A stretch of 64,000 nucleotides of DNA from Candidatus Multivoradales bacterium (GTDB taxonomy: Bacteria > Acidobacteriota > Thermoanaerobaculia > Multivoradales > JAHEKO01): the NCBI GenBank assembly GCA_965223855.1, contig CBDCXM010000009.1:1510206-1574205 (forward strand), in the 5' to 3' direction. The notes beneath the pieces are model-generated. The model worked only from the letters and a program-made list of their open reading frames with translations. It ran no database searches and had not been told where the DNA came from. Of the stretch, positions 1 through 64,000 are shown piece after piece. A program made the translations under genes and the position numbers. Every line of letters starts with the position of its first letter. Position 1 is the first letter of the stretch.

Positions 1-723
1 ATCGAGACGATCGCGTGGTCGCTTCTTTTCGGTGCACTGGGATGGGTTCTTTACACCGCGATCGAGCCGTACGGCCGCAAGCTCTGGCCTAACGTGCTGA
101 TCGGTTGGACACGGCTGCTCAACGGTCGCGTCCGCGACCCGCTGGTGGGCAGAACCCTCCTTCTTGGTGGCGTTGTCGGGGTCGTGTGGGCTGTGGCGGC
201 GGTCGGCATCGGTCACCTCACCACAGCCCTGGGTGCGCCACCGCCACCTCCCTGGACCCGGGCGGACGCTCTCGTGATGCAGGCCCCCTGGAACCTGGCG
301 GCCGCCTATCTGATCGACCAACTGATTCCCAGCCTGGTTTTTCCGCTCTGGACTCTTACGGCACTCGTCATCCTGCGGGTAGTCGCGCGCTCCCAGCGTC
401 TCGCCTCCGTGCTTTTCGTCGTCGGTCTTTCCGTCGTGCTGCGGGGGTGGCACGGTGACGGTCTTCCTTTCTGGATCGGCATCGTCGTGAGCGCCCTCTT
501 CTGGGGGGCTGCCTGGTACGTCCTCACCCGTCACGGCTTTCTCGCCGTCGGGGCGATGGTCCTCTTCGTCTCCCTGTCGAGCATGGCGATCGGTGCCGAC
601 CCCGGCACCTGGCACTTTCCGAGGATCTTCGTGCCACTCCTCCTGCTGGCGGCCGTGGCGATCTACGGCTTCGTCGTCTCTCTCGGCGGGCAGAAGCTCT
701 TCCGCGACGTGCTGGCGGACTGA
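1..723 (+). CDS. Polytopic membrane protein, 5'-truncated by window edge
   Basis: Frame-1 ORF is open from nt 1 (IETIAWSLLFGALGWVLYTAIEPYGRKLWPNVLIGW...) to stop at 723. Several hydrophobic TM-like segments. No recognisable family. Confidence 0.45.
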   Translation: METIAWSLLFGALGWVLYTAIEPYGRKLWPNVLIGWTRLLNGRVRDPLVGRTLLLGGVVGVVWAVAAVGIGHLTTALGAPPPPPWTRADALVMQAPWNLAAAYLIDQLIPSLVFPLWTLTALVILRVVARSQRLASVLFVVGLSVVLRGWHGDGLPFWIGIVVSALFWGAAWYVLTRHGFLAVGAMVLFVSLSSMAIGADPGTWHFPRIFVPLLLLAAVAIYGFVVSLGGQKLFRDVLAD

Positions 724-747
724 GCGGCCTTCTCAGCACTCACAGGT

Positions 748-1512
748 GTGAGCGATGATCGGATCGGCGCGTTCCATGGCACAGTCCGAGCCGACGAGGC
801 GCACGGCTTGAGCGCCCAGGCGGTCAGAGCCGAGCTGCGGGCTCTCGCCGACCCCGAGAAGGCTGCCCACTCCCGGGCCTTCTTCAAGGCGGGGCCCGGC
901 CAGTACGGCGAGGGCGATCGCTTCCTCGGGGTGACCGTGCCGGCGCAGCGCAAGGTGGCCAGGCGCTATCGCGACCTCCCGCTCCGCAGCGTGCGGAGCC
1001 TGCTGTGCGATCCGCATCACGAATGCCGCCTGACGGCGCTCCTGATCCTCGTGCTGCAGTTCGAGAGAGGGGGAGAGGCGGAGCGCTCGCGCATCGTGAG
1101 CTTCTACCTCGAGCACCTCGACTTCGTGAACAGCTGGGACCTCGTCGACAGCTCGGCTCACCAGATCCTCGGTGCCTGGCTGGAGGGGCGGGACCGGTCG
1201 GTCCTCGACGAGCTGGCCGCGAGCGGCCACCTCTGGCGCCAGCGGGTGGCGATGATCGCCACCTACCACTTCATCCGGCAGGGTGAGTTCGACGACGCGC
1301 TGAGACTCTCCCGCACACTCCTCGACCACGAGCACGACCTCATCCACAAGGCGGTGGGGTGGATGCTGCGCGAGGTCGGCAACCGGAATCTCGAGGTGGA
1401 GGAGCGCTTCCTCGAACGGCACTATCGCCGGATGCCCCGGACGATGCTGCGCTACGCCATCGAGAAGTTCGAGAAGGCAGAGCGCAGGGCGTATCTGGAG
1501 GGGCGTGTGTAG
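748..1512 (+). CDS. DNA alkylation repair protein (AlkD-like HEAT-repeat family)
   Basis: 254 aa. Pattern 'AHSRAFFKAGPGQYGEGDRFLGVTVPAQRKVARRY ... SWDLVDSSAHQILG ... HDLIHKAVGWMLRE' is typical of the pfam08713 DNA alkylation repair enzyme family. Family assignment is from memory of that pattern. Confidence 0.75.
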   Translation: MSDDRIGAFHGTVRADEAHGLSAQAVRAELRALADPEKAAHSRAFFKAGPGQYGEGDRFLGVTVPAQRKVARRYRDLPLRSVRSLLCDPHHECRLTALLILVLQFERGGEAERSRIVSFYLEHLDFVNSWDLVDSSAHQILGAWLEGRDRSVLDELAASGHLWRQRVAMIATYHFIRQGEFDDALRLSRTLLDHEHDLIHKAVGWMLREVGNRNLEVEERFLERHYRRMPRTMLRYAIEKFEKAERRAYLEGRV

Positions 1513-1548
1513 GGCGCGCCCCGCTGCCCGCTTGCTGGTACCGCCAGG

Positions 1549-2838
1549 TCAATCCAGGGCGACGACGACACCGCCTTGCACCACGAGGACGACGTTCGCG
1601 AGCGAGTCGAGACTCTCCAGCGGGTTCCCGTCGACCACGATCAGATCGGCCAGCTTCCCGGGCTCGAGGCTGCCGAGGTCGTCGCCGCGCCCGAGAAACT
1701 CGGCCGCCCCCAGCGTCGCTGTTCGAAGGACAGCCGCTGTGTCGATGCCGGCCCCGGAAAGCAACTCGAGCTCCCGGTGGTACGCCTCGGCGGGGGCCAG
1801 GTGAGGGCTGTCCGTGCCGAGCGCGAGAGTGTCGCTATCGGCCGCGGCGATGGCGGCGACCGCCCATGTCTGTGCCTCGAGGTCGCGCGCGAGCCCCGCC
1901 GCCATCTCTTCCTGTCCCTCGTCGCGGAGATCTTCGACCCAGTCCGCCAGCACCACGAGGGTGGTGGAGACCCTCGCTTCGTGTTTGCGCATCGCCGCGA
2001 GCAGACGGTCGGCGTCGGCGGTCTTCATCGAGTGAATCACCGGAACGTGGACGAGACGATCGAGCCCGGCCTCGACGGCCGCGATCGCCTGGTCCACGCC
2101 CGAAACATGAGCGTAGGCGAGGAGGCCTTCGGCGTGGATGGCCTCGATCAGCGCAGTCACGAGGTTGCCGTCGAGGGCCGGAAACTCGCTCTCGTTGACG
2201 ACGAACTTGACGAAATCGACTCCTGCGCCGGCGAGCTCCGACACGACGTCTCCGGCTTCTTCCACCGTGGCCACCTCGCGCGCCGCATTCTCGCGACACC
2301 ACGGATTGGGACCTCCGGAATCGAGGAAGCCGCAGAGGGTGACGACCGGGTGGCCCTCGACGGCGGTGACGACCGGCCCTGAGGTGAGCAACCTCGGTCC
2401 CGCCACATCCCCGGAACGAATGCGCCCCCGCACTTCGAGGATGAACGGCCAGTAGTCACCGGTCGAAGCCACGGTCGTGATGCCCGTCCGCAGAAACTCG
2501 CGCAGTCGGTCGGGCAGCCGGTTCGTGAGGTAATCCTCGAGATCGGAAGCCTTCCGCGGTTGTCGCGAGATGTCCTCGATGCTCAGGTGGACGTGCGCGT
2601 CGATCAACCCGGGCAGGACGGTCTTGCCGCTCGCATCGATTCGCTCGGCGTCGGCTGCAGCGATCGGCTCGCCTGAGACAGCGACGATTCGATCGCCCGC
2701 CATCGCGACGAACCCCGGCTCGAGCACGCTCCCGTCTCCGACGACTACGCGGCCGTTCTCGACCACGAGCGTTATCTCCTGCGCCGTGCCCTGCCCGGCG
2801 ATCAGTGCCAGCAGGACCGCCCACACCGCGAGCTTCAT
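1549..2838 (-). CDS. Secreted amidohydrolase family protein (metal-dependent hydrolase)
   Basis: 429 aa. N-terminal signal peptide MKLAVWAVLLALIAGQGTAQ. Contains 'PGLIDAHVHL' and a C-terminal 'GSLEPGKLADLIVVDGNPL' motif, characteristic of the amidohydrolase superfamily. Confidence 0.8.
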   Translation of the reverse strand: MKLAVWAVLLALIAGQGTAQEITLVVENGRVVVGDGSVLEPGFVAMAGDRIVAVSGEPIAAADAERIDASGKTVLPGLIDAHVHLSIEDISRQPRKASDLEDYLTNRLPDRLREFLRTGITTVASTGDYWPFILEVRGRIRSGDVAGPRLLTSGPVVTAVEGHPVVTLCGFLDSGGPNPWCRENAAREVATVEEAGDVVSELAGAGVDFVKFVVNESEFPALDGNLVTALIEAIHAEGLLAYAHVSGVDQAIAAVEAGLDRLVHVPVIHSMKTADADRLLAAMRKHEARVSTTLVVLADWVEDLRDEGQEEMAAGLARDLEAQTWAVAAIAAADSDTLALGTDSPHLAPAEAYHRELELLSGAGIDTAAVLRTATLGAAEFLGRGDDLGSLEPGKLADLIVVDGNPLESLDSLANVVLVVQGGVVVALD

Positions 2839-3039
2839 ACGGGCCTCCTTCTCCTGTCTGATGCGGTCGTATCCTACCGAAGCGTGGCTCCGGTCGGGGG
2901 CGCCAGGTCGGTCTCGGCGCCCCGGGGGCGCTCCCCCGGACTCTGGCTCCCATGGCTACCGGCATCAGCCCCGGGGTCGGACCGCGGGAACCCTTGCGTC
3001 GGCGAATCTGGAGGGCGCGATCAGAACCCGCATCGCCTC

Positions 3040-3075
3040 ATCGAAAAGGCTCCCGGCCGGCGCGGTGGCCGACCG
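3040..3075 (-). terminator. Putative intrinsic terminator downstream of katG
   Basis: Inverted repeat gctcccgg-N16-ccgggagc immediately 3' of the katG stop (3110). Followed on the minus strand by cuuuucg. Confidence 0.35.
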
Positions 3076-3109
3076 GGAGCAGGTTCCGGAAGACGGAGGA
3101 CGGGCTCGC

Positions 3110-5455
<2,346 letters not shown>

Positions 5456-5458
<3 letters not shown>

Positions 5459-6364
5459 GAGATTCACCAGCTTCGCTACTTCCTCGCTGTCGCAGAGACC
5501 GGCAGCTTCACGGCCGCAGCGAAGCGGTGTCACGTCGCCCAGCCGTCGCTGAGTCAGCAGGTGCGCCGGCTCGAAGAGCAGACCGGCTTCCGGCTCTTCG
5601 ACCGCCTTCCGAAAGGCGCGGCGCTCACCGATGCGGGGCGCGCCCTGCTACCGAGGGCGCGACGGATTCTCGCCGACGTTGCCGACGCCGCGGCGGCGGT
5701 CGCCGACGACCTCGAGACCGGCCGGGGTGCCCTCGTCGTCGGGGCGATCCCGACCATGGCGCCCTACCTGCTGCCGGCCATGGCACCTCGCTTTCTTCGC
5801 CGCTTCCCGGAGTGTGAGCTGACCCTGGTCGAGGACTACACCGAGCGGCTTCTCGACAAGCTGATCGACCAGTCGATCGACATGGCGATCCTGAGCACGC
5901 CGATCGACAGCGAGGCCGTTGCCGTCTCTGTGGTCGGTAGCGAGCGGCTCCTCATCGCCGCCCACCGTGACCATGAACTCGTCGCCGAGCTCGACTCCCG
6001 CACGATCGAGGACCTCGACGGCCAACCGACCGTCGTGCTCGACGAACTCCATTGCCTCGGTCAGCAGCTCGAGTCCTTCTGTGCCGCGCGGAGCTTCAGC
6101 CGCAGGATCGTGTGCCGCTCCACCCAGTTGGAGACGATTCTGCGCCTCGTCGCCCTCGGGCTCGGCATCTCCTTCGTCCCCGAGATGTGCGCTCGAGCCG
6201 ACCGCTCGACCAGCCGGCGCTACCTCCGTCTGCGCGACGGCGGACCGGAACGCGAGATCGCAGTCGCCCGGCACGCAGGCCGCCCGCCCTCCCGACTCGC
6301 CTCGGCGTTCGCCGAGCTGTTGAAGGAGGATCTGGAGGCGGGGCGACATCGCGTCGTCCCGTAG
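5456..6364 (+). CDS. oxyR: LysR-family H2O2-sensing regulator OxyR
   Basis: 302 aa. N-terminal LysR HTH (MEIHQLRYFLAVAETGSFTAAAKRCHVAQPSLSQQVRRLE). Redox cysteine pair 'HCLGQQLESFC' with the same C-x8-C spacing as E. coli OxyR C199/C208. Divergent from katG. Confidence 0.8.
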
Positions 6365-6456
6365 GCCCGCGCTCTTGCGTTGTGCGATCTGCAGACTCCA
6401 GCTTCCGGCTGCGACAGGCGCGTTTCGCGAGGAACTACTGAAGGTGGTTTGGAGCC

Positions 6457-7530
6457 TCACTCGTACGAGGCATGACCGGCTATGAGTGCTTCGGCGAGGC
6501 TCCAAGGCGTATCCCAGTCGACCCGGCGTCCGTCGTCAGTGGCGGCGCGATGGACGAATACGAGGTCGAGCTCTCTGATGACGAGCATCAGGTGACCGCC
6601 GGAGCCCTGCGCGGCGACGAGGTTCAGAGTGTCGAGCACCGGCCTACCAGCCGGCTGCGATCCGCGCGGGTAGACCCACCACATGAAGCCGAAACCTGCC
6701 CCTGCTCGGAAGTCGCCGGTGTAGCCGCCGCCCTCGCCGAAAGTGGTCTTTGCCCGCGTGCTCCGCTCGATCCAGGACTCTGGAACGATGGATCGTCCGT
6801 TCCAGTTGCCGCCGTTGAGGACGAGCTGGCCGTAGCGCGCCAGGTCGCGCGCGCTGATGCGAAGCGGGTAGGCGGGGTGCTTCGAGATGGCGGGCTCGAG
6901 AAGGTACTCGCCATCAGAGGCTTCGAAGTCCTGCATGCCGATCGGGCGGGCGATGGCGCGGTAGAACTCGTCGAAGAAGCGTCGGCCGGTTTGCTGCTCG
7001 AAGACCGTGAGCAGCACGTTGAAATCCCAGTTGTTCGACCAGAAGTGAGTGCCCGGCCTGTGACTGCCGCGCGCGGGACGCTCGCGTTTCTTGCCAGCCG
7101 TCTCGTAGGCCGCGGGGTGGTAGACACCCGAACGGCCGCCGAGGAGATCGACCACTCGTGCCTGCTTCTCACCGGCCGAGAGCCGCGAAACATCGTCGAT
7201 ATCGAGATCCGCGAGTGTCGCCTCTAGGTCGATTGCCCCCGTGCCGACGTGAACACCGAAGAGACCGCTCAAGAGTGACTTGCGAATCGAGTGTGCGCTG
7301 AGCTTCTTCTCGATCTCGCCCAAGGAGAGCAGAACCTTCCCTTGGTAGACGACGAAGAGGGCTGCAGAGCCGGCATCCTCTGCATGTTGAACGACTTCAG
7401 ACACAGTTTCCTGCGCCCACCCAGCTTGGCCGGGACCCTGCCATGTCGGCCAGTCAGCGTAGGCCGCATTGGCCGCGTTCGCGACCACTGTAGCGCTGAG
7501 GAGGGCGGCCAGACGAGCATACGTGCGCAT
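6457..7530 (-). CDS. Secreted beta-lactamase-family serine hydrolase (class C/PBP-like)
   Basis: SxxK motif 'SIRKS' after signal peptide MRTYARLAALLSATVVANAANAAYA. Start refined to the third in-frame Met (7530). The upstream part of the tracked ORF is basic and low-complexity. Confidence 0.7.
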   Translation of the reverse strand: MRTYARLAALLSATVVANAANAAYADWPTWQGPGQAGWAQETVSEVVQHAEDAGSAALFVVYQGKVLLSLGEIEKKLSAHSIRKSLLSGLFGVHVGTGAIDLEATLADLDIDDVSRLSAGEKQARVVDLLGGRSGVYHPAAYETAGKKRERPARGSHRPGTHFWSNNWDFNVLLTVFEQQTGRRFFDEFYRAIARPIGMQDFEASDGEYLLEPAISKHPAYPLRISARDLARYGQLVLNGGNWNGRSIVPESWIERSTRAKTTFGEGGGYTGDFRAGAGFGFMWWVYPRGSQPAGRPVLDTLNLVAAQGSGGHLMLVIRELDLVFVHRAATDDGRRVDWDTPWSLAEALIAGHASYE

Positions 7531-7654
7531 GCCCCGACCAGCCGGCTCGGCGCACTCGGCGTGCGACCCTGCGTGAGCGCGGTCCGGAACTCCTTTCGCG
7601 CTCGCTCTGTCAAAGCTATCGACCGTTCTGGCTCTCATTCTTCTTGGAGGCTTC

Positions 7655-8431
7655 TTGTCTCGATACCTGTTGGTCTGCGTAGCTCTCATGGCTCTCCTCG
7701 GCGCTTGCCTGATTGTTCCATCGGCAGTCCACGGAATCGTGATGCGTCACGATCGCCCCGACGAGGCCTACCGCCACCTCGCGACCGACCTCCCCTTCTG
7801 TTCGCTCGAGCTCGGCGGCTGGGGCGGCGGTTGCACCTTGGTCGACCCGTCGTGGCTGGTGACGGCCGCTCACGCCGCTTCGCGCCTCGAGCCAGGCGGC
7901 CCCGTCGAGGTCGATGGCCGAGGGGCGACGATAGCGGAGGTCATCGTTCACCCCGACTTCGACATCACTGACTATCGCAACGACATAGCCCTGATCCGTT
8001 TGAGCGCACCGCTTCGAGGAGCGGAGGTCGTGCAGCTGCACGGAGGTCGCGACGAATCCGGCTTGACCGCGATCTTTGTCGGTCGGGGCTACTTGGGGAC
8101 CGGAAGATCCGGGGCGATCGAGCCTGACAAGGTCGTGCGGGGGGCGGAGAATCGGGTCGAGGCGACGACCGACCACTGGCTCCGTTTTGTTTTCGATGCA
8201 CCGCCTGCCGGCCTGGGCCTGGAGGGGATCAGCGGTCCTGGAGACTCCGGTGGCCCCGCGCTTCTTCGCATCGACAACGGCTGGTCGCTGATTGGGATCA
8301 GTTCCTGGCAGCACCAGGGAGAGGCCGAGATCGGTGGCGTTTACGGCGTGACCGAGTACTACACGAGGGTCTCCTCCTACGTGGAGTGGATTGTCGAGAC
8401 CCTCGAGTATCGGCAACTGGGGTCGCACTGA
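7655..8431 (+). CDS. Secreted trypsin-like serine protease (peptidase S1)
   Basis: Signal peptide, then catalytic triad contexts 'TAAHA' (His), 'DIALIRL' (Asp) and 'GDSGGP' (Ser). Confidence 0.85.
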   Translation: MSRYLLVCVALMALLGACLIVPSAVHGIVMRHDRPDEAYRHLATDLPFCSLELGGWGGGCTLVDPSWLVTAAHAASRLEPGGPVEVDGRGATIAEVIVHPDFDITDYRNDIALIRLSAPLRGAEVVQLHGGRDESGLTAIFVGRGYLGTGRSGAIEPDKVVRGAENRVEATTDHWLRFVFDAPPAGLGLEGISGPGDSGGPALLRIDNGWSLIGISSWQHQGEAEIGGVYGVTEYYTRVSSYVEWIVETLEYRQLGSH

Positions 8432-8439
8432 GGTCGCAG

Positions 8440-9711
8440 TCATCGGTCAGCTCTTTCGGAGCTCACGACCCGCCCGTCTCGAACGACGAGGGATACGTTT
8501 TCGAGGTCCTCTAGCCTCCGAAGTGGATCGCCTTCGACGAGCACCAGGTCTGCAAGATAGCCCGGCGCCAACCGTCCAAGGTCGTCGCTCCGGCCGACGG
8601 CGAAGGCGGCGTGGCCGGTAGCGGCGCAGAGAATCTCCGTCGGAGTCAGGCCTCCCGACTCGAGCAGTTTCATCTCGAGTAGCGGCAGTCCCGGGTCGTG
8701 GAACGCTGGTGCATCGGTGCCGAGAGCGACGCGCCCACCGAGGTCGAGGTACCGGCGCAGGTTGTATTGGACGGCGCGCAATCGCTCGGGAGTCTCGCGC
8801 CACAGGCTGGCGGTGCTCACCAGCACGAAATCCGCAGCTGCCGCCGCCGCCAGGGTGCGGTCCGGGATGGGCTCTGCCGGCGCATGGGCGGCATTGTCGA
8901 CGCCCATCTCGATTATCGCCGCGAGTTCGCCTGGTTGCGTTACATGGGCAGAGACCCTCAGTTTCCGGCGGTTCGCGAGAGCCACGATTCGCTCGACCGT
9001 TGCGGGTTTCAGCACAGGCCAGCCGTCGTCATGAAGATCGCTGGCAAAGCCACGATCGAAGGAGATCTTCAAGTGATCGACCATCGGCGGATCGAGCAGA
9101 TGGGCGAGCGCGGATTCGACCTCTTGCGGTCGATCGATCTCGAGCGCCGACGAGCGTCGCCCGACGAACGGATAGCCCCCCGGCGCCGTCACGATCGGTC
9201 CGGCAATCAGGAGCCGCGGTCCCCTAGGGAATCGAGCGGCGAGTTCCTCACGCCACCGTGAGGGATCGTGGGGCGTGCCCATGTCGACGATAGTGGTCAC
9301 TCCCGCAACGAGCCAGGCGCCTACCGCATCGGTTCCCTCGCGCAAGGCGGAGGCGAGGTGGACGTGGGCATCGAAGAGGCCCGGTAGCGCCACGGCGCCC
9401 TCGCCGTCGATCACATGCGCGAGGTCGGGTACCTGGATTCGTGTCGCAGGTCCGCTGGCAGCGATTCGTCGACCCTCGATTACCACCGCCGCGTCCGGGA
9501 TCGGCTCCGCGCCGCAGCCCTCGATCAGGCGAACGTTTGCGAGAACCAGTGGCTGCGGCGATGGACTATTCGTGGCACGACCGCCACACGCGGCGAGCAG
9601 ACTCACAGCGAAACAGGTGGCGCCCGCAGTTCGGAACTTCGCGAGGATCGTGGTCTCGCGGCTGCGAGCAGCGAGGCGCGCGCGGTGGATGGTCTGTTGC
9701 TGATGGCCCAT
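8440..9711 (-). CDS. Amidohydrolase family lipoprotein
   Basis: Lipobox-like 'LLAACGG'. Contains 'PGLFDAHVHL' and C-terminal 'GRLAPGYLADLVLVEGDPL'. Paralogous to the 1549..2838 amidohydrolase. Start set at the Met of 'MGHQQQT' (9711). Confidence 0.8.
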   Translation of the reverse strand: MGHQQQTIHRARLAARSRETTILAKFRTAGATCFAVSLLAACGGRATNSPSPQPLVLANVRLIEGCGAEPIPDAAVVIEGRRIAASGPATRIQVPDLAHVIDGEGAVALPGLFDAHVHLASALREGTDAVGAWLVAGVTTIVDMGTPHDPSRWREELAARFPRGPRLLIAGPIVTAPGGYPFVGRRSSALEIDRPQEVESALAHLLDPPMVDHLKISFDRGFASDLHDDGWPVLKPATVERIVALANRRKLRVSAHVTQPGELAAIIEMGVDNAAHAPAEPIPDRTLAAAAAADFVLVSTASLWRETPERLRAVQYNLRRYLDLGGRVALGTDAPAFHDPGLPLLEMKLLESGGLTPTEILCAATGHAAFAVGRSDDLGRLAPGYLADLVLVEGDPLRRLEDLENVSLVVRDGRVVSSERADR

Positions 9712-9860
9712 GAGTACAGGTCCAGTCGAAGGAGATCGCGGCGAGCCGGCGATCGTCACCATCCGCCATCCTGTTGCCGATTCCCTAGCCCGAGACCCTG
9801 CACAGCCCGAGCGAGTTCCCGCAGCGCCGACGGGCGGCAGGAAGCGGCTAGACTCCCTGG

Positions 9861-10391
9861 GTGGCGTCGAACATCTCCCTTCTCGAGGAGTTTCTTCCCG
9901 AGTACGAAGTCCGCAGCTGCCACGCAGTCCTGATCGCAGCGCCGAGCGAGAGGGTCATGACGGCCGGCAGCGGACTCGACCTCGAGGCGTCGAGGTCCGT
10001 GCGGTGGCTCTTCCGATTGCGGGGAATTCCGACTGCGGATCTGACTCTGGACGGGATGTTCAGACTCGGCTTCCTCCACCTCGCCGAGAGGGAAGACGAG
10101 TTGCTCCTCGGGATCGTCGGCAAGTTCTGGACCCCGACCGGGCACCTCGTCGAACTGACGCCCGACGAGTTCCGGTCGTTCCGCCGGCCGGGATACGCGA
10201 AGGCGGCCTTCAACTTCAGGGTGGTGCCGGTCGGGGAGGGCGACACCCAGCTGAGCACGGAGACCCGCGTCGCGACCTTCTCGCGGTCGCTGCGGTTCCG
10301 GCTCTACTGGTTCTTCGTCGCGCCCTTCAGCGGCTGGATTCGCCGCGAGATGTTGCGGTTGATCAAGGTACGGGCCGAAGGAGAGATCTGA
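9861..10391 (+). CDS. Hypothetical protein
   Basis: 176-aa ORF with a GTG start and protein-like composition. No motif recognised. Confidence 0.4.
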   Translation: MASNISLLEEFLPEYEVRSCHAVLIAAPSERVMTAGSGLDLEASRSVRWLFRLRGIPTADLTLDGMFRLGFLHLAEREDELLLGIVGKFWTPTGHLVELTPDEFRSFRRPGYAKAAFNFRVVPVGEGDTQLSTETRVATFSRSLRFRLYWFFVAPFSGWIRREMLRLIKVRAEGEI

Positions 10392-10491
10392 AACTGCTTC
10401 CGGATCGATCCGCCCGAGTCGGTCCCGAGGAACGGCGGGCGACACCACTCAGGTGCCGCCCGCCGGATTGGGTTGACTGGACTCGTTACAG

Positions 10492-11691
10492 CTACTGCGC
10501 CGACGTCCCCTCGAGCCGGTCGAGGCGCTCCTGGAGCGCGCCGAGCAGCTCTTCCTGACGGGAGATGGTGTCCTGCTGCTCGAGGGTGTAGAGCGTGAGC
10601 TCTTCGATCTTCTCGAGCAGGGTCATCTGCATCTTGGAGAGGTTGACCGGGCCGGCGAGCTCTTCCGCGGAAGGCACGTTCGGCAGGTGCTTGTTCTCGG
10701 TGATGAAGGACTCGAGCTCGTCGAGCGAGAGCAGATCGTAGTCGTCCTCGAACACGTAGTCGGGAGCGCACGGGCTGCCGGAGCAGGTGTTCGAGAAGAA
10801 GTCGCCGTCGATCGTCAGGTTGCCGTTGCCCGCGAAGGTGAAGGTCGGGCCGCTGAACTTGATGAAGGCGAAGTCGCCGCTGTTGAGCACGTCGAAGTTC
10901 CAGATGCCGCCGTTGGAGGGCACGGAACCGTTGATGATCTCGAAGCGCGGGCGGCCGGCTGCGTTCTCGAGCGAGAGCAGGTTCAGCGTCGAGCTGGAGC
11001 TGCCTTCTACGTGGACGCCGTCGTCGGTGCCGCTGTAGTTGACATGCAGGCTCGCGTCCGGGGAGGTCGTGCCGATGCCGATGTCGCCGTCGCCGGCGAT
11101 GTTGAGGGCGTTCGACGGCGAACCGGGGAAGATCCGGAAGGGCAGCGTCGAGCCGTTCGAGGCGTCGCGAATGAAGAAGCTCGTCTCGTTGCCGGCGACG
11201 TCCCAGCTCTGGGGGGCGAAGCCGCTCGAGCCGTCCTGCTCGAGGCGGAGCGTCGGCGTGTCACCGTCCCGGGAGTGGAGATCGACCACGGGAGTCGAGG
11301 TGCCGAAGCCGATCCGGCCGCCATCGTCGACATAGAGCGAGTTGCTCGGCGCGTTGCCTTCGATGCGGAAGATCGTCCTCCCGGCGGTGGCGTCGTCGAC
11401 CGAGAAGTGGTTGAGGCCGCCGCTCGCGTTCGAGTTGGCGACCAGCCGCCAGTCGGTCGAGGGGAACGAGCCCACCGACGTGTCGAGGAAGTGGATCCGG
11501 AGGTTGTTCTCCTTGAGCCGGATCGTGTCGGAACCGAAGACTTCGCCGTTGACGCAGTCGAAGCCGACACAGAGGCTCCGGAGGATCAGGACGTCGTCGT
11601 TGTGGATGATGTCGGCACCGGCCGGCGTGACCGGAGCCAGGGTCAGCACGCCGGCCGCGATCGCGACGGCGCTGAAAGTTCGCAGAGTCAT
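10492..11691 (-). CDS. Secreted fibre-like protein (Gly/Asn/Ser-rich beta repeats plus C-terminal coiled-coil, tail-fibre/adhesin-like)
   Basis: Signal peptide MTLRTFSAVAIAAGVLTLAPVTPAGA. Long G/N/S/D-rich beta-strand repeat region. C-terminal ~90 aa 'DYDLLSLDELESFITENKHLPNVPSAEEL...LLEKIEELTLYTLEQQ...' is a heptad-rich, trimerisation-like tail. Confidence 0.55.
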   Translation of the reverse strand: MTLRTFSAVAIAAGVLTLAPVTPAGADIIHNDDVLILRSLCVGFDCVNGEVFGSDTIRLKENNLRIHFLDTSVGSFPSTDWRLVANSNASGGLNHFSVDDATAGRTIFRIEGNAPSNSLYVDDGGRIGFGTSTPVVDLHSRDGDTPTLRLEQDGSSGFAPQSWDVAGNETSFFIRDASNGSTLPFRIFPGSPSNALNIAGDGDIGIGTTSPDASLHVNYSGTDDGVHVEGSSSSTLNLLSLENAAGRPRFEIINGSVPSNGGIWNFDVLNSGDFAFIKFSGPTFTFAGNGNLTIDGDFFSNTCSGSPCAPDYVFEDDYDLLSLDELESFITENKHLPNVPSAEELAGPVNLSKMQMTLLEKIEELTLYTLEQQDTISRQEELLGALQERLDRLEGTSAQ

Positions 11692-11718
11692 GTCAGGGTC
11701 CTTTCGCTGGCAGCGAGG

Positions 11719-12192
11719 TCAGTCGACCTGGCGTTCGGCGGGGTCGTCTTCGACGAGCGAGGAGTCGACGACGGCGCCGTTGACGATCATGAAGGAGCCG
11801 CTCACCGTCCAGCCGTGCATGTCGATGCGCTCGCGCTCGGTGTGGGTTGCGGTGTCACGCCCGTTGGCGGGATCGTGCACGACGTTGTTCACCGGCTGGA
11901 ACTCCTGGGTGAGTTCCCACGTGTAGGTACCGTCGGGGCGCGATGCGCCGTCACGATCGTAGAGGCTGAAGACCGGCGTCGCGCCGCGAGTGAAGCGCTC
12001 GGTGACCTCCGTGCCCGGGCCCGAAACGGTGAGCATCACGAGGTCGGCGGGGGCGTCGGCGGCGAAGGCGACTTCCGCTCCCAGGGGCGTTGCGACGACG
12101 GCCGGGTCCTTGGCCATCGCCAGCGGTGCGACCGCGAGGGCCGCCACTGCGAAGGCGAGGATCCAGGAAGTTCGGGGCTGATGCTGCATCAT
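11719..12192 (-). CDS. Small secreted protein, co-oriented directly upstream of the fibre-like gene
   Basis: RBS ggagaggaga precedes ATGATG at 12192. Signal peptide WILAFAVAALAVAPLAMA. 27-nt gap to the downstream gene. Confidence 0.5.
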   Translation of the reverse strand: MMQHQPRTSWILAFAVAALAVAPLAMAKDPAVVATPLGAEVAFAADAPADLVMLTVSGPGTEVTERFTRGATPVFSLYDRDGASRPDGTYTWELTQEFQPVNNVVHDPANGRDTATHTERERIDMHGWTVSGSFMIVNGAVVDSSLVEDDPAERQVD

Positions 12193-12410
12193 TCTCTCCT
12201 CTCCGTTGGTGGGTCTGGATGGGTTTCGCTTTAGGTGGATAGGCGACCGACGGGGCAACTTTGTTACGACGAACACGCCGCGTGTCTCTCGGCGTCGAGC
12301 AGGCGGCGCCCGACGACACCCGCCGTTTGGCTATGCTCCGGCCCCGGGGCACTCCGGCACCCGGGCACTCCGGTACCCAGGAGCAGCCTCCACCTCTGCG
12401 ACCCGAGAAG

Positions 12411-12954
12411 ATGACTTCGAGCCCTCTCCGAGCCTTCGTCGCCGCCGCCTGCCTGGGCGCCGTCTCGACCGTAGGAGACTGGATCTGGGCACGCTGGATC
12501 CCGGACGGCGCGGTCGTTCCCGGGATCGTGCACGGCCTGCTGTTCTTCGTCGCTCTGGCGGTCGTGCTCGGCTGGGCCGGAGGGGTGCAGGACTCGACGA
12601 GGTCGCTACTCGCGACCCTGCCGGTCGCAGGACTCGCCCTGGCGGCGCTCTTCTACCCGGTCGCCGCGGCGATCGGCTACCTCGGGAGCCTGCTCGTGAC
12701 CTGGGCGGGCATGTGGCTCACGCTGGCCTGGTTGCTCCGTCGCGCGCTCCATGACCGGGAAAGCGGCGTCCGAACCCTCGGGCGTGCTGCGATCGCGATG
12801 ATCGGCTCGGGGCTCGCTCTTCTGGGCCGTCTCCGGCGTGTGGACCCGGCCTGCCGCCGAGACCGGCTACGGGCTCCGGTTCGTCTACTGGACGATCGCT
12901 TTCCTTCCCGGACTGCTCGCCCTCCTGGCCGGCCGCGACCAGCCAAGAGCCTGA
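12411..12954 (+). pseudogene. Membrane protein with an apparent +1/-1 frameshift near 12820-12835
   Basis: Reading frame with TM helices (MTSSPLRAFVAAACLGAV...AAIAMIGSGLALLG) switches frame at about 12825. It continues as '...VSGVWTRPAAETGYGLRFVYWTIAFLPGLLALLAGRDQPRA*', ending at 12954. Confidence 0.45.
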
Positions 12955-13108
12955 CAAACCCGGGTGCCCACCGAGAGATCTGTGCAGCGGGGTCTCGGCG
13001 TGCCGCTCCGAGGACTCCGGACCAGGGAGGCTCCGCGCTCGGGGAACTCTCCCGCGTGGGACCGGGTCTACCTCGACGAACCCGAACAACCTCGAGAGGA
13101 GGCCGGTC

Positions 13109-13750
13109 ATGTCGGAAGGCTCGCTGATGCAACTCATGCACGACGGAGGCTGGGTCATGTGGGTGCTGCTGTTGTTCTCCGGGGCTACGGTGGCGGTGGC
13201 GCTGCAACGGGTGGCGGTTCTGGGGCGTGCCGGTGGCAACGCCGCACCGGCGCTGCGCCGACTGCGCAAGCTGCTCGCAGCTGGAAGGCCGCACCGGGCT
13301 GCCGCGGAAGAGCTGGCCGCGGATGGAAGTTCCGTCGGCACCCTCCTGGCCGCCGGGCTGAGCCGGTCCGAAGGGTCGCGGGAGGAGCTCGAGGGGCATC
13401 TCGAGAGTGTGGCTCTGCGGGAGCTTCGCCGTCTCAACCGCGGCCTTGCCGTCCTCGCGGCGGTCGCCACAACGGCGCCGCTGCTCGGCTTCCTGGGCAC
13501 CGTCACCGGCATGATCGACTCTTTCGGCACCCTCGTCGAGGTGAGCCTGAGCAGGCCGGATCTCGTCGCTCGCGGCATCAAGGAGGCGCTGACGACGACC
13601 GCCGGCGGGCTGATGGTGGCCGTGCCGGCGCAGCTGCTCCTGCAGTGGTTGCGAGCCCGCATCGAGAGGATCGAAGGCGAGCTCGAGGCGGCGGCCAACG
13701 GCCTCCTCGACCTCGTCCGAAGGCGGGGAGGGGGCGTGGCGGCACCCTGA
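13109..13750 (+). CDS. MotA/TolQ/ExbB proton-channel family protein
   Basis: Conserved 'APLLGFLGTVTGMIDSF' motif and three TM helices. No ExbD/TolR/MotB partner adjacent. Confidence 0.75.
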   Translation: MSEGSLMQLMHDGGWVMWVLLLFSGATVAVALQRVAVLGRAGGNAAPALRRLRKLLAAGRPHRAAAEELAADGSSVGTLLAAGLSRSEGSREELEGHLESVALRELRRLNRGLAVLAAVATTAPLLGFLGTVTGMIDSFGTLVEVSLSRPDLVARGIKEALTTTAGGLMVAVPAQLLLQWLRARIERIEGELEAAANGLLDLVRRRGGGVAAP

Positions 13751-13754
13751 CGGG

Positions 13755-14420
13755 TCAGCGGCGGTAGGTTGCGCTCGGTACCCGTGAGGGCTCGGCGACC
13801 GCCCTGAGGTCGACGCCCAGCAGCACCCAGCCGAGAGCGACGATGACATTGCCGGCCACGGCGCCCCACAGGCCGGGCATCGTCGCACCGAGCACTGGCA
13901 CCAGCACCAGGCCCGAGAGGAAGGCAGCCGGTCCACGCCAAGGCAACAAGCCCTGACGCAGGATCACGATCGACATCGCTATCCAGCCGAGAGCGAAGAC
14001 ACCCGCCGAAACGGCGAAGGCTCTGTCGTAGGCTGTGAGGCTTCCGTCCCCTTCGATTCGAGCGAAGACCTGCGGGATCGTCGTGGCGAGGTCGCGGATC
14101 AGGGTGAACTGAACGAACTCGAGCCAGAAGGTGAGCACGCAGCCAAAGCCGGCGAGCAGGAAGGTGAACGCGCCGAGCCGCAGTCGGTCGGCGTGCGCCA
14201 GGTAGAGACCGATCACCCCCAGAGCCAACAGGGCGACGGAGACGCTGGCGAGTCCCATACGGGCGAAGAACGCGGAAGAGGACGCAACCGCCACCGTGCC
14301 CTCAGAGTAGGGGAGCCTCGGTGTCCACACGACGTTCGCCAGCGCTGCCAGAGCGCCCGCTGCGATCAGGCTGCTTCCGCAGAAGCGCATCACCCCGATT
14401 CGCCACTCTTCTTTCTGCAT
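13755..14420 (-). CDS. Polytopic membrane protein, hypothetical
   Basis: 221 aa with about 6 hydrophobic helices. No family recognised. Confidence 0.45.
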   Translation of the reverse strand: MQKEEWRIGVMRFCGSSLIAAGALAALANVVWTPRLPYSEGTVAVASSSAFFARMGLASVSVALLALGVIGLYLAHADRLRLGAFTFLLAGFGCVLTFWLEFVQFTLIRDLATTIPQVFARIEGDGSLTAYDRAFAVSAGVFALGWIAMSIVILRQGLLPWRGPAAFLSGLVLVPVLGATMPGLWGAVAGNVIVALGWVLLGVDLRAVAEPSRVPSATYRR

Positions 14421-14518
14421 GGGTCGCGCCAGTCTAGCCTGCCGATCTCACTCCGCCCCTATCCCGTGGTTCGGGCATCAGGGGACCGAGCTGCCTGGGG
14501 CCGTTCGCGATCGGCCTT

Positions 14519-15385
14519 ATGCTGGCCGTCATGCGTGCCCTGACTTCGCGCACCATCGCCGGGACCTTGCTGGCCTTGCTCGCCTTCGCGGGCAACTCGG
14601 TGCTGTGCCGCATGGCTCTCGGCGGTGCGTCGATCGATCCCGCCGGCTTCACGATTCTCAGGCTGGTCGCCGGCGCCGCCTCCCTCTGGCTCTGGGTCGG
14701 CCTCGGCCGGCATCGCTGGCAGGTCGGCCTGTCCGGCCGCCGGTTGATCTCCGGGCTGTGGCTTGCGGTCTACGCAGTCGGCTTCTCTATCGCTTATCTG
14801 GAGCTGACGACCGGTACCGGCGCACTGATCCTCTTCGGCGCCGTGCAGTTGACGATGCTCATTGGCGGTGCGTTGCGTGGGGAGCGGCCCGGTTGGAAGG
14901 AGTGCCTGGGTGCCGCGAGCGCTCTCGGAGGGCTGGTCTATCTGCTCTCGCCGACGGTCGAGCGGCCCACGCCCACGAGCGGATTGCTGATGCTCGTGGC
15001 GGGCATCGCCTGGGGGCTCTACTCACTGCGTGGAAGAGGGGCTGCCGACCCGGTCGAGGAGACGGCGGGCAACTTCGTGGCGGCGCTCCCCTGGGCGCTG
15101 CTGGCGCTGCTGCCGTTCTACGGCCGGCTCGCCGTGTCCTCCGAGGGTGCGTGGCTCGCCGTGATCTCGGGCGCCGTCACCTCCGGGCTCGGCTACGTCG
15201 TCTGGTACTCGGTCGTGGGCCGGCTGACCGCCACCCAGGCCGCGACGGCGCAGCTCACGGTGCCCGTCCTCACCGCGGCGGCTGGGGTCGCGGCGCTGGG
15301 GGAGGCGATCTCGCCCCGCTGGGTGCTTGCCGCTATTCTGGTGCTGGGAGGAGCGGCACTGACCCTCGGCCGCCGCTCCGGCTGA
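14519..15385 (+). CDS. DMT-superfamily (EamA-like) transporter
   Basis: 288 aa, about 10 TM helices with duplicated EamA-like halves. Confidence 0.75.
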   Translation: MLAVMRALTSRTIAGTLLALLAFAGNSVLCRMALGGASIDPAGFTILRLVAGAASLWLWVGLGRHRWQVGLSGRRLISGLWLAVYAVGFSIAYLELTTGTGALILFGAVQLTMLIGGALRGERPGWKECLGAASALGGLVYLLSPTVERPTPTSGLLMLVAGIAWGLYSLRGRGAADPVEETAGNFVAALPWALLALLPFYGRLAVSSEGAWLAVISGAVTSGLGYVVWYSVVGRLTATQAATAQLTVPVLTAAAGVAALGEAISPRWVLAAILVLGGAALTLGRRSG

Positions 15386-15472
15386 CCCTGCTTCCGATGT
15401 CCTGCTCCTGATGCCCGCTTACCCCGACGAGATCGCCAGGAACTCTCGAGCCGCCGCCGAGGTCCTTTCAGC

Positions 15473-17129
15473 TTGAAGCCGATCCTCGTGGCGTGGGGTG
15501 TCGCCGGCGCGCTGGCCCTGGCGCTGGCCTGGGACTCCTCCGTCAAGGTCCTCCATGGCCCCCACGACAGCTCGCTCTACGTCGAGCGGGCCGACGACAT
15601 CCTGGAGGGTGAAGTCGCCCCGTACGACCCTCTGGTTCTGATGCGACTGCCGGGGTATCCGGCTCTGCTGGCCTTCAACGGTCGGCTGGGATGGCCGCTT
15701 CACGTAACGCAGCAGGTGCTGCATCTGCTGAGTGTGCTGGCGCTGCTGATCGCTCTCCATGCGGTCGGAGTGCCGCGCCGGCTTCTGGCGGCTCTGGCGG
15801 TGCTTTCCGCCTTCCATCCCGCCTTCTTCGTCCAGACGACGATCGCCTACTCGGAGGGACTCTCGACACCTGCACTGACCGCCTCGGTCGCAGCTCTCCT
15901 GGGTCTGCTGGCGGCGTCGGGCGCCGGTGCGGGACTCGCGAGGACGAGTCAGCTGATGGCGCCTCTCGCCTGGAGCGCACTGCTCGCTGTCTCGCTCTCG
16001 GTCCTGTGGAACACACGGCCGGACTCGGTGGTGGTCGTGCCCTCCGCACTCCTCGTGGCGATCCTGTGGGTGCGCTTCGCCTGGCGGACGCCCGGCCGGG
16101 GAAGTGCGGTCGACCTCGTTCGCGTGTTGTTCCTCCTGCTGGCTCCCGTGATCGCGGTCTTCGCGACGAGTCGCGTACGTGGCGCACTTCAACGTCGATC
16201 GCTACGGATTCGAAGGGCGCTACGAGCTCGAAGAGACGAACTTCCGAAGCGCCTTCGAGACCCTGGCGCGGCTGGCGCCGGAGTCACGGATCCGGCAGGT
16301 GCCTGTCTCCCGCGCCGGTCTGGAAGCCGCCTGCGAGCACAGCCCGAGCTTCCTTCCCCTCGAGCGGTACCTTTCCTGGCAGAAGGGCGGCAAGGGGTTC
16401 ACCGGACCCGGCTGCCGGCAGTACGAACTATGCGACGAGTTCGTGGGCGGCGTCGCCTTCATCGCTCTGCGTCATGCCGCCTGGCAGGCGGGCATGCATG
16501 CCTCGGCGGAGGCTGCGAGCGACTTCTACGGCCGTGTGCATCGGGAGCTCGAGGAGGCGTGCTCCGAAGGAGCCCTGTCCTGTAGCGCCAACCCGACCGG
16601 CACCCTCTACTCCACGCCGCTGCGCCTCGAGGATCTACCCCACGTCGCGGCGTCGGCCGGACGGGTCGGCTGGGATTGGCTGACGCTCGGCGGCCTCTAC
16701 TCGATGACGCAGCAGCTTTCCGTTCCGAGGGAGGTCGACGAGGAACTCGTCGGGGCGTTTCGCCGGGTGACCCACGATGTGGACTCGCCCTGGCGCTACT
16801 GGGCGGGTCGAGCGACGCGAGTGCACATGCTGTCGTTCGCGGCACTGCAGATCCTGGTTCTGCCGTTGGCCCTGGTCGCGGGGGTCCGCCGGTGGAAGCA
16901 GCGCCCTTCGCGATCGCGGTTCGGCCCCGCCCTGGCCTGCCTGCTGCTCGTCGTCGCCGGTCAACTCGCGCTGGTCGCGTTCCTGGACGCGATGGGCCTT
17001 CCCTTCAGGATTCGCTTCCTGCTGCCGATCTACCCGGCGACGCTCGCGCTTCTGGGTGTGCTGGTGGCGCACCTGCGACCACCAAGGCCGTCTCTCCCGG
17101 CAAGCGCATTCGGGGAGACGGACAGCTGA
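15473..17129 (+). pseudogene. Large polytopic membrane protein, possibly a GT-C-type glycosyltransferase, with a frameshift near 16140-16176
   Basis: Two consecutive ORFs in different frames (15473.. and 16179..17129) encode an N-terminal multi-TM region with an acidic first loop (YVERADDILEG), a soluble domain and three C-terminal TM helices. The junction reads ...AVFATSR|VAHFNVDRY. Confidence 0.45.
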
Positions 17130-17171
17130 GACGGGTCCACTCGACGCAGGGCTGTCCGGCGGGTCAGCCGG

Positions 17172-18539
17172 CTACCCGAGATCGACGCCGCTGCGCCGCA
17201 GGACTGCATCGAGCGCCTCGCCGGCCCGGCGCCGGATCTCGACCGGGTCGAGGTGGGTGAGGCGGCCCTCTTCGACCAGCAGGCGACCGTCCACCACGAC
17301 GTGGCGCACATCGGCGCGGGAGCTCGAGTAGGCGACCAGGTCGTGCGGATCGGCGAGATGGCTCCAACTCTCGGGCCGCTCCCTGGAGAGCACCAGCACG
17401 TCGGCGGCCTGTCCCGGAGCGAGGGTGCCGGTGCTCCCTCCGAGACCGATCGCCCGCGCCCCTTCGCTGGTCGCCAGCCGCAGGGCGTCGAGACCGGAGA
17501 AGGCCTCCGGCCCGTGCCGCACGTGCTGCAGGAGGGCGGCGAGTCGCAGCTCTTTCAAAGCGTCGAGGTCGTTGCTGCACGGTGCGCCGTCCGCTCCCAG
17601 GCCGACCGGGATGCCGGCGGCACGGATGCCGACCACGTCGGCGATTCCCGAGCCGAGCTTCAGGTTCGAGCTCGGGCAGTGGACGACGCTGAAGCGGGAG
17701 CCGTCGACGCGGCGCAGGTGCGGTTGCTCCAGCTGGACGCCGTGAGCGATGCACAGATGCCGGGCCAGCACGCCGGTGTCGTCGAAGTACTCGATCTCGT
17801 CCCGGCCGCCCTTGAGCTGTCGCACAGCAGCGGTCTCCTCTTTCTGCTCCAGGGCGTGGGTGTGGATCGGCCAGCCACGGGCTGAGGAGAGATCCCGCAA
17901 CCCCTGCCACAGCTCATCGGAGCAGCTCAGGATGAAGCGCGGGTTGAGCCCGTAGCGCAGTCGCCCGCCGTCGCCGCCGTCGAACGCCGAGCCGAGCTCG
18001 GCGGTGTGGGCGAGGGTGGCGTCGGTGTCTTCGCGCATCGCGCCCGGCAGCGCGTCGCCCGCGTCCATCAGGCACTTGCCGGCCAGCGCGCGCAGCCCCG
18101 AGTCCTCGAGCGCCCGCAGCAGGCCGGCCGCCCCCGGGCCGATGCCGATGTCCTGCACCGTCGTCGTGCCGGACAGCAGACACTCGGCGGCGCCGAGCAT
18201 CGAACACCAGTAGGCGCTCTCGTCGTCGTGCCCGGCCTCGAACGGCCAGATGCGTTCCTCGAGCCAGGGGAGGAGTCTGCGCCGTTCGGCCAGGCCACGG
18301 AAGATCGTCTGCCCGAGGTGGACATGACCCTGGATCAGGCCGGGGAGGACGAAGCAGTCGCCGACATCGAGCACCCGGGCGTCCTCCGGTGCTTCGAGCG
18401 AGGGACCCAGCGCTTCGATGAGCCCACCCCGCAGCAGCAGGTCGCCGGCAACCACGCTCGCTCCAGCGTCGAGCGTCAGCAGGGTGCCGCCCTTGAGCAG
18501 CAGCGGCGAGCGCGGAATGGAGGCCGGACGGTCGCTCAT
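17172..18539 (-). CDS. Amidohydrolase-family deaminase (guanine deaminase / MtaD-SsnA-like)
   Basis: 455 aa. Contains 'PGLIQGHVHL', 'HTHALEQ' and 'VVHCPSSNLKLGSG' motifs of the chlorohydrolase/guanine deaminase group. Divergent from the purine permease. Start refined to the Met of 'MSDRPASIP' (18539). Confidence 0.75.
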   Translation of the reverse strand: MSDRPASIPRSPLLLKGGTLLTLDAGASVVAGDLLLRGGLIEALGPSLEAPEDARVLDVGDCFVLPGLIQGHVHLGQTIFRGLAERRRLLPWLEERIWPFEAGHDDESAYWCSMLGAAECLLSGTTTVQDIGIGPGAAGLLRALEDSGLRALAGKCLMDAGDALPGAMREDTDATLAHTAELGSAFDGGDGGRLRYGLNPRFILSCSDELWQGLRDLSSARGWPIHTHALEQKEETAAVRQLKGGRDEIEYFDDTGVLARHLCIAHGVQLEQPHLRRVDGSRFSVVHCPSSNLKLGSGIADVVGIRAAGIPVGLGADGAPCSNDLDALKELRLAALLQHVRHGPEAFSGLDALRLATSEGARAIGLGGSTGTLAPGQAADVLVLSRERPESWSHLADPHDLVAYSSSRADVRHVVVDGRLLVEEGRLTHLDPVEIRRRAGEALDAVLRRSGVDLG

Positions 18540-18593
18540 CGGTCTTCGATTGTAGTGGCCGCTCGGCCTCCGGCCGGCGGTAGACTGACCGCA

Positions 18594-19886
18594 ATGCTCG
18601 AAAGGATGTTCCGACTTCGCGAACGGGGCACGTCCGCCGGGACCGAGGTGCGGGCCGGCACGGTGACCTTCCTCACCATGTCCTACATCCTGTTCGTCAA
18701 CCCGAGGATCCTCGCGGAGGCGGGGTTGCCGGCCGAAGACGTCGCCGTCGCCACGGCGCTCGCCGCTGCCCTGGCGACCCTGGCGATGGGCCTGCTGGCC
18801 GACTATCCGTTCGCGCTCGCCCCGGGAATGGGCCTCAACGCCTACTTCACCTACGGCGTCGTGCTCGGCATGGGAGTCGAGTGGCAGGTCGCCCTGGCGG
18901 CCGTCTTCGTCGAGGGGGTGCTGTTCCTGCTGCTGGCACTGGGCGGTGCGCGCACGGCTCTCCTCAAGGCCATCCCGCCGTCGCTCAAGCTCGCGACCAT
19001 GAGCGGCATCGGCCTGTTCCTCGCCATCATCGGTTTCGAGAACGCCGGCTGGGTGGTCGATCACCCCGTGACGCTGGTCACCGCCGGAGACCTGAGCGAT
19101 CCGGCGGCGCTCCTGGCGCTCGGCGGTCTGCTGCTGATCGCCGCTCTGATGGCGCGGCGCATCCGTGGCGCGATGCTGATCGGCATCGTGGCGGTGACGG
19201 CCGCGGTGTGGGCCGCCGGTGTCGCCGCGCCGCCGGAACGGCTGTTCAGCCTGCCGCACCTGCCGCGCGAGACCTTCCTCGCGCTCGACTTCAGCGGCCT
19301 GCTGGCCGGCAAGACCGTGATGGTGATCCTCGCCTTCCTGTTCGTCGATCTCTTCGACACCGCCGGCACGCTGATCGGCGTCGGCCGACTCGCCGGCCTG
19401 GTGGACGACAAGGGCGAGCTGCCACGCGCCGACCGCGCCTTCGCGGCGGACGCCCTCGGCACCTCGGCCGGAGCGCTGCTGGGGACCAGCACCGTGACGA
19501 GCTACGTCGAGTCCGCGACCGGAGTGGAGGAGGGGGGGCGCACCGGGCTGACAGCCGTGGTCACCAGCGGCTGGTTCCTGCTGGCGCTCTTCTTCACTCC
19601 TCTCCTGGTCGCCGTGCCGGCGGCGGCGACCGCACCGGCGCTGGTGGCGGTCGGTGCCCTGATGCTCCAGGGGGCCCGGGAGGTCGATTGGAAGCGCGCC
19701 GACGAGGCGGTGCCGGCGTTCGTCACCATGGTGGCGATGCCGCTCACCTACTCGATCGCCAACGGGATCAGTCTCGGCATCGTCTCGTTCGTCGCCATCA
19801 AGGCGTTGGCCGGGCGGCTCAGGGAAGCACACCCGATCCTGATCGGCGTCGCGATCGCGCTGGTGATCTTCCATGGCCTGCGCTGA
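18594..19886 (+). CDS. NCS2-family purine permease (AzgA-like adenine/guanine/hypoxanthine transporter)
   Basis: 431 aa. N-terminal 'MLERMFRLRERGTSAGTEVRAGTVTFLTMSYILFVNPRIL' and about 13 TM helices, typical of the AzgA/PurP family. Confidence 0.85.
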   Translation: MLERMFRLRERGTSAGTEVRAGTVTFLTMSYILFVNPRILAEAGLPAEDVAVATALAAALATLAMGLLADYPFALAPGMGLNAYFTYGVVLGMGVEWQVALAAVFVEGVLFLLLALGGARTALLKAIPPSLKLATMSGIGLFLAIIGFENAGWVVDHPVTLVTAGDLSDPAALLALGGLLLIAALMARRIRGAMLIGIVAVTAAVWAAGVAAPPERLFSLPHLPRETFLALDFSGLLAGKTVMVILAFLFVDLFDTAGTLIGVGRLAGLVDDKGELPRADRAFAADALGTSAGALLGTSTVTSYVESATGVEEGGRTGLTAVVTSGWFLLALFFTPLLVAVPAAATAPALVAVGALMLQGAREVDWKRADEAVPAFVTMVAMPLTYSIANGISLGIVSFVAIKALAGRLREAHPILIGVAIALVIFHGLR

Positions 19887-19931
19887 GGTGAGCTCCTGAG
19901 CCACACGCTCTCAGCCGTCACCGGGCGGCGG

Positions 19932-21256
19932 GTGGTGACGCCCGACGGTGTCCGGCCGGCGACGATCCGGTTCGAGGGGGGGCGGATCGCCGCTGTGGAG
20001 GACTACGGCCGGGAACCGACCGGACCCGAGGTCCTCGACGCCGGGGATCGGGTGGTGTCGCCCGGCCTGATCGACAGCCACGTCCACGTCAACGAACCCG
20101 GGCGGACCGACTGGGAAGGGTTCGCGTCAGCGACTCGCGCCGCCGCGGCCGGTGGGATCACCACGCTGATCGACATGCCGCTCAACTCGATTCCGGCAAC
20201 GACGACGGTCGAGGCTCTGGAGACCAAGCGGGGAGCCGCCGCCGGCCGGTGCCGGGTCGACGTCGGCTTCTGGGGCGGCGTGGTCCCCGGCAACTCCACC
20301 GAACTCGCCGGCCTGGCAGCCGCCGGAGTCTGCGGATTCAAGGCGTTCCTGGTCGACTCGGGAGTGGAGGAGTTCGAAGCGATCTCGCTCGAAGAGCTGG
20401 CCGCGATGGCGCCGGAAGATCGTCGAAGACCGGTCTGCCGCTGCTGGTCCACAGCGAGGCGGCGGAGGTGATCCGCAGGGCGCAGGCCGCTTCCGGGTCG
20501 GGCCGCGAGTACGCCAGCTACCTGGCCAGCCGCCCGGCCGAAGCCGAACTGGCGGCGATCGAGGGGCTCCTGGCGATCGCCGAGGAGTCTGGTCTGCGCC
20601 TCCACATCGTGCATCTCGCTGCGGACCAGCCACTGCCGCGACTCCGGGAAGCGCGGTCGCGCGGGGTGAGCGTCACCGTCGAAACCTGCCCGCACTACCT
20701 TAACCTTCGCCGCCGAGGAGATCGAGGACGGAGCGACCGAGTTCAAGTGTGCACCGCCCATTCGGAGCTCGGCGGTGCGAGAGGCCCTGTGGGATGCGTT
20801 GATCGACGGCGATCTCGACATGGTGGCGAGCGACCACTCTCCGAGCCCGCCCGAACTGAAGGACACCGACGACTTCTTCACCGCCTGGGGCGGCATCGCC
20901 TCGCTCCAGCTGCTGCTTCCCGCGACCTGGACCGGTGCCGTGGCCCGAGGGGTCGATCTCGGGACGCTGTCGCGGTGGCTGTCCGAGCGCCCGGCCGCGC
21001 TCGCCGGCCTCGGTCGACGCAAGGGGCAGGCTGGCGCCGGGGCTGGGACGCCGACCTGGTGATCTGGGACCCCGACGCCAAGTTCGAGGTCGACCCGAGC
21101 CGCCTCGAGCACCGCCACCCGGTGACCCCCTACGCGGGACGACGCCTCCGGGGAGTCATCGAAGCCACTATCCTCGGGGGTGCACTGATCCATGATCGGG
21201 GCCGACAGCTCGGTCCCGCCGCCGGTTCACTCCTGACACCCCGACTCGCCCGATGA
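19932..21256 (+). pseudogene. allB: Allantoinase (cyclic amidohydrolase) interrupted by three frameshifts
   Basis: The allantoinase/dihydropyrimidinase signature '[21 protein letters not shown]...[19 protein letters not shown]' continues across frames 0, 2, 0 and 2. Shifts lie at about 20415-20425, about 20700-20705 (ttaacc) and about 21036-21042 (gccgggg). The C-terminal '[12 protein letters not shown]...RHPVTPYAG' is intact in the final frame. Confidence 0.8.
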
Positions 21257-22782
21257 ACGACCTCGACCTTCCCGACTTCCTGGACCTTCCCGATCTCGCC
21301 TGCGCCCGCCTCGGCGGGGAAGTGCTGGCCGCCAACGACGACTTCTTCGCCGAGAAAGAGAACCTCGTTCTCGACTCGGCACCGCACTGGGATCCCGATC
21401 GCTACACCGACCGCGGCAAGTGGATGGACGGCTGGGAGACGCGGCGGCGGCGTGACGAGGGCTACGACTGGTGCATCGTCCGCCTCGGCCTGCCGGGGAT
21501 CGTCCGCGGGGTCGTCGTCGATACCGCCCACTTCCGCGGCAACTACCCGGAGAGCTGCTCGATCGAAGGCTGCTGCCTGCCGGACGGAGCGTCGGCCGAG
21601 GAGGTCCTGGCCGAGGAGATCGAGTGGCTGGAGATCCTCGCTCGCGCTCCGCTCGAAGGAAACAGCGAGAACCGGTTCGCCGTCGATACCCCCTTCCGCT
21701 TCACCCACCTGCGGCTCAACATCTATCCCGACGGCGGGGTGGCGCGTCTGCGGGTTCACGGCGAGGTCGTACCCGCGCTCGAGTGCCTGACCTCCGAAGC
21801 CGCCATGGATCTCCTCGCCCTCGAGCACGGCGGCCGGGTGCTCGGCGCCAGCGACCGCTTCTTCAGCTCCCCCGAGAACCTGCTGCGGCCCGGCGATCCC
21901 ACCGGCATGCACGACGGCTGGGAGACCAAACGCCGACGCGGGCGCGGCAACGATTGGGCCGTCTTCCGACTCGCCGCCCCCGGGGTACCGAACCGGGTCG
22001 AGGTCGACACCCGCTTCTTCAAGGGCAACGCCCCCGGAAGCTGCTCGATCGAGGCCCTCACGCTGCCTCTCGAGGACGACGCCCGAGCGCTCGAGGATGA
22101 TGCCGAGTGGCAGACCCTCCTCCCCAGGACCGACCTCCAACCGCACCATCAGCACGCCTTCGATCTCGAGCAGCCTTCGGGGCCGATCACCCACCTGCGA
22201 CTCCAGACCTACCCCGACGGCGGCGTCGCCCGCCTCAGGTTGTGGGGCGTGCCTGACAGAAAGGCGGCTCCGGCGCTCGCCCTCCGCGAGCTCAACTGCC
22301 TGCCACCCGCACTGGCCGGTGCCAGACTCCTCGACTGCTGCGGCGCCTCCACCTGGGCCGCCGCGATGACCGCGCGCCGACCCTTCCCCGACCCGGCGAG
22401 TCTCCGAACCGCCGCCGAGGAGGAAGCCGACCGCCTCACTGACGACCAGTGGCTCGAGGCCTTCGCTGCTCACCCGCCGATCGGCGGCGACCAGGCCGAA
22501 CGACCCCGCGGCGAGACCTCCGCCCGCTGGTCGAGCCAGGAACAGTCCGGCGTCGCAGAGGCCGGCGACGAAGTCCGAGCCCGCCTCGCCGAGGCCAACC
22601 GCCTCTACCGCGAGCGCTTCGGCTACGGCTTCATCGTCTGCGCCACCGGCAAGACGGCGGAAGAGATGCTCGCCCTGATCGAAGAGAGAATGACCCACGA
22701 CCCATCGGAGGAGATCGCCGTGGCGGCCGAAGAAGAGAAAAAGATCATGCGCCTGAGACTCGAACGGCTGGTGCCCGCATGA
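21253..22782 (+). CDS. Bifunctional allantoicase / OHCU decarboxylase
   Basis: N-terminal two allantoicase repeats (GWETRRRR...CSIEGC, GWETKRRRG...CSIEAL). C-terminal OHCU decarboxylase (UraD)-like domain (LLDCCGASTWAAAM...FIVCATGKTAEEMLALIEER). Confidence 0.8.
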   Translation: MNDLDLPDFLDLPDLACARLGGEVLAANDDFFAEKENLVLDSAPHWDPDRYTDRGKWMDGWETRRRRDEGYDWCIVRLGLPGIVRGVVVDTAHFRGNYPESCSIEGCCLPDGASAEEVLAEEIEWLEILARAPLEGNSENRFAVDTPFRFTHLRLNIYPDGGVARLRVHGEVVPALECLTSEAAMDLLALEHGGRVLGASDRFFSSPENLLRPGDPTGMHDGWETKRRRGRGNDWAVFRLAAPGVPNRVEVDTRFFKGNAPGSCSIEALTLPLEDDARALEDDAEWQTLLPRTDLQPHHQHAFDLEQPSGPITHLRLQTYPDGGVARLRLWGVPDRKAAPALALRELNCLPPALAGARLLDCCGASTWAAAMTARRPFPDPASLRTAAEEEADRLTDDQWLEAFAAHPPIGGDQAERPRGETSARWSSQEQSGVAEAGDEVRARLAEANRLYRERFGYGFIVCATGKTAEEMLALIEERMTHDPSEEIAVAAEEEKKIMRLRLERLVPA

Positions 22783-23123
22783 GCATCACCACCCACGTCC
22801 TCGACCTCGCCCGGGGCCGCCCCGCCGAAGGAATCGAAGTCACCCTCGAGATGGCCGACAGGACCGGCTCCTTCTGGCACCCGATCGGCACCGACCACAC
22901 CAACCCCGACGGCCGAGCCCAGACCCTCGTCCCCGAAACCGCCAACCTCCAGCCCGGCCGCTACCGCCTCACCTTCCAAACCGCCCCCTACTTCGCCGCC
23001 CACGACACCGACACCTTCTACCCCCGAATCGTCATCGAGTTCCAGGTCCCCGACGAGACCCAGCACTACCACGTCCCCCTCCTCCTCAGCCCGTTCGGAT
23101 ACTCCACCTACCGCGGCAGCTGA
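22779..23123 (+). CDS. uraH: 5-hydroxyisourate hydrolase (transthyretin-like)
   Basis: 114 aa ending in the diagnostic 'YRGS'. Contains 'HVLD' and 'HYHVPLLLSPFGYSTYRGS'. The ATGA start overlaps the upstream stop. Confidence 0.9.
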   Translation: MSITTHVLDLARGRPAEGIEVTLEMADRTGSFWHPIGTDHTNPDGRAQTLVPETANLQPGRYRLTFQTAPYFAAHDTDTFYPRIVIEFQVPDETQHYHVPLLLSPFGYSTYRGS

Positions 23124-23402
23124 ACCCGCCCTCTCTTCTCCCTCCCCAGCAGGGTTGTCTTGGAGGCCGCCCACATAAGACGATGGAAGGGAGGTCCGGT
23201 CCGTCAAGGCGGTGCCGATGTAACCGGCAGAGCGACCGCGACCTACCTTCAACCTCTCCATAGGGTCGTCTCGAGACCGACCATCTCAGGGCCGTGAGGC
23301 AAGGGCGACCACACCAGGCTCGGCAGGCCTCCAACGACTCCAGCCCGCAGCCGACAGAGCGGCGCCATCCACACAACCACCGGCAAAGCGCCGCGTGCGC
23401 TG

Positions 23403-23470
23403 AGATGGGCGGTCTCGAGATGACCCGGTACCCCGCGTGCCCGGAAATGGGTGGCCTCGATACGACCCGG
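23403..23470. repeat. Imperfect tandem direct repeat (2 x ~27 nt) in the convergent intergenic region
   Basis: gagatgggcggtctcgagatgacccgg / gaaatgggtggcctcgatacgacccgg, separated by about 14 nt. Confidence 0.4.
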
Positions 23471-23476
23471 CCGTCG

Positions 23477-24820
23477 TCACCTCCGAGCGTCCAGAATCCG
23501 CAAGAACGACCTCCCCCGAATCTCCTCCAGCGACAACCCCGTCCGCTCCACCGCCTCCCCCTCGCCGATCGCCCCACAATTCACCGCCCGAAGAAAGTAG
23601 TTCAACAACCCCTGCCCCGTCGCCGCATCGTCGAACACGTCGCCCACCAGCGTCGCCTGCGCCGCCTTGCCGACGAAGTTGCTCAGCCGCTCGGCCGCCG
23701 CGTCGATCCCCTCGAGGAAGAAGGCGTAGACCGCCGCGTAGCGGGTCGGCAGCTGAGCGGGATGGAGATCCCACCCCTGGTAGTAGGCGTGCTCGAGCGA
23801 GTGCCGCACATGGTCGTAGTGAAGCTGCCAGGCGTCGTGCACCGTGCGGCGGTTTTCGGCCTCCTGCTGTGGAGTGAGAGGCGGCCCGTCGGCCGCGGCG
23901 CGATGGGGCGCCACCGGCAGGACGTTGGTCGCGCCGTCGCTCAGCCACACTCCCGTGCCGCCGAGCGCCACCTGCATGACGTGCCGGGCGAAGTCGCACG
24001 CCGGATGCGTCATGTGCTGGTAGGCGGCGGTGATGTCGCAAGAGGCGGTGTAGTCGTAGGTGCCGAAGTGCGCGGCGACGCAGCGTCCGTTGCCGGCGGC
24101 GACGAGATCACCCAGGGCAATGCGGCCGGACGCGTCGAGGATCGACTGCGTCGTCTCGATCATCAACTCGAAGCGGAGCGGCTCCGAAAGGCCGAGACGC
24201 TCCTCGAGTTGCGCCAGCGTTTCCGTGAACACCACCACCTGCCCGGGGCTGGTGATCTTGGGGAGCGTGATGACGAAGTTCGGCGGCAGCGTGCCGCCGG
24301 CGGCGGCGACCAGCGAGGAGACGAAGAGATCGAGTGTCCGCAGGCTGCGCGCCTTGAGGTCCTCGGTCAGCGGCTTGATCCGGATGCCGAGAAACGGCGG
24401 CAGCGTCCCCTCGTCGAGACCGGCGGCCGTCTCCTGCGCCGTGCGCACGGCGTCGCCGTCCTCCTCGTCGTCGGGCCGGTTGCCGTAGCCGTCCTCGAAA
24501 TCGATGCGGAAGTCCTCGACCGGCTCACGCTCCAGCTTCTCGACGACCCGGCCGTGGATCGGCTCCGCCAGCTCCTTCGACAGCCCGATCGCTGCGCCGA
24601 AGGCGGCGGCGTCGGGGGCGTAGGCGTCGAGCGAAGCTCTGGCCAGGGCCCCCAGCCGCTCAGCGGTGTTGCGCTTGAAGATCTGCGCTCCGCCGTAGAC
24701 CGTGTGGACCGGCTGGCGGCGGCCGTCATCGCCCGGGAAGAGCCGGGCGACCTCGGAATTGACCTCGGCAAGCTGTGTCAGAAGCGGAGCGAGGTCGTGG
24801 TCGTCGAGAGTCGGCTTCAT
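23477..24820 (-). CDS. HpcH/HpaI-CitE-like (TIM-barrel C-C lyase superfamily) protein with C-terminal extension
   Basis: 447 aa. CitE/malate-synthase-like motifs 'PVHTVYGGA', 'DFRIDFEDGYG' and 'ELMIETTQSI'. Function in this purine cluster is unknown. The assignment is tentative. Confidence 0.4.
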   Translation of the reverse strand: MKPTLDDHDLAPLLTQLAEVNSEVARLFPGDDGRRQPVHTVYGGAQIFKRNTAERLGALARASLDAYAPDAAAFGAAIGLSKELAEPIHGRVVEKLEREPVEDFRIDFEDGYGNRPDDEEDGDAVRTAQETAAGLDEGTLPPFLGIRIKPLTEDLKARSLRTLDLFVSSLVAAAGGTLPPNFVITLPKITSPGQVVVFTETLAQLEERLGLSEPLRFELMIETTQSILDASGRIALGDLVAAGNGRCVAAHFGTYDYTASCDITAAYQHMTHPACDFARHVMQVALGGTGVWLSDGATNVLPVAPHRAAADGPPLTPQQEAENRRTVHDAWQLHYDHVRHSLEHAYYQGWDLHPAQLPTRYAAVYAFFLEGIDAAAERLSNFVGKAAQATLVGDVFDDAATGQGLLNYFLRAVNCGAIGEGEAVERTGLSLEEIRGRSFLRILDARR

Positions 24821-25656
24821 GTCATCTCCAGGGTCAAGCGGCGGACGACGCGCTCCAGCGAGAAGCGTCGGTACTGGGCAGTCGATCGCACGTCGTCGAT
24901 CGGCTGGACGGCCTCGGCGGCCAGACGACCTGCCAGATCGGCGGTCGCATCGTCGGCCCGCCTGCCGACGATCTCCCCTTCCACCGAGGGGAAGCGAATG
25001 GGTATCGCGGCGACGCTCCCTGCTGCGAGGCGGTAGGTGGTGAAGGTGCCGCCCTCGATCGTCGCCAGCACGCAGACGACGACCTTGCTGATCGCCTGTG
25101 CCGCGCGCGTTCCGACCTTGCGGAATGCCTGCTGCGAGCCGGCGGGCGGTGACGGCAGCTCCAGAGCGACCAGCAGTTCGCCTTCCCGCAGCGCCGTCGT
25201 CCGGTAGCCGGTGTGGAACTCGGTGTAGGGCACGCGGCGCTCTCCGGCGGGTCCTGCGACCACCGCGACCGTCTCGAGCGCCAGCAGCACCGGAAGCGAG
25301 TCACCCGCAGGACTTGCGTTGGCGACGTTGCCGCCGAGGGTGGCGCGATTCTGAATCTGCCAGCCGCCGATCTCCGAGGCCGCCTGGGCGAGGGCGGGGT
25401 AGCGGCTGCGGATCGTCGAATGATGCCGCAGCTCGGAGAAGGTCGTCGTTGCGCCGATCGCCAGCCCGCCTTCGATCTCCCGCACCCCCCGCAGCTCGGG
25501 TACCGACCCCAGATCGATCACCGCCGGCAGGTCGGCGCGCGCCTCGGGCTCGGCGACCATGAGGTCGGTACAGCCGGCGACCGGGCGCAGCTCGGGGTCG
25601 GCGCCGAGGAGCTCGATCGCTTCGGTGAGCGAGGTCGGGGAGGCCGAGCGCGTCAT
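24817..25656 (-). CDS. Xanthine dehydrogenase family FAD-binding subunit (CoxM/XdhB-like)
   Basis: FAD-binding PCMH motifs 'AGCTDLMV' and 'ATLGGNVANASPAGD'. Overlaps the 2Fe-2S subunit gene by 4 nt. Start at the Met of 'MTRSASPTS'. Confidence 0.85.
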   Translation of the reverse strand: MTRSASPTSLTEAIELLGADPELRPVAGCTDLMVAEPEARADLPAVIDLGSVPELRGVREIEGGLAIGATTTFSELRHHSTIRSRYPALAQAASEIGGWQIQNRATLGGNVANASPAGDSLPVLLALETVAVVAGPAGERRVPYTEFHTGYRTTALREGELLVALELPSPPAGSQQAFRKVGTRAAQAISKVVVCVLATIEGGTFTTYRLAAGSVAAIPIRFPSVEGEIVGRRADDATADLAGRLAAEAVQPIDDVRSTAQYRRFSLERVVRRLTLEMT

Positions 25657-26141
25657 TTGTTCTCTTCTCCAGCTTCGTCCCCGCCGGAGTGATCCACCAG
25701 CGCCCGGAAGATCCCCTCGTAGCCGGTGCAGCGACACAGATTCCCCGCTAATGCCTCCTGCACCTGCTCGCGGCTCGGCCGAGCGTCATGCTCCAACATT
25801 GCCCAGGCGGTGACGATGATGCCCGGGGTGCATGCGCCGCACTGCACGCCGCCGGTGGCCACGAAGCGCTCGAGGAACGCGCGCGCCCTTCCCGCAGCAG
25901 GTCCCGAAGCGACCCCCTCGACGGTGGTGATCGTCCGCCCCTCGCACTGCATCAGCGGCACCAGGCAGGAAAGCACCGGCTGCCCGTCGAGGATCACCGT
26001 GCAGGCGCCGCACTCGCCCTCGCCGCAACCCTCCTTGGTACCGATGAGGTCGAACTGGCGGCGCACGACATCGAGCAGCCGCTCCATCGGGTGCCCCTCG
26101 GCGCTGACGGCCTCGCCGTTGAGCTCGAAGCCGACCTTCAT
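25653..26141 (-). CDS. Xanthine dehydrogenase family 2Fe-2S subunit (CoxS-like)
   Basis: 'CGEGECGACTV' and 'CGACTPG...CRCTGY' double [2Fe-2S] signatures. Confidence 0.9.
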   Translation of the reverse strand: MKVGFELNGEAVSAEGHPMERLLDVVRRQFDLIGTKEGCGEGECGACTVILDGQPVLSCLVPLMQCEGRTITTVEGVASGPAAGRARAFLERFVATGGVQCGACTPGIIVTAWAMLEHDARPSREQVQEALAGNLCRCTGYEGIFRALVDHSGGDEAGEENK

Positions 26142-28423
26142 CGCGAACCCTCACGGGCGGCGAGGATCCGCTCCGGCGTCGCCGGGATCTCGTCGAGATG
26201 GACTCCGAGGGCGTTGTCGATCGCCGCCAGCGCCGCCGGGGCGCCGCCGTCCATCGGCAGCTCGCCGACCCCCTTGGCGCCGAACGGGCCGCCCTCCCAG
26301 GGGCGCTCGAGAAGCTCGACCTCGAGCTTCGGCGCGTCCTTGAAAGTGGGGATGATGTAGGTCGCGAGGCGGTCGTTGAGGTAGCGCCCGTCCTCGACCT
26401 TGATCTCCTCCATCAGCCCCCAGGCGACCGCCTGGAGCACCCCGCCCTCGATCTGGCCGGTGCACAGCGTCGGATGGATCGCCTTGCCGACCTCACACAC
26501 CGCCGTCACCTTGTCGGCCCGGACCTCCAGCGTGTCGGGATCGACCTCGATCTCGACGACGTTGGCGCCCCAGGCGTAGGTCGGGTAGGCGCTGCCGCGG
26601 TAGTCCGTCTCGTCGAAGTCCTGATCGGCGGGTGGTTCGTGCCGATGAGTGACCTCGAGGGGGCCGTGCTCGGCGAAGACCTGGCGGGCGATCTCCTTGA
26701 AGGCAACTTCGTCACCGCCAGGCAGCTGAACCTTGCCTTCGGAGACCACCCGGTTCCCGTTCCCCACGTGTCCGTCGGACCCCGACCAGCGCGAGAGCAC
26801 GAGATCCCGCAGCTTCCGGCTAGCCTCGACGAGCGCGCCGCCGACCACCATCGTGGTGCGCGAGGCGACCGTCGGCCCGGAGTCCGGGACCTCCGCCGTA
26901 TCCGGCAGGGCGAAGTCGAGATCTTCGTTCGTGAGCCCTGTGGCCTCCTGTGCCATCTGCGGGAAGATCGCCGCGCACCCCTGGCCCATGTCGGTCATCG
27001 CCGTCTGCAGCTGGAGGCGGCCGTCTTCGAGCAGCCGGGCGCGGACCGGCGAGCGCATCCTCCGCTCGCCGTTGCCGGTGAAGCCGGCGCCGTGGAAGTA
27101 GAGCGCGAGGCCAAGGCCGGGTCGAGGGGCGCCTTCTGGCAGCTCGGCCCGCACGGTCTCGATCTCGCGCCAGCGGCGGCGGTAGTCGGAGCGCTCGACG
27201 GCTCGTTCGAGACAGGCCCGCGCCGAGGTCGTCTCGTCGAGCACCTGACCGGTCGGCAGGGTGTCGCCAGCTTCGAGGGCGTTGCGCAGCCGGAGCTCCA
27301 ACGGGTCGAGGCCGAGGGTGCGGGCGATGCGGTCCATGTGCCGCTCCACCGCGAACATCGTCTGCGGCGCGCCGAAGCCGCGGAAGGCGCCGTTGGTGGC
27401 GGTGTGGGTGCGCAGCGCCCGGCCGGCGATCCGGACCTTCCGGCAACGGTAGGCGCCGGCGGCGTGGAGCAGGGCGCGCGACAGGACGACCGACGACAGC
27501 GTCGGGTAGGCGCCGCCGTCCATCGTCACATCGATGTCCATCGCCACGAGCGTCCCGTCGTCAGCAACCGCCGTGCGATGCCGCACCACCGCCGGATGGC
27601 GCTTGGTGGTGCCGACGATGTCCTCGTGCCGGTCGTAGGCCATCCGCACCGGCCGCCCGGTGGCCTGGGCGAGGATCGCGGCGTGGAGCGCGATCATGCT
27701 CGGATAGTCCTCCTTGCCGCCGAAGCCGCCGCCGACCGCCGACGCCCGCACTCGCACGCGGTCTTCCGGAAGCCCGAAGGCGTGGGTCAGCGACTTGTGG
27801 ACGTAGTAGGGGCACTGCATGGTGCCGACGACGTTCAGCGTCTCCCCCTCGAACCACGCCGTCACCGCCTGGCACTCGATGTAGATGTGCTCCTGGAGGC
27901 CGGTGCGGTAGGTGCCCTCGACGACCCGCTCTGCCGCGGCCAACGCCTGCTCGACCGTCTCGTCCCCGAACTCGAGGGCGCACAGAGGAGGGTGGTCGGC
28001 CGCCTCAGTGACGTCGAGGACCGGTTCGAGCGGCGTGTAGTCGACCTCTACCCGACGCCGGGCCCGCAGCGCCTCCAGCGGCGTGGCGCCGCTGACGAGA
28101 GCCACCGGTTCACCGACGTGGCAGGTCTCCTTCTCGGCGAGGATCGGCCAGTCGTCGGTGATCAGTTTCACGCCGTTCGAGCACGGCAGATCGGCGGCGG
28201 TGACGAAGGCGCTGCCGTCTCCTGCACCCGAGCGGTCGATGCGCACCCCGTCGATCCGCGCGTGCGCGTGCGGGCTGCGCACGGTCGCCCCGAAGAGCAT
28301 CCCGGGCATCGTGAAGTCGTCCGCGTAGCGGACCGCGCCACTCACCTTGCCCATCCCGTCGGGCCGTGGCGGGCTCTGCCCGATACGACCGGGCGCCGCA
28401 CCGCTGGGTCGCTGGCCACTCAT
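26138..28423 (-). CDS. Xanthine dehydrogenase family molybdopterin-binding large subunit (CoxL/XdhA-like)
   Basis: About 760 aa. Aldehyde oxidase/xanthine dehydrogenase a/b hammerhead and MoCo-binding domains ('GGGFGGKE'). Start at the Met of 'MSGQRPSG'. Operon order L-S-M on the minus strand. Confidence 0.9.
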   Translation of the reverse strand: MSGQRPSGAAPGRIGQSPPRPDGMGKVSGAVRYADDFTMPGMLFGATVRSPHAHARIDGVRIDRSGAGDGSAFVTAADLPCSNGVKLITDDWPILAEKETCHVGEPVALVSGATPLEALRARRRVEVDYTPLEPVLDVTEAADHPPLCALEFGDETVEQALAAAERVVEGTYRTGLQEHIYIECQAVTAWFEGETLNVVGTMQCPYYVHKSLTHAFGLPEDRVRVRASAVGGGFGGKEDYPSMIALHAAILAQATGRPVRMAYDRHEDIVGTTKRHPAVVRHRTAVADDGTLVAMDIDVTMDGGAYPTLSSVVLSRALLHAAGAYRCRKVRIAGRALRTHTATNGAFRGFGAPQTMFAVERHMDRIARTLGLDPLELRLRNALEAGDTLPTGQVLDETTSARACLERAVERSDYRRRWREIETVRAELPEGAPRPGLGLALYFHGAGFTGNGERRMRSPVRARLLEDGRLQLQTAMTDMGQGCAAIFPQMAQEATGLTNEDLDFALPDTAEVPDSGPTVASRTTMVVGGALVEASRKLRDLVLSRWSGSDGHVGNGNRVVSEGKVQLPGGDEVAFKEIARQVFAEHGPLEVTHRHEPPADQDFDETDYRGSAYPTYAWGANVVEIEVDPDTLEVRADKVTAVCEVGKAIHPTLCTGQIEGGVLQAVAWGLMEEIKVEDGRYLNDRLATYIIPTFKDAPKLEVELLERPWEGGPFGAKGVGELPMDGGAPAALAAIDNALGVHLDEIPATPERILAAREGSR

Positions 28424-28540
28424 TGAGTGCGAAGCAGTGTGCAGCATGGGCTGGCGCGGCGCAAGCTCGACCGCGAGCGCAGCGCCCGGATACGCAGTAG
28501 ATTCAGTGACATACGGTCTTCCTGAGTAGTCCGTTGAACG

Positions 28541-29389
28541 GTGCAGCGGCGTGAGAAGTTCGGGCTAGACTGGCGACCGATGGACTTCGACTTCCGGGAA
28601 TGGCTCCATCTCCTGACGCGCTGGTTCCACGTCGTCGTCGGGATCATGTGGATCGGCCAGACGTACCTCTTCGGTTGGATGGACAGCAACCTCGAAGAGG
28701 CCGAGGAAGACGACGAGATCGAAGGCCGCCTGTGGATGATCCACAGCGGCGGCTTCTACCGTGTCGAGAAGCAGAAGCTGGCGCCCCGTAAGCTGCCCGC
28801 GGTGCTGCATTGGTTCAAGTGGGAGGCGGGGCTCACGTGGCTCAGCGGCTTCCTGCTGCTGTGGGTCGTCTACTACACCGGCGGCGCGCTTCTCGAGTAC
28901 GGCTCGGAGATGAGTGTCGCCGCAGGCACCGCGATCGGCATCGGCGTCCTCGTCTTCGGCTGGCTCGCCTACGATCTGCTGTGGATGTCACCGCTGGGTC
29001 GCAAGGGTGTCGGCGTGCCGATCTGCTTCGCCGCCGTCGTCGCCCTCGCCTGGGCCCTCACCCAGGTGCTGAGCGGAAGAGCCGCCTTCATCCACATCGG
29101 CGCCCTCTTCGGCACCATCATGGCGGCCAACGTCTTCATGCGCATCCTGCCCGGCCAGCGCCAGCTCGTCGCCGCCGCCGAGGCCGGCACCCCTCCGGAT
29201 GCGACGCTGGCCGAGCGTGCCAAGCAGCGCTCCACCCACAACACCTACATGTCGGTGCCGCTGATCTTCATCATGATCAGCAGCCATTTCCCGACCAGCT
29301 CCTACGGGAGCAAGTACAACTGGGTGATGCTGGGGGTGTTCGTGCTGCTGGGGTGGGCGGGGCGGAAGGTGATGACGCTTCTGCGGTAG
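28541..29389 (+). CDS. Polytopic membrane protein; candidate DUF989/PuuD-like (membrane urate hydroxylase family) N-terminal domain
   Basis: 282 aa. The N-terminal 'EWLHLLTRWFHVVVGIMWIGQTYLFGWMD' resembles the conserved start of COG3748/DUF989 proteins, as recalled from memory. Divergent from the xdh operon. Confidence 0.4.
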   Translation: MQRREKFGLDWRPMDFDFREWLHLLTRWFHVVVGIMWIGQTYLFGWMDSNLEEAEEDDEIEGRLWMIHSGGFYRVEKQKLAPRKLPAVLHWFKWEAGLTWLSGFLLLWVVYYTGGALLEYGSEMSVAAGTAIGIGVLVFGWLAYDLLWMSPLGRKGVGVPICFAAVVALAWALTQVLSGRAAFIHIGALFGTIMAANVFMRILPGQRQLVAAAEAGTPPDATLAERAKQRSTHNTYMSVPLIFIMISSHFPTSSYGSKYNWVMLGVFVLLGWAGRKVMTLLR

Positions 29390-29483
29390 AGGCCTCGCTG
29401 GAGGACTCCCCCCTCAAACTCTCCAACTCTCCGCCTCAAACTCTGTCGTCGACGAGGGTCGTCGACAGTGTCCATTGCGAGAC

Positions 29484-30353
29484 TCAGGAGGATGCGGGCC
29501 GGTGAAGAGCGCGTGTCCAGGACGGACCCAACAACGGATGTTCGGGCGGGAGCTGCTGCAACAGTCGAACGTACTCCGTCTTCGCATGGTCGCCGAGGTG
29601 TGTGCGCGAGGAGCTGGGACGCCAGGTGTTTCGCCAGTCGCCGAGCTGTCGCCTCCAGAATCCGGGGTTCTCGACGAGAGTCTCTCTGGTGTCGAACCAT
29701 ATCCGCCGCCCGGCGTGGTGCCACATGGGGGCCTTCAGCAGCCTGGGGATGAAGTCGGCCTTGTTCTGGAAGAGGAGAGTGCGATTGCCGTGGATCTCGT
29801 TGTAGGCGGCCGAGAACTTCCCGTTTCCGACTGCCGGAGCGCCGAAGGTACAGACGCTGGCGATCCGAGAAGCCGGCTGCATCGAAGCCCACAGCACCGC
29901 CAGAGCTCCTCCCAGGCTATGCCCCGTTGCGTACACGGGAGTGTCGCGGTCTCCGAGGGCTGTTTCGATGTCTTCCACCAGAGGCTCCAGAGCTCCAAGG
30001 AAGCCGACGTGGATTCGTCGTCCGTCCTCCGTCCGCCGGGTAGCGATCCTGGCGTCCGTGAGGATGTCCTCCAGAACCCCGGGTTCCGTCCCGCGGAAGG
30101 CAAGAAAGCTGTGCGCTTCACTTCGGATCACGAGAGCTTGAGTGCCCTGCTTGTCCAGGAAGGTGAAGGCGCCCTCAGGAGCCCCCATGCGCGCCTTCTC
30201 TTCGTCCTCGTAGGCGAGGGTCGAGAGTTGCGCGAGCAGTACCGCCTGAGAGGGCAAGGGACTCTTCACGGTCAGGATGTTACCCCTTGCGTTCGTCGCT
30301 GGTATTTGTTCGTTGTGAGCGACAGGTGAGTGCGCTGTCTCAGCCGAGGTCAT
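29484..30353 (-). CDS. Class-3 (fungal-type) lipase family protein
   Basis: Nucleophile elbow 'GHSLGGALA' and lipase_3 layout. Start ambiguous (30353 or 30383). Confidence 0.8.
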   Translation of the reverse strand: MTSAETAHSPVAHNEQIPATNARGNILTVKSPLPSQAVLLAQLSTLAYEDEEKARMGAPEGAFTFLDKQGTQALVIRSEAHSFLAFRGTEPGVLEDILTDARIATRRTEDGRRIHVGFLGALEPLVEDIETALGDRDTPVYATGHSLGGALAVLWASMQPASRIASVCTFGAPAVGNGKFSAAYNEIHGNRTLLFQNKADFIPRLLKAPMWHHAGRRIWFDTRETLVENPGFWRRQLGDWRNTWRPSSSRTHLGDHAKTEYVRLLQQLPPEHPLLGPSWTRALHRPASS

Positions 30354-30438
30354 CGTCAGGACCTGTCTTCGGGTGCTGACCATCTTCGGGTGCCGGCCCC
30401 TTCTCCGGATCTCCTTCGAGTGTGGGAACACCGGAAAC

Positions 30439-30467
30439 TTGACACGGGGGTCTCCTATCCGCATACT
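30439..30467 (+). promoter_or_regulatory. Near-consensus sigma-70-like promoter (TTGACA-N17-CATACT)
   Basis: Perfect -35 TTGACA at 30439-30444, a 17-nt spacer, and -10 CATACT at 30462-30467. Unusual in a 70% GC background. Confidence 0.45.
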
Positions 30468-30496
30468 GCGCGGCCCTCGTGACGAGGAGTCAAGAA

Positions 30497-30622
30497 ATGC
30501 GCGTGTCCATCAGGCAACGAAACACTTACACCCCGGCCTCGACGGCCGGGCATGGCCTTTTGGCGTTCGATTCAGCGAATCGGTACACGCCGATCGCGCC
30601 CTTGAAGAGGGAAACCAGCTAG
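30497..30622 (+). CDS. Tiny ORF (41 aa) MRVSIRQRNTYTPASTAGHGLLAFDSANRYTPIAPLKRETS, with strong SD
   Basis: GAGGAG (30484-30489) lies 7 nt before the ATG. Sits between the consensus promoter and an intrinsic terminator. Not in the ORF track (<60 aa). Confidence 0.35.
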   Translation: MRVSIRQRNTYTPASTAGHGLLAFDSANRYTPIAPLKRETS

Positions 30623-30654
30623 AACCGACACTCGCAGATCCAAAGACTGAGTCG

Positions 30655-30687
30655 AGCCTTCTGGGACCTCCCAGAAGGCTTTTTTTG
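30655..30687 (+). terminator. Rho-independent terminator
   Basis: 11-bp perfect stem agccttctggg/cccagaaggct, 4-nt loop, followed by TTTTTTT. Confidence 0.8.
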
Positions 30688-30824
30688 TGCTGAGGATCGA
30701 AGTGAATGAGAGAAGTGAAACCGACAAACTGATACCACCGGGCCGGCGGTGTGCGAACCTCACGTGATCGTGATCGGTGCCGCACATTCCGTGCAACGGG
30801 TTCTGACGAAGGTGGGTCGGGCCT

Positions 30825-30888
30825 GGAGGCGTGGCATAGGTAGCCAGACCCCTCGAGGGTCGTGCGGGTTCGAGTCCCGCCGTCTCCC
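30825..30888 (+). other. Truncated tRNA-like element (64 nt)
   Basis: 7-bp acceptor pairing ggaggcg/cgtctcc, a canonical T-arm gcggg-ttcgagt-cccgc and a D-like tggc-ataggta-gcca. It is about 9 nt too short for a tRNA, and I could not assign an anticodon arm. The centre is the palindrome ccctcgaggg. Confidence 0.35.
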
Positions 30889-30891
30889 AAG

Positions 30892-30964
30892 AACTGGCTA
30901 GCTCAGACTGGTAGAGCACCGAGCCGTAACTCGGGTGTCGGGGGTTCGAATCCCCCGCCAGGAC
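30892..30964 (+). tRNA. tRNA (probably Thr, anticodon CGU) with atypical anticodon loop as read
   Basis: Canonical D-arm gctc-agactggta-gagc and T-arm ggggg-ttcgaat-ccccc. Acceptor 3' strand gccagga. Perfect anticodon stem ccgag/ctcgg encloses only 6 nt (ccgtaa), consistent with a 1-nt deletion. Two mismatches at the acceptor terminus. Confidence 0.55.
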
Positions 30965-31450
30965 CTCTGTCAAGGGTCTCTTCAGTGCCGACCGAGCCGG
31001 GAGCCTGCTGCGGAACCGCTGCCGAAGCCGGACGCGTCGAGCGCTTGCCCCTTCCACTGGGGCGTTTGCCCGGCGAGCCGGCGGAGGAGCGCGCAACGGC
31101 GCCTTGCAGTGCCGCGAGCAGCCCGAGGCGACGCCTCTGTTCCGCCCTACGTTCGACCGGCCGCCCATCGGGCGGCCACCGGGCGGTGGGCCGAAAGGGG
31201 TCTCCCTCGGGCTCGGGCGGCACTCCGCTACCGGGCGCGTGGCGGTAGCCGCGGGTGGGCTCCCGGCGAGGTCATTTCTCGCCGCGTTCGCCCAGCAGTC
31301 CGAGCCGGTGTTCATGTTGAACGTTTGACGTCGCCGCAGAGGCGGTGGCGTTCGCCCGGCGAGCGAGGGAGCTGACGTCGCCCTCGGTCTCGGGCCCGTA
31401 GTGAAGCAGCAGTAGCAAGTGTCAGTGCAGTAAGAGAGGAGGTAACAACC

Positions 31451-32551
31451 ATGTTCCGTTGGATCAAGATTCGTGAGTACGAGCGCGGTCTCCTGTACCG
31501 AGACCGGGTGTTCCGGGAGTGCCTGAAGCCGGGGCGCCACTGGATCTTCGATCCGTTCCTGAAGGCGCGGGTCGAGCGGGTTTCGGTGCGCGACGTCTTC
31601 CTCGAGTCGAGCGACCTGGACGTGATCGTCCGCAGTGGGTCGCTCGGCGAAGAGGCGGTCGTGCTCGATCTCGAGGACCACGAGCGCGCGCTGGTCTGGG
31701 TGAACGGTCGTTTCTCGACTGTCCTGCGCCGTGGCCTGTGGGCGGTCTGGACCGTCTTCCACGAGGTCCGTACCGAGGTGATCGACGCCCGCAAGGTGCG
31801 TTTCGACCACCCGGCGCTCGCCGCCGTGCTGGCCGAGGAGAGCTCGCTGCGTCATCTGGACCCGGTGCAGGTCGAGTCGGGCTCGGTGGGCCTGGTGATG
31901 GTGAACGGCCGTCACGAGGCGACGCTCGAGCCGGGCCGCTATGCCCTGTGGAAGGACGTCGCGCGAGTGGGTGTCACGCACGTGAGTCTGCGAGAGCAGG
32001 CGATCGACGTCGCCGGTCAGGAGATCATGACCGCCGACAAGGTCACCCTGCGGCTCAACGCCGTCGTCGTCTTCCGGGTCGTCGATCCGGTGCAGGCGGT
32101 GACGTCGGTCGAGTCGTACGAGCAGGCTCTCTACCGTGAGGCTCAGCTGGCGCTGCGTCGAGTGATCGGCGCTCGCGAGCTCGACGAGCTCCTGTCCGAG
32201 AAGGACGAGGTGGCCGGCGAGCTCGAGGAGCTGGTCCGGCGCCGTGCCGGTGAGCTGGGCCTCCAGGTCGGCTCGCTCGGCATTCGCGACGTCATCCTGC
32301 CGGGTGACATGAAGGCGATCCTCAACCGGGTGACCGAGGCTCAGAAGGCTGCCGAGGCCGACCTCATCACCCGTCGCGAGGAGACCGCCTCCATGCGTTC
32401 GCAGGCCAACACCGCCCGAATCTTCGACTCGAACCCCGCGCTGATGCGTCTGCGTGAACTCGAGGTTCTCGAGAAGGTGGCGGACAAGGCCGATCTCACG
32501 GTGGTGCTGGGCGAGGGTGGCCTCGCCGAGAGAGTCACCAAGCTGCTGTGA
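31451..32551 (+). CDS. SPFH/Band-7 domain protein
   Basis: 366 aa. Strong RBS gagaggagg. SPFH core followed by a coiled-coil (AEADLITRREETASMRSQANTARIF). Confidence 0.75.
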   Translation: MFRWIKIREYERGLLYRDRVFRECLKPGRHWIFDPFLKARVERVSVRDVFLESSDLDVIVRSGSLGEEAVVLDLEDHERALVWVNGRFSTVLRRGLWAVWTVFHEVRTEVIDARKVRFDHPALAAVLAEESSLRHLDPVQVESGSVGLVMVNGRHEATLEPGRYALWKDVARVGVTHVSLREQAIDVAGQEIMTADKVTLRLNAVVVFRVVDPVQAVTSVESYEQALYREAQLALRRVIGARELDELLSEKDEVAGELEELVRRRAGELGLQVGSLGIRDVILPGDMKAILNRVTEAQKAAEADLITRREETASMRSQANTARIFDSNPALMRLRELEVLEKVADKADLTVVLGEGGLAERVTKLL

Positions 32552-32725
32552 GGTTTCACGGGCCGTCCCTTCGGGGGCGGCCCGATTTTCTGATGCCGCG
32601 CATCGGTGGTCGAGCGTCGATGCGATCCCTCGACGGGCCGCCTCTCCTGACCCCCGAATTCCCCGATTCGCCGACTTGGTTGCCTGGGAGTCTAGAAAGC
32701 GTGGAATCTACTGTGACGGGTAGGG

Positions 32726-34105
32726 GTGGGCATCAAGCGCGGCTGGGCGGGTAGTATCAGTTTCATGTATCGCCGGATCCTCCTGCGACGCCCTCTTGCC
32801 GTGGTCTCGGTGCTGGGGATGTATCTGGCCCCGCCTGCCGTCGCGGGAGCTGGTACCGTGGCAAGGCCGGTGGGCCCGGAGTTCCAGGTGAATTCGTACA
32901 CGACTGGAAGCCAGAGAGACGTAGATATCGGCTCAGATGGAGCTGGAGGGCTGGTGGTAGTTTGGGCAAGTGACGGCTCAGCCGGATCAGATAGCGACTG
33001 GCTGAGTATCCAGGCGCGGCGCTACGACGCTGACGGCTTTCCCGTCGGCGACCAGTTCCAGGTGAACACCTACACCACGTCCGCTCAGACCGCACCCTCT
33101 GTGAGCGCCAACGGTGGGGGTGGTTTCGTAGTCGTTTGGGATGACCTGGCCGGAGTCAAAGCTCGGGTCTACGACTCGAGCGGATCTCCTCTGGGAGACG
33201 AGTTCGTGGTGAATACCTATGCCGGGGGAAGCCTTCTCACCAGGGCGACTGTGGGCCCGTACATGGGAGGGTTCGTCGTGGCGTGGGAGGGGATCGGATC
33301 ACCAGGGACCGATACCGACTTCTTCAGTATTCAGGCCAGAAACTTCCTCCCCGACGGCTCCCCGATCGGAGATCAGTTTCAGGTCAACACCTACACGACC
33401 GGTGGCCAGGCCTTCGCGAACGTCTTTCTTGACGATGGTGGCTATTGGTTGACCTGGTCGAGCGAAGGGTCGTTCGGGTCGGACTCGAGCGGCCATAGCG
33501 TCCAGGGGCAGCGCTTTGGTTCGAACGGGAGTCCGATCGGGAACCAGTTCCAGGTGAACGCGTATACCGTGGGCGATCAGAGGAACTCGTCGCTATCACG
33601 GCTGGGTGAGAACGTCGTGGTCGTGTGGCGAGGACTGGGCGGTGCTGGGGACGACACCGAGGACTGGAGCGCCCAGGGGCGGGTGCTGGACTCTGAGGGA
33701 GTTCCCGTAGGTCAGGAGTTCCAAGTCAACAGTTACACGACATCTTGGCAGGGCTACCCGGTCGCTGCTGAGGCAAGAGGCGGCGTAGCCGTGGTCTGGA
33801 CCAGCGTCGGCTCCTGGGGCAGCGACTCAGATCTCTGGAGCATTCAGGGGCAGCTCTACCGTCAAGACGGAGTGCCGAGCGGAAATCAGTTTCAGGTCAA
33901 CACCTCCACCCTGGGGACTCAAACACATCCGGCTCTGGCAACCTTGGCCGACGATGGTTTCTTGGTCGTCTGGGCAAGCGAGAGTTCGGGCGCGGACGAC
34001 ACCGACTCGTGGAGTATCCAGGGTCAGCGCTTCGAAGGGGTCGGAATCTTCGCCGATGGCTTTGAGACGGGCGACTCCTCATCGTGGTCGACCTCAGTGC
34101 CCTGA
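32726..34105 (+). CDS. Secreted beta-propeller-like repeat protein (about 8 x ~45-aa 'FQVNTYTTGxQ...VVVW...SIQGQRF' repeats)
   Basis: Signal peptide. Regular repeats. C-terminal tail 'IFADGFETGDSSSWSTSVP' is shared with the 54331..55908 FG-GAP protein. Confidence 0.6.
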   Translation: MGIKRGWAGSISFMYRRILLRRPLAVVSVLGMYLAPPAVAGAGTVARPVGPEFQVNSYTTGSQRDVDIGSDGAGGLVVVWASDGSAGSDSDWLSIQARRYDADGFPVGDQFQVNTYTTSAQTAPSVSANGGGGFVVVWDDLAGVKARVYDSSGSPLGDEFVVNTYAGGSLLTRATVGPYMGGFVVAWEGIGSPGTDTDFFSIQARNFLPDGSPIGDQFQVNTYTTGGQAFANVFLDDGGYWLTWSSEGSFGSDSSGHSVQGQRFGSNGSPIGNQFQVNAYTVGDQRNSSLSRLGENVVVVWRGLGGAGDDTEDWSAQGRVLDSEGVPVGQEFQVNSYTTSWQGYPVAAEARGGVAVVWTSVGSWGSDSDLWSIQGQLYRQDGVPSGNQFQVNTSTLGTQTHPALATLADDGFLVVWASESSGADDTDSWSIQGQRFEGVGIFADGFETGDSSSWSTSVP

Positions 34106-34116
34106 GAACGCCGGCC

Positions 34117-35031
34117 TCACACCCCCGCCAACGTCCCCCTCGACCACATCCAGTGGAGGCTCGCCAGCGCGGCCAGGTTCCAGAAGACGAACGCCGCCTT
34201 GATGAGCCACTGCGGATAGGACCGCTCGCGGTAGACGAACATCGCATCGATCGCGAAACCGGCGGCGGCCGCGAGCAGGAAGAGCGAGATGTACGGGTCC
34301 CGGTAGACCTGCCAGACGATGCCGGCCTCCGTGAGCAGCAGGCCGCAGAGCAGCGCCTTGCTCGGCAGCACCCCGATCGCCACCGCCGTGGTGATCCTGC
34401 CGGCCGAGCGGTCGGGCTCGACGTCCATGATCTGCCCGAAGAGGTGGGAGTGCATGGCGAAGAGCGCCGAGAAGAGGAGGGTGGCGGCGGGGAGTGACGG
34501 CGCGTCGTTGATCCACGAGCTGAAGAGGAAGACCAGCAGGTAGCCGGCCTGCATCAGCAGGTCGAATCCCGGCTTCGCCTTGAGCGCGAGGCCCGGGGCG
34601 TTGTAGAGGGCGTTGACGCCGACCGCGAGAGCGAGCCAGATCGCCATCCGCGCGCCGCCGAACCAGAACACCGGCCCGAGAGCGACGAGCTGGATGCCGA
34701 CGATCCACGCCGGTAGCGAGGCGAGCTGCGCCGGCCGGCCGCGGGCACCGAAGAGGAGACCGCCCTTGCGCGGATTGCGACGGTCGGTCTCGGCGTCCCC
34801 GAGGTCGTTCCAGGCGTAGAGCAGGTGGCCGAGCGGTAGCGTCACGTAGGCGAGCCCGACCCAGAAGCTCGGTCGCGAGAAGTAGTCCTCCCGCGCGAGC
34901 GGCAGGGCGTAGAACCAGACGTGGGTCGTCCAGAAGCCCGGACGGGAAGACAGCAGCTGGAAGTAGAGCGCTCCCGACGGGCGATCGGTGGCTGGTGGCG
35001 CCTTCTCGCGCGCGACTGTCTCCGGGGGCAT
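34117..35031 (-). CDS. UbiA-family prenyltransferase
   Basis: 304 aa, about 8 TM helices. 'NDLGDAETDRRNPRK' Asp-rich motif of the UbiA superfamily. Confidence 0.85.
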   Translation of the reverse strand: MPPETVAREKAPPATDRPSGALYFQLLSSRPGFWTTHVWFYALPLAREDYFSRPSFWVGLAYVTLPLGHLLYAWNDLGDAETDRRNPRKGGLLFGARGRPAQLASLPAWIVGIQLVALGPVFWFGGARMAIWLALAVGVNALYNAPGLALKAKPGFDLLMQAGYLLVFLFSSWINDAPSLPAATLLFSALFAMHSHLFGQIMDVEPDRSAGRITTAVAIGVLPSKALLCGLLLTEAGIVWQVYRDPYISLFLLAAAAGFAIDAMFVYRERSYPQWLIKAAFVFWNLAALASLHWMWSRGTLAGV

Positions 35032-35210
35032 GTCCCGTCACTCTAAGCGAGGGGAGCCGGCTGCCAGACCCTACGGAGGAAAGTCCTTCAGTCCTTTCGC
35101 GCAGGCCACGCAGCTTACGATCAGGAAAGTTCCCCCGCGGCCCTCTTTCTCCGCCGGTCCCGTTCTACCTGTCAGGTGGGTACTACGCGCAACGCCGAAA
35201 GGAGGCCGTC

Positions 35211-35960
35211 ATGAAGCGAACACTCGTGTGGCAGCGAAGGGCAGCAGGGATCCTCTACCGGGCAGGTCTGTGGATGGTCACCGTCGTGGGTCTAACGGCT
35301 ATGCCGGCATCGGCGTCGTGTCCGGGAGCGGGCGTCTACGAGATCTTCAGAGTCGACCGCACCCTGGAGAACACACATCTGGTTCTCGACGCGTTCGAAA
35401 GCAAGAACGGCCGGGCGGTGGTCCTGAGAAGCCGCCAGCACGACGACACTCAGCTCTGGATCCTGAAGTTTACGAACTACCTCCTATACGTGGACGACAA
35501 GGGCGCCACGACCGGCCGTGGACCCGGGTGGGGGTGCACGCTTCGACAGAAGAGTCGAGTCGTCCACGAGAGAGAGGACGGCTACCTCGACAGCGTCCGC
35601 AGGTTCCCCCTGCCGGCCGGCTATGCGCGGACGAGGCTCGTCACCCGGCAACGCGATCGGAGATGGCCGGGTCGAGCGAATGGGTCCGGGTCCGGCGACC
35701 CCGACACGTTCGAGAAACTCTGGGTGGACTCGAGCCAGGTGTGGGACTTCACGCCGGTCATGGTCGATGGAAAGCTAGAGTTCCTCTACATCGACGGCTG
35801 CCTCGCCGTCGTCTACACGATCCGGCAACGAAGAGACTACGGGTACCTGGATGTCGCCGGCGATGGGGACAGCCAGGAGAAGCTTCTCGAGGGGCAGGTC
35901 ATCACGCGACCGTTCGACCTTGGAGGTCGATGGGCGATGAAGCGCGAGGATTGCAAGTAG
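35211..35960 (+). CDS. Secreted hypothetical protein, possible ricin-B-like (beta-trefoil) fold
   Basis: RBS aaaggagg precedes ATG 35211. Signal peptide. QxW-like 'DTQLWILKF' and 'SQVWDF'. Upstream part of the tracked ORF judged non-coding. Confidence 0.45.
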   Translation: MKRTLVWQRRAAGILYRAGLWMVTVVGLTAMPASASCPGAGVYEIFRVDRTLENTHLVLDAFESKNGRAVVLRSRQHDDTQLWILKFTNYLLYVDDKGATTGRGPGWGCTLRQKSRVVHEREDGYLDSVRRFPLPAGYARTRLVTRQRDRRWPGRANGSGSGDPDTFEKLWVDSSQVWDFTPVMVDGKLEFLYIDGCLAVVYTIRQRRDYGYLDVAGDGDSQEKLLEGQVITRPFDLGGRWAMKREDCK

Positions 35961-36061
35961 AGCCCCGAGGGGACTTTCGCTCACGGCTGAGCCGCCAGGG
36001 AAGCACGCCGCGGCGGCGGCGGTTGAAGAGGTCGAGACCTCGACCACCAGGGAGCCTGCCG

Positions 36062-36604
36062 ATGAGAACCGCCACCCGCCCTGCCCTCGCCCTTGCCTTC
36101 GTTGCTGTTGCGGCCCCACTGCTCCTGGGCGCGGAAAGCAGCCCCGCCATCGACTTCGACGGCTTCCTCGACGACTCGCAAGCCGCGCGCGAGCTGCGGG
36201 ACCGGAGGATCGTCGATCTCGACCGCTTCAAGGCGCTCGCCGCCGAAGGAGCCGTCATCCTCGACACCAGGAGCCGTGCCGCCTTCGAGCGCCGCCACCT
36301 TTCCGGCGCCGCACACCTGAACTTCTCCGACATCACGGCCGACACCCTGCGGCGGATCATCGGATCTCGCGACCAGACCGTGCTGATCTACTGCAACAAC
36401 AACTTCGAGCTCGACGAAGAGGCGTTCCCCCGGAAGATCGAAGAGGCCGCACTCAACATTCCGACCTTCATTGCCCTCTACAGCTACGGATACCGCAACG
36501 TCTACGAGTTGGGTGGCCTGTTTCGGGTGGATGACCCGAGACTGGAGTTCGGCGGTAGTCGCGATGGAAGTTCAGAGGACCGCCCCTCGGCACCCTCTGG
36601 CTAG
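36062..36604 (+). CDS. Secreted rhodanese-like domain protein
   Basis: Signal peptide MRTATRPALALAFVAVAAPLLLGA. Rhodanese layout with active-site loop 'YCNNNFE'. Confidence 0.7.
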   Translation: MRTATRPALALAFVAVAAPLLLGAESSPAIDFDGFLDDSQAARELRDRRIVDLDRFKALAAEGAVILDTRSRAAFERRHLSGAAHLNFSDITADTLRRIIGSRDQTVLIYCNNNFELDEEAFPRKIEEAALNIPTFIALYSYGYRNVYELGGLFRVDDPRLEFGGSRDGSSEDRPSAPSG

Positions 36605-36672
36605 GGCCGGCTCAGGCCTTCGCGGTGTCGAGCCGGATCAGCGCTTCGGGTGCGAGATCCGGGACCCCGCGA

Positions 36673-37896
36673 TCAGCCCGGCGGCAGCAGCTCGAGCACC
36701 TCCGCCCGCAGCGCCTCGAACATGTCCTCCATCACTCCCGAGTGGTAGCGCGCCAGCGTGCCGTCGGGAGCGATGACGACGGTGCTCGGCAGGCCGGGGG
36801 AGTGCAGCGCCCGAAAGAACGAGCCGTCGACGTCGAGCGCCACTGGGATCTCGAGCTCTCGGCCGGCGAGGAACTTCGTGACCGCAGCGCTCTGCTCCTC
36901 CATGCCATCGAAGGTCTCGAGAGTGCTGACTGCGTAGACTTCGATCGGGTGGCCGCTCGTCTCGACCCAGGCAGCGAGCTGCTCGATCTCCTCGAGAGCC
37001 GACCAGCAAGGCACGCACCAGGTGGCCCAGAAGTCGAGCACCACGACCGAGCCGCGCAGGTCGGCGAGCTCGACGGCCTCACCGCCGAGGGTGGCGACTC
37101 GGGCTTCCGGGGCGCTGGTACCCAGCGGGTAGGCGCTCGCTTCGAGGGCGGCGAAGTCGGCGACCGCGGTTCGATCGCCGGGGTCGAACGACAGCCTGGC
37201 GGCCAGGTTGGCGGGATCACCTTGCTCGAACACGCCGCTGCCGCTCACCTGATGGCCTTCGGCGCCGACGGTGAGAGCGAAGGCGAGCAGTTCGTGAGTC
37301 TCGGTGTCGAAGGACACGCGAAGGCTGCCGTTGTCGGCCGTCAGCGTGACGGCTCGCGCGACGCGGCCGTCGAGGCTGTCTTCCTCGACCGCCGTCGGCT
37401 CGAGCGGTCCCAGAATGCCGAAACCGAGAGCATCGACGAACGCCTCGCGGCTGCCGGTGACCGCTGCGGCAAGGGGCGGTGCCGGCTTGAGCCCGACCTG
37501 ATCGGCGCCGATCGCCACCAACCCGCTCGCGAAGTCACCTGTCAGCGGAGCCGACACGTAGGAACGCGCCACGTTGAACTGTGTCGCGTACATGCGACCG
37601 CCGGTGGCGACGACGCGCATCAGCGCGGTGCCGGAAGCATCGACCATCGCCATGTACGCGTCGGCGCCGTCGCGACCGTACTCGATCGCCTTCTTCTCGG
37701 TCCGCCCGTCGGGCAGGGTCACCTCGAAGCGCATGGTGCCGGCGAAACGCTGCGCCGTGGAGTACGCCGCGACCGCGTCGGCGAGGACTGTTTCCGCGTC
37801 GGGCGCCCCGGCGCCGTCGGCGCGGACACTGTCGATCGTCAGGACGGCTCCCGCCAGCCCGAGCGAGAGGGCGAGCACTGCCTTCGTGCGTCTCAT
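36673..37896 (-). CDS. TlpA-like thiol-disulfide oxidoreductase with N-terminal extra domain
   Basis: Signal peptide. C-terminal thioredoxin fold with 'WATWCVPC' CxxC motif. Confidence 0.8.
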   Translation of the reverse strand: MRRTKAVLALSLGLAGAVLTIDSVRADGAGAPDAETVLADAVAAYSTAQRFAGTMRFEVTLPDGRTEKKAIEYGRDGADAYMAMVDASGTALMRVVATGGRMYATQFNVARSYVSAPLTGDFASGLVAIGADQVGLKPAPPLAAAVTGSREAFVDALGFGILGPLEPTAVEEDSLDGRVARAVTLTADNGSLRVSFDTETHELLAFALTVGAEGHQVSGSGVFEQGDPANLAARLSFDPGDRTAVADFAALEASAYPLGTSAPEARVATLGGEAVELADLRGSVVVLDFWATWCVPCWSALEEIEQLAAWVETSGHPIEVYAVSTLETFDGMEEQSAAVTKFLAGRELEIPVALDVDGSFFRALHSPGLPSTVVIAPDGTLARYHSGVMEDMFEALRAEVLELLPPG

Positions 37897-37977
37897 ACCT
37901 ATCGAGACGCACCTGTGGCGAGAAGGTTCCCTGTCCGCGCTTCAGTTGGCCTGCCGGCTCTCGAGTTTCGTCGACAC

Positions 37978-40383
37978 CTAGCGTCTGCGGCTCTTGAGGG
38001 CGCTGCACGCCGGTCGGCTCCCTCCGTCGCACGCCTTGCGAAACCATCTGCGTGCCTCGGAAGGGCTCTTGCCGACGCCGCCTTCGCCCTTCTCGTACAT
38101 CTTGCCGAGCCAGTAGCAGCCGTGGGGCGAGCCGCCGTTGCAGCCGCGTCGGAACAACTGCAAGGCCCTGGCGGGGTCCTTTCTCACCCCATCGCCGTTG
38201 CGGTAGGCGCCTCCCAGATTCGCGCAGCCCGTGGCGTGGCCCTTGGTGCACCCTTGCTGGAAGAGGCTCGCGGCCTGGCTTCGACTCTCGGGCACCCCCT
38301 CTCCTTTGTGGTAGTGAATACCGAGCCAGGTGCAGCCGCGGCCGTCTCCTCCATTGCAGCCGCGACGATAGAGTTCCGCCGCTCTCTCGTAGCTCTTTCG
38401 GACGCCGGTACCGTTGCGGTACATCAGTGCCAGGTCCGTACAGCTCTCCGGGGCGCCAGCCTCGCAGCCCTGCCGGTGTCGGTCGAGGTCTCTCGAGATG
38501 CGCTCCGCGTTGGCCAGCTCTCTGCAGCCGCGAGCGTCGCCTCCGTCGCAGGCCTGCCGAAGGAAGTCCACCGACCGCTCGTGGCTCCAGGTCACGCCAT
38601 CGCCCTCGCGGTACCGGAGCCCGAGGCTCGTGCAGGCGTCGGGCTTCCCTTCCGCGCACTCCTCTCGCTGCCTCGCGGCCTCCTGCATGGCGGCCAGCTT
38701 TGCGCAGCCGTCGTCGTATCCTCCGTCGCAGACCCGCCGGTAGAGCTCTTTCGCCGCTGCCTCGCTCGGTTCTACGCCGCGGCCCTGCTCGTATCGGTTT
38801 CCGAGGTTGAGGCAGGCCAGGGGGTCTCCCCGATCGCACGCCTGGCGGAACAGATCGAGCGCCTTCGAGTCGCTCTGCGCCACGCCCTCGCCCGCCTCGT
38901 ACAGGGCCGCCAGGTGGGAACAGGCCGGCGAGCTGCCTGCCTCGCAGGCCGACTGAAAGAGTTCCGCTGCCTTCACATCGTCCTCCGGCACGCCCCTGCC
39001 CTGCTCGTGCAGCATTCCCAGGTGGGTGCACCCGAGGGGGTCTCCGCCGTCGCAGCCGCGTTTCAGCATCGCCGCAGCCTTGGACAGGTTGCGGCTGTGC
39101 AGCTCGGCGAGATCGATTCCGATCCTCGAGCAACCCTCTGCGTCGCCGCCCTCGCACCCCCTCCCATAGAACTCGGTCGCCTTCGACCGATCCTGCAATA
39201 CGCCCTGGCCCTCCTCGTGCAGGACACCGAGCTTCGTGCAGCCGAGGCCGCTGCCTCCGTCGCACGCTCTTCGGTAAGACTCTGCCGCTCGCGCGTAGCT
39301 CTGCGCCAGACCCACTCCCCCCTCGTAACGAAGCCCGACTTCGGAGCACGCGAGGGGGGCGCCGCCGTCGCAGGCGTCCACAAGCTGCGCGGCCTCTTCC
39401 GCTTCGCCGGCGACGTCCGCCATGCCGGGACTCGCCATGGGGAGTTCGGGAGACGTCGGCATCGCCGCCTTCGGCGAGTCGTACGCCGGTGCGAGGACCG
39501 GCACCTCCGGTTTCGGCGGGAGCCGGAAGACGAAGTCGCCTTCGTCGAGGTCCGGATCCCGGATCGTGCCTCTCTGCGGCGTTTGTCCGACCTCGTAGTC
39601 CACGACCTCGTCGTGAAGATAGGAGCCCAGCTCGGTTCCCGTGACGAAGCCGTCCTCGTTGTAGTCGGCTGCCCCCTCGAGGCCGCGGACGAAGAGCGGG
39701 GTGAAGACGCTCTTGGCCGGAACCGTCTCGTCGTCGCGGCCGGCAGTGATGAACTGCCGTACGGGTAGGAGAGTCTTGGCGGTAATGTGTCGCGGTTCCT
39801 GGTCGCCCTTGACCTTGAAGAGGGTGCCGGCGAAACAACTGTCGAAGACGAACAGCACGTGTTTCGACTCGATCTCGGCGGCGAGCTTCATGACGGATTC
39901 CATGCTGACCGCCATCCTCTTGAACTTTCTCCTCTCGACGGCCGGCAGTGGTGCGTCGGCCGGCACGATGTAGCCGCGCTTGCCGCGTCGCCCGAGGTTC
40001 TCGGAGTGACCGTGACCGGAGTAGAAGATCAGAAGCTGGTGATCGGGAGCGTCGTAGCCGTAGTCATCGACGAAGCCCTCGAGCGCGGCGCTGAGCTCCC
40101 GGCTGTCGGGATTGCGGATGCGGCGTACTTCGAAGCCCAGCTCGGTGAGAGTCGCCTCGACCTGGTCGAGCTCGCTCTGCACCGTTGAGAGCGGGTCCCA
40201 ACCCGACGTGTAGTCGCCGACGCCGATGACCAGCGCATACTTCCCGGTGTAGAGCGGAGCCGGAGCCGGCACGGCCTCGACCAGCATCGAGCCCTTCTCC
40301 TGAGCGAGGGCCTGTGAGCAGACACACGCCGCCAACAGGGCGCCCGCAAGCAATGACGCGCCATTCGATCGTCGTTCGAACAT
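37978..40383 (-). CDS. Secreted caspase-like (peptidase C14) domain fused to about 12 cysteine-bearing Sel1-like repeats
   Basis: Signal peptide MFERRSNGASLLAGALLAACVCSQALA. Caspase His/Cys dyad contexts 'LIFYSGHGHS' and 'FVFDSCFAG'. C-terminal tandem 'AAELYRRGCDGGDxxGCxxLGxxYxxGxGV' Sel1/Hcp-like repeats. Confidence 0.75.
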   Translation of the reverse strand: MFERRSNGASLLAGALLAACVCSQALAQEKGSMLVEAVPAPAPLYTGKYALVIGVGDYTSGWDPLSTVQSELDQVEATLTELGFEVRRIRNPDSRELSAALEGFVDDYGYDAPDHQLLIFYSGHGHSENLGRRGKRGYIVPADAPLPAVERRKFKRMAVSMESVMKLAAEIESKHVLFVFDSCFAGTLFKVKGDQEPRHITAKTLLPVRQFITAGRDDETVPAKSVFTPLFVRGLEGAADYNEDGFVTGTELGSYLHDEVVDYEVGQTPQRGTIRDPDLDEGDFVFRLPPKPEVPVLAPAYDSPKAAMPTSPELPMASPGMADVAGEAEEAAQLVDACDGGAPLACSEVGLRYEGGVGLAQSYARAAESYRRACDGGSGLGCTKLGVLHEEGQGVLQDRSKATEFYGRGCEGGDAEGCSRIGIDLAELHSRNLSKAAAMLKRGCDGGDPLGCTHLGMLHEQGRGVPEDDVKAAELFQSACEAGSSPACSHLAALYEAGEGVAQSDSKALDLFRQACDRGDPLACLNLGNRYEQGRGVEPSEAAAKELYRRVCDGGYDDGCAKLAAMQEAARQREECAEGKPDACTSLGLRYREGDGVTWSHERSVDFLRQACDGGDARGCRELANAERISRDLDRHRQGCEAGAPESCTDLALMYRNGTGVRKSYERAAELYRRGCNGGDGRGCTWLGIHYHKGEGVPESRSQAASLFQQGCTKGHATGCANLGGAYRNGDGVRKDPARALQLFRRGCNGGSPHGCYWLGKMYEKGEGGVGKSPSEARRWFRKACDGGSRPACSALKSRRR

Positions 40384-40635
40384 CGGTGGCCTCCAGCAGA
40401 CTGAACGGAAGCACGATTCGTCGCGGGCCATCACCCGCGGCGCTCTGAAGAGGGGTTGGACCGCCATTGTAAGGCGGTCCAACCCGAGCCGGCTATGCGA
40501 GCCGGCCATGCGAGAGCCTCGAACTGCGTCGTGGAACTCTCCGACCCGGCAGTAGCCGCAGCTGAGCCGGCGGACGGGTAGAGCGGGTCGGTGACTCCCG
40601 AAGAGGAGCGTCCGGCCGGAAGGGCTTCTCGGGAG

Positions 40636-41031
40636 TCAGCCGGTTCGGCTGTCGCCGGCGAGAACACCGGAGAACGACTTGCGGTAGACCCGCGCCAGGT
40701 AGATCCCCAGGACCAGCGACACGATCGGCAGCAGCAAGCCGTCGGGCGTCGGCGCGAGAAAGACATGGAACAGGAAGATGTTCAAGACCACGGGAGCGAG
40801 AACGACGAGCGCGAGCGGCACCCAGCGGCCGATCAGGAGGAGCACGCCGCAGACCACCTCTGTCGCCTTGATCAGCGGCAGCATGTAGCCGGTCGCGGCC
40901 AGAGCGCCCATGAAGGAACCCGCAGCCTCCGGCATCGGCGGCACCGGGATGAAATTGAAGAAGCCGTTGAGGCCGAAGACGGTGAAGATGAGGCCGAGCA
41001 GCACTCGGGCGATCAGGGGAGCCTTGTTCAC
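40636..41031 (-). CDS. DoxX-family membrane protein
   Basis: 131 aa, 4 TM helices, DoxX-like. Confidence 0.65.
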   Translation of the reverse strand: MNKAPLIARVLLGLIFTVFGLNGFFNFIPVPPMPEAAGSFMGALAATGYMLPLIKATEVVCGVLLLIGRWVPLALVVLAPVVLNIFLFHVFLAPTPDGLLLPIVSLVLGIYLARVYRKSFSGVLAGDSRTG

Positions 41032-41066
41032 GAGGGAGTTCTCCTTCTTGTTGGCTGGTTCGACCT

Positions 41067-42395
41067 TCAGTTCGTGTCGGGCGTCCCGGCACCGATGGCG
41101 TAGAGCGCCTCGTTCGTCCGCAGGTAGATCGTTCCGTTTGAGATCGCCGGTGACGCGGCCGTGTATTCGCCGAGGTCGTTCTGCGCGAGGATCTCGAAGT
41201 TCTCGCCCGGAGCGAGGACGGACACCCTGCCGTCGGTGCCGGTGACGTAGAGCTTGCCGTCGGCGAGAACCGGCGAGGCCCGGTGCGGCTTGCCGTGCAC
41301 GCGCTCCTGGTAGAGGACCGTGCCGTCCTCGGCTCGCGCGACGGTCAGGGCGCCGCGCTCGTCGTTGAGGTAGACGATCCCCTCGTGGAGGATCGGCGAC
41401 GGGACGTCGGGAGTGGCGCTGTCGAGCTTCCAGAGAACCCGCTCGGAGTCAGGCCCGATCCTTCCCTCGGCGCCCTCCGTGCGAAGCCCGAACACCGGGC
41501 CGCGCTTCGCCGTCGTGACGATCACTAGATCGCCATCGGTCACCGGGGTCGCGACCAGGCGGAAGTAGGGGTTGTAGTTGTCGGCGGGGTTGAGGGTGCC
41601 GAAGCGCCACTGCTCGGCGCCGTCGGCGAGTGAGTGCGCGCTCACGTAGTCGGAGCCGTGGATCAGCACATGATCGCCGAACGGGACCGGGGAGGCGTAC
41701 GAATGCAGGCATTCGCCCTTCGCGTCGGTCGGACGCTCGGTCTTCCAAACCTCCTCGCCGCTCCCCTTGTCGAGCGCCACGACGAGCTGCCGGTCGGCGT
41801 GAAGAAGCTGCAGGATCAGCCGGTCGCCGTGAAGAAGCGGCGACATCGAAAGGCCGAAGAAGAGACTCGGCTTGCCGTAGCGCTCTCCGAGGTCGGTCTC
41901 CCAGACCAGCTCGCCGTCGAGGTCGAAGCAGGCGAGCTTGCCGGTGCCGAACAGTACCCAGAGGTGCTCCCCGTCGGTCGCCGGCGACGGCGACGCCGCC
42001 GTCGTCTCGTGCTCGAACCCGGAGAACACCTTGACTTCACCGTGATCGACCAGCCGCTCCCAGAGGACCTCCCCCTCGCGGCTGACGGCGAGAAGAAGGA
42101 GCTCGTCGCTGCCCTCGCGCGTCGAAGTCAGGAAGATCCGATCGCCCCAGACCACGGGCGTCGAAGCCGCACGTCCGGGAAGCTCGAGCCGCCACCGCAC
42201 GCCCCGCTCACGACTCCACTGTGTCGGGAGGTTCGTCTCGAGGCTCGTCCCGTCCAGCCGGGGGCCACGCCACTGCGGCCAGTTCTCGCCGCAGGCGGCA
42301 TCGACAAGAAGGAGGGGGGTGAAACAGGACAGAGCCAACGCGACCGCGCGCGTAAGAGTTCGTGATCGAGGCAAGCTCGTTCCTCCTTCGGTCAT
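41067..42395 (-). CDS. PQQ-like beta-propeller repeat protein (BamB-like fold), secreted
   Basis: Signal peptide. Repeated 'W.....G......P.V..G.I' PQQ-type blades. Confidence 0.8.
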   Translation of the reverse strand: MTEGGTSLPRSRTLTRAVALALSCFTPLLLVDAACGENWPQWRGPRLDGTSLETNLPTQWSRERGVRWRLELPGRAASTPVVWGDRIFLTSTREGSDELLLLAVSREGEVLWERLVDHGEVKVFSGFEHETTAASPSPATDGEHLWVLFGTGKLACFDLDGELVWETDLGERYGKPSLFFGLSMSPLLHGDRLILQLLHADRQLVVALDKGSGEEVWKTERPTDAKGECLHSYASPVPFGDHVLIHGSDYVSAHSLADGAEQWRFGTLNPADNYNPYFRLVATPVTDGDLVIVTTAKRGPVFGLRTEGAEGRIGPDSERVLWKLDSATPDVPSPILHEGIVYLNDERGALTVARAEDGTVLYQERVHGKPHRASPVLADGKLYVTGTDGRVSVLAPGENFEILAQNDLGEYTAASPAISNGTIYLRTNEALYAIGAGTPDTN

Positions 42396-42569
42396 CGGTA
42401 GGGATCGGGCGGTGGGAGCCTATCAACGCGAGCTGCGGCTCGGGCCACAGGGTCCGGGTGCTACTGTTTGCCAAACAGACAACAATCGAAACGAGCCTGG
42501 GTGGGCCGGGCGTGGAAGAGGTGCCCGGCTCGTGGTCCAGGGCTCGTGGTCCAGGACGGGGAGTCAGCC

Positions 42570-45062
42570 ATGTCGAGAGCGATGTTCAGGCCATTTCTGA
42601 CGGGTTTCGCGATGCTTCTGGTAGCGGGTCTGGCGATGGGTGCGACCCTCACGGTCGACAGCGATACCGATGACGGAACCGGGTGCACGCTGCGGGAGGC
42701 GGTGGCGTCGGCGAACGGAGACTCCGCCGTGGGAGGGTGCGCGGCAGGAAGCGGCTCCGACACGATCGTCTTCGACGGCTCCCTGGCCGGCTCGACGATC
42801 ACGCTGACCTCGAACGACGACACGTCCTTCGGCCCGTCCGCTCTCGAGGTCTCGAGCAACGTGACGATCGAAGGCCCCGACGATGGCCCGGGCATCACGA
42901 TCACCAGGAGTGGGCCGGGGCGGCTGATCTATGTCACCGGTGGTGGAGATCTGACGGTGCGCGATCTCACCCTGACCGGCGGCACCGCGACCGGCTTCGA
43001 CGGCGGCCCTCGCTCCCGCGGTGGCGGCGGTGGCGGCGGCGCCGGGATGGGTGGTGCGATCTTCAACGAAGGTGAGGTCCACCTCGTGCGCTCGACTCTG
43101 AGCGGCAACACGGCGGTGGGGGGCGAGGGGGGTGCGGAACGCGAGTTCAACCAGCCGCCGGACGGCAGCTTCGGCGGTGGTGGTGCCGGAGTGGCGGGAG
43201 ATGGCGCCTTCGGCGGCGACTCGCCGGGCGCGGGCGGCGCGGGTGGCGGTGGTACGGGCGGCAGCGGTGGTGAGGACTGCACCGACGGCTTCGGCGGTTC
43301 GTTCGGCTCCGGTGGTGGCGGCGGCGGCGCTGACACCAATGGCGACCCGGGCTGCGACGGCGGCACCGGCGGACTCGGCGGCGGTGGTGGTGGCGGCGGC
43401 TCCGGCGCGCTCGGCAAGGGCTCGGGTGGCGGCGGCGGCTTCGGTGGCGGGGCCGGAGGCGATGGAGGCGTGGAGTCCATCATCCCCGGCGGCGCGGGCG
43501 GCGGCGGTGCCGGCCTCGGGGGAGCGATCTTCAATCACGACGGCCTGGTCACCGTGACCAACAGCACCCTCTCGGGCAATTCCGCCGTGGGCGGTCCCGG
43601 CGGCACAGCCGTGATCGGCTCCGGCGGCGGTGAGGACGGCCAGGGGCTCGGCGCGGCGATCTTCAACTACAGCGGGATGCTGTTCATCCTCAACTCGACG
43701 CTCTACGACAACGACGTGGACGGCTCCCCGGGCAGCGAGGGAGCGGTGGTCAGCCGCGGCGACGGTGGGGCGGCCAACGATCTGATCGACAACTCCATCC
43801 TCGCCGGCACCCGGGACGGCGGTGCGGTGGTCGCCGACTACGTCTCCAGCACCAACGCCGGCTTCGGCGGCACGAACAACTACATCGAGACCACTTCGGC
43901 CGGATTCCCGAACCCGGTGACACCGGCGACGGAGGGGATCGGCGGCCTGGCCGACAACGGAGGCCCGACTTTCACCCACGAGTTGACGGCGGCCAGCGAC
44001 CTGATCGACCAGGGCGACGTTGCGGTGGCCGGCGGGTTGACGACCGACCAGCGCGGCTACATCCCGCGGGACACGGGCGGCATTCCGGACGTCGGCGCCT
44101 ACGAGTTCGGCGCCAGCCCGCCCAACTCACCGCCGGTCGCGGACGCCGGGCCCGACCAGACGGTCGAGTGCTCGGCGCCGATGGGCGGCACCGAGGTCAC
44201 CCTCGACGGGAGCGGCTCGAGCGACCCCGACGACGATCCGTTGACCTACACCTGGACGGGGCCGTTCCCACAGGGCGGCGGCACGGTGACCGGCGTGATG
44301 CCCGTGGTGACGCTGCCGCTGGGCGTCCACGTCATCACGCTCGAGGTCGACGACGGCAACGGCGAGCAGGACACCGACACGGTACAGATCACCGTGGAGG
44401 ACACCACGCCGCCGGACATCACTCTCAACGGCGACAACCCGATGGTGCTCGAGTGCGCTATCGACAGCTATGACGAGCCGGGGGCGGTGGTCACCGACAT
44501 CTGCGACGACGACCCGATGCTCGACATCACCGGCACGGTCGACACGGCGACGCCGGGCACCTACCCGATCACCTACACGGCGACCGACGCCAGCAGCAAC
44601 ATGGCACAGGAGATCCGCGACGTCTTCGTGGTCGACACCACGCCGCCGGTGATCACCGTGCTGCCGAGCCCCATCGTGCTCTGGCCGCCAAATCACAAGT
44701 ACGTCGGCGTCAGTGTGGCGGACATCGTCACCTCGGTCGTCGATCTGTGTGACACCGGGGTCGGCATCGGCGACGTGGTCGTCACTTCGGTGTCGAGCGA
44801 CGAGGTGGAGAACGGCAAGGGCGACGGCAACACGCTCAACGACATCGTGATCGCCGACGACTGCCGCTCAGTCAATCTTCGCTCGGAGCGGAGCGGCAGA
44901 TCCAACGGACGGGTCTACACCATCCACCTCGCGGCCACAGACGCCGACGGCAACACGGGGACGGCTTCGTTCCAGGTGCAGGTCCCGCACAGCCTGGGGA
45001 GTGGCCCGGCGGTGGATGACGGGCCGGTCTACACGGAAGTGAGTGCCTGCGGGGGCGCGTAG
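42570..45062 (+). CDS. Secreted choice-of-anchor-Q domain protein with Gly-rich region and C-terminal Ig-like (DUF5011/HYR-like) domains
   Basis: N-terminal 'LTVDSDTDDGTGCTLREAVASANGD' and 'PDVGAYEF' motifs of the choice-of-anchor Q family. Long G-rich low-complexity stretch. Two 'PPVITLNGDNPM...' Ig-like modules. Confidence 0.7.
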   Translation: MSRAMFRPFLTGFAMLLVAGLAMGATLTVDSDTDDGTGCTLREAVASANGDSAVGGCAAGSGSDTIVFDGSLAGSTITLTSNDDTSFGPSALEVSSNVTIEGPDDGPGITITRSGPGRLIYVTGGGDLTVRDLTLTGGTATGFDGGPRSRGGGGGGGAGMGGAIFNEGEVHLVRSTLSGNTAVGGEGGAEREFNQPPDGSFGGGGAGVAGDGAFGGDSPGAGGAGGGGTGGSGGEDCTDGFGGSFGSGGGGGGADTNGDPGCDGGTGGLGGGGGGGGSGALGKGSGGGGGFGGGAGGDGGVESIIPGGAGGGGAGLGGAIFNHDGLVTVTNSTLSGNSAVGGPGGTAVIGSGGGEDGQGLGAAIFNYSGMLFILNSTLYDNDVDGSPGSEGAVVSRGDGGAANDLIDNSILAGTRDGGAVVADYVSSTNAGFGGTNNYIETTSAGFPNPVTPATEGIGGLADNGGPTFTHELTAASDLIDQGDVAVAGGLTTDQRGYIPRDTGGIPDVGAYEFGASPPNSPPVADAGPDQTVECSAPMGGTEVTLDGSGSSDPDDDPLTYTWTGPFPQGGGTVTGVMPVVTLPLGVHVITLEVDDGNGEQDTDTVQITVEDTTPPDITLNGDNPMVLECAIDSYDEPGAVVTDICDDDPMLDITGTVDTATPGTYPITYTATDASSNMAQEIRDVFVVDTTPPVITVLPSPIVLWPPNHKYVGVSVADIVTSVVDLCDTGVGIGDVVVTSVSSDEVENGKGDGNTLNDIVIADDCRSVNLRSERSGRSNGRVYTIHLAATDADGNTGTASFQVQVPHSLGSGPAVDDGPVYTEVSACGGA

Positions 45063-45205
45063 CGGAGACTTCGGGCTCGGTCCGGAAGCTTTTCGTCGAG
45101 GGGGAGTTCTTGGCCGTCAGCCGCTCAGGGCCAGGAGCCTGCACCCTTCCCGCAACCGAATCGAGTGCAGTATCCAACCGACGCATACCGGAAGAGGAGA
45201 GAGCG

Positions 45206-46021
45206 ATGAGGAACTTTGTCTGGGGGACGATGTTCGTGACGGTGGCTGCCCTGGCAGCCCAGCCGGTGGAAGCAGCCCAGCCCGGCGATCTGATCGATGA
45301 GGGCACAGTGGACCTGCTGCGTGCCGCGCGAGAGGAGTTCAGGGGCACGGCTGGTGAGGCTGCAGTCACCGAGGATCAGGTGGGAGACGCCGACTCGTTC
45401 GGTCGCGACAAGATCTATCTGGGCGTCTCGCAGACCACGCCGGTGGTCGTTCAGGCGGACTGCACCGGCTCTCCCCCGGAGGAGGTTTGCATCGAACACC
45501 TTCCTGCGCCGGCCACGACCTCCGTGGACGAGTTCGACCTGGGCATGATCGAGCTTCCCGACCGCGCCTCCAACTCCCTGCTTTGCTTTACGTTCACCCA
45601 GTTCTCCACCTGGCTCTGGGGCAACACCACCGGCTCCACGCAGACGGGAAGCATGGGCCTTCTTCTCACCGTGCAGATCGAGAACGACGTGCTGAACGGG
45701 CTGACCAACTCCGACGGCTTCCCGTTCAACGGATCTCTGTTCCTGGACAACACCGGCGCGCCCTTCCCCGAGGGGATCCTGGTGTCCACCCGCCAGAACA
45801 CCCTGCCCGACGGTGCCTTCGAGATTCAGCGTGAGCGAACGACCAGGAGCTGCACCGGCGGCCTCGTCAGCGCTAGGTCGCTTCGCGCCGAGGGCCTGAC
45901 CGACGCGCAGATCAAGGATTTCTTCAAGGAGCCGATGACCGTGAGGTTCGGCGTGCGGGGTACGGTGAGGATGACCGAAGTGGCGATCTTCTTCGGTGGC
46001 ATCCGCATCTACGGCGACTGA
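45206..46021 (+). CDS. Secreted hypothetical protein
   Basis: Signal peptide MRNFVWGTMFVTVAALAAQPVEA. No known motif. Confidence 0.5.
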   Translation: MRNFVWGTMFVTVAALAAQPVEAAQPGDLIDEGTVDLLRAAREEFRGTAGEAAVTEDQVGDADSFGRDKIYLGVSQTTPVVVQADCTGSPPEEVCIEHLPAPATTSVDEFDLGMIELPDRASNSLLCFTFTQFSTWLWGNTTGSTQTGSMGLLLTVQIENDVLNGLTNSDGFPFNGSLFLDNTGAPFPEGILVSTRQNTLPDGAFEIQRERTTRSCTGGLVSARSLRAEGLTDAQIKDFFKEPMTVRFGVRGTVRMTEVAIFFGGIRIYGD

Positions 46022-46082
46022 CGCGGGCTGAGGGCCGGACCGCGAGCGGGGGCCGCTCGGGCCCGGCACCGTCCGGCGGGCG

Positions 46083-46313
46083 CTACCGTTCGACCCTGCT
46101 CTCAGGAGGGTCGTGGTCGTTGGGATCGAAGTCCCGCGTGTTGGGCCGCTCGGCGGCCGTGCTGGTCGGCCCGCCGCGTTCCTCGCGCTCGACCAGCTCT
46201 TCGATCGGCGTCTCGAAGTCCGGATCGTCCGGCTGCAGGGTCGGATCGACATGCTTGACGAGGATTCGGTGGGGCCCTTGGGGCTCGATCGCCTGGCTTG
46301 TTTCGATGATCAT
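46083..46313 (-). CDS. Small acidic hypothetical protein (76 aa)
   Basis: AGGAG lies 6 nt before the ATG. Acidic, proline-rich. Confidence 0.4.
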   Translation of the reverse strand: MIIETSQAIEPQGPHRILVKHVDPTLQPDDPDFETPIEELVEREERGGPTSTAAERPNTRDFDPNDHDPPESRVER

Positions 46314-46520
46314 GCTCGGCTCCTGGTCGCTGGAGTGAGTCTTCGGCGCGGACTTCGCGCCGAAGAACAGGCACTTCCAAGTTTATAGATAGTGAAAGAA
46401 AAGAGTATCAGAAGGGCCGCGGCGGCTGATCAGCGGCAGGAGGCCGGTCAGAGCCGGTGTGGGTTGGTAGGCTGAAAACGTCGCGTACGGTCCAACACTC
46501 ACCGGCGGAGCTCCGAACGG

Positions 46521-46889
46521 ATGGCCACGACCACTCCCGAACACGACGAACGAATCGCGAAGATGAAGTTCTCCTCCGTCTACCCGCACTATGTGACGAA
46601 GGTCGAGAAGAAGGGCAGGAGCAGGGAGGAGCTGCACCAGGTCATCCACTGGCTCACCGGGTTCGACGACGGCAGGCTGCAGCAGCTCATCGACGCCAAC
46701 GTCACCTTCGAAGAGTTCTTCGACCAGGCGACGCTCCACCCGAACGCGCACCTGATCAAGGGCGTCATCTGCGGCTACCGGGTCGAAGACATCGAGAACC
46801 CGCTCACGCAGAAGGTCCGGTACCTCGACAAGCTCGTGGACGAGCTCGCCAGGGGGAAGAAGATGGAGAGCATTCTCCGGGCCGGATAG
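46521..46889 (+). CDS. DUF2200-family protein
   Basis: '[34 protein letters not shown]' matches the conserved DUF2200 N-terminus, as recalled from memory. Confidence 0.65.
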
Positions 46890-46922
46890 GGAAGGTCAGG
46901 CCAGCGTGGGGCTGACGCAGTC

Positions 46923-47375
46923 CTACGCCGACCCAACAGCCTCGGCCAGCAATCCCTCCAGATCCAACCGACGCGTGAACATCGCGAGCCCTCCCTCCGT
47001 GTCCCGAGGCCACTCGCTCTCCGGGCGGTCCCAGTAGAGCTCGAGGCCGTTGCCGTCGGGGTCGCGCAGGTAGAGCGCCTCGCTCACGCCGTGGTCGGCG
47101 GCGCCGTCGAGCTCGATTCCGGCCTCGAGGAGCCGGTGCAGAGCCGTGGCCAACGCATGCCGGGTCGGGTAGAGGAACGCGACATGAAAGAGGCCCGTGG
47201 TTCCCGGAGCGGGTGGCGAGCCGCCCCCCTGCTCTCCCAGGTGTTGAGGCCGACGTGCCAGTGGTGGTAGCCGCCAGGATTGGTGTGGGCGCTCAGGAAC
47301 GCGTGCTAGCCTGGTCCGCCCATCCTCTGGGTCAGCACTCGAAGCCCAGAACATCGCGGTAGAAGGCGACAGCAC
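46923..47375 (-). pseudogene. VOC/glyoxalase-family protein, disrupted by two frameshifts and an in-frame TAG
   Basis: C-terminal half 'GTTGLFHVAFLYP...EALYLRDPDGNGLELYWDRP' is intact. N-terminal half 'HPVADLERAVAFYRDVLGFE' (extending to about 47410), 'VLTQRMGGPG*' and 'HAFLSAHTNPGGYHHWHVGLNTW' lie in other frames. Lesions: a 1-nt deletion near 47335, a TAG at about 47296-47298, and a C6 run at about 47222-47229. Confidence 0.55.
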
Positions 47376-48246
47376 GCTCGAGGTCTGCGACCGGATGGAG
47401 AAGAAGCGCCGAAGGATGCGAACGGCAATCCTCTGCCAGTCAGGCTAAAGACGATCGTCAGAGCGGATTCTTGGTCTCGTTCACTTGGTGATGTGTGCGC
47501 GTTGCCGACCAGATCCCGGGACGTTCAGAGATCCGTCGTGACGCAGTTTGAAGAACAGCCAGCCGACGCGAACGAACAGAGACGGAATCGTCCTTAAGAT
47601 TTTTTTCGATGAATGTGACCGACTCGAGCCTGCGGGTCGATGGGTGGCTGGGTCGTCACGTTGGCCGGGCGTCGGGGGGGCGTTCCAGAAGCCCGGCCAC
47701 TCTAACTCGCGGGCCGTTTCTCGATCGCCCCATCCACCGTCTGGCCCCCATCGGAGCGATTTCGCGTTCTCTCCAACATGAGCCGCCGGAGAAGATGAGT
47801 CGAAGCGTTGCGCTATGCTGAGAGGCAAGCACATAAATCTTCGATCCGCACCGGCAGCCACCCGACAGCAACTCTGCAAGGAGTTCCGCATGACCGATCC
47901 CGAACCCATCGAAGACGTCGAGTACCTCTCGAAACTGCATGTCGTGTCCCGTGAGGCTGAGGAGGCAGGTCGTGAACGAAGCTCGCTTCTCATTCGTCAC
48001 CTTTCGCCGCTCGCCATCTCGTCGGTCAGACCGACCAAGCGGTGTCGTGGATGGCCTCTCCATCCGACCCGTCCTATGCTCGTCGACGCCGCGGTCGCCG
48101 CAGCGTGTCAAGCCCCTCAGACCGAAGACCCGTCCTTCGTCGAGTCCAAGCCCCCGAAGAAGAGTCCTAGGACTCTTTCGTACTCGCGAGCCTTTCACCG
48201 GCCCGATCACGCCCCAACAGCCCGGAACGGGCAAGGAGACCAACCC

Positions 48247-48519
48247 ATGGCATTCCCCACCTCAGTCAACAGTCAGATCACCGATGCGGTCACCCAGGCC
48301 AACCTCAAGGTGCTCGGGGACGCCCCCGCGGTGGCGATCGGCAACCTCTATCAGGCGACCGCCCAGGCGCTGAGCAACGCCGCCCACAACGCGACCATGG
48401 CGCAGCAGCAGACCAACATCACCGCTCAGGCCGCCACCACCCAGGGTGTCGCGACGTTGCTGGCGCTCGACACCGCAGCCACCAGCGTCGCCGTCGCCGA
48501 GGAGGTGGAGTCCGGATGA
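48247..48519 (+). CDS. RebB-family (R-body / killing-trait) protein
   Basis: 90 aa. 'VNSQITDAVTQANLKVLGDAPAVAIGNLYQATAQALSNAAHNATMAQQQTNITAQAATTQGVATLLALDTAA' matches the RebB pattern. AAGGAGA RBS. An in-frame upstream ATG at 47890, also with an AAGGAG RBS, would add a 119-aa Pro/Arg/Ser-rich extension. Confidence 0.75.
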   Translation: MAFPTSVNSQITDAVTQANLKVLGDAPAVAIGNLYQATAQALSNAAHNATMAQQQTNITAQAATTQGVATLLALDTAATSVAVAEEVESG

Positions 48520-48836
48520 GCGGCAGGGGCTCGACCTCGGTCAACGATCAGATCGTCGACGCGGTTCGCGAGACCAACGCCGTCAACATCGGTACCGCGG
48601 AGGCCGGTTCGAAGGCGCTGCTCGACATCGTGATGGCGCAGACCGTCGGTATGTCGATGCACAATGCCGTCACCGCGCAGCACAACGACCGCATGGTTGC
48701 CGAGGCGGCTGTGGCCGCCACCTGCGCCCGCCTGCTGGCGGCGCACCGGCTCCCGCAACCGGTATCGCCAAAGCGTGGCGGTCCGACGACGAACGAGAAG
48801 CCGGCCAAAGGGAAGTCGCCGACGCCCGGCAAGTAG
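48516..48836 (+). CDS. RebB-family paralog
   Basis: 'TSVNDQIVDAVRETNAVNIGTAEAGSKALLDIVMAQTVGMSMHNAVTAQHNDRMVAEAAVAA' parallels RebB. ATGA overlap with the upstream gene. Confidence 0.65.
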   Translation: MSGRGSTSVNDQIVDAVRETNAVNIGTAEAGSKALLDIVMAQTVGMSMHNAVTAQHNDRMVAEAAVAATCARLLAAHRLPQPVSPKRGGPTTNEKPAKGKSPTPGK

Positions 48837-48854
48837 GCCGGGAAGGACAGAACG

Positions 48855-49223
48855 ATGGCAGAGAACCACAGCTCAGCAACCTCGAGTCCGGAGCTCGACG
48901 ACCTCATCGCGGAGGTCACGCAGGCCGATGCTGCCGGCAAGGCCTACCACGCCGTAGCCCAGGCGACGGCGATGGCCGTTCAGGACGCCGTGGACCACTT
49001 GCGAAACGTCAGCACCGTGGCAGGGACCGCGATCGGCGTAGCGCTGGCCGAGTTTCTGGAGACCGGCGAGCAGAACGCGTTCGACACTGCGGTCGAGGCC
49101 GCTACCAGTACGGTCAGGGCCGCGACGAACACCTTCTCGGAGGTCGGCACCGCAGCGGCAGCGGTGCTCAACGGCTTTCCCTCGGGAGACGAGGGGAGTG
49201 GCCCGACGGACTCTCAGGCCTAG
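48855..49223 (+). CDS. Divergent RebB-like helical paralog
   Basis: 'AYHAVAQATAMAVQDAVDHLRNVSTVAGTAIGVALAEF' has the same Ala/Gln-rich architecture. Located 18 nt after the previous gene. Confidence 0.45.
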   Translation: MAENHSSATSSPELDDLIAEVTQADAAGKAYHAVAQATAMAVQDAVDHLRNVSTVAGTAIGVALAEFLETGEQNAFDTAVEAATSTVRAATNTFSEVGTAAAAVLNGFPSGDEGSGPTDSQA

Positions 49224-49238
49224 GGAAGAAGGTCCGAG

Positions 49239-50405
49239 ATGACCGTTCAGATCGCAGGCCACCTCATCACCTCCCCCGAGCAGTTGTCCGAACCCGCCCG
49301 TGCCGTCGTCGGCCTGATCGTCGACGGCGAGGACTGGCTCCGCAGCGCTATCGGGGATGCCGGTCACCACTACCACTTCCCGAGCGAAGGGGCACTCGTC
49401 AGCGGAGTCCAGAACGGGCTCCACGGCAGCGAGCTTCTGCTGGTCCCGGGCCTCGGCCTCCAGGTGAGCGCCGAGAGGCTGTTTCAGGTGCCGCCGGAAC
49501 TTCTGAGAGCGGTCGAAGAGGCGGCCGCCGCCGGCAGCTACGAGCCGACGGTGACGACGCGCAGACTGCTGGCTCAGTCGAAGCTGTGGACCGCCGATGA
49601 ACTGGCGGGTGGCCAGATCGCCCTCACGCAATTCGGCCTTCGCGACGACCCGCTCTTCCAATCTCTCACCCTCGGGGACGCGATCGTTTTGTTCGATCTG
49701 TTCGACTCGACGTACGACTCGACGAACCACTCGAAGGCCGCGGCCTCGTTCGCGGCGGACCGGGCGGTGACCCCTCGAGAGTTTGCGGACTACTACCGCT
49801 TCTACGTGACCGTCGCAGAGGCTTCCCGAAGCGAGGGTGGCGCAGACGAGAGAGTCGCGACGGCGCTCGAGCTGCTGCGCCCCGTCGTCTGGCCGCGACT
49901 GCGGTGCCCGCACGTCGCCTACGATCCGTCGCCTGAGACGGTCGGAGCTCTGGTGCGCTCCTGGCTGGCGGAAGGCGAGCCCGCGGTCGGCTTCGCCACC
50001 GCAAGTCGCGCAGTCGCCGAACTCGCTGAGGTGGCGGGCGGGACGATCTCGGTCGCCGAGGACGCCGAGGCCGCGGCCGAAACGTTCATCGAAACCTCGA
50101 CCGCCGTCCTGTCCTCCCAAGACCCGCGGGAGGGCGAGCTGTCCCAGGACGGTGCCGTCCAGCTCTTCAGCGTCGAGGCGCCGGACGGTGCCCGGGTCCT
50201 GCTCGTCCACGATCGGACTCACGGCGCGCTGGCGGTCCACTCGCTCGAGATGGCCCCCGGCATGACCGAGTCGTCCGGCACGACTACCCGCAAGACCCCG
50301 AAGAAGGCGGCGAAGAAGGCCGCCAGGAAGACGGCAAAGAAGGCGGCGAAGAAGGCGAAGCCAGGCATGGCGAAGAAGAGCGCCGGGGCGACTGCAAAAC
50401 AGTAG
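49239..50405 (+). CDS. Hypothetical protein with histone-H1-like Lys/Ala-rich C-terminal tail, reb-locus associated
   Basis: 388 aa. C-terminal 'TRKTPKKAAKKAARKTAKKAAKKAKPGMAKKSAGATAKQ'. Located 15 nt after the third reb gene. Confidence 0.5.
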   Translation: MTVQIAGHLITSPEQLSEPARAVVGLIVDGEDWLRSAIGDAGHHYHFPSEGALVSGVQNGLHGSELLLVPGLGLQVSAERLFQVPPELLRAVEEAAAAGSYEPTVTTRRLLAQSKLWTADELAGGQIALTQFGLRDDPLFQSLTLGDAIVLFDLFDSTYDSTNHSKAAASFAADRAVTPREFADYYRFYVTVAEASRSEGGADERVATALELLRPVVWPRLRCPHVAYDPSPETVGALVRSWLAEGEPAVGFATASRAVAELAEVAGGTISVAEDAEAAAETFIETSTAVLSSQDPREGELSQDGAVQLFSVEAPDGARVLLVHDRTHGALAVHSLEMAPGMTESSGTTTRKTPKKAAKKAARKTAKKAAKKAKPGMAKKSAGATAKQ

Positions 50406-50486
50406 GGTCCAGCGACTCCTGTGCCATAGTCGCGCGAAGTCGATGGCTTCCCCGGCACAGGCACTCACCGTTCCGCAGGCGATGGA

Positions 50487-60685: not shown

Positions 60686-60937
60686 CTACCGAATCAGCTT
60701 GCGTCTAGCAGGCTTCTCCACGAACTCGACAGCAGAGTCGTCGCCCAGGGCCTTCAGGAGTTGCTTCTCAATGGACTCGTCGGAGGCCTCCACCACATAC
60801 AGTGCCGCAAGTTCCGGGTCGGTCACGTCGGCGAAGAGGCGGCGCGCTGTCAGAGCTCCACCCTCTGAGAGCTTCGTGAGCAAGTCCTCTCGAACTTCAG
60901 GAGGTGTTTCGCTGAGGAACTTGAAGTGAACCGCCAT
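60686..60937 (-). CDS. Small (83 aa) protein translationally coupled downstream of the S8 protease
   Basis: Start abuts the stop of the subtilase gene. Confidence 0.4.
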   Translation of the reverse strand: MAVHFKFLSETPPEVREDLLTKLSEGGALTARRLFADVTDPELAALYVVEASDESIEKQLLKALGDDSAVEFVEKPARRKLIR

Positions 60938-62272
60938 CTACTCGACGAGGCTAGCCAACGACGCCTCCAGATTCAACAGGCCATGACCGTAGCCCTCAGT
61001 CCAGGCGCCTCCCATTCCCCTCAGACGTGTGCAGGTCTCCACAAGTTGCCGCTTGACGCCGGCAGGGTCAAGGCTGGCGAACTTTGACATGACGAGGCTC
61101 GCGGCCGCCGCTACGTAGGGGGTCGCCATGGATGTGCCGCTCCATGCAGCGTAATTTGTCTCTCGCCGGTTCGCAATTCGCGACGCATAGCTGGGCAAAG
61201 TCGACAGGATGTTGGACCCTGGGGCGACCAGGTCGATGTGTTTGCCGGTGTTGGAAAAGCTCGAGCGCTGCATGGTCTCATCGATTGAGCCCACGGCGAG
61301 AACGCCATCATAGGCGGCAGGGTACTCGGTTGGGTTCCCTTCGTGGTACTCGTTTCCCATTGCTGCAACAGCGAGGATTCCCTCCTCTTCGAGCCTGCGG
61401 AAGAGCATCGCTTCTACCTGCGAATGGGATGTTCCACCGATGCTCAGGTTGACGACTCCAACATCCGCCGTTCGAGTCTCATGCAGGGCGGCGAAGTAGC
61501 GCTCAGCATCGACGTAGAACTGGCCGGACGGGTCCGGCTCGTCCTCGAAGATCTTCCAAGCTTTGATCTCGCAGCGCGCGGCACCTGAGATGCCCACTGC
61601 ATTGTTCACGTCTGCGGCCAGAATGCCTGCGACGTGGGTGCCGTGACCGATCAGATCCTCTGACCTCAGGCCTCGGTGGTGGTGCTCAGTCAGGCTCGAG
61701 AGCTCGGGGTGCTCGTCGTCGACTCCAGTATCGAGGACTGCAACGGCGCGACCTGGAGTGGCCTCCGCCTCGAAGAAGCGAATGGCTCGCAGACCCCACT
61801 GCAGATTCCGAAAGGGTTCGGGGCGAGCCCCTTGTCGAGCGCTCAGCCACCGCACGGGCAGTCTCTCGGCGAACTCGAAGGCATCGGAGCCTCTGAGCGC
61901 AGCCAGTGCTTCATCGGTGTCGGTGGCCGGATCGAGTTGGGCCACGCTGATTCCGGAAAGAGACTCGCTGTCCGAGTCGACCACGCTGGAAAGGAGATTC
62001 ACGGTCTGCTCGGTGGCGTCAGCGGCTTGGAAGCGCCTTAGCCCAATCCTGCGTGCTGAGAATGGGGCGCTCATCTTGGAGAGGCCAGCGTTGGTTCTGA
62101 GATAGCGCAAGGGCTGCGCAACCTGCGCCGGCAGGCTCGCGGGCTTGATCGAGGAGAAGACCAGCGGCTTTCCGGTGAGGGCGGGCGCCACGGCATCCGC
62201 CTTCACCTTCAAGACGATCTTTCCTCTCGAGGACTGCGGGCGGGTGCCTCTCGGTTGGGAGAAAGTCGGCAT
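60938..62272 (-). CDS. Subtilisin-like serine protease (peptidase S8) lacking an obvious signal peptide
   Basis: Catalytic D/H/S contexts 'VLDTGVD', 'HGTHVAG' and 'GTSMATP'. An N-terminal ~190-aa non-catalytic region. Confidence 0.85.
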   Translation of the reverse strand: MPTFSQPRGTRPQSSRGKIVLKVKADAVAPALTGKPLVFSSIKPASLPAQVAQPLRYLRTNAGLSKMSAPFSARRIGLRRFQAADATEQTVNLLSSVVDSDSESLSGISVAQLDPATDTDEALAALRGSDAFEFAERLPVRWLSARQGARPEPFRNLQWGLRAIRFFEAEATPGRAVAVLDTGVDDEHPELSSLTEHHHRGLRSEDLIGHGTHVAGILAADVNNAVGISGAARCEIKAWKIFEDEPDPSGQFYVDAERYFAALHETRTADVGVVNLSIGGTSHSQVEAMLFRRLEEEGILAVAAMGNEYHEGNPTEYPAAYDGVLAVGSIDETMQRSSFSNTGKHIDLVAPGSNILSTLPSYASRIANRRETNYAAWSGTSMATPYVAAAASLVMSKFASLDPAGVKRQLVETCTRLRGMGGAWTEGYGHGLLNLEASLASLVE

Positions 62273-62308
62273 TTAGAACTCCTGCGAAAATGGTTGGTCG
62301 TCCGTTCT

Positions 62309-63088
62309 CTACAGAGCTCGGGCGATGCGGATCCTGTTCCTGAGATCATCAAGTTCCAGGGATGCGTCCTTGGCGGCGGGAGCTTCCGACCCGACACCGG
62401 TGTGGCCGTCGTTCTGAATCGAGCCGATCACTTGTTCGACGGCGCCTAGTTGCTCGTCTTTGGACTTCTTGCGTTCCTCGTAGTCCTTCTTGATGCCGAG
62501 CGCGCCGGTGTATCCAGTCCAACCAGCACCCACGATGATGGCTTGGAGAAGGTCTCTTGCGAGAGCAGAAGCAAAGAAGGCGCCCAGAACCGCATAGAAG
62601 AACGCGGCGACAGTGAACAAGCGCCAGCGCTCTCGATTGAGACTCTTTTCTAGCCTCGCCACCGCGGTGTTGAGCGCCTCGACCTCATCGGCGGCCGCTC
62701 CTGGCTTCGCCACAGCGAGCAGGCGCTGGTAGAGCAACTCGAGCCGCGCCCCACCGGCGTCGAGCCGAGCCTGTGCCGCGATGCCGGGAACGTTGCCGCC
62801 TATCAGCGAGAAGAGGGTGATCAGAGCACCCACCAATCCCAGTGCGGCATAGAAGCCCCCCTCGTGCCAACGAATCTCGTCGCCCTCGATCCAGTGAAAG
62901 AGAACGGTTCGGTTCTCAGAAGAGTCGGCCTTGTTGTCGTCGCTGAGTTGTTTCTCTTCCTCCGGTTCTTGCTGGGTAGTCACCAGAGGGGAGGCCTCCG
63001 GCGACGCTTCCGTCTGTGCAGTGACTTGTCCGGTTTGGGTGGCCACGAGGAAGACAACGGCCGCCAGGCATCGATACATGTTTGTCAT
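62309..63088 (-). CDS. Secreted/membrane hypothetical protein
   Basis: Signal peptide, acidic linker, two TM-like helices. Confidence 0.45.
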   Translation of the reverse strand: MTNMYRCLAAVVFLVATQTGQVTAQTEASPEASPLVTTQQEPEEEKQLSDDNKADSSENRTVLFHWIEGDEIRWHEGGFYAALGLVGALITLFSLIGGNVPGIAAQARLDAGGARLELLYQRLLAVAKPGAAADEVEALNTAVARLEKSLNRERWRLFTVAAFFYAVLGAFFASALARDLLQAIIVGAGWTGYTGALGIKKDYEERKKSKDEQLGAVEQVIGSIQNDGHTGVGSEAPAAKDASLELDDLRNRIRIARAL

Positions 63089-63114
63089 CTCTCAATCTCC
63101 TTCTTGGGGCCTGC

Positions 63115-64000
63115 CTATGGTTGGCTCGCGGCGGTGTTCCATGACTTGAGGTTCGACACGACGCGATTGTTGATGCGGACCGCTTGGTTCAAACCGCCGA
63201 GGCCCCCGGCGTGGATACCGACGACCTGCCTAGAGTTGCCGTCCTTTCTCCACAGAGGCCCGCCGCTTTGCCCCTTGTTCGTGTCCAAGGTGTAGCCCAG
63301 AGAGTTCGGCCGCAGGGTGGAGATGCGCCTCGCGTGCCACCACAACGTCCACTCGGGCTTGTCGTGGGGGTAGCCAGCCAGGTTGACGGAAGCTGACTGG
63401 AGCTGAGCATCGGTGACTGTGCCGAACCCGAACCAGCCCAAAGAATGTCCGGGGGCCGACCCACCTGTGATGAGGATCGCTCCGTAGTCGAGTTCCGGAT
63501 CTCGGTCACGCGTCCAACCCGCAACGCTTCTGAAGGTCCGTGCAGTGAGAGTCTCTTGAGCTTGACGATCTCCGCTCCGACCGGGCATGACGGCGATACT
63601 TCTGGCCCACCCGCCATCGCGATGCGAGTAGACGCAGTGGCCAGCGGTCACGACCAGGCGTGGCCCGGCCAGCCAACCGGTGCCGATCTGGGTGGGGCCG
63701 GTCGGAAAGTCGATCTCCAGCGCGCAGATTGCTCGCCAAGGGTAGGCGCTGGTCGAACGGATCTCCTGTCGATCATCGCGGCCGAACACGGTCTTTGGCG
63801 TGATTGCTCGCGTTGAGTGGGCCAGCCGAACCCCGGCATCCAGCGCTCGACCGAGAAACTGCCGGAACTGGTCGGCCGGGCGATCGAACTCGATCACGCT
63901 GCGATCGGCGGGCTCAATCTCGAGTCCGTTGGGTCCTGTGCTCGTATGGAGGTCTCGGCCTTGGCCGCTACTTCCGAGCCGGTAGCTGTGTTTCACGAGG
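63115..64000 (-). CDS. Trypsin-like serine protease (S1B/glutamyl-endopeptidase-like), 5'-truncated at window edge
   Basis: 'VVTAGHCV' and 'GQSGGPL' motifs. No signal peptide seen before the edge, so the gene probably starts beyond nt 64000. Confidence 0.75.
   Translation of the reverse strand, partial: LVKHSYRLGSSGQGRDLHTSTGPNGLEIEPADRSVIEFDRPADQFRQFLGRALDAGVRLAHSTRAITPKTVFGRDDRQEIRSTSAYPWRAICALEIDFPTGPTQIGTGWLAGPRLVVTAGHCVYSHRDGGWARSIAVMPGRSGDRQAQETLTARTFRSVAGWTRDRDPELDYGAILITGGSAPGHSLGWFGFGTVTDAQLQSASVNLAGYPHDKPEWTLWWHARRISTLRPNSLGYTLDTNKGQSGGPLWRKDGNSRQVVGIHAGGLGGLNQAVRINNRVVSNLKSWNTAASQP

What the first reader, a model, noticed from the sequence alone, without database searches (positions are those of the whole stretch)
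37978..40383. Secreted caspase-like peptidase fused to a dozen Cys-containing Sel1 repeats
An orthocaspase (C14) catalytic module with an intact His/Cys dyad context is followed by about 12 Sel1-like repeats, each with a conserved Cys pair (Hcp-type). The protein has a cleavable signal peptide. Prokaryotic caspase homologs are usually cytoplasmic or membrane-associated signalling proteins. A periplasmic/secreted caspase with a disulfide-stabilised solenoid is an unusual architecture. It may act on host or competitor proteins.
Basis: partly seen in the sequence, partly recalled or inferred. Interest (0 to 1): 0.6.

Follow-up and report, generated by a model that had tools for sequence, protein, structure and literature searches.

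The report
Exported caspase-like protease with Sel1 repeats
This gene really does encode an exported caspase-fold cysteine protease joined to 14 cysteine-stapled Sel1 repeats, but it is one more member of a very large, already catalogued, biochemically unstudied bacterial family, so it is not a new kind of protein.

Summary
Window 37978-40383 (- strand) encodes an 801-aa protein with four parts:
- an N-terminal signal peptide;
- a caspase-fold (Peptidase_C14) domain, residues ~45-290;
- a ~45-60 residue Pro/Ala-rich linker predicted with low confidence;
- 14 CX7C units with the 36-residue Sel1 period, rather than about 12. Their Cys columns align with the Cys pairs of Helicobacter HcpC.

The claim that the architecture is unusual does not hold.
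- The caspase domain belongs to a family with 2,147 cluster representatives at E<=1e-30.
- About 93% of sampled members carry a signal-peptide-like N-terminus.
- Their C-terminal modules are interchangeable: DUF1566, PEGA, FGE-sulfatase, TPR, thioredoxin-like, Sel1.
- Several relatives already combine signal peptide, C14 and CX7C-Sel1 repeats.
- Published surveys list Sel1 among the commonest partners of prokaryotic caspase homologs and note signal-peptide-bearing forms.

There is no conserved gene neighbourhood, no secretion or defence context, and no sign of host association; the source is probably an environmental Acidobacteriota genome.

Most likely function: an extracytoplasmic, possibly lipid-anchored, Arg/Lys-directed cysteine protease. 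The solenoid would bind a partner or substrate. The substrate is unknown.

The parts
37978..40383 (-). Complete coding sequence, 801 codons plus stop, of the signal peptide / C14 / linker / Sel1 protein
   Evidence: ORF and translation; Pfam C14 and Sel1; identical to database protein P0121 except for the annotated start.
40390..40394 (-). Shine-Dalgarno-like GGAGG, 6 nt upstream of the ATG at 40383
   Evidence: Read directly from the sequence.
40303..40383 (-). Signal peptide, residues 1-27 (MFERRSNGASLLAGALLAACVCSQALA). It has an A-x-A site before Q28 and an alternative lipobox LAAC at residues 17-20.
   Evidence: Sequence. Modelled as a lone helix, residues 8-26. Homologs align here with hydrophobic N-termini and a conserved A-x-A / (K/R)-G motif. 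K30 is K/R in 66 of 73 sequences and G31 is G in 60 of 73; both lie upstream of the database start M33.
39514..40251 (-). Caspase-fold (Peptidase_C14, paracaspase-like) catalytic domain, residues 45-290
40012..40014 (-). Codon of the catalytic His124 (motif SGHG)
   Evidence: Invariant in 111/111 homologs. Aligned to MALT1 H415. Codon checked.
39835..39837 (-). Codon of the catalytic Cys183 (motif FDSCFAG). D181, two residues before it, is at 39841-39843.
   Evidence: C183 and D181 are invariant in 111/111. They align with MALT1 C464 and D462. C183 is the only Cys of the mature caspase domain here and in 77 of 111 homologs.
39373..39513 (-). Pro/Ala/Glu-rich linker, residues 291-337, predicted with low confidence and read as flexible
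   Evidence: 9 Pro and 11 Ala in a 48-residue stretch (290-337) that covers this linker. pLDDT is below 50 for residues 297-357 in the full-length model, and pTM is 0.54.
37981..39372 (-). Array of 14 CX7C Sel1-like (Hcp-type) units, residues 338-801, with short units at 552-575 and 612-639
   Evidence: Repeat table. Pfam Sel1, 232.8 bits. PDB sequence hits to Sel1 proteins, HcpC (1ouv, E 4e-38) and HcpB (1klx); over the C-terminal 165 residues searched, query Cys align to HcpC Cys. Helix-turn-helix pairs are modelled at high pLDDT for 358-556 and 579-801. There is no DNA-level tandem repeat, so the repeats are old.

Best explanation
The gene encodes an extracytoplasmic cysteine endopeptidase of the caspase (C14) fold. 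It is either soluble in the periplasm or lipid-anchored.

Proposed steps, all inferred from sequence:
1. The Sec system exports the protein. Signal peptidase I cleaves after Ala27, or signal peptidase II cleaves before Cys20.
2. The caspase domain uses the His124/Cys183 dyad. Glu71 and Asp181 align with two of MALT1's S1 residues, and Glu219 lies in the following loop. These acidic residues would favour cleavage after Arg or Lys, as in paracaspases and metacaspases.
3. A flexible Pro/Ala-rich linker joins the catalytic domain to a long alpha/alpha solenoid of 14 Sel1-like units.
4. Each unit is probably stapled by a disulfide across its helix-turn-helix junction, as in Helicobacter HcpB and HcpC. 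This is only feasible in an oxidising compartment.
5. The solenoid would act as the binding module. It would recruit a protein or peptide partner, or position the protease on an envelope component.

Relatives carry the same exported catalytic module with other C-terminal binding domains, which fits this reading. The physiological substrate is unknown.

Shown here: domain identities, the fold, conservation and alignment of the catalytic residues, the Cys-pair register, and the fact that a signal peptide is typical of the family. Inferred: export route, catalytic activity, P1 preference, disulfide formation, and the role of the solenoid.
For: Fold and catalytic residues:
- Pfam C14 and Sel1 hits.
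- Confident caspase-domain model, pLDDT 90.7.
- The family profile hits only MALT1 among PDB sequences, E 5.7e-14.
- hhalign places H124, D181, C183 and E71 on MALT1 H415, D462, C464 and D365.
- H124, D181 and C183 are invariant in 111/111. E71 is E or D in 111/111. E219 is E or Q.

Export:
- GGAGG precedes the upstream ATG.
- The signal peptide and the (K/R)-G motif upstream of the database start M33 are conserved.
- 255 of 274 relatives have a signal-peptide-like N-terminus.
- The catalytic Cys is the only Cys in the mature caspase domain.
- All 28 C-terminal Cys lie in CX7C pairs. In the C-terminal 165 residues compared, they align with HcpC Cys pairs.
- Disulfide-bridged Sel1 repeats are reported for Hcp proteins and for COA7 of the mitochondrial intermembrane space (PMC8892353).

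Modular design:
- C-terminal domains vary across relatives.
- The paralog P0027, listed with the same longest-contig length (3,226,005 bp), carries an F5/8 type C domain instead of Sel1.
- The linker is predicted with low confidence and pTM is 0.54.
Against: - No member of this exported family has, to my knowledge, been assayed, so activity and specificity rest on homology.
- SignalP and LipoP could not be run, and the public gene call (P0121) starts at M33 without a signal peptide. M33 also has a GGAG 9 nt upstream.
Cys-Cys distances and S1-pocket geometry were therefore not measured.
- The first CX7C unit (338-357) and the segment 559-578 are modelled with low confidence.
- No conserved neighbour points to a substrate.
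Confidence: 0.62

Rival explanations
1. It is a lipoprotein. Signal peptidase II cleaves before Cys20, which is then acylated. The protease and solenoid are tethered to the inner or outer membrane facing the periplasm or the cell surface. This changes the location, not the chemistry, of the main explanation.
For: Residues 17-20 (L-A-A-C) match the lipobox pattern [LVI][ASTVI][GAS]C at a typical distance from the N-terminus. Residues 28-39 following it are predicted with low confidence and could serve as a tether.
Against: Only 3 of the 120 homologs listed have a lipobox-like motif. The family consensus is an A-x-A site followed by Q-T-(K/R)-G, and the window protein also has it (ALA|QEKG). No predictor was run.
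Confidence: 0.3
2. One reading: it is a secreted effector that attacks host or competitor proteins.
For: A review proposes that signal-peptide-bearing bacterial meta- and paracaspases of endosymbiotic or parasitic alphaproteobacteria are secreted into hosts (PMC3417536). Many Sel1-repeat proteins of pathogens act at the host interface (own knowledge).
Against: - No secretion-system, toxin/immunity or mobile-element genes lie nearby. The neighbours are a TlpA-like redoxin, DoxX, a PQQ-type propeller, a rhodanese and a purine-catabolism cluster.
- There are no PADLOC hits beyond a weak generic caspase match.
- The named relatives of a neighbouring gene are environmental Thermoanaerobaculia/Acidobacteriota.
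- Family members come from SAR324, Desulfobacterales, Verrucomicrobia and Nitrospinota metagenome-assembled genomes, not from specialised symbionts.
Confidence: 0.1
3. It is a cytoplasmic protein that starts at M33, as in the public annotation, with reduced cysteines. It would be a conventional intracellular orthocaspase involved in signalling or cell death.
For: Database protein P0121 is called from M33 (769 aa). A GGAG lies 9 nt upstream of that ATG.
Against: - Conservation extends upstream of M33: the A-x-A site, K30 and G31.
- 93% of relatives have signal-peptide-like N-termini, and most exceptions are truncated calls or sit just below the threshold.
- The upstream ATG has a better-spaced GGAGG.
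- 28 cysteines in a strict CX7C register aligned to disulfide-forming Hcp cysteines would be hard to explain in the cytoplasm.
- There is no NACHT, TIR or other conflict-system partner nearby, and the EACC1-type caspase model scores 48 bits against a cutoff of 140.
Confidence: 0.06
4. It is a non-proteolytic scaffold or a transpeptidase. The caspase-fold domain would bind or ligate rather than hydrolyse, as in legumain-type ligases and the GPI transamidase of the same clan.
Against: These matches are clearly weaker than those to MALT1, caspases and metacaspases. The dyad and the acidic residue two positions before the Cys are invariant, as in hydrolytic C14B enzymes.
Confidence: 0.07

Closest known systems
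Prokaryotic caspase homologs (orthocaspases / bacterial metacaspases, MEROPS C14B) fused to Sel1 repeats, e.g. Rhodobacter sphaeroides YP_355001.1 (Bac_PepC14 27-298 followed by multiple Sel1 repeats), catalogued by Asplund-Samuelsson et al. 2012
   Same: N-terminal C14 domain with the His-Cys dyad followed by a C-terminal Sel1 array. Sel1 is listed in 6.0% (40 of 671) of prokaryotic metacaspases, and N-terminal helices were interpreted as probable signal peptides.
   Different: The published catalogue does not describe Cys-pair (Hcp-type) repeats. I could not check whether those examples have them. The window protein has 14 such units and belongs to a subfamily whose profile is closest to MALT1.
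Human MALT1 paracaspase, caspase domain (PDB 3v4o and others)
   Different: MALT1 is cytosolic, has death and Ig domains, and is activated in the CBM complex (own knowledge). The window protein has a signal peptide and Sel1 repeats and none of those domains. Identity is only about 20%.
Helicobacter cysteine-rich proteins HcpB and HcpC (PDB 1klx, 1ouv)
   Same: They share 36-residue Sel1-like units. In the C-terminal 165 residues compared, the query Cys columns align with the HcpC Cys pairs. HcpC matches at E 4.4e-38 and HcpB at 1.3e-13. 1ouv is deposited as a secreted protein.
   Different: Hcp proteins are short, stand-alone repeat proteins. Here 14 units are fused to a protease.
Uncharacterised database relatives with the same architecture: P0122 (745 aa, 8 CX7C pairs), P0125 (714 aa, 10), P0015 (553 aa, 6), P0131 (594 aa, 4), and locus L028
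   Same: Signal peptide, caspase domain and CX7C-Sel1 array. P0122 is 39% identical over 89% of the query.
   Different: They have fewer repeats. All come from metagenomes, none is characterised, and their gene neighbourhoods are unrelated.
Secreted clan-CD cysteine proteases such as gingipains (C25) and clostripain-like C11 enzymes
   Different: They belong to different families within the clan, use different accessory domains and secretion routes, and show much lower structural similarity than the C14 enzymes.

Membership tests
Peptidase family C14 (Pfam PF00656, caspase domain) | Sequence match above the curated Pfam threshold | tested here: met
   58.8 bits against a cutoff of 21.4, E 8.1e-16, residues 48-194.
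Peptidase family C14 (Pfam PF00656, caspase domain) | Caspase-hemoglobinase fold | tested here: met
Peptidase family C14 (Pfam PF00656, caspase domain) | Catalytic His and Cys at the canonical positions, after strands beta3 and beta4 | tested here: met
   H124 follows strand 115-122 and C183 follows strand 175-181 in the model. They align to MALT1 H415 and C464 and are invariant in 111/111 homologs.
Peptidase family C14 (Pfam PF00656, caspase domain) | Peptidase activity | not testable with these tools
   Needs an enzyme assay.
C14B-type (metacaspase / paracaspase / orthocaspase) basic-P1 specificity | Acidic S1-pocket residues, including an Asp two residues before the catalytic Cys | tested here: inconclusive
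   D181 (invariant) aligns with MALT1 D462, and E71 (E or D in 111/111) aligns with D365. The counterpart of the third residue, MALT1 E500, was not aligned; E219 is only a candidate.
Paracaspase (MALT1-type) proper | Death domain and Ig-like domains flanking the caspase domain | tested here: not met
   Only C14 and Sel1 are detected. The N-terminus is a signal peptide and the C-terminus is a Sel1 array. The resemblance is confined to the catalytic domain.
EACC1-associated caspase (NCBIfam NF047832) | Score above the curated cutoff | tested here: not met
   48.1 bits against a cutoff of 140. There are no conflict-system neighbours.
Sel1-like repeat family (Pfam PF08238) | Repeated matches above the curated threshold | tested here: met
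   232.8 bits against a cutoff of 30.7, with 9 scoring stretches. Strong hits to solved Sel1-repeat proteins.
Hcp-type (disulfide-bridged) Sel1 repeats | One Cys pair per repeat, CX7C, recurring every ~36 residues, in register with the Hcp cysteines | tested here: met
   14 CX7C pairs, 10 of them in 36-37-aa units. Over the C-terminal 165 residues searched, the Cys columns align with those of HcpC 1ouv.
Hcp-type (disulfide-bridged) Sel1 repeats | Disulfide bonds actually formed | not testable with these tools
   Needs mass spectrometry or a structure.
Sec-exported protein | N-terminal signal peptide with n, h and c regions and a cleavage site | tested here: inconclusive
   The pattern is present by inspection and conserved in the family. 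No dedicated predictor was available, and both a signal peptidase I site (ALA|Q) and a lipobox (LAA|C) are possible.
MerG / AlgK / ExoR / MotX (NCBIfam partial hits) | Score above the curated cutoff | tested here: not met
   27.3-50.9 bits against cutoffs of 330-700. These are generic Sel1/TPR-repeat matches.

The most novel reading that the evidence does not exclude
The signal-peptide-bearing caspase family to which this protein belongs has at least 2,147 cluster representatives. It may be an unrecognised extracytoplasmic proteolytic system that is the closest bacterial relative of animal paracaspases. In that case its interchangeable C-terminal modules, here a 14-disulfide Sel1 solenoid, would each direct the same Arg/Lys-specific protease to a different envelope or foreign target. 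A thiol-redox partner would keep the lone catalytic Cys reduced in the oxidising periplasm. Candidates for that partner are the TlpA-like gene 81 bp downstream here and the thioredoxin-like domain fused in some relatives.
Probability: 0.15. Interest if true: 0.5.

Novelty: new member of a known kind. Interest (0 to 1): 0.27.

Why it matters
The practical value is modest.
- It corrects a public gene start. The database version begins at M33 and loses the signal peptide.
- It documents a clean, repeat-rich example of an abundant family of exported bacterial caspase-like proteases that nobody appears to have assayed.
- The family's catalytic domain is closest, among solved structures, to human MALT1.

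Biochemical work on any member would show what caspase-fold enzymes do outside the bacterial cytoplasm. It might also inform the bacterial origin of paracaspases proposed by Aravind and Koonin. The particular fusion seen here does not open a new question by itself.

Tried and rejected
1. phmmer of the caspase half alone against PDB sequences found nothing relevant. A family profile was needed.
2. Exact look-ups of the window protein, of P0121 and of the neighbouring PQQ protein found no contig on record. Cluster look-up gave no names.
3. The genome-contig scan did not recover the source genome. It returned only relatives of 30-56% identity.
4. Functional link to neighbours (TlpA-like redoxin, DoxX, rhodanese, PQQ propeller):
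 - tblastn against 63 loci carrying homologs found none of the redox neighbours next to a caspase gene.
 - P0015 and P0131 have unrelated contexts.
 - The two relatives with 77-79% identical xanthine dehydrogenase lack the gene on the covered flank of the purine operon.
 - The linkage is therefore rejected as unsupported.
 - Five relatives are fused to a CxxC thioredoxin-like domain, but that domain shows no detectable similarity to the window's TlpA-like protein. This is kept only as a weak lead.
5. Defence-system membership: PADLOC gave only a weak generic caspase hit, E 1.1e-7. Rejected.
6. Recent repeat expansion: Tandem Repeats Finder found no 108-nt period.
7. The promoter/terminator scan found nothing in 36500-40800, so the operon structure is undetermined.
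8. A fold search against AFDB50 was unavailable.
9. A literature search for 'bacterial paracaspase' returned no papers.
Full report
**The gene**

The region holds one long ORF on the - strand, 37978-40509.
- GGAGG lies at 40394-40390, 6 nt upstream of it. The ATG at 40509 has no such site.
- The product is 801 aa.
- Third-position GC of the maximal ORF (37978-40509) is 0.82, typical of real genes in this 68%-GC window.
- The same protein is in the public collection as P0121. There it is called from M33 (769 aa), which removes the signal peptide.
- Conservation in homologs extends upstream of M33. It covers an A-x-A site followed by Q/T-(K/R)-G, with K30 being K/R in 66 of 73 sequences and G31 being G in 60 of 73. 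The longer form is therefore the real one.

**The domains**

- Pfam gives Peptidase_C14 (E 8.1e-16, residues 48-194) and Sel1 (E 5.9e-71, 9 scoring stretches).
- NCBIfam gives only sub-threshold matches: EACC1-type caspase at 48 bits against a cutoff of 140, and MerG, AlgK, ExoR and MotX through their Sel1/TPR repeats.
- An AF2 model of residues 29-300, built with 110 homologs, is confident (pLDDT 90.7, pTM 0.88).
- Foldseek against the PDB puts MALT1 paracaspase first (E 6.7e-13). It is followed by Geobacter GSU0716, metacaspases and caspase-9.
- A profile of the family hits only MALT1 among all PDB sequences, E 5.7e-14.

**The catalytic residues**

- hhalign against the MALT1 caspase domain places H124, D181, C183 and E71 on MALT1 H415, D462, C464 and D365. 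The first 105 residues of the MALT1 sequence used were confirmed. The rest, and the MALT1 residue numbering, come from memory.
- H124, D181, C183, G123, G125, G186 and R209 are invariant in 111 of 111 homologs. E71 is always E or D. E219 is E or Q. K190 and K192, just after the catalytic Cys, are K/R in 99 and 108 of 111.
The catalytic module looks intact, and an acidic S1 pocket with a preference for basic P1 residues is plausible.

**The repeats**

- All 28 cysteines of residues 338-801 fall in 14 CX7C pairs.
- Ten units are 36-37 aa, one is 34 aa, two are truncated (24 and 28 aa), and the last is a 17-aa cap.
- This half of the protein matches solved Sel1-repeat proteins strongly. The C-terminal 165 residues were compared residue by residue. 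There the query cysteines align with the Cys pairs of Helicobacter HcpC (1ouv, E 4.4e-38), and HcpB (1klx) also matches.
- The full-length AF2 model (pLDDT 84.9, pTM 0.54) shows helix-turn-helix pairs at high confidence for 358-556 and 579-801. Each CX7C pair spans the turn between two helices. Confidence is low for 297-357 and 559-578.
- There is no DNA-level tandem repeat, so the array is old.
- Disulfide-bridged Sel1 repeats are described as unusual within the Sel1 family. They are reported for Hcp proteins and for COA7, which sits in the mitochondrial intermembrane space (PMC8892353). This fits an exported protein.
- The mature caspase domain contains a single Cys, the catalytic one, as in 77 of 111 relatives. 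This also fits life in an oxidising compartment, though that is an inference.

**The signal peptide**

The sequence MFERRSNGASLLAGALLAACVCSQALA|QEKG has n, h and c regions and an A-x-A site. It also contains a lipobox, L-A-A-C20. Only 3 of the 120 relatives listed show a lipobox-like motif there. I therefore favour signal peptidase I but cannot exclude a lipoprotein. No predictor was available.

**How unusual the architecture is**

It is not unusual.
- The caspase domain finds 15,354 representatives of 50%-identity clusters at E<=1e-3 and 2,147 at E<=1e-30.
- The best matches are about 50-58% identical. They come from metagenome-assembled genomes of SAR324, Desulfobacterales, Verrucomicrobia, Lentisphaerae, Aminicenantes and Nitrospinota.
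- 255 of 274 sampled members have a hydrophobic, signal-peptide-like N-terminus. Most exceptions are truncated calls or sit just below the threshold.
- The C-terminal region varies from member to member: DUF1566, PEGA, FGE-sulfatase, TPR, GUN4, thioredoxin-like, WD40 or Sel1.
- Signal peptide + C14 + CX7C-Sel1 proteins exist already: P0122 (8 pairs; 39% identity over 89% of the query), P0125 (10), P0015 (6) and P0131 (4), plus L028, a further full-length C14-Sel1 relative.
- Long CX7C-Sel1 arrays of 10-15 units also occur fused to Ser/Thr kinases (for example in Minicystis rosea) and to a TIR domain.

The literature agrees.
- Asplund-Samuelsson et al. 2012 found Sel1 in 6.0% (40 of 671) of prokaryotic metacaspases. 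They interpreted N-terminal helices as likely signal peptides and discussed extracellular localisation. Their tables include R. sphaeroides YP_355001.1, with Bac_PepC14 followed by multiple Sel1 repeats.
- Coggill and Bateman 2012 describe a signal-peptide-bearing Bradyrhizobium caspase.
- A 2012 review from the Aravind group states that bacterial meta- and paracaspases with signal peptides had been noted since 2002.

**Genomic context**

- The neighbours are a rhodanese (+ strand), a 407-aa TlpA-like redoxin with a WCVPC motif 81 bp downstream on the same strand, DoxX, a PQQ-type beta-propeller, and a PKD/Ig surface protein.
- Further away lie a purine-catabolism cluster, KatG, amidohydrolases and ExbB.
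- None of the redox neighbours is found next to caspase homologs in 63 fetched loci.
- Two relatives with the same architecture have unrelated contexts.
- Two genomes with 77-79% identical xanthine dehydrogenase keep the purine operon but lack this gene on the covered flank.
- PADLOC finds no defence system. No promoter or terminator consensus was found.
- Named relatives of the xanthine dehydrogenase are Thermoanaerobaculia/Acidobacteriota at 64-66% identity. The source is therefore probably an environmental Acidobacteriota genome.
- Nothing supports a host- or competitor-directed role.

**Mechanism and verdict**

The best-supported reading is as follows.
- The protein is exported by Sec and may be lipid-anchored.
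- It is a caspase-fold cysteine protease with a probable preference for Arg or Lys at P1.
- A flexible linker tethers it to a disulfide-stapled Sel1 solenoid that binds a partner or substrate.
- The family's pattern of one constant exported catalytic module and interchangeable C-terminal binding modules supports this reading.
- Activity, specificity, disulfide formation and the target are all inferred.

The protein is a new member of a known, catalogued kind. Interest is low to moderate, and it rests mainly on the fact that the whole exported, MALT1-like bacterial family remains biochemically uncharacterised.

Noticed in passing
window 36673-37896 (-), with 35900-36604 (+) and 40636-41031 (-): A 407-aa exported TlpA-like redoxin sits 81 bp downstream of the caspase gene on the same strand. 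It has a WCVPC motif, and Pfam assigns nothing to its first ~250 residues. A rhodanese and a DoxX protein flank the pair. Five family members (P0035, P0053, P0058, P0076, P0099) carry a CxxC thioredoxin-like domain fused to the caspase domain. This could hint at a redox partner for the lone catalytic Cys, but synteny is not conserved and the two thioredoxin-fold domains show no detectable similarity.
   Followed up: partly
window 40287 versus 40383 (- strand start codons): The public database version of this protein (P0121, 769 aa) starts at M33 and so lacks the signal peptide. Family conservation upstream of M33 and the GGAGG before the ATG at 40383 indicate a mis-called start.
   Followed up: yes
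P0027, not in this window (its longest contig has the same length, 3,226,005 bp, as that of P0121): A probable paralog with a signal peptide, a caspase domain 56% identical to this one, and an F5/8 type C (discoidin) domain in place of Sel1 repeats. It shows module swapping, apparently within one genome.
   Followed up: partly
P0128, P0129, P0133 (Minicystis rosea), P0138: CX7C-Sel1 arrays of 10-15 units, up to 41% identical to this one, are fused to Ser/Thr protein kinases and, in one case, to a TIR domain. The disulfide-type solenoid is therefore a mobile module shared with sensor-like proteins.
   Followed up: partly
window 21253-29389: A purine-catabolism cluster: an allantoicase-OHCU decarboxylase fusion, DUF6986, the FAD and molybdopterin subunits of a xanthine dehydrogenase, and a membrane Urate_ox_N-type urate oxidase. 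The cluster is conserved in related genomes (L064).
   Followed up: partly
window 42468-45062 (+): An 864-aa protein with a long Gly-rich central region followed by PKD and bacterial Ig-like domains. It is probably a surface protein.
   Followed up: no
window 30892-30965 (+): ARAGORN reports a 'tRNA-???' with a two-base anticodon. It lies inside the span of a long ORF on the opposite strand (30572-31981, -) and is probably a false positive.
   Followed up: no
window 31451-32551 (+), 57120-58217 (-), 51628-52371 (-), 60938-62272 (-): Two SPFH/Band 7 genes, a Bax1-inhibitor-family membrane protein and an S8 subtilase lie in the same window. No link to the caspase gene was seen.
   Followed up: no
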